Part shown: one piece after another, positions 1 to 64,000 of the stretch | How positions within the stretch are numbered: position 1 is the stretch's first letter | Layout: each line of letters starts with the position of its first letter | Origin: Basidiobolus meristosporus CBS 931.73 | Taxonomy: Eukaryota; Fungi; Basidiobolomycota | Reading direction: 5' to 3' | DNA: 64,000 bases | Assembly (NCBI GenBank): GCA_002104905.1 | Contig: MCFE01000211.1 | Location: 63,748-127,747 of the forward strand | The notes under the pieces: generated by a model | Seen by the model: the letters and a program-made list of their open reading frames with translations, nothing else | The model's database searches: none | What the model was told of the DNA's origin: nothing | Made by a program: the position numbers and the translations under genes

Positions 1-1680
1 ACGAGAAGCCTAGCTTGAAAAGCGATCGATGTAAGTGTCGTCTCTACCTTTCGTGTAAGACCATGGAACTGATATGTCTATTAGTCAACAAAAAAGGAAA
101 GAGGAAGTCTAAGAAGAAGGATCGCTCACCGTCCCCAGAGTTGGCCCCTATTGTTTTCCAACCTGAGGAGATGCCTGAAGATGCTATGGGCTCCGGAAGT
201 GATGACGATTCTAAGCTAGCCAAACCCGTGGCCAAGGCTGGGCTTCTGGATCATGATTTCTCGGGACTACTTTCTGTCGATCTGTCGAAGCCACTAGGTG
301 CTGATGAGGTAATTATACGTTAGGTATCAATGGTAGGTTGTCATACCCCGTTAACCTCGAGACCTTTTATGCAGAAACCGCCACAATTGGCTGCCTATGC
401 AAGCCCTGATGAATTGAGGCGAATGGAAGAGTCCAAGATGTTGAAGAAAAAGGGCAAAGGTGTCAAGAAGGTAACGATTAGGATTTTTTACTGCGCCAAG
501 GAATACGGTCATGAATACGTTGATTACTTCAGGAAAAACCCGCCAAAAGCAAATCCAAGAAATCCAAAAAGAAGGAGGAGCCGGCTGCCATTGAATCCCA
601 GGATTTGATTAACCTGAGTGTGGAGCCCAAACCCGCCAAGGTACTAGCGCTTTTATTGATCGCTTAGATGTACGCTTATTAACTCAACTTGACCATCAGA
701 AATCCAAGAAAAAGTCATCCAAAAAGCCCGAGCGAGAGGCGGAAACTGTAAAAGAAGCTCCGACGGAAGAGCTAATCAACATGTCCAACGACGACAACGC
801 TTCGGAGGTTCTTGCCCAGGACGAAAACGTCACAATAGTAAGTGGACCTTGAGGGCACCTGTTTGCTTGTTAGATTTTGACTTGCCAAATGTAGAAGCAC
901 GCAGTACGCTGTTCCACTGCAGAAAACTCCCAGACAATGTTGGGCACATTTATCCCAGCATTGAGTATCGATTTGGATTTGCACCATCAAGGATCAGATC
1001 ATACTCCCTTGTCAGCTATGGAATTGAGCCTGACCCCATCGGCTAATCTTCGGTATGAACAATTGAATGAACAAAACATCATTCCAATCAACGAACCACT
1101 CTCCCCTGGTGACCGCAAGGTGTTGACCCTAAGGGCATTAGTTCTGGACGAATCTTATGCCGATATGAAATTGCAAGGCTCGTTCTTTTATGTCAAACAG
1201 GTACTGAATTCAATGGCAAACCAACAACATCACGGCATCCCCGTTAACAAGTTTCTTTATTAGCACGAGGATGGAACCATCTCTAGACACTCGGTTGATT
1301 TCGACCATAGTATCCCACTCTCAGTACTTATGGCCCCAGTGGAGCCAATCTCACCAGAAGCCTTCAGCGCTTGTCTCTCGAATTTCGAGGAGTTCCAGCA
1401 CACGGCCACCACTAGCTTCGTAGCCAAGAATGCCACCACTGAGGAGGATTTCAAGAGCGTTCTCAATGCCATCACGCGCATCTGCGGCGTTCATGTTGTC
1501 GAACAAATACCAGGCGCCAGCTCCATTTATGGCAAAGCGATCCAAGGGTTCCAAATTGCAGGACTGATCAAACTGAACGGGCATACAACAGAGGGGATGG
1601 AACTGTCACTACAACTGAAAAGCTCCAATGAGCGATTCATCACCGGATTGGTCCACGCGGTGGAAAGCCAATATCCCTAG
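1..1680 (+). CDS. APL5: AP-3 complex delta subunit, 3' part (spliced; 5' end lies outside the window)
   Basis: Last exon reads ...HVVEQIPGASSIYGKAIQGFQIAGLIK...SQYP*, matching the AP3D1 C-terminal ear/platform motif as I recall it (VVE..D..ASMY.RSIQG..V..LVK). It is preceded by a Lys-rich hinge. GT-AG introns are visible, e.g. 31-84 and 309-374. Internal exon boundaries are only partly resolved. Confidence 0.85.
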
Positions 1681-3119
1681 TCATCTCTCTCTCAACTATA
1701 TATAATATGCATTAATCTAGAAAAGCCTGTGGTGTACATCAACCAGCAGAAATGTCTGCCACCCACATGGATTAGTACGAGTATAGCCTGTAAATAGGTT
1801 TGAAGCCTAGAAATCATCCCATTTTATTTGATGAATAAATTCGACTGTTTCGCTTCCATCGGCACCATCGTCTGTTTCGCCTCCATTGGCTCCACCGACT
1901 CCTTGTATCTCAACGCTCGAGTAGATATTGTGTTCAGGATTGCTCTACAAATGGATCCCATTCATGGATCCCATTCACTCCATCATTGCGACCATATCCA
2001 CCACATATCCACATATATAGCAGCATTGGGTCCAATGGAATCAAGTCATAGTAGCAACATTGTATGCTTCCGTGCTTTAATTGTATAGATTTCATGCGGC
2101 CACGTCAGATCCAATAATCTCGGTTAGGACAATACTCATTTGGATTCATTTCTCTGCCTGATACATTGATACACTGCCTGCAAATCAATGAGATTTGGCT
2201 TAGAGACCAGCTTGATCCATCACCCCTCGAGATTATAAAGTCTCCACGGATCCGCCAGCTCCTCCTTCGCCGCACCCCTTCGCACTTTTCTGAGCACATA
2301 GACCGGCATATACTTGGCTGCCCCACTTCAGATATACATGTACATATACTTTGGTCAGCTTGCTCCAAACCACCACGTAGACTCACCTCTTAGCTATTCC
2401 AGCCAGCTTGCTTCAAATCAACCATAGTACCACGTAGACTCCCCCTTCCATTCATGACTTCCACCGTTAACCCCAAACGAACACTCGACATAGAGATAGG
2501 CGAAGGCCACCGTTTCAAATTTAAAAAGTGCTATCATATCAACCCCTCCAATCCTCTGGTTTCCAGTGCTGCCACAACCCTTACTACCCTGACGATAGAA
2601 TCAGTCAGCACTACTGGGCAACCGGAGAAAGCCTATGTCAAAATGGAATTAGATAGAACAATACCTGATTATGTATTGCGCCGTAGGAACGCTATTGTCC
2701 AGGAGAGCCTGGTGCCGTCTTCTCCCGCTGTTGTGGGTGGAGCGAAAGGAAACTTCTAGGTTTTGTGTCGAGACACGAGCTACATGTGTTATGAAGATCC
2801 GATAGAAACGCTGGGTGCAACTGGGCAATACGCTTTCATCAGTGGATGAGAAGGCAGAACGATCAGATGGTGGATATCTATGTTGAATCACATATTTAAC
2901 TTGCAATACTCAGATTAGAATGGTTCATGTTGCATCATGATCATGGCTTATAAATAATATAATTGTAGTAAAGTAACATTCTCTGGTCTTTTTCCGATTG
3001 TAAATCATGGCTGTGAGCTAAGCCACCGGCATCATTCGCTTAAATTGAGGGGGGGGATTTATTTACATGAGCGTTATCTAAGGAGTGAATTAGGTCCCTT
3101 GGCTTGAAAGCAACCCGCC

Positions 3120-4619
3120 TTAACTGATCATAAGTTTCTGCAGATGCGCGTAGTATTCGGCGTAGTCTAGATATTTGGATGGTTAATACATGTTGCTGCT
3201 TGATGGGGCGATATTGAACGCAGGGCCTACAATCCTCTCTTTCCAGAATCTCTTCTGGATCATACTGCTCTGTTTGCTCAGTAAATTCTAAACTGGTGTC
3301 TATGGCCGGGTTGACTGCCTGTGGTTTGGCGATCATCCCTGTGATGGTGCTCTTCAAATACCAGGCTGGTAAGGCATTTTGCTGCCTAAACATTCAACAA
3401 ATACTTGAGTCCTGTGAATATGGGAACCGCCAGATGTTGGAATGGTACCGTTTCTTTTCAAGCTCCAGCTCACGTGCCCTAGAACTATCCTTCTTGTCAT
3501 CTTCGAATATAATTCGCACCTCTCCTGCAGCCATTCCCGTATCTTGTGCGTAGCTGAGCTCCCGGTCGAATGCAGACGATCCTGTTCACAGAAGGGTTGA
3601 TTAACATCCACGTCCTGTTGGCTGATATGTGAAAGTCTAGCTTACGTGCGCCGGAATCCCCATTTTTAGCGTTTGCATCTTTTGAATCGTCACCAAGGCC
3701 TTCCAGGGAGAAGCTAAAACCAGACAGATGCATTGAGTAGAAATTCAACGGGAACATTCGTCTTACAAACAACTTACGCTGGCATCACAAGATCATCCGT
3801 TAGTTTGAGAAGTTCAATGATTGGCTTCGACTGCTCCATCAACCTGAGTGATATCAACCCCATTAGAACCATTGGACCCCTATGTTTCTTCAGGACATGG
3901 ATCTTACTTCGAATGGAACTCCTCCGAGGATTTCACATTGTCCGCGTTGTCATTTTCCTTTAGCTCACTGCTACAGATCTCACAATGAAAAAGAAAAGTC
4001 GTCATGTCCATGAGCGATTGGACCTCCAGGGCACTGTAGGTTTTTCCGCACATAGGACATACGTATCCCTTATTGTCGAGTTCCTAGCAGGGTGACGAAA
4101 GGGTGAACAAGGCACCAGGACCAGAAGCGCGAGTAAACCTCCCACTTACACTGCGCATCTTGGTTCGGACCAACTCACGCATTTTGTACATCTTCCACTT
4201 CACCACGTCCACAAATTGTTTGTAATCGATATAATAATACGTCTTGTCCACCGCGCGTTGCTCGGGTCTGCGGGACTCCTTCTTCGTCATGCTAGCAAAG
4301 AAACCAACAGCGCTCGTTAAGAAGGTGTGGGGGAGACAAGGGTTGACTTGGTTGGTGTGCACTCACACTTTGATGAGACGATCTTCCTTTAGTTTACCGC
4401 ACACTTTATGGACCTCTCTGATAGGTAACTTTAAATACATGGCCAATTCGTCATCTTTGACTCTAAACGTGCAAAAGTGTAAAATGGTGCAGCGCACTAG
4501 GACAGTACCGCATTCCCTACTTACGTTTCGCTTTTACTCAGAGCATCTAGTACAGCCATGTACTTTGGCTCGTAAAAGGCTCGGCCTACTCTAGCCACCA
4601 GATTTCTAAGGATCTCCAT
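3120..4619 (-). CDS. TFA1: General transcription factor TFIIE alpha (large) subunit, spliced
   Basis: Spliced translation from ATG 4619: MEILRNLVARVGRAFYEPKYMAVLDALSKSET/VKDDELAMYLKLPIREVHKVCGKLKEDRLIK, then KTYYYIDYKQFVDVVKWKM, zinc ribbon YVCPMCGKTY...FHCEICSSEL, and QQNALPAWYLKSTI. Intron 1 is 4463-4524. The 3' end (stop at 3120-3122, or ~3040 if a further short intron is used) is uncertain. Confidence 0.9.
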
Positions 4620-4922
4620 TGAACCAACACCAAGGGAGAAAGGAGGGATAAAGAAAAGAAATCAACCACCCAGCACGAGTAAACCCACCAAAATAAACTC
4701 GATCAAATCAAAAAAACCGCCTATGCATCATCCAGTCACACTCCCGACCAAGCCCAGTGGGTCAAGGGGAATCTGGACAACACACCTCGAATCTGGTTTA
4801 AATCTAAACAACTTTCGGTGATTTCCCAAGGTCAGAGGAGGTCGAAAATTTTTGGGAAAAAAGAACCGGTATATCCCATCAAGTGTGCCCTCTACCACGC
4901 TATACTCCACTCGTATTCTACC
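4620..4922. promoter_or_regulatory. Probable bidirectional promoter shared by TFA1 and TIM22
   Basis: The two start codons (4619 on -, 4923 on +) diverge across ~300 bp. The function is inferred from geometry only. Confidence 0.5.
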
Positions 4923-5495
4923 ATGAACGGGCCCTTCAATAGAGAACCCACACCCAAGGAAGTGGAGCTCATCCACTCCGTCATGGAGTCTTGCCCCTTT
5001 AAGTTCGTCAGTAGTGGTGCGATAGGTTTCGCTCTGGGTGGAGTGTTTGGTATCTTTATGTCCAGCATGGATTTCACACCCCCCGAAGCGATCGAGCAAC
5101 CCACACGAGTCCAGCTCAGAAACATGTTGCGAGATATGGGGAAGAAAAGTTACAGCACAGCCAAGAACTTCGCAGTAGTGGGTGCCATATACTCGGGAAC
5201 CGAATGCATTATCGAAGGGGTATGTATCCCGAGCTCTCGCCCCCTCTGCCCCTTCTCCTAGACTAAACGGTTCTCTTGTCTTAGTATCGCGCCAAGAACG
5301 ACCTGTGGAATAGTGTGTCGGCCGGTTGTATTACCGGAGGAATCTTGGCTGCACCAAGTAAGTTCCTCCTCCTCTGCCCTCAGACACAAGCGACTAACGA
5401 TTGGTTCTTTAGCTGGCCCTAGAGGAGTGGTGTTTGGATGCGGTGGGTTTGCCGCATTCTCAGCCGCGATCGATTACTTCCTTAGAGATCATTGA
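4923..5495 (+). CDS. TIM22: Mitochondrial inner-membrane translocase Tim22 (3 exons)
   Basis: Exons 4923-5219, 5285-5357 and 5413-5495 translate to ...MESCPFK...GFALGGVFGIFMSS...MGKKSYSTAKNFAVVGAIYSGTECIIEG/YRAKNDLWNSVSAGCITGGILAAP/TGPRGVVFGCGGFAAFSAAIDYFLRDH*, the Tim17/22/23 family signature. Introns start GTATGT and GTAAGT and end in TAG. Confidence 0.93.
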
Positions 5496-5733
5496 AGTCA
5501 TTCATAATCTTGTAAATTCTCAATAAATCATTGCATATCCTGTACCCAGCCAACCCGCACGAAACTAGCCTGATCTGTGTGAGGGAAAGATCCGTTTCGA
5601 AGACTACCCAGACTTTATATGAAAATCCCCTTGAAATTACAAATAAACCATTAAACATATACTTTCGCGTGATTAAGAAATCTCCCTGAACATAAGCCAA
5701 AGATGCTGGAGACAAGTCAACTGCATAACTATT

Positions 5734-7116
5734 CTAAGCCTGGGTCTGAGAGAGGCCTTCCTTCTCTTTGACTGGGTCTACGTGAGGCAAGGGAAAGGTT
5801 AGTCGATGAACTGCGAGCAGGGTTGGTCTGAAATGGCTTTACCGAAGTAAGGGTGGTCCATGGCCTCCTTGGGGGTCAACCGCTCTTGGTGGTCGTAGCG
5901 CAGCAGCTTGTCCAGGAAATCCAGGGCGGCGGGAGAGACGTATTTCTGATTCTCGGTTGTGATGAATTTGTTCCAGGGCTTACGGGCGTATCTACCAAGG
6001 ATGGAGTTGTACTGGTTGTCCAAACGGATCTCGTATTTGTCGAGATAGGCGAACAATTCGTCGGTGCCAAGGACCTTGGCGATCTTCACCAACTGATCGT
6101 AGTTGTCCTGGCCGTGGAAGAATGGATCCTTGCGGAAGATCATGCCAGCAAACATGCATCCTAAGCTCCACATGTCCAGTGAGTAATCGTATTCCTGAAG
6201 ATCGACAAGAAGCTCGGGGCCTTTGAAGTATCTGGAGGCGACTCGGACGTTGTATTCGGTGCCAGGGTGATAGAATTCAGCGAGTCCCCAGTCGATGAGG
6301 CGAAGCTACAGGGAGAGTATCATGAATGATCCACCCTTGGGCAAGACAACCTTTCGAGAACTTACCTGACGCTTCTCGTGATCAATCATGACATTGTGTG
6401 GCTTGACGTCCCGATGCATAATTCCCTTAGAGTGACAGAAATCCAATGCCTGGATGCGGGTGCTAGGTAAGTCTCAAAGCTCGCCCCATACAGTGGCCAT
6501 TGAACATTACCTTGAGCAGCTCAAATATATAGTACCGGACGTCATAATCGGTAAACTTAGGATACAAAATCTTGAAGTCGATGTTGTTGATGTGCTCAAA
6601 GATGAGGGAGGGGGTTTTGCTCTAACATATCCGAAGGAAGGGTGTCACCAGGGGGTGCAAAAACGACAAGCGCCAGATGGTCTTACCTGAGGGTCTCTGA
6701 CAACATCGTACAGAGTCACGACGTTGATTCCACCAGCCAGGTTTTGCAAGATCTTGATTTCACGCTTGATCTTCTTCTTGCGTACAGGCTTCAGCACTTT
6801 GATGACCACTTTGCGGTCTTTCGCTATGTCGACCCCCTCGAAGACCTCGGAATATTTTCCACGGCCTACTTTACGTACGATCTCATAGTTTTCTTGGCTC
6901 CTAAACAACAGATGGGGGTGAGAATCTTTCTGAAGGCTGGCGGGAAGCAAACTTCGCCACCACCGGCTGCTTCACGTAGGCCCTTCCCAGCCAACCGCAG
7001 GTAAGGTGGAAGACAACTTACCCCCAGGAAACCTGCAGGTTATCGTAGTCCCAGTACTCTCTGGGGAGGGTTTGGTTCACGTTGGCGTAGGTTCTGGCGA
7101 TACTACGAGACGACAT
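5734..7116 (-). CDS. CKA1: Casein kinase II catalytic alpha subunit, spliced
   Basis: [14 protein letters not shown]...[35 protein letters not shown]...[23 protein letters not shown]...[12 protein letters not shown]...[11 protein letters not shown]...[16 protein letters not shown]...[38 protein letters not shown]...[19 protein letters not shown]. Several short GT-AG introns. Confidence 0.97.
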
Positions 7117-7619
7117 GGCGGTTAGGCGAGGTACGGAGCTTAACAAAGCAACGAGTTTCTAGGTAAACAAACACTCACGAGAAACTTTTGGGCTCATTTG
7201 GGTATTTTTTTCGTGGAGATTTGATTTGGTTTGCATCTCGTCCAATTCCCAACAAATCGCTTTTTCCCGATGCCAGCTTGAGCCATTATTTGGGTGTGTG
7301 TTGGCAAATGAGGGTCGCCCCTGGGGCGGGATTGGCTGCCAAGGGATGTGGATTTGGGATGGATCTCTCTTGGTGCCTGAGATGGCCCTCTCCGTCATGT
7401 GCCAGCGTTTGCTGATGGGTCGAGTCTATATGAGGAGCAAGCGGGATTAATTTACTGCATATATTCTGCGCTTATTATACCGGTGGCCTTGGTTGATGTG
7501 ATGTACGTTTTGATTGAGGCTTCTGGAGAGATGCGGAGGTTTTTAATTGACGTGAGATCTTCCTGAACATATTCCACATGTATATTTTACCAAGTATAAA
7601 AGAGAATGCACCGCTTTTC

Positions 7620-8690
7620 TATTCAAGTCAAAAGTGCCTAATCAACTTGTTACAATGCTCCTGCTCAACCAAATATTCACATGAACTAAATCTACTTGCA
7701 ATCAAAGATATACAAACTTGCCTCTAACCAATAGCTTTGTAAATATGTCTGCAATCAATTGGCCAGTAAGCCAAGATAGGTAACCTATCTTTTATAGCTT
7801 CTCTGAAGAAACCATGGTGAATATCCAGAATCTTGGCTATAGCATGCAGGTTGGATTTCTACCAAATTGGATGTTTCCTTGCCTATTTTGAGATTCAGTG
7901 GTGAAGGATTTTTGATATACCCCCAAGATCATTAAGAAGTCTCCCTACCTCAGTGCTTGCTTTGTGGCCTTGCAGGTATCCATATACTTGGCTTTTGCAG
8001 TGGAAAGTGCCACATTCAGGCTGTTTTCTTGAATATCTAAGCAGATCCTCTACGGGACCTTTCTAATCTTAATGCATGAGTTGTTAGTTTTGCAATTATA
8101 TCCCAGGTATTCACTCAAGCTAGTCACTTGGACTGTAGTCTACAAATCTTAGAGAACCCTGCCAAAAGTTCTTGTTGGCGATTTACTTCAGGTCAATCCC
8201 AAGAAGGAGCATGGTCAGAATTCTCCAAGATTTGTAGGTAATAATATAAGTGACTAAGTTAGGGCAAAATTATAGGTGTAACTAAAAGCTTTTACAGCAG
8301 TCCCACTCAACTAAACTAGTCATATTAGCTAGTCCATAACTGATGATGTAAGGTATCAAATTTGTCTCTAGCTAATGGTATTGTAAATATGTCTGCAAAC
8401 ATTTCATACTGTAGGACAGTAATATAAGGTAACTAAATTATTTGCTATAGCTTTCACTATGAAAAAATGTTTAACATATATGTGCTCAGTCCTAGCATGA
8501 CAAGTTGGATTATTACCTAATTCTATACATCCTTGATATTTTAGAACTATTGAAGTAGGGACTTTTAGACATAGTAAATAATTCTTTAAAAAGTACTCTT
8601 AGACACATTGCTTCCTTTGAAGCCAACAGGCTGCCACATACTCTGTCTCTGTGGTGCCAAGTGCAACAGTTGCTTGCTCTCTTGGATTAT
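7620..8690 (-). mobile_element. Highly decayed Ty1/copia remnants (two RNase H pieces, partial LTR end and PPT)
   Basis: Recognisably similar to the RNase H/PPT/LTR junction of the copia at 9128-13813, e.g. gtcccactcaac at ~8300 vs ctcccactcaac at 9477. No intact ORF. Confidence 0.6.
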
Positions 8691-9127
8691 ATGAAATTGC
8701 TCCTTTGCAGTACCCTATGAAAAATAATCTGGTTCCACATGGTGGATCCAATCCAAATCAGCCAGTCAGGATCCTGTCTGGAGACCACCATAATACCAGC
8801 AGCTTGGAGTTAGTGACCCACTTGACAATCTTATGACAGGCTCACAATGGCATTTTGCTAATTCTACTGCCAAATAAAGTTATAATACTTGATGGGGTTT
8901 GATTGGTGATGTGACAATAATTGCATGGCAATGTTACAGTCTTAATGTGCTCTACAATTATTTTAAATGGATCTAACTAGGCAGTACATCCAATTGCCTT
9001 ATATGGCAAAAAACTTGATGGTATTTTGACTACAGCTAGTTCTGTATAATGATTCTGTACCAATTTACCAAGTAGTATTTCCTTTTTCTACCTCCCTTGT
9101 GCAATTCATATATTCCACTGTAGAATC

Positions 9128-12100
9128 TGTTGTAAGAGTCTTGGAGATATTGGAAGTGATTGGGAGGACAAGTAGATTATGTGGTTTTCACTTAATGATT
9201 TATTGAATGTAAAAGTAGTATTTATACTTTTACCTGGTCTTGCCATTACAAACATGTAGAATAGGTTAAGGAAGGTCCCAAGAACATGTGTGCAAGGTTT
9301 GGGGCTGTTTGGACAACTTTGAGAACTTTCATGTTCTGGGTACCAGGTATTTTGGTGAAAATACTCTAAGTAAATCCCAACAAGGAATTTGGTCAGTATT
9401 CTCTAGGATTTGAATGTGATGATCTAAGTGACTAAGTTACGTGAATATTTAGGTGGAATTACAAATTTTTACAACACTCCCACTCAACTAAATGTTCATA
9501 CTGACTAGTCCTGATTTTGACCTAAGATATTCAAATTTGTCTCTAGCTAATGGTTTGGTAAATATGTCTGCAATCATTTCATCTGTAGGACAGTAAACTA
9601 AGCTAACTAAGTTATTCTCTATAGCTTCACATATGAAATGATGTCTAATATCTATGTGCTTGGTTCTAGCATGAAAAGTTGGATTTCTACCTAATTTTAT
9701 ACATCCTTGATTATCTTGAAATAAAGTAATAGGCATTTTTTGGCATAGGCCTAAATCTGTAAAAAGTTTTCTTAGCCACATTGCTTCTTTTGTAGCTTCA
9801 CAGGCTGCCATATACTCTGCCTCTGAGGTGGAAAGTGCTACAGTTGGTTGCTTTCTTGAATTCCGTGAAACTGCTCCTTTACAGTAAAGAAAGGTGTATC
9901 CTGTGGTGGATCTTCTGTCTTCTAAATTTTGTCCCCAATCAGCATCAGAGTATCCCACAAGATCCTGTTCTGAATCCTTATAAGTGTATCTTAAGCAGAT
10001 ATTAGCAGTTCCTTTTAGGTATCTAAAAATCTGCTTAACTGCTGCAATATGATCAGATCCATCAAGTTCTGATTATGTTGGCTGACAACTCCCACTGAAT
10101 ATGAGATATCTGGACATGTTCAAGCATGATATACATCAGACTGCTGGCCATAGATTGATATGGAAAGGTCAGGGCTTTCAGATGGCACCAAGCTCTCTTG
10201 ATTTGGTTGTGTTTTGACCAAGTTAAGGTTTGTCTCCATTGGTGTAGCTGCCGGTTTACAGTCTTCCATTTGGTACTTCTTTAATATATCTTGAATATAC
10301 TTGGATTGGCTTAGGCAGATAGTCTGGGTACTTCTGTCTATGGAGAACTTAATCCCTAAGTAGTACCTGAGTTCTCCTAAATTGGACATCTTGAACTCCT
10401 TAGATAGGCTGGATCTAGTCTCTTCCAATGTTTCTAGGTTATTGGTGGCTATAATAATATCATCCACATATATAGCTAATAGAACTGGATTTGCTCTATC
10501 TGGCTTATAGTATATACTATAGTCAGCATTACTCCTTTTGAAACTCAAAGATTCCAAATAAGAATCTATCTTGCAATTCCAGGCTCTTGGTGATTGTTTG
10601 AGACCATATAGTGACTTTTTAAGCTTGCAGACCAAATGGGGGTTATCTTGGTCAACAAACCCATCATGCTGGTCTATATACATGTCCTCATCAAGTTCTC
10701 CATTCAAATATGCAGTTTTTACATCCATTTGATGAATAAAAACTTATATTTGGCTGCGATAGCCAATATTAATCTGATGGAATTAAACTTGGCTACCAGT
10801 GCAAAGGTCTCAGTATAGTCAAGTCCTTTTGTTTGAGAGTATCCTTTGGCTACAAGTCTTGCTTTGTATCTTTCAATTGTACCATCAGCCTTGTATTTTG
10901 TCTTGAAGACCCATCTGCATCCAATTGATTTTTGGTTGACCGGTAATTTGAGTAAGTCCCATGTTTGATTTTCCATCAGGGCCTGATATTCCTCAGTCAT
11001 TGCAGATCTCCAAAACTTTGTCTGAGGGCCATTTAGGGCCTCTTTTACAGTCTGGGGTTCATCAATATGGACTGAATAGGCATAGGCTAAGTTTGTACCC
11101 TCAGTGATATAGTAATTTGGGCTATTTCTTGTCCAATTGGATCTCCAGGCATTTGATACTGGAATGATCACTTCTGGGATATTCCTGGGCACTGATTCTT
11201 GCTGAACCATGGTTGTAGAGTTCTCTGGAGTGAAAAAGCTCTCATTGTTTTACTCTGATTCAATCCTGACAATTGGCGGACTTGAGATCAAATTTTTGTC
11301 CTCATCTGATATCATTTTTTGTGAAAATTTTGAGTTTTCATCAAACAACACATCCCTGGACTTGATCAGCTTCTTTGCTTTGGTATTGTAGAGTCTGTAT
11401 GCCTTACTCTCATTGCAGTAGCCCAAAAATAAGCATTTTACACTTTTTGGCTCAAATTTTGACTGATTTCTGGCCAGTTTTTTGGCGTATGCTGTACACC
11501 CAAATATTCTTAGATGTTCTGCACTTGGTCTGTATCCATACCATGCTTCAAATGGAGTAGAATCACAAAGTATTCTGTTATAACTCCTATTTTTAAGGTA
11601 TACAGCAGTGGCAACTGATTCCGCCCAAAATCATAGGATAATTTTTGATCATAGATAATTGATCTTGCCATATCAATTATTGATCTGTTAGCTTGTTCTG
11701 CTACTTCATTTTGCTGTGGGGAGTGTGGTAAAATAGTCTCTTGCTTTATCCCATGAATTTTGCAGAAGTGGATGAAGAGTTTTGAGGTATATTCTCCACC
11801 ATTGTCAGAGTGTATTTACTTGATTTTTTCACCAGTTTCTCTCTCCACCATTGCTTTAAGCTCCCTGAGCTTAGACAGAGCTTCTTCCTTTCTCTCCATG
11901 AAGTAGACCCATGTGTATCTTGTATAATCATCAATAAAAGTGATTAAATACTTCATCCTGCCTAAGGATAAATTTTGCATAAGTCCACACAGATCTGAGT
12001 GAATTAGATCTAATTTTTTCTTAGTTTTGATTAACCCAGAGCTCTTGAACGGTTGTCTGGCTTGTTTCCCATATATGCAGGCTTCATAGTGCTTCAAATT

Positions 12101-13813
12101 AGCTGGGGGATCAATTTTTACTCCAGAAATTAGCTGATCTTTGATCATTTTGCTCAAATAATCAAAATTGATGTGCCCTAATCTCCTGTGCCAAAGCATT
12201 GATGTTTCCTCATTTAAGTTACTTATATTGGCTTCCAAATATGATGGAATATAAGTCAATCTGTATAGATTCTGATCTCTGATACCCAAAGCAATATGGG
12301 CACCATTTTGATCAGTGATCTTGCATCCAGAATTGTCAAAGCTGAAACTGAGTCCTTCTGCTGTGGCCTTGCTTACAGATAGTAGGTTCTTGGCTATTCC
12401 TGGTACATAGAGTACTTCTTTAAAGGTCAGTGTATGGCTTCCTTCACTGCTTCTTAGGTTTACTTTGATAGTTCCTTCTCCCACTGCATCAAGTGTTCTG
12501 TTGTCACCAATGAAAACCTGCTTAATTGGAATTTCTTGATATTGGGTAAGAAGTTCTTTTTGGTGTGTAAAGTGTTGAGAAGCTCCAGAGTCAATATACA
12601 ACGTCTGAGAATCCTTGTTTGTGGTCATATTTAGTGCAGATATGAATAGTCTATCTTCAGTTGTTGCAGCATTTCCATATTCAGGCTTCTTTGGCTGATT
12701 ATCTTTCTTTTTGAGGCACTAGTCTGATGTGTGTCCTTTCCTTTTGCAGTAGTTGCAAAACAGGTTGCTGTTGCCTTTGTAGGGTCTTTGGTACCTCCTT
12801 TGTTGGCTATCATTGCTTATTAATGCATTTTCTTCTTCCTTCTTATTTGTGCTTGATTTTCTTAATTCTTCATCCAGGAGCCTTCCATATGCGTAATTTA
12901 AGGTCAAATCTTCAGTCCTGGACTCTTGGGCTGATACAAGGCCCTGAAACTTGTCTGTCAGGCTATTCAGGATGGTAATCATCACATCCTCTTCAGTAGT
13001 TGGTACACCCACAGATTCCATCTCATCTACCAGCAGGGTAATTCTGTTAATTAGATTTTTCATTTCTTCTCCTGGCAGCATCTTTGTAGTAGAGAACTTT
13101 TGTCTCAGATACATTTTCTTGGCAGCTGAACATCACTGGTAGGTGTCTTCTAATGCCTTCCAGGCATTCTTTGCCATTTTTGCTCTTGAGCATTGAATAA
13201 GCAAATTGTCTTTAACATTAAGGCAAATGCAGTTAAAGGCACTTTGTTCTTTCTTCTGGTACTTGAAGGCTTCCTCTCCCATGCTTTTAGGAGGGCACTC
13301 TTCTCCCATGACAGTATCCCAAAGGCCTCTTTCTTGTAGCAGCATCTTCATCTTCACCTTCCACACTTAGTAGTTAGATCCATCCAACTTTTCAGCAGAG
13401 GGAAAAATTCCAGTAATAGCAGTAGTAGACATTGCAGAGAGTGACAGCTTGGGGCTCATAACCTGTTGTAAGAGTCTTGGAGATATTGGAAGTGATTGGG
13501 AGAACAAGTAGATTATGTGGTTTTCACTTAATGATTTATTGAATGTAAAAGTAGTATTTATACTTTTACCTGGTCTTGGCATTACAAACATGTAGAATAG
13601 ATTAAGTGAAGGTCCCAAAAACATGTATGCAAGGTTTGGGGCTGTTTGGACAACTTTGAGAATTTTCATGTTCTGGGTACCAGGTATTTTGGTGAAAATA
13701 TTCCAAGTAAATCCCAACAAGGAATTTGGTCAGTATTTTCTAGGATTTGAAGGTGATGATCAAAGTGACTAAGTTAGGTGAATATTTAGGTGGAAATACA
13801 AATTTTAACAACA
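9128..13813 (-). mobile_element. Ty1/copia LTR retrotransposon, family 1, two LTRs, degenerate gag-pol
   Basis: LTRs 13464-13813 (5') and 9128-9476 (3'), TGTTG...CAACA, ~95% identical (about 16 differences counted by eye). TSD GAATC at 9123-9127 and 13814-13818. PBS GGTTATGAGCCC; PPT GAGTGGGAG. Domain order gag (ATG 13432, CCHC knuckle), protease (IDSGAS), integrase (HSDLCG, FIDDYTR), RT (KARLVAKGY, YVDD), RNase H (YSDADWG). Stops and frameshifts present. Confidence 0.95.
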
Positions 13814-14801
13814 GAATCACCCCTCTTTATTTGCTTACCCACTACTACCTTGGGTATTCCACATATAGTTTGAATCAAAAAAAATTATGGCCTCCTGCTT
13901 GCTAACCTCTACAAATGCACACGCCTGCTACAATTAACATACTTCTATCATCCCAAATTTATAGCTTTTTAGTGTGATACTTGCAAAGTTGCCATATACC
14001 TTGTACTGATGGTAACATATACATCTTGCAAACATATGCTTAGTTGCCATCACTTCTGCCATGAATACCTCCTCAATATCTGCAAAGAACTTTTGGATAT
14101 TCGGCCAATATATTCCTTCTCCCTGCTGGATTCCAGTCCCCCTTATAGGTGTGCTCTGACTCTTGTTTGTGTAAATTCTGTATTGAACAGTGTAGAAGTT
14201 GGCTTGTGACCATGAGAAATCCTGCATATCTTAGTAGAGTTTTCCCAATAAAAACAGTTGCTAGTTGCACCCAACCCAACTTTGTATTACTTAACTGATT
14301 ATCCACACATTGAGGCTGCTGAGCTTCTTAATGCCATAGGCATAGGTGTCTCCATGTGCACATCTGTCCTCAGTATTTTCCAACTCTTCCTGGCTGTCCT
14401 CCATGTGTCAACTCATCACATCCATCATGGACTTGAAAGAAATATTCTTAATGAGATTGGGATATGGCAGTACCTGCAACTTGACTTGTCCTCCTAGTCT
14501 CCCCACACATCTGCTCCACAGGAAACTCCCAAAAGGTGAAGTAAGGCCCATTATTCTCCACACACCAAGCTGGATGGAGTAGAGAATGGATACAGTAGCA
14601 GCAGAGATCTACATGTTCAGCTTTATGTTTGTAGTATAGCCACTGAAATCCTGTTACAAACTCCTTGCACAACAGCTGTAGATGTGTCAAATTGGCATTG
14701 GTAATCTGCTTCTGGATAAATATTGCTACAATGCCCCCATAAGACTTCCAATGCTTCCAATGTACTCTTGGTAGGAATGGCCTCAGAACACCACTTGAAT
14801 A

Positions 14802-15152
14802 TGCTGTAAGAGTCTTGGAGATATTGGAAGTGATTGGGAGAACAAGTAGATTATGTGGTTTTCACTTAATGATTTATTGAATGTAAAAGTAGTATTTATA
14901 ATTTTACCTGGTCTTGGCATTACAAACATGTAGAATAGGTTAAGTGATGGTCCCAAGAACATGTGTGCAAGGTTTGGGGCTGTTTGGACAACTTTGAGAA
15001 TTTTCATTTTCTGGGTACCTGGTATTTTGGTGAAAATATTCTAAGTAAATCCCAACAAGGAATTTGGTCAGTATTCTCTTGGATTTGAAGGTGATGATCT
15101 AAGTGACTAAGTTAGGTGAATATTTAGGTGGAAATACAAATTCTTTACAACA
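14802..15152 (-). mobile_element. Solo LTR of copia family 1
   Basis: Full-length LTR copy flanked by the 5-bp direct repeat GAATA (14797-14801 and 15153-15157). The flanks rejoin into CACTA transposase sequence (compare ~25741-25775). Confidence 0.92.
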
Positions 15153-15866
15153 GAATAAATACCTATCCAGTTCATCCTGTCTTTGCATTTGTTTTGTTGC
15201 ATATGTGTATAAATATTGATTGGAGTTCATGAGAAGTACATAGGGTAAGCGGATACTCTGTAATATCTTTCCAATTCTGTCAAATTTCTCCAGTATCTTG
15301 AGGGGCTTGTTTAGCTTGAAATGCCCATGTACAACTTGGTCATCATTATAGGGATATTGTTGAAAAGCAAATGCATTGCTCCCAGTGGAAAGCTTTTGTT
15401 CAAACAGATACACTCTATCTTAAGTATCTCCAGTTTCTAATTGATTCCATATTCCAGCCAATGGCTTGCAGCTTGCCAACTTTGCTGCAATTTCATGCTG
15501 ACTTCTGCATGTTCTCTCTGTGGGAAGATGATGTTCTTAGTGTTGGAGTTTAGGTAATAATAAAGTGTGTGAGTTATGGAATAATTCCCCTAGACCTCAC
15601 ACAATTAACAGCAGTACCATCCATTGTGCCCAGAAAAGCTGGCTATCTTGCTGATAGCTGGGGTATCTCCAATGCAGATAATAATAGACTTGTTCCGTTG
15701 GATAGTGCCACATAGTGCCAGCCGGTTTATAGTGCCGGATCGATCTGGCACTCTATCACTATCTGGCACTATAATTTCTACCATGATGCCAGTGGTATGA
15801 TACAGTTACTGGTAATTTTACTCAATCTTACTTATGTTGCTCAGAATAGTGCTTTCCTTGCTTTAT

Positions 15867-16751
15867 TTACTCTTCATAATGCTCCAGACACATTTCTCTC
15901 AGTGGATGTCTTCTTGTATGAACATACTGTGCATTAATAAGTATCTTAACTATTTTACCTATTCTGCTGTTTTCACCTATATATGACTTTCCTCTGTATT
16001 TACCTGCCAATATGCTGAATCTCTTCAGATATCCAAATGTGTGCTCTACCCTTACTCTGAAATGATTAAATATCTCATTGTAGAGCTTCTGCTTCCTGCT
16101 AAGCACACCATTCCTTGGCTTCCTATAAGCTGTAATACATCCTAATCTCTGACAATCCTCTCCTATATAGGCCAAGTCTGCCATACATTTCTCCCCTCTA
16201 CTGAATTCAGGATGATTCTCTACCCAGAGTGCTTTGTCATGCCTACTTCCAGCAAATGGCCCACTAAACCAGATGATGTTACCCTCAATGTCAGACAGTG
16301 CTTGAAGCTTCACACAGTGTGCCTTGTACTTGCCAGAATAAAAGTGCCTCTGCCCTCTAGAAGGTCTGTTAATCCTCACTGGGAAGGTATCCAAAATACT
16401 CCTGATATGGAACCTGTTGCTGAACACTCTGGGATATGGAAGTCTATTGGAGCTTCTGAACCTAGTATTCCAAGCTTGCTCTAAGTCATTCATACCCTCT
16501 GCAAGGTGGTTCTCCATTGCTGTCAGCTGGGAATGAAAGCTTCTAGGACTTTTGTTGCCATGGATGGTGGGATGAAACCTTGTAGGGCAATAGTTCTTGT
16601 AATAGCAGAGAAGCTTAACAAGGGATCTCCTTGAGTAGATTGGGGTTGATGGTCCACAATACTTGGAATAGATCTCCTCCAGTGTGTCAAAAGAAAATCC
16701 AGTGGTAGTGATGGGATTGATGAGAAAAGACCATTCAGATGAGTAAGTCAT
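15867..16751 (-). CDS. DDE transposase (DDE_Tnp_4 / Harbinger-IS5-like), 294 aa, intact and intronless
   Basis: Catalytic triad motifs ILD121TFPV..NRP, FYSGKYKAH..KLQ, GPFAGSRHD, AD192LAY and RVRVE236HTFGYLKRF. No internal stop. Confidence 0.9.
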   Translation of the reverse strand: MTYSSEWSFLINPITTTGFSFDTLEEIYSKYCGPSTPIYSRRSLVKLLCYYKNYCPTRFHPTIHGNKSPRSFHSQLTAMENHLAEGMNDLEQAWNTRFRSSNRLPYPRVFSNRFHIRSILDTFPVRINRPSRGQRHFYSGKYKAHCVKLQALSDIEGNIIWFSGPFAGSRHDKALWVENHPEFSRGEKCMADLAYIGEDCQRLGCITAYRKPRNGVLSRKQKLYNEIFNHFRVRVEHTFGYLKRFSILAGKYRGKSYIGENSRIGKIVKILINAQYVHTRRHPLREMCLEHYEE

Positions 16752-17110
16752 ATTAAAATTGATGGATGATTGTATGGAGGCGGTTTGAATTGATTCGGCG
16801 CAATCTGCGTTATTTATCTGATTTTTAACACATTATGGTTAAATCTCCATCAATTGCCATGTATCCCATCATTATGTCGCAAAAATCATCCGCAAACAAT
16901 GCCTTGGTACTTTTATTGATGCTTTAATCATAGGTCTATAATCAAATAGGAAATCTGCGATTGATGTGATCTGATCCATGTCAACGTGATCCGAGATGCA
17001 TCATGCATAATATATGGAAAATTCAACAATCACTTTAGTTTTCATATATATTTCATATAAGTCCAGGTTGATGCCAATATACTGCTGTATAAGTATCCAA
17101 ATCCGTTGCT

Positions 17111-18373
17111 ATGGTCCCCATACCAAGCCTCAACTCATCTTTAGTACAACCCAGACAAAACCCATCCCCCAGCTCACAAGCATGGTCCGGACCGGAAAAG
17201 TCAATGTCGGATCCGTTCGAGTTCTTGCCAAATGATTTTAGTATGGCCCAAGTGTCTATGATGAGCCTTCATACAGATATTTGGGCACTACTGATTAATC
17301 TAGCAGAACTAGATACCTCAGAGAGTCAACAAAGATGGAAGAATTTGAGTAGAAAGCTGTGGCATGAGTTCTACATCAAGATGCCAGCCAATGTATGTAA
17401 AAAGATATATAACAAGACAAGTATTGAAATCAAGAATGAGCTGAGAGTGAGGGGATTTGACAAGGAAGCCGTGCGGGAACGATTCCGTGCGCAATTTGCA
17501 CAGTACGGGCCGGACGCGTCCGTTTGTGCCTCAACTTTGGGAACCAAAGAGATTTTGAATGAGTTTTTGCCTCAAATGACCAATGTACTACGTGATATAT
17601 TAGTAGAGCTAAGTGACTTCCAAGAGCAATATACACAGGACTCATCCAGGCAACAGCTCCAAAGTATCAGACAGAGGGTAAGTGAATACCTTGAGGAATC
17701 AGATGGTGAGCTTCAGGAGGAAGAATACAGACCGCGAGCAACATCGTCCAGATCGCGCCAGCACGCCTTGCTGGATTCCCTACCATCTCTTGCAACCACA
17801 GCACGCCGGCACACGTCAGTCCAGACTACGCCAACACCCTTTACCAGAATGTCCCGCGTCAAGTCAATGCGCATTGAGTCAACGCGTGTCGGGTCAACGC
17901 GCGCGCTTCAGAGCAAAACTACCAGAACTCGCCAAACTGCTCATTTAGACACAAGTCCATTGGAGCGGACCGAGTCGCGTCAACATGCGGCATCACATTG
18001 AACTCAGCCAAGGGCCATCTCAACGCGTCAAGGCGCACCTGCGCGTGCCGTTTTGCCTGACCATCAGCGAGTTACTTCTGGTGAACTGACTGATGATGAC
18101 CAACATGAAGTGACTCAACCACCGGAGCCCTTGGCAAGTAAAAGAACGCGTCAGCGCGTGGCACTACAGGCCGGTTCAGTTGGTTCAGTTGGAGCAATTC
18201 AGCGCGGCCAAGCTGCAGCATCGCACTCATCAACTAGGAGGCAAATTACTGACTATTAATACACAAGTAGCCAAGATGATAGTCAGCCAGGAAGTAGTAT
18301 AGGTGTGCAAAGTGAGTCACTACCAAATGCTTCAGTAGTAATCCCTGTGAGAAAAAAACCCAGGAGAAGATGA
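17111..18373 (+). pseudogene. ORF2 of the PHIS element: Myb/SANT(trihelix)-like N-terminus, long disordered tail, basic C-terminus; two in-frame stops in this copy
   Basis: IWALL...QRWKNLSRKLWHEFYIKMPANVCKKIYNK resembles a trihelix/MADF pattern. The frame continues past TGA 17999-18001 and TAA 18257-18259 to ...VIPVRKKPRRR* at 18373. The copy at 62812+ has CAA and AAA at those two codons. Confidence 0.7.
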
Positions 18374-20535
18374 TGCGATTGCTTTGAATTGCTCACATTT
18401 GTAATGATCCCGACAACCCTTTTTTTTTGCGATCCAAATCGAGCCATCTCAAATCAGTGATCATCAAATTTTTGATATAAGTAATATCAAGGTCGTCTCA
18501 CATTTGAGACAGAACCCCTATAAATAAACACCCTGCATATATATACGTCATCTGTAATACCAGTGCAGCTATTGGATCTGTTTTGCACCTACACAATTGC
18601 TTGCATGCTAGCTATGACACCTTGCCCAATCACTAGGATCAGGGATTTACTTGCTCAATGGGCTAAATGGGATATTTGATGGCGAATCAGGTAGCTTTTT
18701 CAGTAGTCAATGAGCCAATTGGGGGCTGCCAGCTTCAGGATACTTTTGGACCAATTAACCACTGAGATACCGTCCAATTGGAGTGAGGGTAACCAAAATG
18801 GTAAGTATCAGTGTAGTTTATAGTGTGATACACATTTATTTCCATTTACATTAAAGAAACATATCCAAATACCGGATTTTACCTGCCATTATAGCGGTAT
18901 CCGATTGCGCACGTGATGCAAGCATTACAAGTTGGCGCGATCATCCGCGCCAACCTCATCGTGTCAGATTGTGCCATAGTGTGTGAGATTGTCCCGCATA
19001 GTGCGAAATTGTCCAAGAACAATCATGCCTTCTGGTAGCTATAATATCGCGCCCAATCGTTCTTTGCAACCGCGGATCGCGCCACGCGCCCTGGCACAGT
19101 ACGATGGAACAAGTCTAATATGCACTTTGCATGACACCCATATACTGTTATCCTGCTGGAAAGCATACAAACTCACTCAGCAATGGATGCAGGTAGCTAT
19201 CCAGGTTGGATGGCAATTTAGGTCCTGATACCAGTGAGACTACAATCATATTTCTGCACTGATACCATATGATAGGTGGGAGATCCAGGTTAATGAGAAT
19301 CAGTGGCCAGCAGGATTTGCTGGTAGAGTACTTCTTCAATGAGAATACATCAAGTGCTAAGGCAATGGTGTGGTCATAAATACCTTCAAAGTAGCCCTTG
19401 CTTCTTATCTGTTTATGTTACTTGCCATTGAATATATTGGATATATTTGCGCTTGTTTGATACTGAGTGGGGTACTTTATAGCTTTGCAATAGTTGCCAG
19501 ACTGCCTGAGCTTCTGTAGACAGGGTATTACTGGAATATATCCGGAGTGTGAACAATGTTTTCCCTCAACAATGGTGGATTCCTGACAATTTGGACACAT
19601 TGCAATGGTGGCATTTTTGGATGTGAATGCCATGCCACTGTCAACACATGCTGAAATTAGGACAGTCTCTGGGTTGTATATTGCCAGCTGCATGCCGGTT
19701 GTCCACTTGCACCATGTACATGGCAAGTTGCATCCCTGAATGAATTTGGCAAGAAGTAGCGGTAAATCCTCAAGTCTGCATTACCAAAATTAGTGGAAAC
19801 ATGCCACTTCTCTAGCCACAACATTACATCAGTCACCAGTAGATGGATTACTGGCCTCACTTGGCTCCATAAAGTATCCTTGGCACTTGTTTCAACAGGT
19901 GTTGTCTCATTGTGTATTGGGATTTGACTGGTTTCATGTATGGTACTGTTGTTGGGGGAGATAGGCTCACAATCCATGAGTGAGCCTTCTTTGTCAGAGC
20001 TATCACTCTGTATGCCATATTCAAAAGGCTGTGGTGAGCCTAAAGGCATCACAAACTAACCTGACTCAGTTTGCACAAGGTGACAAAGATGGCCAGGTGC
20101 CAATATAGAAGTATCAGCTGGCTTGCAAGATAATGTTTGTTCAGTAGTAACTGATGAATGGTTAAATATGACTTGTGTGGCAAAACACTGGCCATGATCC
20201 TTGTAATACTTCCTATGCTGTCTGCATGCTTCATGGCTGAGAGGCTTGCTACAACAGCCACGTGGTCTTTTTCCTCTTCTCTTAGAGTACTGAATCAAAG
20301 TAGTCTTGTCCATGGGGCAAACAGTTTGACATTCAACAATGTAATGCTATTATAACACTTTTTGGTCAATATTCATGTGAATTTAAGACTGTCTTGTATT
20401 TGAGACATTGCACCTACATGAATGTAAGATTCAATGATGACCTGCCATAGTAAGCATTTTAAATAAAGTTGTGGCACTACATACACATGTATATGTATCA
20501 CTATTTCCCCTTTGGTTTGACTCACTTCCATATAT

Positions 20536-22884
20536 ATGCTGCCAAAAAATAAAGCAATGTTGTCTGGTTCCCAACCAAGCCCCACCACTAATGGCAGCAG
20601 AAGAACAGTTGGACAACAGCTTGCTTTGACATTCAGTGCAACAAGCAGGGCTACATCCAAAAAAGGCCATGTTGACAGTGTGCCCACTGAAGGTAATAAT
20701 GAGGACTCCTCAGGCTCTCAGTCAAGTAGGTAATTAAGAACCTCTGCAGAGCTACAAGCTGACTGCTATGCTCAGGCAGATGACAATGTAGCAAACACAG
20801 TACTCTCAGTTGAAGACCAGCATGTGGCCATCATAACATCACCACCACCCAGATTAGCAAGTATGTTGTCAGCTCATACCAGAGTATAAATGAAGCTGTT
20901 GGGTGCAGTGGCTGATAGGATAGATGTAATGGCCCAGAGAAATCAGGAAATAGTTCAGAAGCAGGATAAGCAGATAATACATGTAGAGCAATCAATATCC
21001 CAGGTAGAGAAAGCAGTAACTTTGCTGCAAAGAAGGAACTCAAGTAGCTCAATGCCACTGGCAAGAATTGAGCCCTTTCCCAATGTGACAGCAGATGAAC
21101 TCTACAGTCTTTGAAGCACAACAACAGTGTCCACAGATAAAGCCCACAGAGAAACCTATCACAGCTTAGGAGGAAGACAATATGGTGTTTATACCAAAGC
21201 CTAAAAATCAAAAGACACTGAAGATCTGTGAAGCCATTGAGTGCCACAATGAAGAGTGGGCTAATATACAAGAGGCTATCAGAAGTCTAGCATGCCATTA
21301 CCTTAAGGCTGGCATACCCTGTGACCATCAGGAACTCAAGGCCAAGCAGAATGTGCTTGACTTGCTCCATGAGCGTTATCCTGGATTCAAACAGGCAAAC
21401 AGATTTTGGGCGGCATTGTTATGTTAAGAAAGTATCTTGAGGATAACAGAAACTATCAAAGGCAGAAGAACAAGGGTGTTATGGCTAAAAACCACCGGCT
21501 TCCTCAAGAGCCCAATGCAAGCAGGGCCAAAAGCTCTAAACAAGCGTCAAGAGATGTCAGGTAGCTGGAAGAGTGCCAATAAAGGACAAGCAGGCAGACA
21601 CAGATGCACCAGCATAACATTTGTCAAGGAAAAAGCATAGTACCACTCAAGAAGCACCCAGTTGAAATAGCAGTGAAGGACCTGGCAGTGACAAAAGCCA
21701 GTGGGTTTCTCAGGAGCCTGTCACAACTACAGCTGAAAGCTCAAAACCAGCGGAAAAGATGCTCAGGTTGCAGGAGTGTGCTAGCAAGAGACAAGTAGGC
21801 CAAAACAGATGTGCCAAGCAGAATTTATCAAGGAGAGAGAGTAGTTCATTACAAGAAGCACTCAGACAAAGTAGCAGTGAAAGACCTGGCAGTGTTAAAG
21901 GAAAAGGTAAAGGGAAAAATGTCTACCCAAGCCTGAGACAGGGAAGCATGCAAAAAAAATGCAGTTCTTGCCAATTAATGCCTCAAGCCCAGAACAGACT
22001 GAGTCCCATCATAGCCAAAAAGAATTACCAACAAGAAGACAGCTGTTTTCACTGGAGTTGGAAGCACAGCCAGTTTTGCTACAATCCAGTAGGTAGGTGA
22101 GTTTGCAGAAAAAGGCACTTTGTCTACCACAGCCTCCACATCCTTCATTGTTGATAGAGTGGAGATTCCACCAACAGACAAGGCTACAATGTCAAGAACT
22201 CAAAAGACTATCACAATGCCTTCAGTGGAATTTTGAAACATCAATAGGCACACTAAGAGGTAGCAGCACTTCTTCAAGTGGAGTGCTCTAGAATGTGCAC
22301 TTGAATATTGCAAGAATTTAATGCAAAGACTGGCAGATGAGGTGCTAGACCTTGCAGTGCTGCCTGAAAACCAGGTTGTGTGGGAACCAGTAAATGTACA
22401 GTGGCATAAAGCTGTTGGGTTCCTGCCAAAGTAATGGAAATGGAGCATTACAGCAGAAATACTTATTAAGTGGTGGATTTTAATGGAGTTACTTGTTGAG
22501 TGTGGGGTTGGGCTTAATGTTGGTTCTGGGTATAGGGACTTGTAATGGTCAACACATTTGGCAATTGAGGTACAACTGAAGTTTCAACAGAAATATATCA
22601 TTTTGTATATTTGAAAAATAAGAAAAACAGTTGAGTCAGGAAGTAAGGGGTGTGAAAAACAGACAATAGCCAATTAATGTACGCAGCATAGGAGGTGATT
22701 GGGTGTCTGGAATCAGAAGCTGAGCAAATTGACAAGGAACCAATCAAAAGCCACTTATATAACATTGACATGAAAAATTTTGACTAAGTTTTTTGTGAAA
22801 TCTGGGGTGCAATCTTTTTCAATGGTCTCTGCATGGTGTCCTGATTGGATCAGTACCTCTTAGTCATGGGACTCTAAATCTGTG
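20536..22884 (+). pseudogene. Decayed companion gene of the CACTA element plus degenerate right terminus
   Basis: Coiled-coil segment (VADRIDVMAQRNQEIVQKQDKQI), then KICEAIEC.NEEWANIQEAIRSLA...KAKQNVLDLLHERYPGFKQANRFWAAL, conserved in the copies at ~30290-30560 and ~58170-58420. It ends in the subterminal block ...cttagtcatgggactctaaatctgtg, homologous to the TAGTG end at 33556. Confidence 0.6.
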
Positions 22885-23129
22885 ATGGCCTTTTGAGGGG
22901 ATCATCACAATAATTTCTCATGGGGACTGAAGAAAGGTGTATTTCAAGGTGGGTCTGTTGTCTTTTCACTTTTGTCCCCATTCAGCATCAGAGTATCTTA
23001 AAAGATCATGTTCTGAGTTCTTATTAATGTAATTTAAGTAGATCTCAGTGGTTTCTTTTGAGTATCCAAAAATCTGCTCAACAGCTGCAATATGAATACA
23101 GATTGGCCATTAGGATCCCATAATGAGGC

Positions 23130-26100
23130 TGTTATAATTTAAGAAGCTTGGGATTCTTAGCCATCTTTGCAATCTTGTAGCAGGATTGCAATGGTGTTCT
23201 GCTATGTTTACTGCCAAATAAGGTAAAAATCTTAATTATAATTTGACAGTCTCCTTGAAGGGCTTGCCCTATAAAGAATAAATTGGTCCTGCAGGTGAAT
23301 CCAATCAAGTTCAGTGGTGAGGATCCTGCAGTGTGTCTATTATAATGCTGGCAGCTTGGAATTATTGACCCTCCACACAATCTTGTGACAGGATTGTAAT
23401 TATGTTTTGCTGATTTACTGTCAAATAAGTAAAAAGCTTGACAGTGTTTAAGCAGTCTTTTGACAAGAATTGCATGGCATTCCAATGGTCTTAACATGCT
23501 CTTCATTTATTTAAGTGGACATAGCCAGCCAATACATCCAATTGCCTTATATGACAAAAAACTTGGCAGTTCTCTGATAGCCTCATTGCAAACCTCTGCC
23601 AGCATTATAAAAGCAGTCCAGCAGCCTATAGTTTTTTGATATTATTTGCTTATCAACCACTACCTTGGGTTTCCTACATATAGTTTGAGTCAAATATAAC
23701 TGTGGCCTCCTGCTTACTAGCCTCCACAGACACACAAATCTACTGCAGTTGACACACTTTTATCACCTCAGCTCTATGGCTTTTTAGTGTGATACTTGCA
23801 AAGTTGTCATGTACATATATAGACATCTACAAAGAGCTTCTTGGTATTTAACAAATAGATTCCTTCTGCATGCTGGATTCTAGTCCCCCTCATAGGTGCA
23901 CCCTGGCTCTTGTTTGTGGGAATTCTGTATTGAATGCCATGTGTCTCCATGTGCACATCTGTCCTCAGTATTTTCCAACTCTTCATAGCTGTCCTCCATG
24001 TGCCAACTCATCACATCCATGACAGACTTGACAACAGTATTCTTGATGAGATTGGGATATAGTGGTACCTGTTACTTGACTTGTCTTCCTATCTCCCCAT
24101 AAATCTGCTCCATAGGAAACTCCCAAAAGGTGAAGCAAGGCCCAGTATTTTCCACACACCAATCTGGATGGAATAGTGAATGGATACAGTAGTGGCAGTG
24201 ATCTACATGTTCAGCTTTATGCTTGTAGTATAGCTGCTCAAATCCTGTCACAAACTCCTTGCATAAAAGCTGTAGATGTATCAAGTTGCCATTGGTGATC
24301 CGCTTCTGGATAAATACCCCTATGAAAAATAATTTGGTCCTGCAGGTGGATCCAATCTGGATGAGCCATCAGGATCCCATTGAGATCATCATAATACCAG
24401 CAGCTTGGAATTAGTGACCCTCCTAACAATCTTATGTTGGAATCACAAAAGTGTTTTGCTAATTTTACAACCAAATAAAGGGATAAAACTTAACAAGATT
24501 TAATTGGTGCTGTGACAAAAATTGGATGGAATTGTTGCAGTCTTTTAGCGCTCTACAACTATTTTAAGTGGATCCAAATGGCTAGGAAGTCCAATTGCCT
24601 TATATGGCAAGAAGCTTGACAGTATTTTGCCAGCCTCACAGCAAGACTTTAATGGCATTATATTGGCAGTATGACAGCCTACCACTGGCTCTGTATAATG
24701 CTACTGTACCAGTTTACCAAATGGTATTTCCTTTTTCTACCGCCCCTTGTGCAATTCATATATTCCACTATAGAATCACCCCTGTTTATTTGCTTACCCA
24801 CTACTACCTTGGGTATTCCACATATAGCTTAAATCAAAAAAAACTATGGCCTCCTGCTTACTAACCTCTACAAATGCGCACACCTGCCAAAATTGACATA
24901 CTTCTAGCACCTCAACTTTACAGCTTTTTAGTGTGATACTTGCAAAGTTGCCATATACCTTGTACTGCAGGTAACATATACATTCTGCAAACATATGCTT
25001 GATTGTCACCACTTCTGCTACAAATACCTCCTCCATATCCACAAAGAACTTCTTGGTATTTAGCCAATATATTCCTTCTTGTTGCTTGATTTTAGTCCCC
25101 CTTATAGGTGTGCTCTGGCTTTTGTTTATGTGAATTCTGTATTGAATGGTGTAGAAGTTAGCTTGTGGCCATGAGAAATCTGGCATACCTGGGTAGAGTT
25201 TTCCTAATAAAAATTAGTTGCTTATTGTGCCCAACCCAAATTTGCATTACTTGACTGATTACCCACAGATTAAGACTGCTTAGCGTCTGAATGCTATAGG
25301 CATAGGTGTCTCCATGTGCACATTTGTGCTCAGTATTTTCCAACTCTTCCGGGGTGTCCTCCATGCACCAACTCATCATATTGATGATGGACTTCAAGGT
25401 AATATTCTTGAAGAGATTGGGATATGGTAGTACCTGCAACTCAACTCATCTTCCTATCTCCCCACACATCAACTCCGTAGGAAACTCCCAAAAGGTGAAG
25501 CAAAGTCCAATATTCTCCACATGTCATGCAAGATGGAGTAGATAATGGATACAGTGACAGCAGAGATCTACACCCTCAGCTTTATGTTTGTAGTATAGCC
25601 ACTCAAATCCTGTCACAAACTCCTCACACAACAGCTATAGATGCGTCAAGTTGGCATTGATGATCCACTTCTGGATAAATATTCTTACAATGTCCACATA
25701 CAACTCCCGGTGAATACAATGTACTCTTGGTAAAAGTGGCTCAGAACATCACCTGAGTAAATACATATCCAGCTCATCCAGTCTGTGCAGTTGTATTGTT
25801 GCATATGCATATGAATATTGATTGGAGCCTATGAGAAGTACTTATTCATGCAAAAAAACTGCAGTTCTTGCCAACTAATGCCACAAGCCTGGAACAGAGT
25901 GAATCCCATCATAGCCAAGAAGAATTACCAACAAGAAAACAGCTGTTTTCACATGAGTTGGAAGCACAGCCAGTTGAGCTACACTCCAGTGAGGTAGATG
26001 AGTTTGCTGAAAAAGGCAATTTGTCTACTGCAGCCTCCACATCCTTCATTGCTAACAGAGTGGGGATCCCACTGACAGTCAAGGCTACAATGTCAAGAGC

Positions 26101-27297
26101 TTGAAAGACCATTACAATGCCTTCAGTGGAATTTTGAAACATCAATAGGCACACTAAGAGGATGCAGCACTTCTTCAAGAGCAGTGCTCAAGAAATTGCA
26201 CTTGAATATTGCAGGGATTTATTGCAAAAACAGGCAGATGAGGTGCTAGACCTTGCAGTGCCGGCTGAAGACAAGGGCATGTGGAAACCAGTGAATGAAC
26301 AGTGGCATAAAGCTGTTGGATTCCCACCAAAGTTGTTGAACCAGGGCACTACAGCAGAAATACATATTGAGTGGTGGATTTTAATGGAGTTACCTGTAGA
26401 GTGTGGGGTTGGGCTTAATGTTAGTGTAGGGTATAGGGACTTGTATAGGCTAATACAATTGGCAATTGAGGTACAAGTGAAGTTTTGACAGAAATACATC
26501 AATTTTTACATATGAAAAGTAAGAGAAACAGTTGAGTCAGGAAGTAAGGAGTGTGAAGAAGAGGCAATAGCAAATCAATGCACACAAATGTAGGAGGTGA
26601 CAGAGTGTCTGGGATCCAAAAGTGTGCAAATTGGCAGGGAACCAATCAAAAGCCACGTAAATATCATTGTGATGGAAAATTTTGACTAAGTTTTTGTGAA
26701 ATCTAGGGCGCAATTATTTTTCAACAGTCTATGGACAGTGCCCTGATGGGATCAGTACCTCTTAGTCATAGGACTTTAACTTTGTCACAGCCTTTAGATG
26801 GAATTGTTGCAATAATTTTTCATAGGGAAAATGCAGTTGAAAATTGCAAGGATTTATTGTAAAGACTGGCAGATGAGGTGCTACATCATGTAGTACTAGC
26901 TGAAGACCAGGACATATGGGAACCAGTGAAAGAACAGCGGCATAAAGTTGCAGGTTTCCTACAAAAATCATGAAAGAAGTGTGTCACAGCAGAAATACTT
27001 ATTGAATGATAGGTTTTGTGAAGTCACATGTTATGTATGATGTTGGGCTTAATGTTGGTGCTGGGTATGGGTGCTTGTATAGGTCATTACAATTGATAAT
27101 TGAGGTACAACTGAAGTTTCAATGCAAATAAATCAGTTTGTGTGCAACAAAAGTAAGAGAATTGGTTGTGTCAGGAAGTACGGAGGGTAAGAAAGAGGCA
27201 ATAGCCAAGCAAGGACACAACACAGGAGGTGATTGAGTGTCTGGGATCAGAAAGTGAGCATATTGCCTCTGGACCAATCAAAAGCCACATATGTAAT
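23130..27297. mobile_element. Mosaic of CACTA transposase fragments (-) and companion-gene/terminus fragments (+)
   Basis: Repeated blocks homologous to 8690-9127, 13814-14801 and 21950-22880, e.g. YKHKAEHVDHCHYCIHSLFHPDWCVENTGPCFTFWEFPMEQ. A second subterminal block lies at ~26680-26785. Confidence 0.7.
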
Positions 27298-29185
27298 AGA
27301 CTTGATCTGATGGATAGTGCCCCACAGTGCTTGCCTGTTTATAGTACAGGATCAATCTGGCACTCTAAAGCACTATCTGGCACTCCAATTTCTACCATAT
27401 TGCCAGTGGTAGGATACAGCAACTGGTATTTTACTCAGTCATAATTATATTGCTCAGAACAGTGCTTTTCTTGCTGCATTTAAAGGATTGTGCTGAGATG
27501 ATTTGATTTGATTTGGCACAATCAGCTTTATTTATCTGATTTTCCATGCACTGTGATTAAATCTCCATCAATTGCCATGTATAAAATTGAGAAAAGGCCA
27601 GCAAAATACCATCATAAAATCAGCTGAATTCCAAGTTTCTCAAAATTGACAACTCTCAATATCTCTATTCTGAGCTGATGCGCAGGCAAGCAAACAAGCC
27701 TCCATACCAAATTTGGTAATAAGCTGCCCATTACTTTCATTAAAAAATTGCATTTGAAATTTGAACCCAAAACACTAGCTCAATAGCAGTAAAATACCAT
27801 TAGAATGCCTGCAGAATACCTGCTAGAAATCAGATGAGTCCCAAGTTTGAGATTTTTCATAGAGATATATATACCAAGACAAGAATTGAAATCAAGAATG
27901 AGCTTAGAGTGAGGGGATTTGATGAGGAAGCCAAATGCAAACAAACCTACATGCAATTTGCACAGTATAGGCTGGACACCTCTGTTTGTGTCTCAGGTTT
28001 GGTAACCAAAGAGATTTGAATGAATTTTTGCCTCAAGTCACTAATGTATTACATGATATATTAATACAGCCAAGTGCCATCCAAGTGCAATATCCATAGG
28101 ACTCATCAAGGCAACAGTTCCAAAGTGTTAGACAGAGGGTAAGCTAATACTATACAGAATCAGAAGACAAGCTTCAAGAGGAAGAATAGAAACTGCAAGC
28201 AATTGCATCCAGATTGCACCAGTACACCTTGCTGGACACCGTACCATCACCTGCAATGATGGCGCACCAGTGCACATCAGTCCAATCTGCACCAACATCT
28301 TTCACAAGAGCACCCCACATTGAGTCAATGCATGTCAGAACAACATGGATGCTTCAGAGCAAAACTACCAGAACTTGCCATACTGCTCATTTAGACAGTA
28401 GTCCATTGGAGCAAGCCAAGTTGCATCAACATGTAACAGACTCAGCTAAGGGCCATGCCAACAAGTCAAGTTGTGCCTATGCATGCTGTTTCACCTGACC
28501 ATTAGCAAGTTACTTCTTGTGAACAGACTGACAATGACCCACATGAAGTGCTTCCACCACTGGAACCTTTAGCAAGTAAAGGAACACATCAGCACATGGC
28601 ACTTCAGGTGGGTTCTGTTATATCATCTGGAGCAATTCAGCATGGCCAAGCTCCAGCATTGCACTCATCAACTACAAGGCAAAATACTAATTACAAGTAC
28701 ACTAGCAGCCAAGATGATAGTCAACAATGAGGTAGTTCAGGTGTTCAAGGTGAATTACTACCAAATGCCACAGTAGTAATCCTTGTGAGAGAAAAACCTA
28801 GGAGAAGATTATGCAATTGTACTGAATTGTCACCATTTGTCATGAAACAAACATCACAGCATTTTGGAATCTAAACTGACCCATTGTAAATCAGTGATCA
28901 TCAAACTTTTGATAAAAGTAATATTATGGTTGTCTCACATTTGAGACAGAGCCCCTATAATAAACACCCTGCAAATAGATACATCATCTGCAGTACTTAT
29001 GCGGCCATTTGATTGAATCTGCACCTGCACAATTGGTTGCATGCCTGCTATGACACTTTGTCCAATCACCAAGATCAGGGATTTACTTGCTCAATTGGCA
29101 AAATGGGATATATGATGGCAAATTAGGTAGCTTTTGTATTGGTCAATGAGCCATTTGGGGGCTAACAGCTTCAGGATACTTTTAT
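27298..29185 (+). mobile_element. PHIS-family copy lacking the transposase; right end truncated
   Basis: Left TIR AGACTTGATC at 27298 preceded by AAT. Left subterminal sequence joins directly to the promoter region at ~27480. Decayed ORF2 at ~27870-28810. Homology stops at ~29185. Confidence 0.85.
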
Positions 29186-29189
29186 ACAA

Positions 29190-32100
29190 ATTGGCATCAA
29201 CATACCATCCCTATACCCAGAACCAACATTTAGCTCAACCTCATACTCAACAAGTAACTCCATTAAATCTACCGCTCATATTGTTTTTGTTGTAGTACTC
29301 TGTTTCCATGACTATAGTGGGAACCCTTCTGCTTAATGTCACTTCTCATTCACAGTTTCCCATATGGCATGGTCTTCAGCCTGCACTGCAAGGTCTGACA
29401 CCTCTTCTGCCAGTCTTTACAACACATCCTTGCAATATTTAAGTGCATCTTCTTGAGCACCGTTCTTCACAAAGGGCTGCAACCTCTTGGCATGCCTATT
29501 GATGTTCAAAAATTCCACTGAAGGCATTGTGACAACCTTTTGAGTTCTTGGTGTTGTTTCTTTGTCTGTCAGTAGAATCTCCACTCTGTCAATAATGGAG
29601 GACATGGAAGCTGTGATAGACAAATTGCTCCTCTCTGCAAACTCATCCACCCCACTGGAGTGTAGCAAAACTGGCTGCATTTCTATGTCTTGTGAGTACA
29701 ATTGTTTTCTAGTAAATAATTCTTATTGGCTATGAAAGGATTAAGTCTGTTTGGGGCTTACAGACTTCATTGGCAAGAACTGCAGCATTTTTCTTATGCC
29801 TCTCTGTCAATGACTTGGGTAGACTCTTTTCCCGTTACCTTTTCCTTGATCATTGCCAGGCCTTTCACTGCTATTTTGTCTGAGTGCTTCTAATGTTGAA
29901 TTATGCTTTCTCCTTGATAAATGCTACTCTGATACTTCTGTGTTAATCCGCTTGTCCCTTGCTGACAGTCAGTGTGCAACTTGATGATTGTTTCTACTTG
30001 TTTTGAGTTCTCAGCCCATGCTATGATGGGTGCCTGTAGTAGTTGCTTTTTTTATCACTGCAAAGTCTATGACTGCTACTTTCACTGAGTTCTTCCTGAG
30101 TGGGGATACACTCTTTCTGTGACAGATGTTGTTCTGGTGCATCTGTTCTGCCTGCTTTTCCTATATTGGCTCTCTTCCAGCTACCCAGTATCCCTTTGAC
30201 TCTTGCTTAGTGCTTTTGACCCTGCTTGTAAAGTGCTCTTAAGGAAGCAGCTAGTTTTTAGCCATTGCACCCTTGTTCCTCTACCTTTAATAGTTTTTGC
30301 TACTCATGAAATACTTTCTTAGCATACCAATGTTGCCCCAAAATCTGTTTGCCTGTTTGAGTCCAGGGAAATACTCATGGAGCAAGTCAAGCACATTCTG
30401 ATTTGCCTTGAGTCCCTGATGGTCCCAAGAAATGCTGGCCTTACAGTGTTGGCTTGCTAGACTTTTAAGGGCCTCTTGAATACCAACCAGCTCTTCATCA
30501 CTGCACTCAACAGCTTCATGGATATTAGATATCTTTTGATTATTAGGCTCCAGTATAAACACTACATTTTTTCCTCCAATGCTGTGATAGGCTTTCTAGG
30601 GGCTCTATCTTTGGGCACTGATACTGTGTGTATGGTGTTCCACTGCTGCTACATTGGGAAATGGCTCAATGCTTGGCCACAACATTCAGCTACTTGAGTT
30701 TTTGCATTGCAGAAAAGATACTGCTTTCTCTACCTGGGATATTGATTGCTCTACATGTGTTATCTGCTTATTCTGTATCTGACTATTTCCTGATTTCTCC
30801 GGGCCATTGCATCTATCCTATCAGTCACTGCATCTAGTTGCCTCATCAATGCTTTGATATGACCTGACAGCATACTTGCTAATATGGGTGGTGGTGATGT
30901 TATTATAGTCACTTGCTGGCCTTCAATTACAGGTACTGCTGTTGCTACATTCTGATCTGCCTCAGCATTATGGTCAGCTTATGACTCTGCAGTAATTCCA
31001 ATTGCGTACTTGACTGAGAGCCTGATGAGCTCACATTGATTCCTTCAGTAGGCACACTGTCCGCAGGGCTTTTTTTGGTTGTAGCCCTGCTTATTTCACT
31101 GAATGTCAAAGCAAGCTATTGTCCAACTGCTCTTGTACTCCTGTCAATGGTGGGGTTTAGTTGGGAACCAGACAATTTTGTGTTATTTTTTGTGGCATAA
31201 GTATGGAGGTAAGTCAAACCAAAGGGGAAATAGTGTTACATATATGTAAGTATGTAATGCCACATCTTTATTTATAATGCTTTCTTTAGTGGGTTAACAC
31301 TGCATCTTAAACTCATGTAGGTGAAATGTCTCAAGGACAGAATTGTGTAAGATTCAAATGAGTATTGAGAAAATATAATAAAATAGTGTTGTGTTGTTAA
31401 GTGTCCAACTGCTTGCCCCATGGATAAGACTTCAATGATTCAACACTGTGAGAGAAGTGAAAAAAGACCATGTGGCTATTATGGCAATCCTCTCAGCCAT
31501 TAAGCATGTTGACTGCATAGGAGGTATTACAAGAATTGTGGCCAATGTTTTCCCACACAAGTAATAGTTGATCATTCACCAGTGACTACTGTTCCAACAA
31601 TATCTTGCTGGCCACTTGATTTTGCAATACAACAACTGGATGTACTTGTCACCCTGCACAAACTGAGTCAGGTGAGTTTGTGATGTCTTTAGGCTTGCCT
31701 TACCTTTCTAAATATGGTATGCAGAGTGATAGCTCCAAAGAAGCAGACTCACTGATGGATTGTGAGCCTATCTTCCCTAACAACAGTACCCTGCATAGGC
31801 CTGGCAAAATCCCATAATGCAACAAGACAACACCAGTGGAGTAAATGCCAAAAATACCCTATGGAGCCAAGTGAGCCCAGTAGTCAATCTACTAGTGAAT
31901 AATGTGATGTTGTGGCCAGAGAAGTGGCATGTTCCCACTACTATCAGTGATAGGGGCATTGAGCATATACTACTACTTCTTGACATAATCATAGTGGGAT
32001 GCAACTTACCATGCACATGGTGTAAATGGATAACTGTCATGCACCTGACAAAATATGTTTACCCTACCACAAATATTGAACAGTTTGCTTTGACACTCTG

Positions 32101-33556
32101 TAAAGCAAGCAGGGCTACAAGCAAAAAAAGACCTGTGGACAGTGTGTCAACCAAAGGTAACAATGTAGACTCCTTAGTCCCTGAGTTAAGTTGACAATTG
32201 GAAATCACCTTGGGGTTGCAAGCTGACTATAATGCTGAGGCATATAGGAATGTAGAAAAAGCAATACCTGCAGCTGAAGACCAGCAAATTGTCATCACAA
32301 CATTACCACCACTCATATAAGCAAGTATGTAGTCAGCTGATACCAAGCATTAATGAGGCAGCTAGTTGCTGTGGCTATTAGGATAGACACAATGGCCCAG
32401 AGAAATCAGCAAATAATCCAGAAGCAAGGTCAGCTTATGAAAGGTGCAGAGCAATCAGTATCCTAGGTAAAGACAATAACAGAAACAATAGCAGACAAAG
32501 AAGGGTGCAATGGCTAAAAACTAGTAGCTTCCTCAGGACCCTGTTCCTAAGTAGGGTCAAGAGCTCCAAACTGGCATCAGAGGGACACTAGGTAGCTGGA
32601 AGATTGCCAATAAAGGAGAAGCAGACAGATACAGATGCACCAGCACAATATTTATCAAGGAAAAAGTGTACCTCTACTCAAGAGGCACTGAGTGTAAGTT
32701 GCAGGGAAGGACCTAGCAGTTAAAAAACAAGTGGCCACCTCAGAGGCCTGTCACAGCATGGGGTAAGAGCTCAAATCAAGCAGAAAAGAAGCATCAGGTT
32801 GCCTCCAGAGTGCCAGCAAGGGACAGGCAGGCAGAAACAAATACATCAGAGCGGCATTTATCAAGGAGAGAGCATAGTTTAATACAAGAAGCACCCAAAT
32901 AAAGTAGCTGTTTAAGACTTGGTTGTGACAAAGGAAAAGGTCAAGAGAAAGAGGTTTACTCAAGCCAGAGGCATGGAAGCATGAGAAAAGAGGTGCAGCT
33001 CTTGTCAATTAACACTGTAAGCCTTGCAGTGCCAGCTGAAGATCAGGACATTTGGGACCAGTGAATGAACAGCAGCATAATGTTGTACAACTCCCACCAA
33101 AGCCATGGAAACAGAGAGTTACAGAAGAAACTTGTATACAGTGGTGGATTTTAATGGAGTGACTTGTTGAGTGTGGGTTAGGGCTTAATGATAGTGTAGG
33201 GTCTGGGGACTTGTATAGGCCAGTACAGTTGGCAATTGAGGTACAATTGAAGCTCCAATGGAAAAGAATCTATTTGTAGGCATGAAAAGTAAGAGAAACA
33301 GCTGATTCAGGAGGTAGGAGTGTGAAAATGTGGCAATGGTCAATCAATGCACACAAATGTATGAAGCAATAGAGTGTCTGGGAACAGAAAGTGAGAGAAT
33401 GAGGTTAGAGCCAATCAAAAGACACATCCATATTGCTGTGATGACAAATTGTGACCAAGTTTTCTGAGAAATTTGGGGTGAAACTATTTTTTGACAATCT
33501 TTGCATGGTGCCCTGATGGGATCAAAACTTCTTAGTCAAGGGACTTGGAATTAGTG
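29190..33556. mobile_element. Rearranged CACTA-family copies (inverted companion gene, transposase 5' part, second companion fragment, terminus)
   Basis: Companion gene on - (~29190-31200), transposase start on + (atggataagac at ~31470), companion fragment on + (~32070-33270). The block ends ...ggacttggaattagtg at 33556, whose reverse complement begins CACTA. Confidence 0.7.
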
Positions 33557-33995
33557 GCAGCCTTTTGACTGGATTATCACGATAACTTTGCACAGGGTAG
33601 TGATTTTGCCAAGCTTGTGAAGGGTATTGCTCAGAGAGGATATAAGCTCAGAATCCATTGGTGAGCATGCTACTTGAGGGCTATCACTCTGCAAGCTGTA
33701 TTCATTAGGATGGGGGTAGCCTAAAGGAATTTTAAACTCACCAGAATCAGCTTGAGCAAGGTTACAGGTACAGCTAGATACCATCATGAAAATATCAAGA
33801 GGCCAGCAAGATATTGTTAGTACAGTAGTGACTGGTGAATACCAAAGATTGCTATAGGGTCTTGGCAATATTAGAAGGGATTGGGAGTAGATAATGTGGT
33901 TTTTAGTTAGTGAACTTTTGAATATAAAGTAGCATTTATACTTTACATAGTCTTGTATGAAAACATGTTGAATAGATTTAGGAAGATCCAACAAC

Positions 33996-34255
33996 TGTTG
34001 AAATATTAGACTATTTGGTATCATTCAGCAGCTAAAAATTTACTTAACAACTCTAGACTAGTCTTGGTCACTGGACAACATATTTGTAGCCCCAAATTTG
34101 CCAGTTTCTTCACATCTATTATCCTATGATTATTCCCCTGTGGTGAAGATCAAATCAACACTTTTTACTAAATATATGTACTAACCACAAAACCGTTGCA
34201 GAATGCTCCTGAATGTTAAGAAACCCTCCTTACTTAGTGTTAAAGCTGTATTACC
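33996..34255 (+). mobile_element. Truncated LTR of copia family 2 (preceded by a family-1 LTR fragment, ~33880-33995)
   Basis: Starts TGTTGAAATATT and is collinear with the LTR at 36559-36926. Confidence 0.7.
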
Positions 34256-34379
34256 TCATCATCTTCCCACAGAGAGAACATACAGAAGTCAGCATGCAAT
34301 TACAGCAACATTGGCAAGCAGTAAGCCATTGGCTGGAATTTGGAATCAATTAGAAACTGGAGATACTTGGGTGTATTTA

Positions 34380-35820
34380 CTCAAGTGGCATTTTGATGCC
34401 ATTCCTACCAAAAGTAGATTGAAAGCATTGGGAGTCATATGTGGACATTGAAGGAATATTTATCCAGAAGTGGATCACCAATGCCAACTTGACGCATCTA
34501 CAGCTGTTGTGCAAGGTGTTTGTGACAGGATTTGAGAGGCCATACTACAAACATATAGCTGAATGTGTAGTTCTCTGTTGCTAATGTATCCATTCTCTAC
34601 TCCATCTTGCATGGTATATGGAAAGTATTGGGCATTGCTTCACCTTCTGGGAGTTTCCTATGGAGCAGATGCATGGGGAGATAGAAAGACAAGTCAAGTT
34701 GCAGGTACCATCATATCCTAATCTGATCAAGAATGGCACCTGGAAATCTGTCATGGATATGATGAGTTGACATATAGAGGATAGCCAGGAAGAGTTGGAA
34801 AATACTGAGGACAAGTGTGCACATTGAGACACTTATGCCCATGGCATTAAGAAGCTGAGCAGCTCCAATGTGTGTGTAATCAGCTAAGTAATGCAAAGTT
34901 GGGTAGGGTGCAACAAGCAACTAATTTTTATCAGGAAAACTCTGCCAAGGTATGCTGGATTTCTCATGGTCTCAAGCCAAGTTCTACGCCATTCAATACA
35001 GAATTCACAAAAACAAAAACCAGAGCGTACCTATAAGGGGGACTAGAATCCCATAGAAGCAGGAATATACTGGCTAGATACCAAGAAGTTCTTTGTATAT
35101 ATTCAGGAGGTATTCAAGGCAGAAGTGGCAACTGCCAAGCATATGTTTGCAAGATGTATATGTTACCAGCAGTATAACATATATAGCAACTTTGCAAGTA
35201 TTACACTAAAAAGCTGAAAAGTTGAGGTGCTAGAAGTATGTCAATTGTGGCAGGTGTATGCATCTGAGAAGTTAATAAGCAGGCGGTCATATTTTTTTGA
35301 TTCAAACTATATGTGGAATACCCAAGGTGGTAGTGGGATAGCAAATAAAGAGGGGTTATTCTACAGTGAAATACATATATGGCACAAGGGGAGGTAGAAA
35401 AAGGAAATACCATTTGGTGAATTGGTACGGTAGCATCATATAGAACTGGCTGTAGGCCACCATACTGCCATTATAATGCCAAAAGAGTCTTGCTGCAAGG
35501 CCATTGAAATACTTTCAAGTTTTTTGCCATTCAAGGTAATAGGTGTCCTGGCCAGTTGGACTCATTTAAAATAGTTGTTGAGCACAATATAACTGCAATA
35601 ATATCATGCAATTACTGTCACAGTACCAATCAAATCTTGTTAAGTGTTATAACTTTATTAGGCAGTAAAATTAGGAAAACACAATTGTGATCCCATCATA
35701 AGATTGTTAAGCGGGTCACCATTTCCAAGCTGCAGGTAGTATGATGGTCTCTACACAGAATTCTGACAGCTGATCTTGTTTGGATCCACCCAAGGGATCA
35801 AGCTATTTATCATAGGGAAC
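34380..35820 (+). pseudogene. CACTA transposase 3' fragment
   Basis: Reverse-complement homolog of 13814-14800 and 8700-9127. Confidence 0.7.
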
Positions 35821-36558
35821 AAAGTGCAACCAATCATTGTTATGATTAGTATATTGACTCTGGAGCATCACAGCATATTTGAAGTATCAAGGAGTGGCTC
35901 AGCAACTTGAAGACTATTCTGGTAAGAAATGTTTATCTGAGAGATAACTCTGCACTGGTAGCTACCACCAGTGGGTCTATACTACCAAACATGGGTGATA
36001 TCTCAGGGGCTAAAGCAGCAAAACCAACTGATGTACTCTACATCCCTGGAATAGCTAGGAACCTACTCTCAGTCAGTAAAGCAACTGCTCATGGACTGAA
36101 GTATTTTTTTACTAAGCTGAATTGCTTATTATTGGGTGAAAATGGACAACAATTAGCTTTGGGAATCATATATTACAACATATCTAAGCTACAATGCAAG
36201 ATCATTATACCTTGGTATGCTAACATTGCTGAAACTGATGAAATCAGCTGGAGACATTACATAACAGTCAAGGACATGTTGGGGAACAGAGAGTTAGCTA
36301 ATTGGCAGAAAATCAGCTTCTTAGGGGCCTATAGTACTCAATTCTGACCAAATTCAGTGTCTGTGAGGGATTTTCATATGGTTAACAAGCTAGGTAACAT
36401 TTAAGAAGCTCAGGAGGCATTGACCCCACCAATATATTGGCTGTTGTTTACACAGAGATCTGTAGGCCCATGAGATCACTATGCTTTGGAGCCAAGAGAT
36501 ACTTTATGATGTTTATTGATGACAGGACAGGATATATATGGGCATACTTCCTTGTCAC

Positions 36559-39500
36559 TTTTGAAATATTGGATTATTTGGTATCTTCCTATAGCAAAAA
36601 ATTTACTTAACAATTTTGGACTAGTCTTGGTCACTGTGGGGCTTATTTACAGCTCAGACTTTGCCACTTTCTTCAGATCTATGATCTTATGACTAATCCC
36701 TTACAGCCAGGATAAAATTAGCACCATTACTAAACATTATGTACTTACCATGAAACTGTTACAGTATGCTCCTGAATATTGAGAAACTCTCCTTACTTAG
36801 TGTTACAGCTGTAATGCTCCTACAAAGGTATAAATACTGAGCTTCTTTATTGATAAACAACAGTTAGCTATTATCACTATTTCTTTGTAAGTTCCTTATA
36901 TCCAAATCACTTCTTAAATTGCAACAGGTTATGAGCCCTGATTGCCTTAATCTATTCTAAAGATGACTTCTACCAGCAAACAGAACAACACAAACATCTG
37001 CCCTGTGCGGGAGAGGTTTGATGGGAAGAACTACAGACTGGAGAATCAAGATGCAAATCCACCTTGAGGAAAGGAAGCTTTGGAATATAGTAGCAGGAAA
37101 AGAAGTTGAGCCCATAGGACCGGCAGAAGAAATGGAAAAGTTTCAAAAGAAGGAGAGGAAGGCCTTTAATGCCACATGCATCAATGTGCAAGATTCCTTC
37201 ATTGGACACAGCCATGCCTCAAACACTGCCAAAGCAGCAGGGGAATCCTTAGAGAAGATCTTTAGAGCAAAGTCAGTATCAAACAAGCTTTATTTGAACA
37301 AAAGTTCTTCAACATATGGAAGAGGCCAGATGATGATATGCTACAACTCATCACTATAATGGGGACACTTGCAGAAGAACTTTAGAGTATTAATGCTGGT
37401 GCAGATGATGAAGAAAAGATACTCTGTCTATTTTGCAGCCTACCAGACAAGTATGAGCCACTTGTACTTTCTTTTGAAAGCAGAGAACACAATATGACTT
37501 TAAATTCTGTCAAAGAAAGACTTCTTGATGAAGAACTCCGATATCATGATCAAGCAGAGAGAATTAAAGATAATGCTTTATTCAGCTCAGAAAGGCACTC
37601 AGAAATGAAGGGAAAGCCATAAAACCAAAGAAAACCTGGTTGCTGTTACTACTGTAAAAAGCCAGGACACTGGGCAAGAGAATGCAAGAAGAAACAAGCA
37701 GACAAAAAACAGAAACTAGAGCAGGCAAGCCACATAATTACTGATGAACAGTTATTTGTAACCATACAAGCAAGTGCAAGTAACCAATGTAACAAATGAT
37801 ATATTGACTCTGGAGCATCACACCATGTATATGGTATAAAGGAGTGGTTCATCAACTTAAAGACTACCACTGTAAGAAAGGTTTATCTGGGAGATAACTC
37901 TGCTCTGGAAGCTACCAACAGTGGGTCTATACCACTAAATATGAGCTATAGCTAAGGGGAACATCAGCAAGACTGACTGAAGTACTCAATGTACCTGGAA
38001 TAGCTGAGAACCTATACTTAGTCGGTAAAGCAACTGCTCCGGGACTGATACTTGTTTTAACTAAGAAGAGCTGCTCAATATTGAGTGAAAATGGACAAAT
38101 AATAGCTTTGGAAATCAGAGATCACAATAAATACAAGTTACAATGCAAGATCATTGTACCTGAGTATGTCAACTATGCTGCAACTGATGAAACCAACTGG
38201 CAGACATGGCATAGGAGGCTAGAACACATAGGGGAGCAGAAAATAAGCCAATTGCTGAAACATCAGCTTGTTTTGGGCCTAAAATACTCAATTCCAATCA
38301 AATTGAATGTTTGTAAGGGATGTTAATATGGGAAACAAGCTAGGCAACATTCCAAGAGCTCAGAAGACATCAATACCACCAAAATATTGGCTATTGTACA
38401 CTCAGACATATGTGGCCCCATGAGAACACTGTCCTTTGGAGCCAAGAGTTACTTTACAACATTTATTGATGACAAAACAAGATGTGCATTGGTGTACTTC
38501 CTCAGAACAAAGGATGAAGCTTTGGAGATGCTTTGGTACCTCAAGAACATGGCAGAAACACAAACTGAGAGTAAATTGAAGGTACTACACAGTGACAATG
38601 GAAGAGAAAATTGTTCTAAGGAGTTTGCAAAATACTGCTCATCTACTAACATACTACAGCAGACCACAGTTCCTCATGCTCCACAGCCAAATGGAGCAGC
38701 AGAACATGCAAATAGAGCAATAATAGAGATGGGAAGATCTATGCTACATCATAAGGGAATGGACTACAAGTTTTGGGCTGAGTCTGCTGCTACCACAGTT
38801 TACATCATCAACAGCTGCCTAATAACAGTACAACACAATTCCACACCCTTTGAAGCATGTACAGACAATAAACCACATCTCCAGCACCTCAAGAACTTTG
38901 GCATCATGTTTTTTATAACATTCCTGATAAAAAAAGCTCAAAGTTGGAACCAGAGAGTAGCAAAGGGATCTTTCTTTGGTATTGTGAGTACACCAAAGGG
39001 TATAGAGTGTATGATGGCAAAATTCAGAAGCTGATCAAGAGCAGGGATGGTGTATTTGAGGAGTATTCAGATCCTAAAGCCATTGAAATCATTGGCCAGC
39101 TACCTAATGACGTAATCAACACTGATGAAGAAGATATATGCCTAATGCAGCCAGATACAGATGATAATTCTACCAGTTCCAGATCAGAGCAGATTATTCC
39201 AGTTGGGTGATCTACCAGAATAAGAAATGCCCCTGGATCCTGGTGGCAGACATCCAATGATTGTACTATGTGGCAGCAAGCCATGCAAGAGTACCAATCA
39301 CTGATCAGGGCAAAAATGTGGGAACTTGTAGTTTTACCAAATGGTAGAAAGCCAATAGGATGTAGCTGGGTCTACAAGATCAAGATAGCCGCAAATGGTG
39401 CTGTTGATAAGTACAAGGCTAGATTGGTGGCTAAAGGCTATTCCCAGATCCAAGGACTGAATTTAAGGAAGCATTTGCTCCAGTTGCCAAGTTTAACTCC

Positions 39501-41158
39501 ATTAGAACAGTTCTAACCCTGGCAGCTGTACACAGTCTAGATCTACTCAAATGGATGTCAAAACAGCCTTTCTCAATGGGGATTTGCAAGAACCTATATA
39601 TATGGACCAACCAGAAGGTTTCACTGATCCAAAAGACCCTTGTAAGGTGTGCAAACTTCAAAAATTGTTGTATGGGCTTAAGCAGGCACCAAAAGCGTGG
39701 TATAACAAGATTAACACATATCCAGAGGAAATTGGGTTCTCTTGTAGCACTGCAGATCACAGTATTGATGTAAAGCAGCTCAAAAAGGGTGTGATCATCC
39801 TAGTTCTTCATGTGGACAACCTAATTATAGCTACAAGTGACCAAGAGGCACTCAAACAGAAAAAATCAGATCCCTTCAGCAAGTTGGAGATGAAAGATCT
39901 TGAAAATTGAGGTATTTTCTAGGAATTGAAGTCAAATTTGTCAAACCTACGCAGAAAACGGTGCTGAATCAGTCCAAGTACATCAGGGATGCTCTTAGAT
40001 ACTTCATAATGGGAAATTGCAAACCTGCAGCTACATCTGTGGACAACAACCTGAATTCAAGCAAACCTCGGCCAGTTATAGATGAAAATGGCTCAAAAAA
40101 GGACCAAAACTTTCCCTAACAATCAATGGTTGGTAGCCTAATGTACTTGATGATGTCTACATGCCCAGATATTGCAGTGGCAGTTGGAATAGTCAGTCAA
40201 TTCATGCAGCATTATGGATCAGATCAAATTGCAGCAGTTAAGCGGATTTTCAGATATCTACAAGGTACTATAAATATGGTACTGGAATACTCTGGAGTAG
40301 CTAATAGGCAAAAATTTGATGATTACAGTGATTCAGATTAGGGTAGGCATCTGATTGACAGATGCACTACCACAGGCTATATATTTTTTTATGCTGGTGC
40401 AGCTATTACTTGGAGTTGCAAGAAACAACCAACTGTGGCCCTATCTACAACTGAAGCAGAAAATATGGCTGCATGTCAAGCAAATACGGAGGCTATACAG
40501 CTACAAAAATTATTCAAAGACTTGGGTTTTAATTCAGATGAACCAACATGTATTTACCAGGATAATCAAATTTTATCTCATTAGCTAGAAATCCTTCTAA
40601 TCATGCCAGAACTAAGCACATTGATAAAAGCATAACTTTGTGAGGGAAGCTGTTGAAAATAACTTAGTAGAGTTAGTGTACTGCCCAACTAACAAAATGG
40701 AGGCAGATATATTGACAAAACCACTAGATAGGTCACTATTTGAGAATCTCATGGAGGAATTAGGATTAAAAAATTACTTAGTTGAGGGGGAGTGCTGAAT
40801 ATTGGACTATTTTGTATCTCTCTGCAGCTAAAAATTTACTTAACAATTCAGGACTAGTCTTGTTCACTGTGGGACTAATTACAGCTCTTACTTTGCCACT
40901 TTCTTCAGATCTACAATCTTTTGATTTTTCCCTTACAGCCAGGATAAAATTCGCACCATTACTAAACATTATGTGCTAACCCTGAACTGTTACAGAATGC
41001 TCCTGAATATTGAAAAACCCTCCTTACTTAGTGTTACTGCTGTATTACTCCTACAAAGGTATAAATTCTGAGCTTCTTTATTGAAAAACAACAGTTCAGC
41101 TATTATCACTATTTCTAGATAAGTACCTTATATCTAGATTACTTCTTAAATTGCAACA
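36559..41158 (+). mobile_element. Ty1/copia LTR retrotransposon, family 2, two LTRs, degenerate gag-pol
   Basis: LTRs 36559-36926 and 40793-41158; TSD GTCAC at 36554-36558 and 41159-41163. PBS GGTTATGAGCCC at 36927-36938; PPT GAGGGGGAG. Gag (ATG 36963, CCHC), integrase (HSDICG, FIDDKTR), RT (KARLVAKGY), RNase H. Confidence 0.93.
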
Positions 41159-42237
41159 GTCACAAAGAATGGTGCTTCAGTGACATGCAGGCACTCCAAG
41201 AACATGGCAAAATCACAAACTTGGTGTAAGTTGAAGATCACTGTTCCACATACTCCACAATAAAATGGTGTAGCAGAATATGAAAATATGACAATAGTAG
41301 ATATGGTAAGATCTGTGTCACAGGAAAAGGGAACAAACTACAAGCTTTGAGCTAAATCTGTAGCTACCATAGTACATCAAGAATAGATGCCCAACAACAG
41401 CACTATGTGATCTACACTCTATGAAGCAGATATAGGCAAGAACCAGACCTCCAGCACCTTGAGATTTTTGGCAGCAATGTTTTTTATCACATTCCTGGCA
41501 CAAAATGCCCAAAGTAGGAACAAAAGTGTAGAATAGGTATCTATCTTGGGTATTGTGAAGATACAAAAGGGTACAGAGTATATTATGGTGAAATTCTGAA
41601 GCTGATCAAGTGCTGGTATACTGTATTTGAGGAAAGTTTTTGATCAGTAAGCCACTGAAATCATTTGTAAGCTGCCTAATAATGCAATCAACACTAGTGA
41701 GGATGATATGTATCTAGTTTAGCCAGATGCCAAAGAAAATTCCACCTTTTCCAGATCAGAGCAGATCATCCCAGTTAGGAGATCCACCCAAATAAGAAAT
41801 GCCCTGAGATCCAGGTGGCAGACATCCAATGATCATAAAGAAGCCTATCTTGCCTTAAGTATCAAAGCTTAGAATCTGGAACAGGCAATGCAAACTCCAG
41901 ATGCTACTATGTGGCAGCAAGCCATGCAAGAGTACCAATCACTGATCAGGGCAAAAATGTGGGAACTGGTAGATATACCAAATGGAAGAAAGCTAATAGG
42001 CTGTAGATAGGTCTACCAGATCAAGATAACCTTAAATGGTACAGTTGATAAGAACAAGGCTAGATTGGTAGCTAAAGGCTATTCCCATATCCAGAGACTG
42101 GACTTGAAAGAAACATTGCTCTGGTTGCCAAGTTTAACTCCATTAGGACAGTTCTAGCCCTTGCTGCTGTACACAGTCTAGACCTACACCAAACAGATGC
42201 CAAAATAGACTCTGTAGATGGGGATCTTTAAGAAACT

Positions 42238-42445
42238 ATGGACCTGGATAGTGCAATGTATTTTTGTGACATGTTACAAGCCACAGGATCTAGATTCAGA
42301 GTGTCCATGGGTATTGAGTATCTGATGCATGCCTTTAGCTCTTCTGTGCTCTTACACATTCTTCATAACATTGATCCTCAGAAAAACATCAAAAAAAGGA
42401 CTTTTCTCCTGCATCATACATGAAGCACAGGGGCTGCTTGGCATG
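42238..42445 (+). mobile_element. Internal fragment of the PHIS-family foldback MITE
   Basis: Collinear with the MITE right arm (gatagtgc...tttttgtgacat...ccatgggtattgagta). No TIR. Confidence 0.7.
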
Positions 42446-43726
42446 AAGATGCATGGTTCCCAACAGATCAAACAACAGTTGGATATATCTCCAACCTACT
42501 CACTGGAACTGCACAGAAATGTTCTCCCATCTGGTGGAAACCAACTCCCCTCTACTCAGTGACTACCATGCCTTCCTCACAGAAATGGAGCCAACATTTG
42601 ACAATATTGACCAAGCCAGAACTGCTGCCAGCAAGATCAAGAACTTGAAGCAAGGAAATAGACCTGCATCTGCCTATGCTTCTGAATTCTACCTACTAGC
42701 CAGTGACTTGAGCCTTTGGGGTGATGCTGTCCTAAATAGTCAGTTTCAGGATGGACTCAATGATGAAGTCAGTGACCTACTACTCACACCCCCTGACCCA
42801 ACTACATGTGGGTGAAGCTACACATCAAGCAATCCAATGTGACAACTGCCTTTTCCAGAAGAAACAAAAGTTCTGATATACTTATCAGCCAGCCTCCTTC
42901 CTAGTAATCCAGTCACCCAGTACTAAGCTTGATGATCCTATGCAAATTGAGAGTGCCAAATACAAGAAACTTACAAACAAAGAAAGATCCAGATGTCAAC
43001 AGGCAAGCCTCTGCCTTTACTGTGGCCAACCAGGCCATTTTGCCAAGTCTTGTCCCAACAAGAAGTCCAGCTTCAATCTCCTGCAATTGTTAAGTGAAGC
43101 AGCCTTCTCCTACAATTGCTGGGAAACACCAGTGTCCAGTTACAATGACAGGCTTGCAACTGAACCCTTCAGTGCAAATCCAACACATTGAAGAAGCATC
43201 CTATGCTACCAAGTCCATCCAGTCCTTAAGAATGCACATTAGCATCCATATCCCTGAATCCAGTCCTGTCCATGCTGTTGCCCTCATAGATTATGGTGCT
43301 TCCTCCAGGTTCATTGACCAGTCCTTTGTCCAGAAGCACAAATCCCCACTATCCTGAAATCCTGTCCTGTCCAAGTAGAAGTTATTGATGGAAGGTCCCT
43401 CTTCTCTGGTGCTGTTACCCATGAGACATGTCTACTCCAGCTGTCCTAGTACTGGTCACCACAAGACACTAGCCTTTAGCATCTTCAACTCTCTCCACTA
43501 CTCCATAGTCCTTGGAAAGCTCATGGATTAGTCACCATAACCCAGCTATCAACTGGAAGACAAAACCCTGACATTTCCCAGAGTCCATCACATCAACTCC
43601 ATGAAAGCACCTGACTCTCAAGTGAAGAAGTATCTTTCCTTAAGCTACCCCAGACACCAGGTACCCAGCCTCACTGAAGGAACCCCCTCCAATGGAATAC
43701 CCACCAAGTACCAAGAATTTGCCCAT

Positions 43727-46461
43727 GAAGGTATCCAAAACACTCCTTATATGGAACCTGTTGCTGAACACTCTTGGGATATGGAAGTCTATTTGAGCTT
43801 CTAAACCTAGTACTCCATGCTTGATCTAAGTCATACATACCCTCTGTAAGGTGGTTCCTAATTGCTGTCAGCTGAGAATAAAAGCTTTTAGGACTTTTGT
43901 TGCCATGGATGGTGGGATGAAACCTTGTAGGGCAATAGTTCTTGTAATAGCAGAGAAGCTTAACAAGGTATCTCCTCAAGTAGATTGGGGTAGATGGACC
44001 ACAGTGCTTGGTATAGATCTCCTCTAGTGTGTCAAAAGGAAACCCAGTTGTAGTGATAGGATTGATGAGAAAAGACCATTTCAGATGAGTAAGTCATATT
44101 AAAATTGGAAAGGATTGTGCTGAAATGATTTGATTTGATTTGGCACAATTCAGCTTTACTTTTTCTGATTTTCCATGCATTATGATTAAATCTCCATCAA
44201 TTGCCATGTATCCCATCATTATGTTGCAAAAATCATCCTCAAACAACAACTAGGGTAATTTTTATTGAAGTTTTACTCACAAGTCTATAATCAAATAGGA
44301 AATCTGCAAATTGATGTGATCTGATCTGTGTCAATGCAATCCAAGATGCATCATGCATAATATATGGAAAATTCAACAATCACATTAGTTTTCATATATA
44401 TTTCATACAAGATCAGGTTGATACCAATACACCACTGTATAAGTATCTAAATCCATCACTATGGTCCCTATACCAAGTCTCAACTCATCTTTAGTTCAAC
44501 CCAGACAAAACCCATCCCCCAGCTCACAAGCACAGTCTGGACCAGAAAAGGCAATGTTGGATCCGTTCAAGTTCTAGCTAAATGATTTCAGTATAGGCCC
44601 AAGTGTCTATGATGAGCCTTCATACAGATATTTGGGCACTACTCATTAATCTAGCGGAACTAGATACCTTGGAGAGTCAACAGAGATGGAAGAACCTGAG
44701 TAGAAAGCTGTGGCATGAGTTCTACATCTAAGATGCCAGCAGATGTATGTAAGAAGATATATAACAAGACAAGTATTGAGATCAAGAATCAGCTGAGAGC
44801 AAGGAGATTTGATGAGGAAGCCATGTGGGAACAATTTTGCATGCAATTTGCAGAATACAGGCCGTATGTATCTGTTTGTGCCTCAACTTTGGGAATCAAG
44901 GAGATTTTGAATGAGTTTTTGCCTCAAATGACTAATGTATTACGTGATATATTAGTTGAGCTAAGTGGCTTCCAAGAGTAATATACACAGGACTCATCCA
45001 GGCAACAGTTGCAAAGTATTAGACAGAGGGCAAGTGAATACCTTGAGGAATCAGAAGGTGAGCTTCAAGAGGAGGAATACAGACTGCAAGCAACATTGTC
45101 TAGATTGCGCCAGCATGCCTTGCTGGATTCTGTTACCATCCCTTGCAACTTCAGCACACCAGCGACACATCATTCCAAACTACATCGACACTCTTCACAA
45201 GAGCGCCCCGCATTGTCTCAATCTCATATTGGGTCAACTGTGCATGCTTTAGAGGAAAACCACCAGAACCTGCCAAACTGCTCAAAAAGACACAAGTCCA
45301 TTGGAGCGGGCCAAGTCACGTCAACAAGCGGCATCACATTGAACTCAGCTAAGGGCCATGCCAGCCCATCAAGTCACGTCTGTGCGTGTCATTTACACCT
45401 GACAATCAGCAAGTCTCTTCTGGAGAACTGATGGATGATGACCCGCATGAAGCACCTCCACCACCAGAGCCTTTGGCAAGTAAAAGAACATGCCAGCATG
45501 TAGCACTGCTGGCCAGCTCAGTTGCATCATCTGGAGCAATTCAGCACTGGCCAAGCTGCAGCATTGCACTCATCAACTAGGAGGCAAAATACTGACTACA
45601 AATACACAAGTAGCCAAGAGGATAGTCAACAAGAAAGTAGTTTAGGTGTGCAAAGTGGAATCACTACAAAATACTTCAGTAGTAATCCCTGTTAGAAAAA
45701 AGCCTTGGAGAAGATGACATGATTGCATTGAATTGCTATTATTTGTAATGATCCAAACAACGCATCTTTTTTTTGCAATCCGCACTGAGCCATTGCAAAT
45801 CAGTGATCACTAAATTTTTGATATAACCAATATTAAGGCTGTCTGGCATTTGAGACAGGGCCCCTATAAATAAACACCCTGCATATGCATACATCATTTG
45901 TGGCGCCAGTGCAGCCATTTGATCTGATTTACACCCATACAATTAGTTGTGTGCTAGCTATGACACCTTGTCCAATCACTAGGATCAAGGATTTACATGC
46001 TTGATGGGCAAAATGAGATATTTGATGGCAAATCAGTTAGCTTGTGTATTGATCAAAGAGCCAATTGGGGGCTGGAAGCTTCTGGATACTTTTGGACCAA
46101 TTAACCACTGAGATACCATCCAATTGGAGTGATGGTAACCAAAATGGTAAGTATTAGTGTAGTTTATAGTGTGATATGGATTTACTTCCGTTTACACTAA
46201 AGAAACAAATCCAAATACCGTATTTTACCTACCATAATAGCGGTATCCAATTGCACCGGTGATGCAAACATTATGAGTGGGTACAATCATTTGTGCCAAC
46301 CTCATTGTGTCAGATTGTGCCATAGTGTGCAAGATTGTCCCACATGGTGCTAAATTGTCCAAGAGCAATCCTGCCTACTGGTAGCTATAATATTGTACCC
46401 AATATTCCTAAAGACCGCAGATTGTGCTATATATCCTGGCACGGTACCATGGAACAAGTCT
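43727..46461 (+). mobile_element. Left-truncated PHIS-family copy (5' part of transposase on -, decayed ORF2, intact right TIR)
   Basis: Collinear with ~16383-19116. Right TIR GGAACAAGTCT ends at 46461 and is followed by AAT. Confidence 0.9.
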
Positions 46462-47400
46462 AATGTGATGGGGAATAAAGCCACAAGCTTGTCAAGGGAA
46501 AACTATTGAGCTACAATCCCCAACTTAGTTGGTGTCTTAACAAAAGTATGTGCTGAGTTCAGCGTCCTTGTAGATGACAATGTACTAAAGCTTCTAAAGT
46601 CATAACAACTGTAAACTCCACCAGCAGGGACTTGATACAAATGCAGCTGTGGTCAATAGTTACAAAGACAGAAATGTATCTTTGCCTGTGCAAGAACAAA
46701 CTTGGGAAAGAATCAAATATAATAAAAGATATCTACTCTGAGTATTCCTCACAAGTAGTGCCTCCAAGGTCCGTTAGCTGTCAGCATGGTTTCCTGGGAG
46801 TGTCCTCTGGTCTGGGGCTTGAAGTTTGGGTAGCAGCAGGTAGCAGTGATCACACTAATCAACAAGTTGGTATATTGATAAAAGGGATGATGATTTATTG
46901 TTGAGGGATTGCCTCCCTTATATACTTTTCTCATTGACTAAGTGATTGCTAATCATGGTGTTCCAGAAGGTTCTGGAGATCAATAGAAATCTTGACAACA
47001 TCAGAACAAGCTGAGAGTATTCTAAGTAGGTGCCAGAAGGTTCTACAAGGCACAGCACATCCTACCAGTCAGGAATCAGTCCTCTGAAACCTGTGTAATG
47101 TAGGGATACCATATATGGTATGAAAGTGGTAGGGATAGTGACATAGGTTGATCATGTGTCACAAGTACTGGTGTGAGTATTTGCCTAATATAGAAGCACT
47201 TATAGCTAGTCATTGTACATAAAGTAAGGGATAACTTATGCAATAAGGTATGCAGGTGTGATAGTCAACTGGCTTGTGGAATAGTACTGATCAGGTAAGA
47301 CAAATGGGATAAAACTAAATAAGTGTTGTAGAGAAATAAGGAAGTAAAAAGTATGGGTATGACCACATATGTCAGTGGGTGTCACTGTGACCCCACTACA

Positions 47401-47740
47401 ATGCACCTATATGGGGGACTAGAATCCAGCAGGGAGAAGAAAATATATTGGCTATATACCAAGAAGCTCTTTGCAGATATTCAAGAGGTATTCATGGCAG
47501 AAGTGGCAACAACCAAGCATATGATTACTAGATGTATATGTTACCAGCAGTACAGGGTGTAGAGCAACTTTGCAAGTATCACACTAAAAAGCTGTAAAGT
47601 TGAGGTGATAGAAGTATTTCAATTGTGGCAGGTGTGCATGTTTGTAGAGGTTTGAAAGCAGGAGCCATAGTTTTTTTGATTCAAACAATATGTGGAATAC
47701 CAAGGTATTAGTGGGTAAGCAAATAAAGAGCGGCTAAATA
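47401..47740 (+). pseudogene. CACTA transposase fragment
   Basis: Homolog of ~35030-35350 (IYWLYTKKLFADIQEVFMAEVATTKHM). Confidence 0.7.
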
Positions 47741-50700
47741 GGGAAGTTGAAAATATGGAAATGAGCACATCTGTCAGTTGGTGTCACTGTGACCCCACTA
47801 CACAAGTACCCTTTACCCCTGATCAACATCCTGTTGGATCAACTCTCTGCTGCCAAAGTACTTACTAAGATTGACCTCAGAGGAGCTTATAATCTTATCA
47901 GGATCAAACCTGGCAATGAATGGAAAACTGCCTTCAGAGCAAGATATGGTCACTATGAATATAAGTAATGCCATTTGGCCTCACCAATGCCCCAGCTGTC
48001 TTTCAATACCTGATAAATGATATCTTCCAGGAGTACCTTGACCAATTTGTGGTTATCTCCCTTGATGATATCCTGATCTACTCCAAGACCCATGAAGGAC
48101 ATAATTCCTATGAGAAGAAAGTCTTGACCAAGCTTGGCACTGCTGGCTTCTATGCCAAACTGGAAAAGTGTGAGTTTGACCAGAAAGAAGTTGAGTTCCA
48201 GATAATCTTGTAAGCTCAAATGTAACAAGAATGGACTCCAAGATAGTCACTCCCTTGACAAAGCTCACCCACAAAAATCTGCTCTTTGCGTGGAATAAGG
48301 AACATTCTGAGTTTTTTGATTCTATCAAGTAATCCTTCCTGTGTGCCCCACTGCTTGCCCACCCTGACCTTGAGAGGCCTTTCATCATAGAAACTGAAGC
48401 CTCTGACTTTGCCCTTGGTGTCATCTTCTCCCAGTATGATGACAAGAATGTGCTACACCCTATTGCATTCTACTTGGAAAAGTTTACCCCAGCTGAAGTA
48501 AACTGTGATATCTATGACAAGGAATCACTTGCAATCATTGTTGCCTTTCAACATTGGGGACACTACCTTGATTGTGCAGCTCAAAAGATAAAGATCTTCT
48601 GTGACCACAAGAACCTTGAGTACTTTACCACATCAAGAGTACTGAACCAGAGACAAGCAGATGGTCTTTCTTCCTGTCCAGCTTTGACTTTATCATCACC
48701 TATAGACCTGGTGTGAAACAAGAAAAACCTGATGCCCTCTCTAGAAAGATGGAGTATTCCCTTAAAGAAGGGGATGAGGCCTGTAGGCAAATGAAAACCC
48801 TGCACTCAACAAAAAAGATTTTGAGCTCCTTGCAACCCAGTCCTCCAGTATTATGGCTCCTCTACTCCTTAAAAGAGTAAAGACTAGCCAAGCCACCAAC
48901 TTCACAGTGGCCACAATCAAGAAGTACCTCAAGTCTCCCACTGACCCACCACCCAAGCTCCCAAACCTCCAGCACCTACATCTAGTCAATAACTTCATCT
49001 ATCACTGGCACCAACTGTTTGTCCAAGTCCTTGATACCAGGTTAGATATCATCCACTCTTGCCATGATGCAATTGCCATGACACATTTTGGTACCGCCAT
49101 AACTATGAATGCAATCAAGAGAGACTTCTGGTGGCCCAAGATGATATCCCTTGTCAAGGAGTACCTCCAAACCTGTGACACATGTAAATGTGCAAAATCT
49201 ACCAGACACCAGCCATATGGACTTCTTCAACCCTTGCCAATTTCTGACCAGCAATGGAAGTCAAATTCAATGGACTTCATAACCAACCTCCCACAGTCCA
49301 ACCAATTTAATTGAGTCCTGGTATTGGCAGATAGACTCACAAAGATGGCTCACTTCATTCACTGCTCCAAGCACATAGATGCCAAGGAGACTGCCCACCT
49401 AGTAATAAGGAACATTTTCTGGCTGCATGGTATCCCAAGTGACATTGTATCTGATAGAGGACCCCAGTTTGTATCAAGATTGTGGAAAAACTTCATGCAA
49501 TATCTGGGTGTGCAAGTCAAGCTCTCACCTGCTTTTCATCCTCAGTCTGATAGTCAGACAGGCAGAATTAACCAGATTCTTAAGCAATACCTCTGGTGCT
49601 ATATCAACTATTAGCAAGACAACTGGACCCAGCTGCTACCACTTGCAGAATTTGGCTACAACAACTCCTGCCAGAGTGCGACTGGTCTCACACCATTCTA
49701 TGCAAATTATGCTTTTCATCTCCATTTTGATATTCAAGTACCAACAAACCCTATGAGCCCCCCAGCAGCTAAACATACATCAACAATTCTAGAAATCCAA
49801 GAAACACTCAGGAAAGAACTATCATTAGCCCGTGAGGGGTACTAGAAGTTTGCAGACAACAAACAGCAGCCTAACCCCAAGCTTAATGAGGGAGATTTGG
49901 TATGGCTCTTGAGAAGAAACATTGTTACCAGCCGCCCATGTGACAAACTAGACTACAAGAAACTAGAGCCATTCAAAATCAAGAAGAGACTTAGTCCAAT
50001 TGAATACCAACTACAGTTGCCACCAAGTATGATAATCCATGACACATTCCATGTATCCCTACTATAAACATTCCATGAAAGTACTCTACCCTACCAGCAC
50101 CCAGCAAATCCCCCAGCCATTCAAGTAGACAAACACCAAGAGTTTGAAGCTCAGCAAGTGTTGGATTCAAATTACATCAGATCCCAACTTTACTCTCTGG
50201 TAGACTGGGTGGGTTACAGCCCAAATGATCAAATGTGAGAACCAGCAGCTAACTTAGCAAATTGCCAAGATCTAGTTGCGCTATTTGACCAGATATACCC
50301 CTGCAAGCCAAAGCTAAAAGCTTGAGGAGAGCCCCTCAAAAGAGGAGAATAGTGTCATGATCACATGTCATCCCTGGCCTCCTATTATCAAGCCAAATCA
50401 AGTCAGCAAATAAATCCAAGTTCCTTCTAGAAAGTTCTACTACATTCTAGCAACTTCTTGAAAGCTTAAAGTCAACATTTCAAAATGTGACATTCTATGG
50501 AAGCTTCCAATTGGAAATTTTGTAGTCCCATACCCTATATGGTAGCTGCATGTCATATGACCTGGTCACATGATTAGCCAACTCCAGACATCTCTCCAAA
50601 AGGTATTCTAGTTTGTTCTTTGGTATATTTCTATCTTGACATACTTACTGTGCCTCACCCAAGAACCCCATCAGTATTAGCCAATATCTCTTGGCATCCA

Positions 50701-51659
50701 TATTGCCAAAACTTAAATGAGAAAGCCACTGAGAAACTGCATATATGATGCCACCAGAGGGCTTAATAATCCAATAGTCCCCTGTAAGGTGTGCAGATAT
50801 CAGAAATTGCTGTATGGGTTTAAGCAGGCACCTATAGCATGGTATGAAAAAATTGACACATATCTAGAGGAAATTTGGTCCTGTTGTAACACTGCAGAGA
50901 ACAGAATATATATGAAATAGCTTAAAAAGGGAATAATTATCATGATACTTTATGGGGACATCCAAATAATAGCTGTTATTGACCAGGGGGCACTTAAACA
51001 AACAAATTAGACCTCATCAGCAAGTTTGAGATTGAAGATCTCAGAAATCTGAGCTATTTTCTTGGAAATGAAGTCAGGGTTGACATACCTCTGAAGAATA
51101 TTATGCTGATTCAGTCTAGGTATATCAGGGACATTGTCAGATGCTTCAAAATGCAAAATTGCATGCCTGCAGCAACCCCCATGGACAATAACCTGAAGTT
51201 AAGCAAGTCTCAGACAGTTTGCATAGAAACAGCTCAAAAATATACCAGCACTTTCCCTATCAGTCAATAGTTGGTAGAATGATGCTCTAGATGGTGTCTA
51301 CAGGTCCAGATGCTTGATAGAAGCTCTACTGCTGAGTATGTATTTCTTTATGCTGATACAGCTATTACTTGGAACAGCAAGAAACAACCAAATGTGGTCC
51401 TCCCTACAACTGAGGCTGAACATATGGCTGCTTGTCAAGCAACTGAGGAGGCTGTATGGTGACAAGACTTATTCAAAGACTTGGGTTTCAGCTCAGAAGT
51501 ACCAACAAGTTTTTACACACCACAGTTTGAGAATCTCAGAGAATTTTGGATTAAGAAATTATTTTGTTGAGGGGAAGTGCTGAAATATTGGACCTTTGGT
51601 ATCATTTGGCAGCTAGAAACTTACTCAATATTTTTGGACAAGTCTTGGTCATTGTAGAA

Positions 51660-52180
51660 CTAATCTTCATCCCAACTTGAATAAGTACATATCCAGCTCA
51701 TCCAGTCCTTGTATTTGTAGTGTTGCAGGTTCCTATGGATATTGATTGGATCTTTCAAGAAGTACTCTGGGTAGTGAATACACTGTAATATCTTGTCAAT
51801 TCTTTCAAATTTCTCCAGTATTCTGAAGGGCTCATGTAAGCTGAAATGCCTCATATATAAGCAGATCATTCAGTATAGGGACATTGTTGAGAAGCAAAGG
51901 CATTGCTCCCAGCAAAAAGCTTTTGCTCCAAAATGTTGCTCAATCTTAGTATTGTTGGCTTCCAATGAATTCCATATTCTGGCCATTGGCTTATAGTTTA
52001 CTAATTTGCTGCAATTGCACTGGTGACTTCTGTACATTCTCTCTGTGGGAATATCATGCTCTTGGTGTTAATTTTTGGATAACAAAATGTGTGTTAGTTT
52101 TGGAGTTAAGTCCCTGGATCTCACACATGGGACATCAATATCATCCATTGTACACAGATCTGCTTCTTGAATACATAAGT
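51660..52180 (-). pseudogene. CACTA transposase fragment
   Basis: Homolog of 15153-15640 (LHEPFRILEKFERIDKILQCI). Confidence 0.7.
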
Positions 52181-52651
52181 TAGATCAGTTTGTAGTCAAG
52201 TCAATTAGGCTTATTTTTAGCCTCTCAGAATATCAGTATTATGTATCAAATCATTAGTATTAGTCAGCATATGAATCAGCAGATCCTTATGAGACAGCAA
52301 TAGATATACCAAATAAGGTCAAATTTGGTGATGATGACACAATCAAATGAATGATCAGCCACTACTCACATTTGAATATATAATTAGTCAGCAATTGATC
52401 TGGCAAATGTATATAAGGAGCTGCTGGAACCTCATTAAAGATCAGGTGAAGCTTTAGTGTATACAAAACTAGCTAAATCCCTATTCCTCCACAACTCACA
52501 TATTAAGACTAGTAACACAATAATTCCAATACTATATGCATGCTTTGTGGCTGAAAGGCATATTTTAATATCTACATGGTCTTTTTTCACTTCTCTTACA
52601 ATGTTGAAGCAAGGTGGACTTCTCCATGGGGCAAGTAGTTTGACAATAAGT

Positions 52652-55600
52652 TGTTGTAAGAGTCTTGGAGATATTGGAAGTGATATGGAGAACAAGTAGA
52701 TTATGTGGTTTTCACTTAGTGATTTATTGAATGTGAAAGTAGTATTTATACTTTTACATGGTCTTGGAATAACAAGCACATAACATAGATCAAGGAAGGT
52801 TCCAAGAACATGTGTGCAAAGCTTGCGGCTGTTTGGACAACTTTGAGAATTCTCATGTACTGGGTACCTGGTATTTCATTGAAAATATTCTAAGTAAATC
52901 CCAACAAGGAGTTTGGCTAGTATTCTCTAGGATTTGAAGGTAATGATCTAAGTGACTAAGTTAGGTGAATATCTAGGTGGAATTACAAATTTTTACAACA
53001 CTCCCACTCAGCCAAATGCTCATACTGACTAGTGCTAATTTTGACCTAAGATATTCAAACTTGTCTCTAGCTAATGGTTTGGTAAATATGGCTGCAACCA
53101 TTGCATCTGCGGAACAGTAAGCTCAGCTAACTAAGCTATTCACTATTGCTTTACATATGAAGTGATGTCTAATATCTATGTGCTTAGTTCTAGCATCAAA
53201 AGTTGAATTTCTACCTAATTGGATACATCCTTAATTATTTTGAAATATAGTAATAGGTGTTTTTTGCCATAGGCTTAGATCTGTAAAAAGCTTTCTTAGC
53301 CACATTCCTTCTTTTGTAGCTTCACAGGCTGCCAAATACTCTGCCTCTGTGGTAGAAAGTGCTGCAGTTGGTTGCTTTCTTGAATTCCATGACATTGCTC
53401 CTTTACAGTAAAGAAAGGTGAATTCTGTGGTGGATCTTCTGTCTTCCAGATTTCTTCCCCAATCAGCATCAGAGTATACCACAAGATTCTGTTCTGAATC
53501 CTTATAAGTGTATATTAAGCAGATATCTGCAGTTCCTTTTAGGTATCTAAAAATCAGCTTAACTGCTGCAATATAATCAGATCCATGGTTCTGATTATGT
53601 TGGCTGACAACTCCCATTGAATATGAGATATCTGGAAATGTTCCAAGAATGATGTACATCAGACTGCCAAGCATAGATTGATGAGGAAAGTCAGGGCTTT
53701 GAGATGGCACTAAGCTCTCTTGATTTGGTTAAGTTTTGACCAAGTTAAGGTTTGTCTCTATTGGGGTAGCTGCTGGTTTACAGTCTTCCATTTGCTACTT
53801 CTTTGGTATATCTTGACTATACTTGGATTGGCTTAGGCAGATAGTCTGGGTGCTTCTGTCTCTCAAGAACTTAGCCCCTAAGTAATAACTGAGTTATCCT
53901 AGGTTGGATATTGTGAGCTGCTTAGATAGGCTGGATTTAGTCTCTTCCAATGTTTCTAGGTTATTGGTGGCTATAATAAGATCATCCACATATAGGGCTA
54001 ATAGAGCTGGATTTGCTCCATTTGACTTATAGTATATACTATAGTCAGCATTAATACTTTTGAAACTCAAAGATTCCAAATACAAATCTATCTTGCAATT
54101 TCAGGCTCTTGGTTATTGTCTGAGACCATATAGAGACTTTTTAAGCTTGCAGACCAAATAGGGGATATCTTGGTGAGCAAACCCATCAGGCTGACTCATA
54201 TACATGTCCTCATCAAGTTCTCCATTAAAAAATGCAGCTTTTACATCCATTTGATGAATAAAAAACTTAAATTTGGCTGCAATAGTCAATATTGATCTGA
54301 TGGAACTAAACTTGGCTACCAGTGCAAAGGTCTGAGTATAGTCAAGTCCTTTTGTTTGAGAATAACCCTTGGCCACAAGTATTGCCTTGAATCAATCAAT
54401 TGTATTATCAGCATTGCATTTTATCTTGAAGACCCATCTGCATCCAATTGATTTTTAGTTGGTTGGTAATTTGACTAAGTCCCAAGTTTGATTTTCCATC
54501 TGGGCCTGATGTTCCTCAGTCATTGCAGATCTCCAAAACTTTGTCTGAGGGCTATTTTTGGCCTCTTTTACAGTCTTGGGTTTATCAATATGGACTGAAT
54601 AAGCATAGGCTAAGTTTGCACCCTCATTGATATAGTGATTTGGGCTATTTATTGTACAATTGGATCTCCGGGCATTTGATACTGAAATGATCACTTATGG
54701 GATATTCCTGGGCACTGATTCAGGTTAAACCATGGTTGAATAGTCCTCTGGAGTGAAAATATCTTCATTGTTTTGCTCTGATTCAATCCTGACAGTTTGT
54801 GGACTTAAGATCAAATTTTTGTCATCATCTGATGTCTTTTTTTGAAGAATTCTGAGTTTTCATCAAACAACACATCCCTGGACTTGATTAGCTTCTTTGC
54901 TTTGGTATTATAGAGTCTGTATGCTTTACTCTCAATGCAGTAGCCCAAAAATATGCATTTTACACTTTTTGGCTCAAATTTTGTCCAATTTCCAGGCAAT
55001 TTCTTGGCATATGCTGTACACCCAAATATTCTTAGATGTTCTGCACTTGGTCTGTATCCATACCATGCTTAAAATGGAGTAGGATCACTAAGTATTCTGT
55101 CATAACTCCTATTTTTAAGGTATACAGCAGTGGCAACTGATTACACCCAAAAATCATAGGATAATTTTTGATCATAAATCATATATCTTGCCATATCAGT
55201 TATTGATCTGTTAGCACATTCTGCTACTTCCTTTTGGTGTGGGGAGTATGGTACAGCAGTGTCTTGCTTCATCCCATAAATCTTGCAGAAGTGGATGAAG
55301 CGTTTTGAGGTTTATTCTACACCATTGTCAGGGTTTATTTTCTTTATTTTTTCACCAGTTTCTCTCTGCACCATGGCTTTGAGCTCCCTGAACTTAGACA
55401 GAGTTTCTTCCTTTCTCTCTATGAATTAGACACATGTGTATCTTGTATAACTATCAATAAAAGTGATTAAATACTTCATCCCTCCTAAAGATAAACTTTG
55501 CATTGGTCCACACAGATCTGGGTGAATTAGATCTAGTTTTTTCTTAGATTAGATTAGCCCAGAGCTCTTGAGCAGCTGTCTGGCTTGTTTCCCATATATG

Positions 55601-57333
55601 CAGGCTTCACAGTACTCCAAAATAGCTGGGGGATCAGTTTTTCCTCTGGAAATTAGCTAATCTTTGATCATTTTGCACAAATAATCAAAATCAATGTGCC
55701 CAAATCTCCTGTGCCAAAGCATGAGTGTTTCTTCATTGAAGTTACTTATATTGGCTTCCAGATATAATGGAGTATAAGTCAACTTGTATAGGTTCTGATT
55801 TCTGATACCCAAAGCAATATGTGCACCACTTTGATCAGTGATCTTGCATCCAGAATTGTTAAAGCTGAAACTGAGTCCTTCTGCTGTGGCCTTGCTTACA
55901 GAGAGTAGGTTCTTGGCTATTTCTGGCACATAAAGTACTTCCTTAAAGATCAGTATATGGCTTTCTTCACTGCTTCTTAGGTTTACTTGGATAGTTCCAT
56001 CTCCCACTGCATCAAGTGTTCTATTTTCACCCATGAAAACCTTCTTAATTGGAATTTCTTGATATTGGGTAAGAAGTTCTTTTTGGTGTGTAAAGTGTTG
56101 AGATGCTCCAGAGTCAGTATAACACAACTAAGAGTCCTTGCTTGTGGTCATATTTAGTGCAGATATGAATAATCCATCTTCAGTTGTTGCAGCATTTCCA
56201 TATTCAGGCTTTTACTACTAACTATCTCTCTTTTTGAAGCACCAGTATGATGTGTTTCCATTCCTTTTGCAGTAGTTGCAAACAGGTTGCTATTGCCTTT
56301 AAAAGGTATTGGGTATCTTCTTTGGTGATTATCATTGCTTACTAAAGCATTTTCTGCTTCCTTCCAATTGGTGATTGATTTTCTTAATTCTTCATCCAAG
56401 AGCCTTCCATATATGTTATTTAAGGTCAAATCTTCAGTTCTGAACTCTAGGGCTGATACAAGGCCCTGAAATGTGTCTGTCAGGCTATTCAGGATGGTTA
56501 CTATCACATCCTCATCAGTAGTTGGTACACCTGCAGATTCCATTTCATCTACAAGCAGGGTAATTCTGTTTGTTAGATTTCTCATTTCTTCTCCTGGCAG
56601 CATCTTTACAGTAAAGAATTTTGTCTCAGATACATTTTCTTAGCAGCTAAACATGACTGATAGGCGTCTTCTAATGCCTTCCAGGCATTCTTTGCTGTTT
56701 TTGCTCATGAGCATTGAATTAGCAATTTGTCCTTAACATTAAGGCAAATGAAGTTAAAGACACTTTGTTCTTTCTTCTAATACTTTAAGGCTTCTTCTCC
56801 CATGTTTTTAGGAGGGCATTCATCTCACATGACAATATCCCAAAGGCCTCTTTCTTGTAACAGCATCTTCAACTTCACCTTCCACACTTGGTAGTTAGAT
56901 CCATCCAATTTCTCAGCAGAGGGAAAAATTCCAGTAATAGCAGTAGTAGACATTGCAGTGAGTAACAGCTTGGGGCTCATAACCGGTTGTAAGAGTCTTG
57001 GAGATATTGGAAGTGATTGGGAGGACAAGTAGATTATGTTGTTTTCACTTAATAATTTATTGAATGTAAAAGTAACATTTATACTTTTACATAGTCTTGG
57101 CATAACAGAGACATAGAATAGGTTAAGAAAGGTCCCAAGAGCATGTGTGCAATGTTTGGAGCTGTTTCAACAACTTTGAGATTTTTCATGTTCTGGGTAC
57201 CTCATATATTGGTGAAAATATTCTAAGTAAATCCCAACAAGGAATTTGGTTGGTATTCTCTAGGATTTGAAGGTAATGATCTAAGTGACTAAGTTAGGTG
57301 AATATCTAGGTGGAATTACAAATTTTTACAACA
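52652..57333 (-). mobile_element. Second copia family-1 element, two LTRs, more degenerate
   Basis: LTRs 52652-53000 and 56985-57333, PBS ending at 56984, PPT next to 53001, and the same domain order as 9128-13813 with a deletion in RT. The flanks (TAAGT / TATAC) do not form a clean TSD. Confidence 0.9.
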
Positions 57334-60300
57334 TATACAACATGACACTATTATATTGCTTTTTTGCCAAAACCCATGTGATATCAAAGAAAATCATGCA
57401 TTTGAGATATTGCAACTAAATGAATGTAAGATTCAATGATGACCTGCCACAGTAAGTATTATAAGTACAGCTGTGGCACCACCCACACATGTATATGTAA
57501 CACTATTTACTCATGGTTTGACTCACTTCCATATATATGCAGCCAAAAAAGGCAAGTCATCTGGTTCCCAACCAAAGTGTACTGCTGACAGCAGCAGTAA
57601 TACAGTTAGACAATAGCTTGCTTTGACATTTCATGCAACAAGCTGGGCTTCATCCAAAAAGCCCTTGTTGACAGTGTTTCTACTGAAGGAAATAATGTGG
57701 ACTCCTCAAGCTCTTAGTCAAGCAGGCAACTGAGATTATCTGCAGACCTGCAGGCTGACTATAATGCTCAAACAGTATGTAGCAAACACAATACCTCTGG
57801 TAGAAGAACATCAGGTAGCTGTCATAACATCATTGCCACCTATATTGGCAAGTATTTTGTCAGTCTATACTAAAGCATTAATGAGGCAAATGGGTGCAGT
57901 GGCTAATAGGATAGGTGCAATGGCCCAGAGAAATAAGGAAATAGTCTAGAGACAGAATGAGCAGATAATACATGTAGAGCTAACAATATCCCAGGTAAAG
58001 AACAAAGTATCTTTGCTGCAAAGCACAAGTGCAAGTAGCTCAATGTCACATCCAAGAATTGTGCCATTTCCCAAAGTAACACAGAGGAACACTGCAGAGT
58101 CTTTGATGCACCACAACAGTACCCAATAATAAAGTTTGCAGAAAAACCTATTGCAGAATGCATAGGAGAGACTGTGGTACTCATTCTAATGCCTCAAAGT
58201 CAAAAGACATGGAAGATCCATGATACCATTGAGTGCAATAATGCACAGTGGGCTAATATTCAAGAGGCTGTAAGAAGTCAGGCATACAATCACCCTAACA
58301 CCGGCATACCACAGGACCATCAGGAACCAAAAGCTAGGTGGAATGTGTTGATCTGTTCCATGAGCATTATTCTGGATCCAAACAAGCAAACAGATCTTGC
58401 ATCAGCATTGGTATGCTAGGAGAGTACCTCAAGAGTAGCAGTAACTATTAAAGGCAGAGGAGGATGGGTGCCATTGCTAAAAACCAGTAGTCTCCTCAAG
58501 AGCCTGCTACAAGCAGGGCAAAAGCTCTTAGCAAGTGTCACAGAAAAGTCTGGTAGCTGTAAAAGTGCCAATAAGGGGCAAGCAGGTAGATACAGATGCA
58601 CCTATGCAATATTTATCAAGGGATCAACATAGTCCCATTTCACAAGCACTCAGTTAAAACAGTACTGATGAGCCTGTCAGTGATAAAAAACAGCAGCTTC
58701 CTCTAGAGCCTGTTGCAACTGAGGCTGATAGCTCAAAACAAGTGGCAAAGAAGTGTCAGGTTGCCAGCAGAGTGCAATTATGGAAGAAGAAGAAGGCAGA
58801 AATAGATGCATCAGTGCAGCATTGATCAGAAAGAAAGCATTGTTCAATGAAAGAAGCACTCCAACAAAGTAGCGGTGTACAACCCAGTAGTGATAATGGA
58901 AGAGGGAAAGGGAAAAAGGTTTACTCAGGTCAGTGACAGGGAAGTGCAAGAAGAAAGCTGCAGTTCTTGCCAATTGTTGCCTTGAGCCCAGAACAGGCTG
59001 AATCCCATCATAGCCAAGAAGAATTACCAACAAAGCAAGAGCTGACTTCTCCAGAGTTGGAAGTGCTGCCAGTTGAACTTCACTCCAGTGAGGAGATATA
59101 AGCTTGCAGAGAAAGGCAATTTCTCTACCACTGTATCCACATCCTCCATTACAGTCACAGGGGAGATCCCAATGACAGACAAATCAACCATATCAAAGAC
59201 TTAATAGACTATGGCAATGCCTACCATGGAGTTTTGGAGCAATAACAGGCATAGCAAAAGGTTGCAGCACTTCTTCAAGAGCAGTGCTCAACAGAATGCA
59301 CTTGAATATTGCAAAGACCCGCAAATGAGGTGCTAGACCTTTCAGTGCTTGATGAAGACTAGGCTATATGAGAACCAGTGAATGAGCACTGGCCTAAAGC
59401 CACAGGGTACCTGCCAAAGTCATGGCAGAAGGGTGTTTTGGCAGAAATACCTACTAGACTTGTTCTGTGGATAGTGCCACATTGAGCCACAAGTGCCAAA
59501 CAATACCATAGTGTGCCAGGGAGGCCAAGTGTGCCTGTACTTGGTCACAGAGTGTAAAACATAGCTCTTCATCTTCATGCAAAGCAGCCTCTGTGCTTCA
59601 CACACTGTGCTGGAGAAATCCATATTTTGGCCATTTTTTTGGATCAATGTTGTATAGGATGTGTGAGAGCACAAAAGGACTGAAGACATGCATCTAGTAC
59701 TCAAAGCCCATGGAACTGTGAAACTAGCTCCTGTAGCTTGTATCATGTCACAAAAATGCATGTCACTATCTTGGTCCACTGGTACTATCTGGCACTATAA
59801 GTGCTTTGTATAAGCTCTACTTTAGGGCTAATATTTTGAAAAAATGTCAGATAGTACCAGTGGACCAAGATAGTGCCATGCATTTTTGTGACATGATACA
59901 AGCTACAGGAGCTAGTTTCACAGTTCCATGGGCTTTGAGTACTAGATGCATGTCTTCAGTCCTTTTGTGTTCTTACACATCCTGCACAACACTGATCCAA
60001 AAAAATGGTCAAAAATGAATTTTCTCTAGCATGGTGGGTGAAACGCAGGGGCTGCTTTGAATGAGAATGAAGAGCTATGTTTCACACTTTGTGGCCCAGC
60101 TTAGGTCTGCTATGCCTCTCTGGCACACAATGGCACTATTTGACACTCATGGCTCAATGTGGCACTATCCAACAGAACAAGTCTAGTGGGTGGTGGATTT
60201 GATGGAGTTACTTGTAAAGTGTGAGGTAGGGTTTAATCTTAGTGTTGAGTATAGGGGCTTGTATAGGCCAGTATAGTTGGAAGTTGAGTTACATTTGATG

Positions 60301-60600
60301 GCACATATTACCAACAATGACAAAGCAAGGGCTACTCCAAAGGTATGTATGACCATGGCTTTGCCTTGGCACTTGATGGATTCTAATCAGAGAAGTATTC
60401 TTCCAACAAATCCTGCTGGCTGCTGATATTTATTAGTCTGAGTCTGCTGCCTATCATACTTTATCAGAGCAGATATCTCATTGTTGTCTCACTGGTATCT
60501 GGGCCTAAAATGCCACCCAACTGGAATAGCTACCTCTAGCCATAGCTGGATGAGCTTCCAGTGCTTTCCAGTGGGATACTAATAAATGGCCATTGTATCC
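57334..60600 (+). mobile_element. CACTA companion-gene copy (split by MITE-A) followed by a transposase fragment
   Basis: Homolog of 20400-22560. 60340-60600 reads YDHGFALALDGF..KYSSNKSCWLLIFI...VSLVSGPKMP. Confidence 0.7.
59456..60184. mobile_element. Foldback MITE-A of the PHIS family (729 bp; ~336-bp inverted arms, 56-bp spacer)
   Basis: Ends AGACTTGTTCT...AGAACAAGTCT; flanks ACT/AGT (ANT-type). Arms 59456-59791 and 59848-60184. The flanks rejoin into CACTA companion sequence. Confidence 0.9.
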
Positions 60601-62811
60601 ATTGTAAAGACTTGTAATGCCACCTGAGTTTTTACCTAAATCATTCACTTAGATTATAGACTTGTTCTGTTGGATAGTGCCACATTGAGCCATGAGTGCC
60701 AAATGATGCCATAGTGTGCCAGGAAGGCCAAGTGAGCCTATACTTGGCCACAGAGTGTGAAACATACCTCTGCATCTTCATGCAAAGCAGCCCCTGTGGC
60801 TCACCCATTGTGCTGCAGAAAATTCCTTTTTTGACCTTTTTTTTTAGATCAATATTGTGCAGGATGTGTAAGAGCACAAACAGATTGAAGATATGCATCT
60901 GGTACTCAATACCCATGGCACTCTAAATCTAGCTTCTGAGGCTTGTAACATGTCACAAAAATGCACAGCACTATCTTGGTCCACTGGTACTCTCTGGCAC
61001 TAAAAGTGCTTTATATAGGTTTACTCTAGTGCTAAAATCTGTATATAGTGCCAAATAGTACAAGTGGACCAAGATAGTGCCATACATTTTTGTGACATAA
61101 TACAAGCTACAGAAGATAAATCCAGAGTGCCATGGGTATTGAGTACCAGATGCATGTCTTCATTCCTTTTGTTCTCTTACAGATCCTACACAACATAGAT
61201 CCAAAAACAAAGGTCAAAAAAAGAATTTTCTCCAGAACAATGGGTGAAGCACAGGACTGCTCTGCATGAAGATACAGAGCTATGTTTCACACTCTGTGGC
61301 CAAGTACAGGCTCACTTGGCCTCCCTGGCACACTATGGGATCATTTGGTACTCATTGCTCAATGTGGCACTATCCAACAGAACAAGTCTATTTACTTGAA
61401 ATACTTTCACCAGAGTATCAGGTACCCAATACAGACAATTATCAAAGCTGCTCAAACAGTCCCATAGTTTGCACAAATTTTCTTGGGACCTTGTTAAGCA
61501 TATTCTACTTGTTTGTTATATTAAGACCATGTAAAAGTCTAAATGCTACTTTTACATTCAATAATTAATCGAGTGAAAACAGCATCATCTACTTGTTCAT
61601 CAAATCACTTCCAGTAGCTCTAAGACTCTTTTGACATGTTCTGAGCTCTAATCTATCACTCTCTGCAATGTCTACTAATGCTATTACTGGAGTTTTTCCC
61701 TCTGCTGAAAAGCATGATAGATCTTACTACCAAGTGTGGAAGATGAAGATGTTGATGCTGTTACAAGAAAGGGGCCATTGGGATACTGTTATGGGAGAAG
61801 AATGCCCTTCTAAAAAATTGGAAGAAGAAGCCTCAAAGTGCCATAAGAAAGAACAAAGTACCTTCAACTGCACTTATATCAAACACAAGTTGCAACTTCA
61901 ATTCTGAAGAGCAAAAATGGCAAAGAATGCCTGGAAGGCATCAGAACACTCATAACAAACATGTTCATCTGCTGAAAAAATGTACCCTAGCAAAAACTTA
62001 TTCACTACAAAAATGCTGTTGGGAAACAAACTGAAAGATTTAATTAACAGATCTACCATCTACCAACTACTAATGAGGATTGGATAGCCACCATCTTGAG
62101 TAGCCTGACATACAAGTTTCAGAGCCTTTGTATTAGTCAAGAGTCCAGAACTGAAGATTGGACCTTAAACTATGCACATGGATGGCTCCTCAGTGAAGAA
62201 CTAAGAAAAACAAGGGCTAATAAGTTGGAAGAAGCAAATGCTTTGATAAATAAATGTAACTGGCAAAGGGAGGTACTCAAGACTCATTAAAGGCAAAAGC
62301 ACCTGTTTTGCAATCATTTTAAAAGGAAAGGACAAAGATCAGACCAGTGCCTCAAAGTGAGGGATAATAAGAACCAAAAGCTTGAATATGGAAATGCCGC
62401 AGAAACTGATGATAGATTATTCAAATCTGCACCAACTATGACCAAAATCCAGGATTCTCTCACATGATATATTGATTCTGTTGCATTGTGACACTTTACA
62501 TGTCATGAAGAACTTTTTACCCAATGTAAAGCAATTTCAATTAGAGGTTTTGATGGGCAACAATAGAACACCTGATGCAGTTGAAGAAGAAACTGTCCAA
62601 TTAAACCTTAGAAGCTGTGAATGAAGCCCCACATTTACCTTCAATGAGGTACTCTATGTGCCCAAAACAGCCAAGAACCTACTATCTGTAAGCAAGGCCA
62701 CAGCAGAAGGACTCACTTTCAGCTTTGACAACTCTGGATGCAGGATCACTAATCAAAGTGGTGCACATATTGCTTTGGGTATCAGAAATCAAAATCTACA
62801 CAAGTTGAATT
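60600..62811 (+). mobile_element. Decayed copia family-1 5' portion (LTR split by MITE-B, gag, protease), cut by the PHIS copy at 62812
   Basis: LTR homology at ~60600-60657 and 61390-61636, degenerate PBS, gag ATG 61668 (MSTNAITGVFPSAEK). Confidence 0.8.
60658..61389. mobile_element. Foldback MITE-B of the PHIS family (732 bp)
   Basis: Same termini and palindromic layout as MITE-A. It sits where ~43 bp of the copia LTR is missing, so the flanks (TAT/ATT) do not match. Confidence 0.88.
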
Positions 62812-64000
62812 AGACTTGTTCCATTGTACCGTGCCAGGGTGCGCGGTGCAATCCGCGGTTGTAAAGAACAATTGGGCGCAATATTATAGCTACCAGAAGG
62901 CAGGATTGTTCTTGGACAATTTTGCACTATGTGGGACAATCTTGCACACTATGGCACAATCTGACACAATGAGATTGGCATCAATGATTGCACCAACTTG
63001 TAATGTTTGCATCACATGCGCCATTGGATACCGCTATTATGGCAGGTAAAATCCGGTATTTGGATATGTTTCTTTAATGTAAATGGAAATAAATGTGTAT
63101 CACACTATAACTACACTGATACTTACCATTTTGGTTACCCTCACTCTAATTGGACAGTATCCCGGTGGTTAATTGGTCCAAAAGTATCCTGAAGCTGGCA
63201 GCCCCCAATTGGCTCATTGACTACTAAAAAAGCTACCTGATTTGCCATTAAATATCCCATTTTGCCCATTGAGCAAGTAAATCCCTGATCCTAGTGATTG
63301 GACAAGGTGTCAAAGCTAGCATGCAAGCAATTATGTAAGTGCAAAACAGATCCAATAGCTGCACTGGTATTACAGATGACATATATATATGCAGGGTGTT
63401 TATTTATAGGGGTTCTGTCTCAAATGTGAGACAACCTTGATATTACTTATATCAAAAATTTGACAATCACTGATTTGCAATGGCTCAATTTAGATTGCAA
63501 AAAAAATGGGTTGTTGGGATCATTACAAATATGAGCAATTCAAAGCAATTGCATCATCTTCTCCTGGGTTTTTTTCTCACAGGGATTACTACTGAAACAT
63601 ATGGTAGTGACTCACTTTGCACACCTATACTACTTCCTGGCTGATTATCATCTTGGCTACTTGTGTATTTGTAGTCAGTATTTTGCCTCCTAGTTGATGA
63701 GTGCAATGCTGCAGCTTGGCCGTGCTGAATTGCTCCAACTGAACCAACTGAACCGGCCTGTAGTGCCACGCACTGACGCATTCATTTACTTGACAAGGGC
63801 TCCAGTGGTTGAGCCACTTCATGTTGGTCAACATCAGTCAGTTCACCAGAAGTAACTTGCTGATGGTCAGGTAAAATGGCACGCGCAGGCACGCCTTGAC
63901 GCATTGAGATGGCCCTTGGCTGAGCTTGATGTGATGCCGCATGTTGACGCAACTTGGTCTGCTCCAATGAACTTGTGTATAAATGAGCAGTTTGGCAAGT
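62812..64000 (-). mobile_element. PHIS-family copy in reverse orientation (right end and ORF2 3' half), running off the window
   Basis: TIR AGACTTGTTCC at 62812 preceded by ATT. Reverse complement of ~17930-19116. ORF2 tail ...DYKYTSSQDD...VRKKPRRR. Confidence 0.9.

Follow-up and report, generated by a model that had tools for sequence, protein, structure and literature searches.

The window, a 64,000-nt stretch of contig MCFE01000211.1 of Basidiobolus meristosporus CBS 931.73, harbors a complete autonomous Pangu-type PHIS DNA transposon (copy c1), which is bounded by TIRs and carries two intact head-to-head ORFs. Its features are located as follows:

15683..15685, left TSD AAT (5'-ANT-3'), AAT being repeated after the right end
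15686..19116, complete element c1, 3,431 bp
15686..15710, + strand, left TIR, beginning with AG (opening AGACTTG)
15702..15774, left subterminal repeats of the motif ATAGTGCC, three direct and one inverted, carrying the four CGs of the left end
15743..16780, CpG-free zone, comprising ORF1 with 124 bp past the stop codon and 29 bp ahead of the ATG
15867..16751, - strand, ORF1, intact DDE transposase (DDE_Tnp_4), 294 aa, 885 bp, identified by Pfam
16752..17110, intergenic stretch from which the two ORFs diverge, presumably a two-way promoter, with CpG at the expected level
17111..18001, + strand, ORF2, partner protein of 296 aa, 42 CG
17220..17469, + strand, CG-free stretch within ORF2 (0 CG vs 8.7 expected), its first part being a conserved block of 48 aa
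17470..18222, densest CpG patch, the 3' half of ORF2 and ~220 bp beyond, 51-56% G+C, o/e ~1.0
18873..19102, CpG-dense right subterminal region with three of the four copies of the motif ATCGCGCC
19092..19116, - strand, right TIR
19117..19119, right TSD AAT

The termini form an inverted pair of ~25-30 nt (I1, 15681-15710 / 19092-19121) with 80% complementarity, the outer 11-12 bases pairing perfectly. ORF1 matched DDE_Tnp_4 (E-value = 1.2e-23) and DDE_Tnp_1 (E-value = 5.8e-11), is under purifying selection and retains every one of the 25 columns that are invariant in an alignment of 14 family members, including three conserved acidic residues (D, D, E) which probably represent the DDE triad. 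No database record of its exact product was found, and two metagenome scans, by protein and by terminal-repeat pattern, yielded no further copies or relatives. Concerning ORF2, no Pfam family was matched even at an E-value of 10 (the single hit is a sub-threshold chance match), the word-index search returned no homologues and the Atlas gave no usable match. A single-sequence AlphaFold model of low confidence (pLDDT 58) places helices at residues 45-203 between disordered tails.

Pangu elements have been described as having a 3-bp 5'-ANT-3' TSD, TIRs of 11-40 bp opening with AG or GG, and autonomous members of ~3.5 kb that encode a DDE transposase lacking additional domains and a motif-less second ORF; the transposases form a clade adjoining bacterial IS5 and fungi are among the hosts (PMC4482050). 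The copy c1 shares with them a PIF/Harbinger-IS5-type DDE transposase, an ANT TSD, TIRs starting with AG, a length of 3,431 bp and two ORFs, the second motif-less; it is assigned to the group by TSD, TIRs, length and ORF layout rather than by clade placement. The transposase aligns over the catalytic core of the PHIS superfamily (PIF/Harbinger-ISL2EU-Spy-Pangu-Nuwa), and one of the three word-index matches to the ORF1 protein is a cyanobacterial transposase, a mere hint of the IS5 side. The TSD reads AAT at c1, at three further copies in the window (c2, c3 and c4) and at contig L006, ATT at L004 and AGT at a solo end, while one MITE end reads TAT/ATT. A strict PIF/Harbinger element needs a TWA-type TSD (TAA/TTA) and was rejected on these readings; its second ORF would have a Myb/SANT-like domain, for which ORF2 gave no Pfam match at an E-value of 10 and a helical model of low confidence. 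Approximately 24,000 contigs of one sequencing run align on the element, including 6,262 with an identity of at least 99%. The copy c1 is a young, intact cut-and-paste transposon of a very abundant family. In this the Basidiobolus family differs from the Pangu record, which lists few potentially active families and does not mention CpG content (PMC4482050).

An earlier note on this DNA had reported no CG between 15743 and 16780, where it expected 30-40. Our recount (1,038 bp, 40.8% G+C) gave 0 CG against 43.1 expected by base composition, while GC occurs 42 times, and the closest CGs lie at 15741 and 16781. Its statements on codons also hold, as all 28 Arg codons of ORF1 are AGA or AGG and none of the 54 four-fold Ser/Pro/Thr/Ala codons is NCG; the ten CGs at 17470-17522 and the CG-dense right end were found as well. 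The remainder of the transposon, called CpG-rich there, does carry CGs (96 in ~2.3 kb outside the zone), but at a level that is CpG-normal (o/e 0.84) and clumped. In the intergenic region, for instance, 10 CGs were counted against 9.8-10.5 expected. The avoidance in ORF1 extends to codon boundaries, where C|G is used at 0 of 53 possible positions compared with 63 of 190 other codons ending in C, and CG is the sole strongly avoided boundary dinucleotide in c1 and in the second lineage described below (z -4.5 and -4.3). Permuting the synonymous codons of ORF1 gave a mean of 12 CG and never reached zero in 5,000 trials. Host codon bias was rejected as a cause, because 16 of 24 Arg in host exons are encoded by CGN. 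A CG-free kilobase is in itself common here, with 13 CG-free gaps in the window longer than the zone, because the repeat sea at 8000-64000 has a CpG o/e of ~0.05; at that equilibrium ~1.9 CGs would be expected in ORF1, whose count is statistically equal to that of dead repeats. What is unusual is an intact CpG-free gene adjoining sequence of expected CpG.

The background to this is a strong contrast in the host. Within the window, CpG o/e is ~0.75 in genes (0.79 in exons) and ~0.05 in repeats, where TG and CA are in excess (o/e 1.36 each), TA is at 0.77 and CAG/CTG is not depleted. Copy-to-copy comparison showed CG to TG/CA changes, and dead copies have had 67-100% of their CpGs converted at only 4-13% other divergence. 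The derivatives of the family in the window are the following:

27298..29192, + strand, old non-autonomous derivative c4, lacking c1 15870-16767 (almost exactly ORF1), 0 of 63 CpGs retained
43727..46461, + strand, older 5'-truncated copy c2, 85% identical, CpGs eroded, 14 of 89 retained
60658..61389, + strand, MITE-like derivative of 732 bp with the family's terminal repeats
62812..64000, - strand, copy c3, running past the end of the window, 93% identical, 17 of 51 CpGs retained at 4% non-CpG divergence

In c2, ORF2 has accumulated 54 amino-acid changes, 23 of them at former CpGs, together with 3 stops and indels, while its ORF1 fragment is 7.6% diverged compared with 11-14% elsewhere outside the conserved ORF2 stretch. 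CpG becomes TpG or CpA in repeats, genes are spared and neither CHG nor CpA is lost, a footprint most likely reflecting C-to-T change at CpG by 5-methylcytosine deamination. The process resembles RIP of the Neurospora type in being a C-to-T hypermutation of fungal repeats, but its target is CpG only and the TG and CA products are interspersed instead of forming strand-wise runs. RIP of that type, which expects a CpA target and an excess of TpA, was rejected on the CA and TA ratios given above; the CpG-only target, the lack of TpA enrichment and the interspersed products all fit 5mC deamination better.

A second lineage of the element (contigs L001 and L004-L006) presents the same split. Its 885-bp ORF holds 0-1 CG, compared with 24 CG in the upstream 667 bp, where 24.9 are expected, and the single CG found in any of these ORFs falls in a variable codon (K/R/H). 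The transposase shares 62% amino-acid identity with ORF1, synonymous sites being saturated (pS 0.77, pN 0.23), and dN/dS within the lineage is ~0.09. The layout is identical, the ATAGTGCC-type motif array is present, and the ORF upstream of the transposase is 63% identical to the 48-aa block of ORF2, so that ORF1 and the alignable part of ORF2 are equally diverged. The CpG-free extent also matches that of c1, beginning 16-44 bp upstream of the ATG and ending 105-135 bp downstream of the stop (3.3-5 CG expected in the latter part), and an A/T-rich stretch ~60 bp upstream of the ATG may be a TATA-like box conserved in both lineages. Since variable codons and non-coding DNA are included, the zone resembles a regional property rather than a property of constrained codons. 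The rule that CpG is absent wherever the protein is constrained would fit the CG-free stretch of ORF2 in lineage 1, but was rejected as the equivalent conserved block of lineage 2 has 3 CGs; that stretch is not common to both lineages. Within lineage 2, a deficit of CpG-involving polymorphism did not reach significance (1 of 27 transitions vs 14.5% expected, P = 0.08). More distant relatives elsewhere, at 34-40% amino-acid identity, have normal CpG in the ORF (o/e 0.67-0.85) and write 30-73% of the conserved Arg as CGN, by which a family-wide trait was rejected.

The check among relatives suggested by the earlier note therefore places the split in both sister lineages and outside their distant, CpG-normal relatives. 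Its argument against post-insertion decay is upheld by the presence of the same state across saturated synonymous sites. Judging from these alignments, the split between ORF1 and its flanks is real, inherited and old, and CpG absence is, on the same comparisons, a CpG-specific and heritable trait of the transposase gene. For practical purposes ORF1 is thus hidden from both CpG methylation and CpG decay, as the note had proposed. That CpG stays at zero through complete synonymous turnover in two sister lineages points to a lasting CpG-specific force on ORF1 from which its neighbors are exempt.

As this force we tentatively favor selection among copies, directed against CpG within the transposase gene, and give it a little less than an even chance. 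Copies with CpG in the transposase gene would be silenced or inactivated sooner by a CpG-directed system of the host, and the lineages that persist would be those in which every Arg is AGA or AGG and no C precedes a G. The outcome would be a transposase gene beyond the reach of CpG methylation and without sites for CpG decay. Clumped CpGs would persist in the promoter region, in most of ORF2 and in the subterminal regions, and would erode rapidly after the silencing of a copy. We infer both that the force is selection, as opposed to a local mutation pressure, and what exactly it selects for. Simple mutation-proofing was rejected, as the flanks are CpG-normal in both lineages though no longer alignable, and a CpG decay able to purge essential codons would also erode such neutral flanks. 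Flanks at expected CpG thus speak for expression that methylation cannot reach, or for non-recognition, more than for simple shielding from mutation. ORF2, which presumably is likewise needed, is unprotected, and this counts against selection. The inclusion of non-coding DNA in the zone and the restriction of the CG-free ORF2 stretch to one lineage also sit poorly with it.

The same non-coding DNA is accommodated if methylation is limited to a region and decay is passive, an explanation that we consider unlikely. Active copies would be methylated only over the transposase transcription unit, in a gene-body-like or small-RNA-directed manner, with promoter, ORF2 and ends left unmethylated like CpG islands. 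Deamination would clear the zone, selection on the protein would merely steer Arg to AGA/AGG, and the absence of CpG itself would not be selected. A zone that starts near the ATG beside the conserved TATA-like box and runs past the stop, CpG-free variable codons, an ORF1 at the CpG level of dead repeats and flanks at expected CpG, as if never methylated while active, are all in agreement with this. In c3 the retained CpGs also sit in denser clumps (p = 0.015), but the effect is weak there, is missing in c2 and could not appear in c4, which lost all its CpGs. In fungi that have 5mC, methylation to our knowledge covers transposons in their entirety and is not described for gene bodies, which counts against a methylated region of this kind. 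It also leaves unexplained why ORF1 would be treated differently from ORF2, in whose 3' half the CpGs of the element are densest, and a 5' edge at 16-44 bp from the ATG, as seen in both lineages, is more abrupt than that of gene-body methylation elsewhere.

Alternatively, and with a similarly low probability, CpG-free sequence could be the baseline and the clumps the maintained state. The whole active lineage would erode, ORF1 being at equilibrium and nothing having been recoded. Selection with turnover of sites would preserve motifs for binding or control that contain CpG, located in the promoter, in the 3' half of ORF2 and subterminally. The CGs outside ORF1 are indeed clumped, the dispersion index being 2.4 and four gaps of 135-250 bp being devoid of CG, and certain words recur at 16781-19116, such as CGCG (20 vs 5 expected) and ACGCGT (4 vs 0.3), as does ATCGCGCC in c1 (4 copies vs 0.05). 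Moreover, the end CpGs are carried by subterminal motif arrays in both lineages, and every other repeat in the window is stripped of CpG. Against maintenance, five regions of the two lineages stand near the CpG count expected from composition (observed/expected 4/3.9, 10/9.8, 42/51, 46/57.6 and 24/24.9), which looks like the lack of any CpG-specific force and not like selection balancing a decay at least 13-fold faster. The intergenic DNA cannot be aligned between the lineages, and CG-containing words common to their non-alignable upstream regions were not clearly above chance.

A recent chimera, which the earlier note had offered, or a horizontal arrival is very improbable; in either case a transposase cassette free of CpG would recently have been combined with an ORF2 and right half of normal CpG from another lineage or host. 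The sharp composition edge at 16781 (G+C of 40% vs 51-56%) and the old derivative c4, which lacks almost exactly ORF1, would suit a junction. However, lineage 2 has the same layout and split with ORF1 and the alignable part of ORF2 equally diverged (62% and 63% identity), and the older copies c2 and c4 already had this right half with CpGs at matching positions. Furthermore, with saturated synonymous sites an inherited CpG-free state would have been lost unless the force continued. Chance, or ordinary decay of c1 that happened to leave the ORF open, may be dismissed even though CG-free kilobases are frequent among the window's repeats, given an intact copy with a perfect TSD and thousands of contigs at least 99% identical, the CGs retained in its other 2.3 kb, the 5,000 permutations without a zero and the recurrence of the CpG-free state in four contigs of lineage 2.

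A more far-reaching reading is a partition of the element by design, which we regard as rather doubtful. An unmethylatable, undecayable transposase gene would be combined with CpG clumps (promoter, ORF2 3' half and subterminal arrays) acting as a switch read by methylation. Host methylation would shut off ORF2 and the ends of a copy and so limit copy number, while the enzyme gene would outlive silencing and could restart the family. In the maize En/Spm transposon, methylation of a CpG-rich promoter and downstream control region sets activity, and TnpA binds CpG-containing subterminal repeats. The Basidiobolus element is likewise a DNA transposon with CpG-dense putative control regions and subterminal arrays, which could act as a methylation switch; we know of no CpG-free transposase gene described for Spm. 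Human LINE-1, a retrotransposon of a globally methylated animal genome, has a CpG-rich 5' UTR promoter and CpG-poor ORFs. It likewise sets a CpG-dense regulatory part (methylation-controlled in L1) beside CpG-poor coding sequence within one element, but its ORFs are CpG-poor and not CpG-free, and its second gene is not CpG-rich. A partitioned Basidiobolus element would, if real, match the epigenetic switch of Spm in a two-gene fungal form, with complete avoidance of target sites added.

Our literature search found no description of the c1 element or of CpG-free transposase genes in fungi. The earlier note's wording that no description was known is nevertheless too strong, as the TpCpG hypermutation target is reported to be scarce at nonsynonymous positions of Microbotryum transposons, which was read as a counter-adaptation of the element (Hood et al. 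2005, as cited in PMC3318451). The two cases are alike in that a fungal transposon coding sequence is depleted of the host's hypermutation target where the protein would change. In Basidiobolus, too, the target is depleted at would-be nonsynonymous sites and the motif is mutated in dead copies, but the depletion extends further. Set against the same account, the Basidiobolus target is every CpG and not TpCpG; depletion is total and takes in synonymous positions and variable codons as well as part of the non-coding DNA; it affects one of two genes, with the remainder of the element at expected CpG; and the host is a zoopagomycete and not a basidiomycete.

Were selection the cause, this would be an unusually clean case of a transposon coding sequence adapting to a CpG-directed host defence, with zero targets over a long evolutionary time in two lineages and with the CpG-normal partner gene and flanks as internal control. 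Since protection from mutation alone cannot yield the split, either methylation is patterned within active elements or the presence of CpG is itself selected against, and both options are accessible to existing long-read methods. The host is an early-diverging fungus, a setting in which 5mC is thought to be marginal, and the footprint in its sequence is nonetheless one of strong, repeat-restricted CpG erosion. A CDCA7-type protein has been noted in B. meristosporus (PMC10538959).

A recount gave no CG dinucleotide over 15743-16780 (1,038 bp, 40.8% G+C), where base composition predicts 43.1, in agreement with the earlier note's claim of a CG-free zone covering the whole transposase ORF. GC occurs 42 times in the same zone, and the closest CGs lie at 15741 and 16781. 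The zone belongs to a complete DNA transposon (copy c1), listed here with the other copies of its family and the host genes of the window:

15686-19116: c1, complete DNA transposon of 3,431 bp, containing ORF1
15867-16751, minus strand: ORF1, transposase gene of c1, intact, 294 aa, inside the CG-free zone
17111-18001, plus strand: ORF2, second gene of c1
64000-62812: c3, 93% copy of c1; 17 of 51 CpGs kept, non-CpG divergence 4%
43727-46461: c2, 85% copy of c1; 14 of 89 CpGs kept, non-CpG divergence 10-13%
27298-29192: c4, old derivative with almost exactly ORF1 missing; 0 of 63 CpGs kept
60658-61389: MITE-like form of 732 bp with the family's terminal repeats
4818-5261: Tim22 exon, host gene
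5799-6173 and 6645-6950, minus strand: casein kinase 2 alpha exons, host gene

Assigned by structural marks, c1 belongs to the Pangu group (PHIS superfamily), and it shows all the marks published for that group (PMC4482050), namely the size, terminal inverted repeats beginning with AG, the 5'-ANT-3' duplication (AAT on both sides) and a second, motif-less ORF. The two genes lie head to head. The ORF1 product matches Pfam DDE_Tnp_4 (E = 1.2e-23). In an alignment of 14 family members it retains 25/25 invariant columns, and the three conserved acidic residues among them (D, D, E) are taken here as the putative DDE triad. Concerning ORF2, a domain search returned no recognisable domain, and a low-confidence predicted model has a helical core with disordered tails. 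The left end carries repeats of ATAGTGCC, the right end ATCGCGCC motifs. The latter, at 17752, 18934, 19046 and 19076 (0.05 expected; three of the four right subterminal), is a candidate binding site, as is ACGCGT at 17514, 17882, 18023 and 18146 (0.3 expected), which is identical in sequence to the yeast MluI cell-cycle box. The element belongs to a highly abundant family that has been active recently: one run places about 24,000 contigs on it, and 6,262 of these reach at least 99% identity. A second sample carrying the same species label (organism B, runs X5 and X6) gave relatives at 80-95% identity only (about 90-100 contigs), none at least 99% identical to c1, so the young burst may be strain-specific; none lies over 17756-17870 or 19021-19116, and conservation is lowest in the CpG-dense parts.

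The earlier note was also right about the codons, as all 28 Arg are AGA or AGG and G is the third base in none of the 54 four-fold Ser/Pro/Thr/Ala codons. Across codon boundaries at which synonymous choice allows C before G, C is used in 0/53 cases, against 63 of the 190 other such codons, and CG is the only boundary dinucleotide strongly avoided (z = -4.5). Permutation of ORF1's own synonymous codons left a mean of 12 CGs and reached zero in none of 5,000 trials, while recoding the protein with ORF2 codon usage gave about 40. Whatever the cause, ORF1 has no CpG available for methylation or deamination.

Outside ORF1, the ten CGs in ORF2 at 17470-17522 and the CG-dense right end were both found again on recount. 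The element had been called otherwise CpG-rich; CGs are indeed present, but at a CpG-normal level without enrichment (observed/expected ratio from base composition, o/e, 0.84). They are clumped (dispersion index 2.4), with CG-free gaps of 250, 152, 140 and 135 bp. In the window, 13 CG-free gaps are longer than the ORF1 zone, and CG-free kilobases are ordinary there because about 8,000-64,000 is all repeat DNA with a CpG o/e of ~0.05, compared with ~0.75 in the host genes (1-7,500). The border between genes and the 56-kb repeat sea is sharp (near 7,500-8,000), the gene side having 46-49% G+C, and the Tim22 exon is 93% identical to the Basidiobolus ranarum protein (next best match 58%), which identifies the host as a Basidiobolus fungus. 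A copia-type gag remnant at 12719-13114 (Retrotran_gag_2, E = 1.7e-17) and, around it, further decayed ORFs of retroelements are all CpG-stripped, and the longest CG-free gap (40952-44564, 3.6 kb) reaches into the 5' part of c2.

In the older copies, CG sites of c1 read TG or CA, interspersed and on both strands, and the counts of kept CpGs place CpG change at least 13-fold above other change. There is neither TpA enrichment nor CHG depletion, so the footprint is CpG-specific, unlike that of Neurospora-type RIP; judged from these substitutions, it fits 5mC deamination better. ORF2 of c2 is broken, with 23 of 54 amino-acid changes at former CpGs, and the ORF1 fragment surviving in c2 is 7.6% diverged versus 11-14% elsewhere (conserved ORF2 stretch left out).

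The closest relative in public data has 62% protein identity (P0001/P0152) and represents a sister lineage (lineage 2; four contigs, L001 and L004-L006, each at most 1.8 kb), which has the terminal repeat, subterminal motif and ANT duplications in common with c1. Its ORF holds 0-1 CG per 885 bp and likewise avoids boundary CG (z = -4.3), and the 667 bp upstream carry 24 CGs (24.9 expected). Both lineages have an A/T-rich TATA-like box ~60 bp 5' of the ORF1 ATG (16810-16818 in the window, about 605-613 in L004), followed by a four-CG cluster and then the CG-free zone, and an AATAAA signal overlapping or immediately after the stop codon. ORF2 of lineage 2 is divergently placed, with an alignable block 63% identical to that of the window. 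Between the lineages pN is 0.23 and pS 0.77 (saturated), and dN/dS is ~0.09 within lineage 2. On these values ORF1 and ORF2 have diverged in step, both under purifying selection, and the recent chimera proposed in the earlier note falls away. That post-insertion decay is no explanation holds, the CpG-free ORF being common to lineage 2, inherited and old. Since this state has outlived complete synonymous turnover, which alone would restore roughly 20 CGs to ORF1, a continuing CpG-specific force must, on these comparisons, be acting on the transposase gene.

Among-copy selection against CpG in ORF1, a form of target-site avoidance, would be such a force and is the likeliest of three readings that the facts allow, at somewhat less than an even chance. 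Microbotryum transposons without TpCpG where a change would be nonsynonymous are a precedent (summarised in PMC3318451). Plain mutation-proofing is insufficient, because decay that purged essential codons would also erode neutral flanks, and five regions of the two lineages keep the composition-expected CpG count, although their intergenic DNA is not alignable. If selection is at work, its target is probably methylation itself, via recognition or expression of the methylated copy. Methylation in Neurospora and Ascobolus blocks elongation, not initiation; under such a block, a transcribed region free of CpG would be useful, and promoter CpGs would do no harm.

Alternatively, active copies could be methylated, and hence decay, in the ORF1 unit only. 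The CG-free zone runs in both lineages from 16-44 bp 5' of the ATG to 105-135 bp 3' of the stop and includes the variable codons, which is evidence for a property of the region rather than of the codons. To our knowledge, however, methylation of entire elements is the rule in fungi, and the most CpG-dense part of c1 is the 3' half of ORF2, so we regard this reading as unlikely. Equally doubtful is that erosion is the general baseline and selection holds CpG clumps as binding or control sites; the CGs are clumped, with CGCG, ACGCGT and ATCGCGCC enriched, but CpG counts are close to the neutral expectation. This reading and copy-level selection can both be true. A protein-family trait is rejected, as relatives of other origin (34-40% aa identity) show an ORF CpG o/e of 0.67-0.85 and CGN in 30-73% of conserved Arg, and so is host codon usage, host exons having CGN in 16/24 Arg and a CpG o/e of 0.79.

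Neither the erosion of CpG in fungal repeats nor the avoidance of targets by transposons is a new idea, and L1 and Spm show CpG contrasts within one element. Our literature search found no description of the present combination, i.e. complete CpG absence in one of the two genes of a DNA transposon, stable across two deeply diverged lineages, next to CpG-normal sequence and in a zoopagomycete host.

Finally, a solo end (60150-60184, flanked by AGT) lies near the MITE-like form. In c4 the left end is joined straight to the promoter region and c1 positions 15870-16767 are absent; the joint retains the stop codon, lacks 16 bp of leader and carries 3 filler bases. The fit of this deletion to the ORF1 borders is striking; it may be chance, or may reflect a recurrent ORF1-less partner form.
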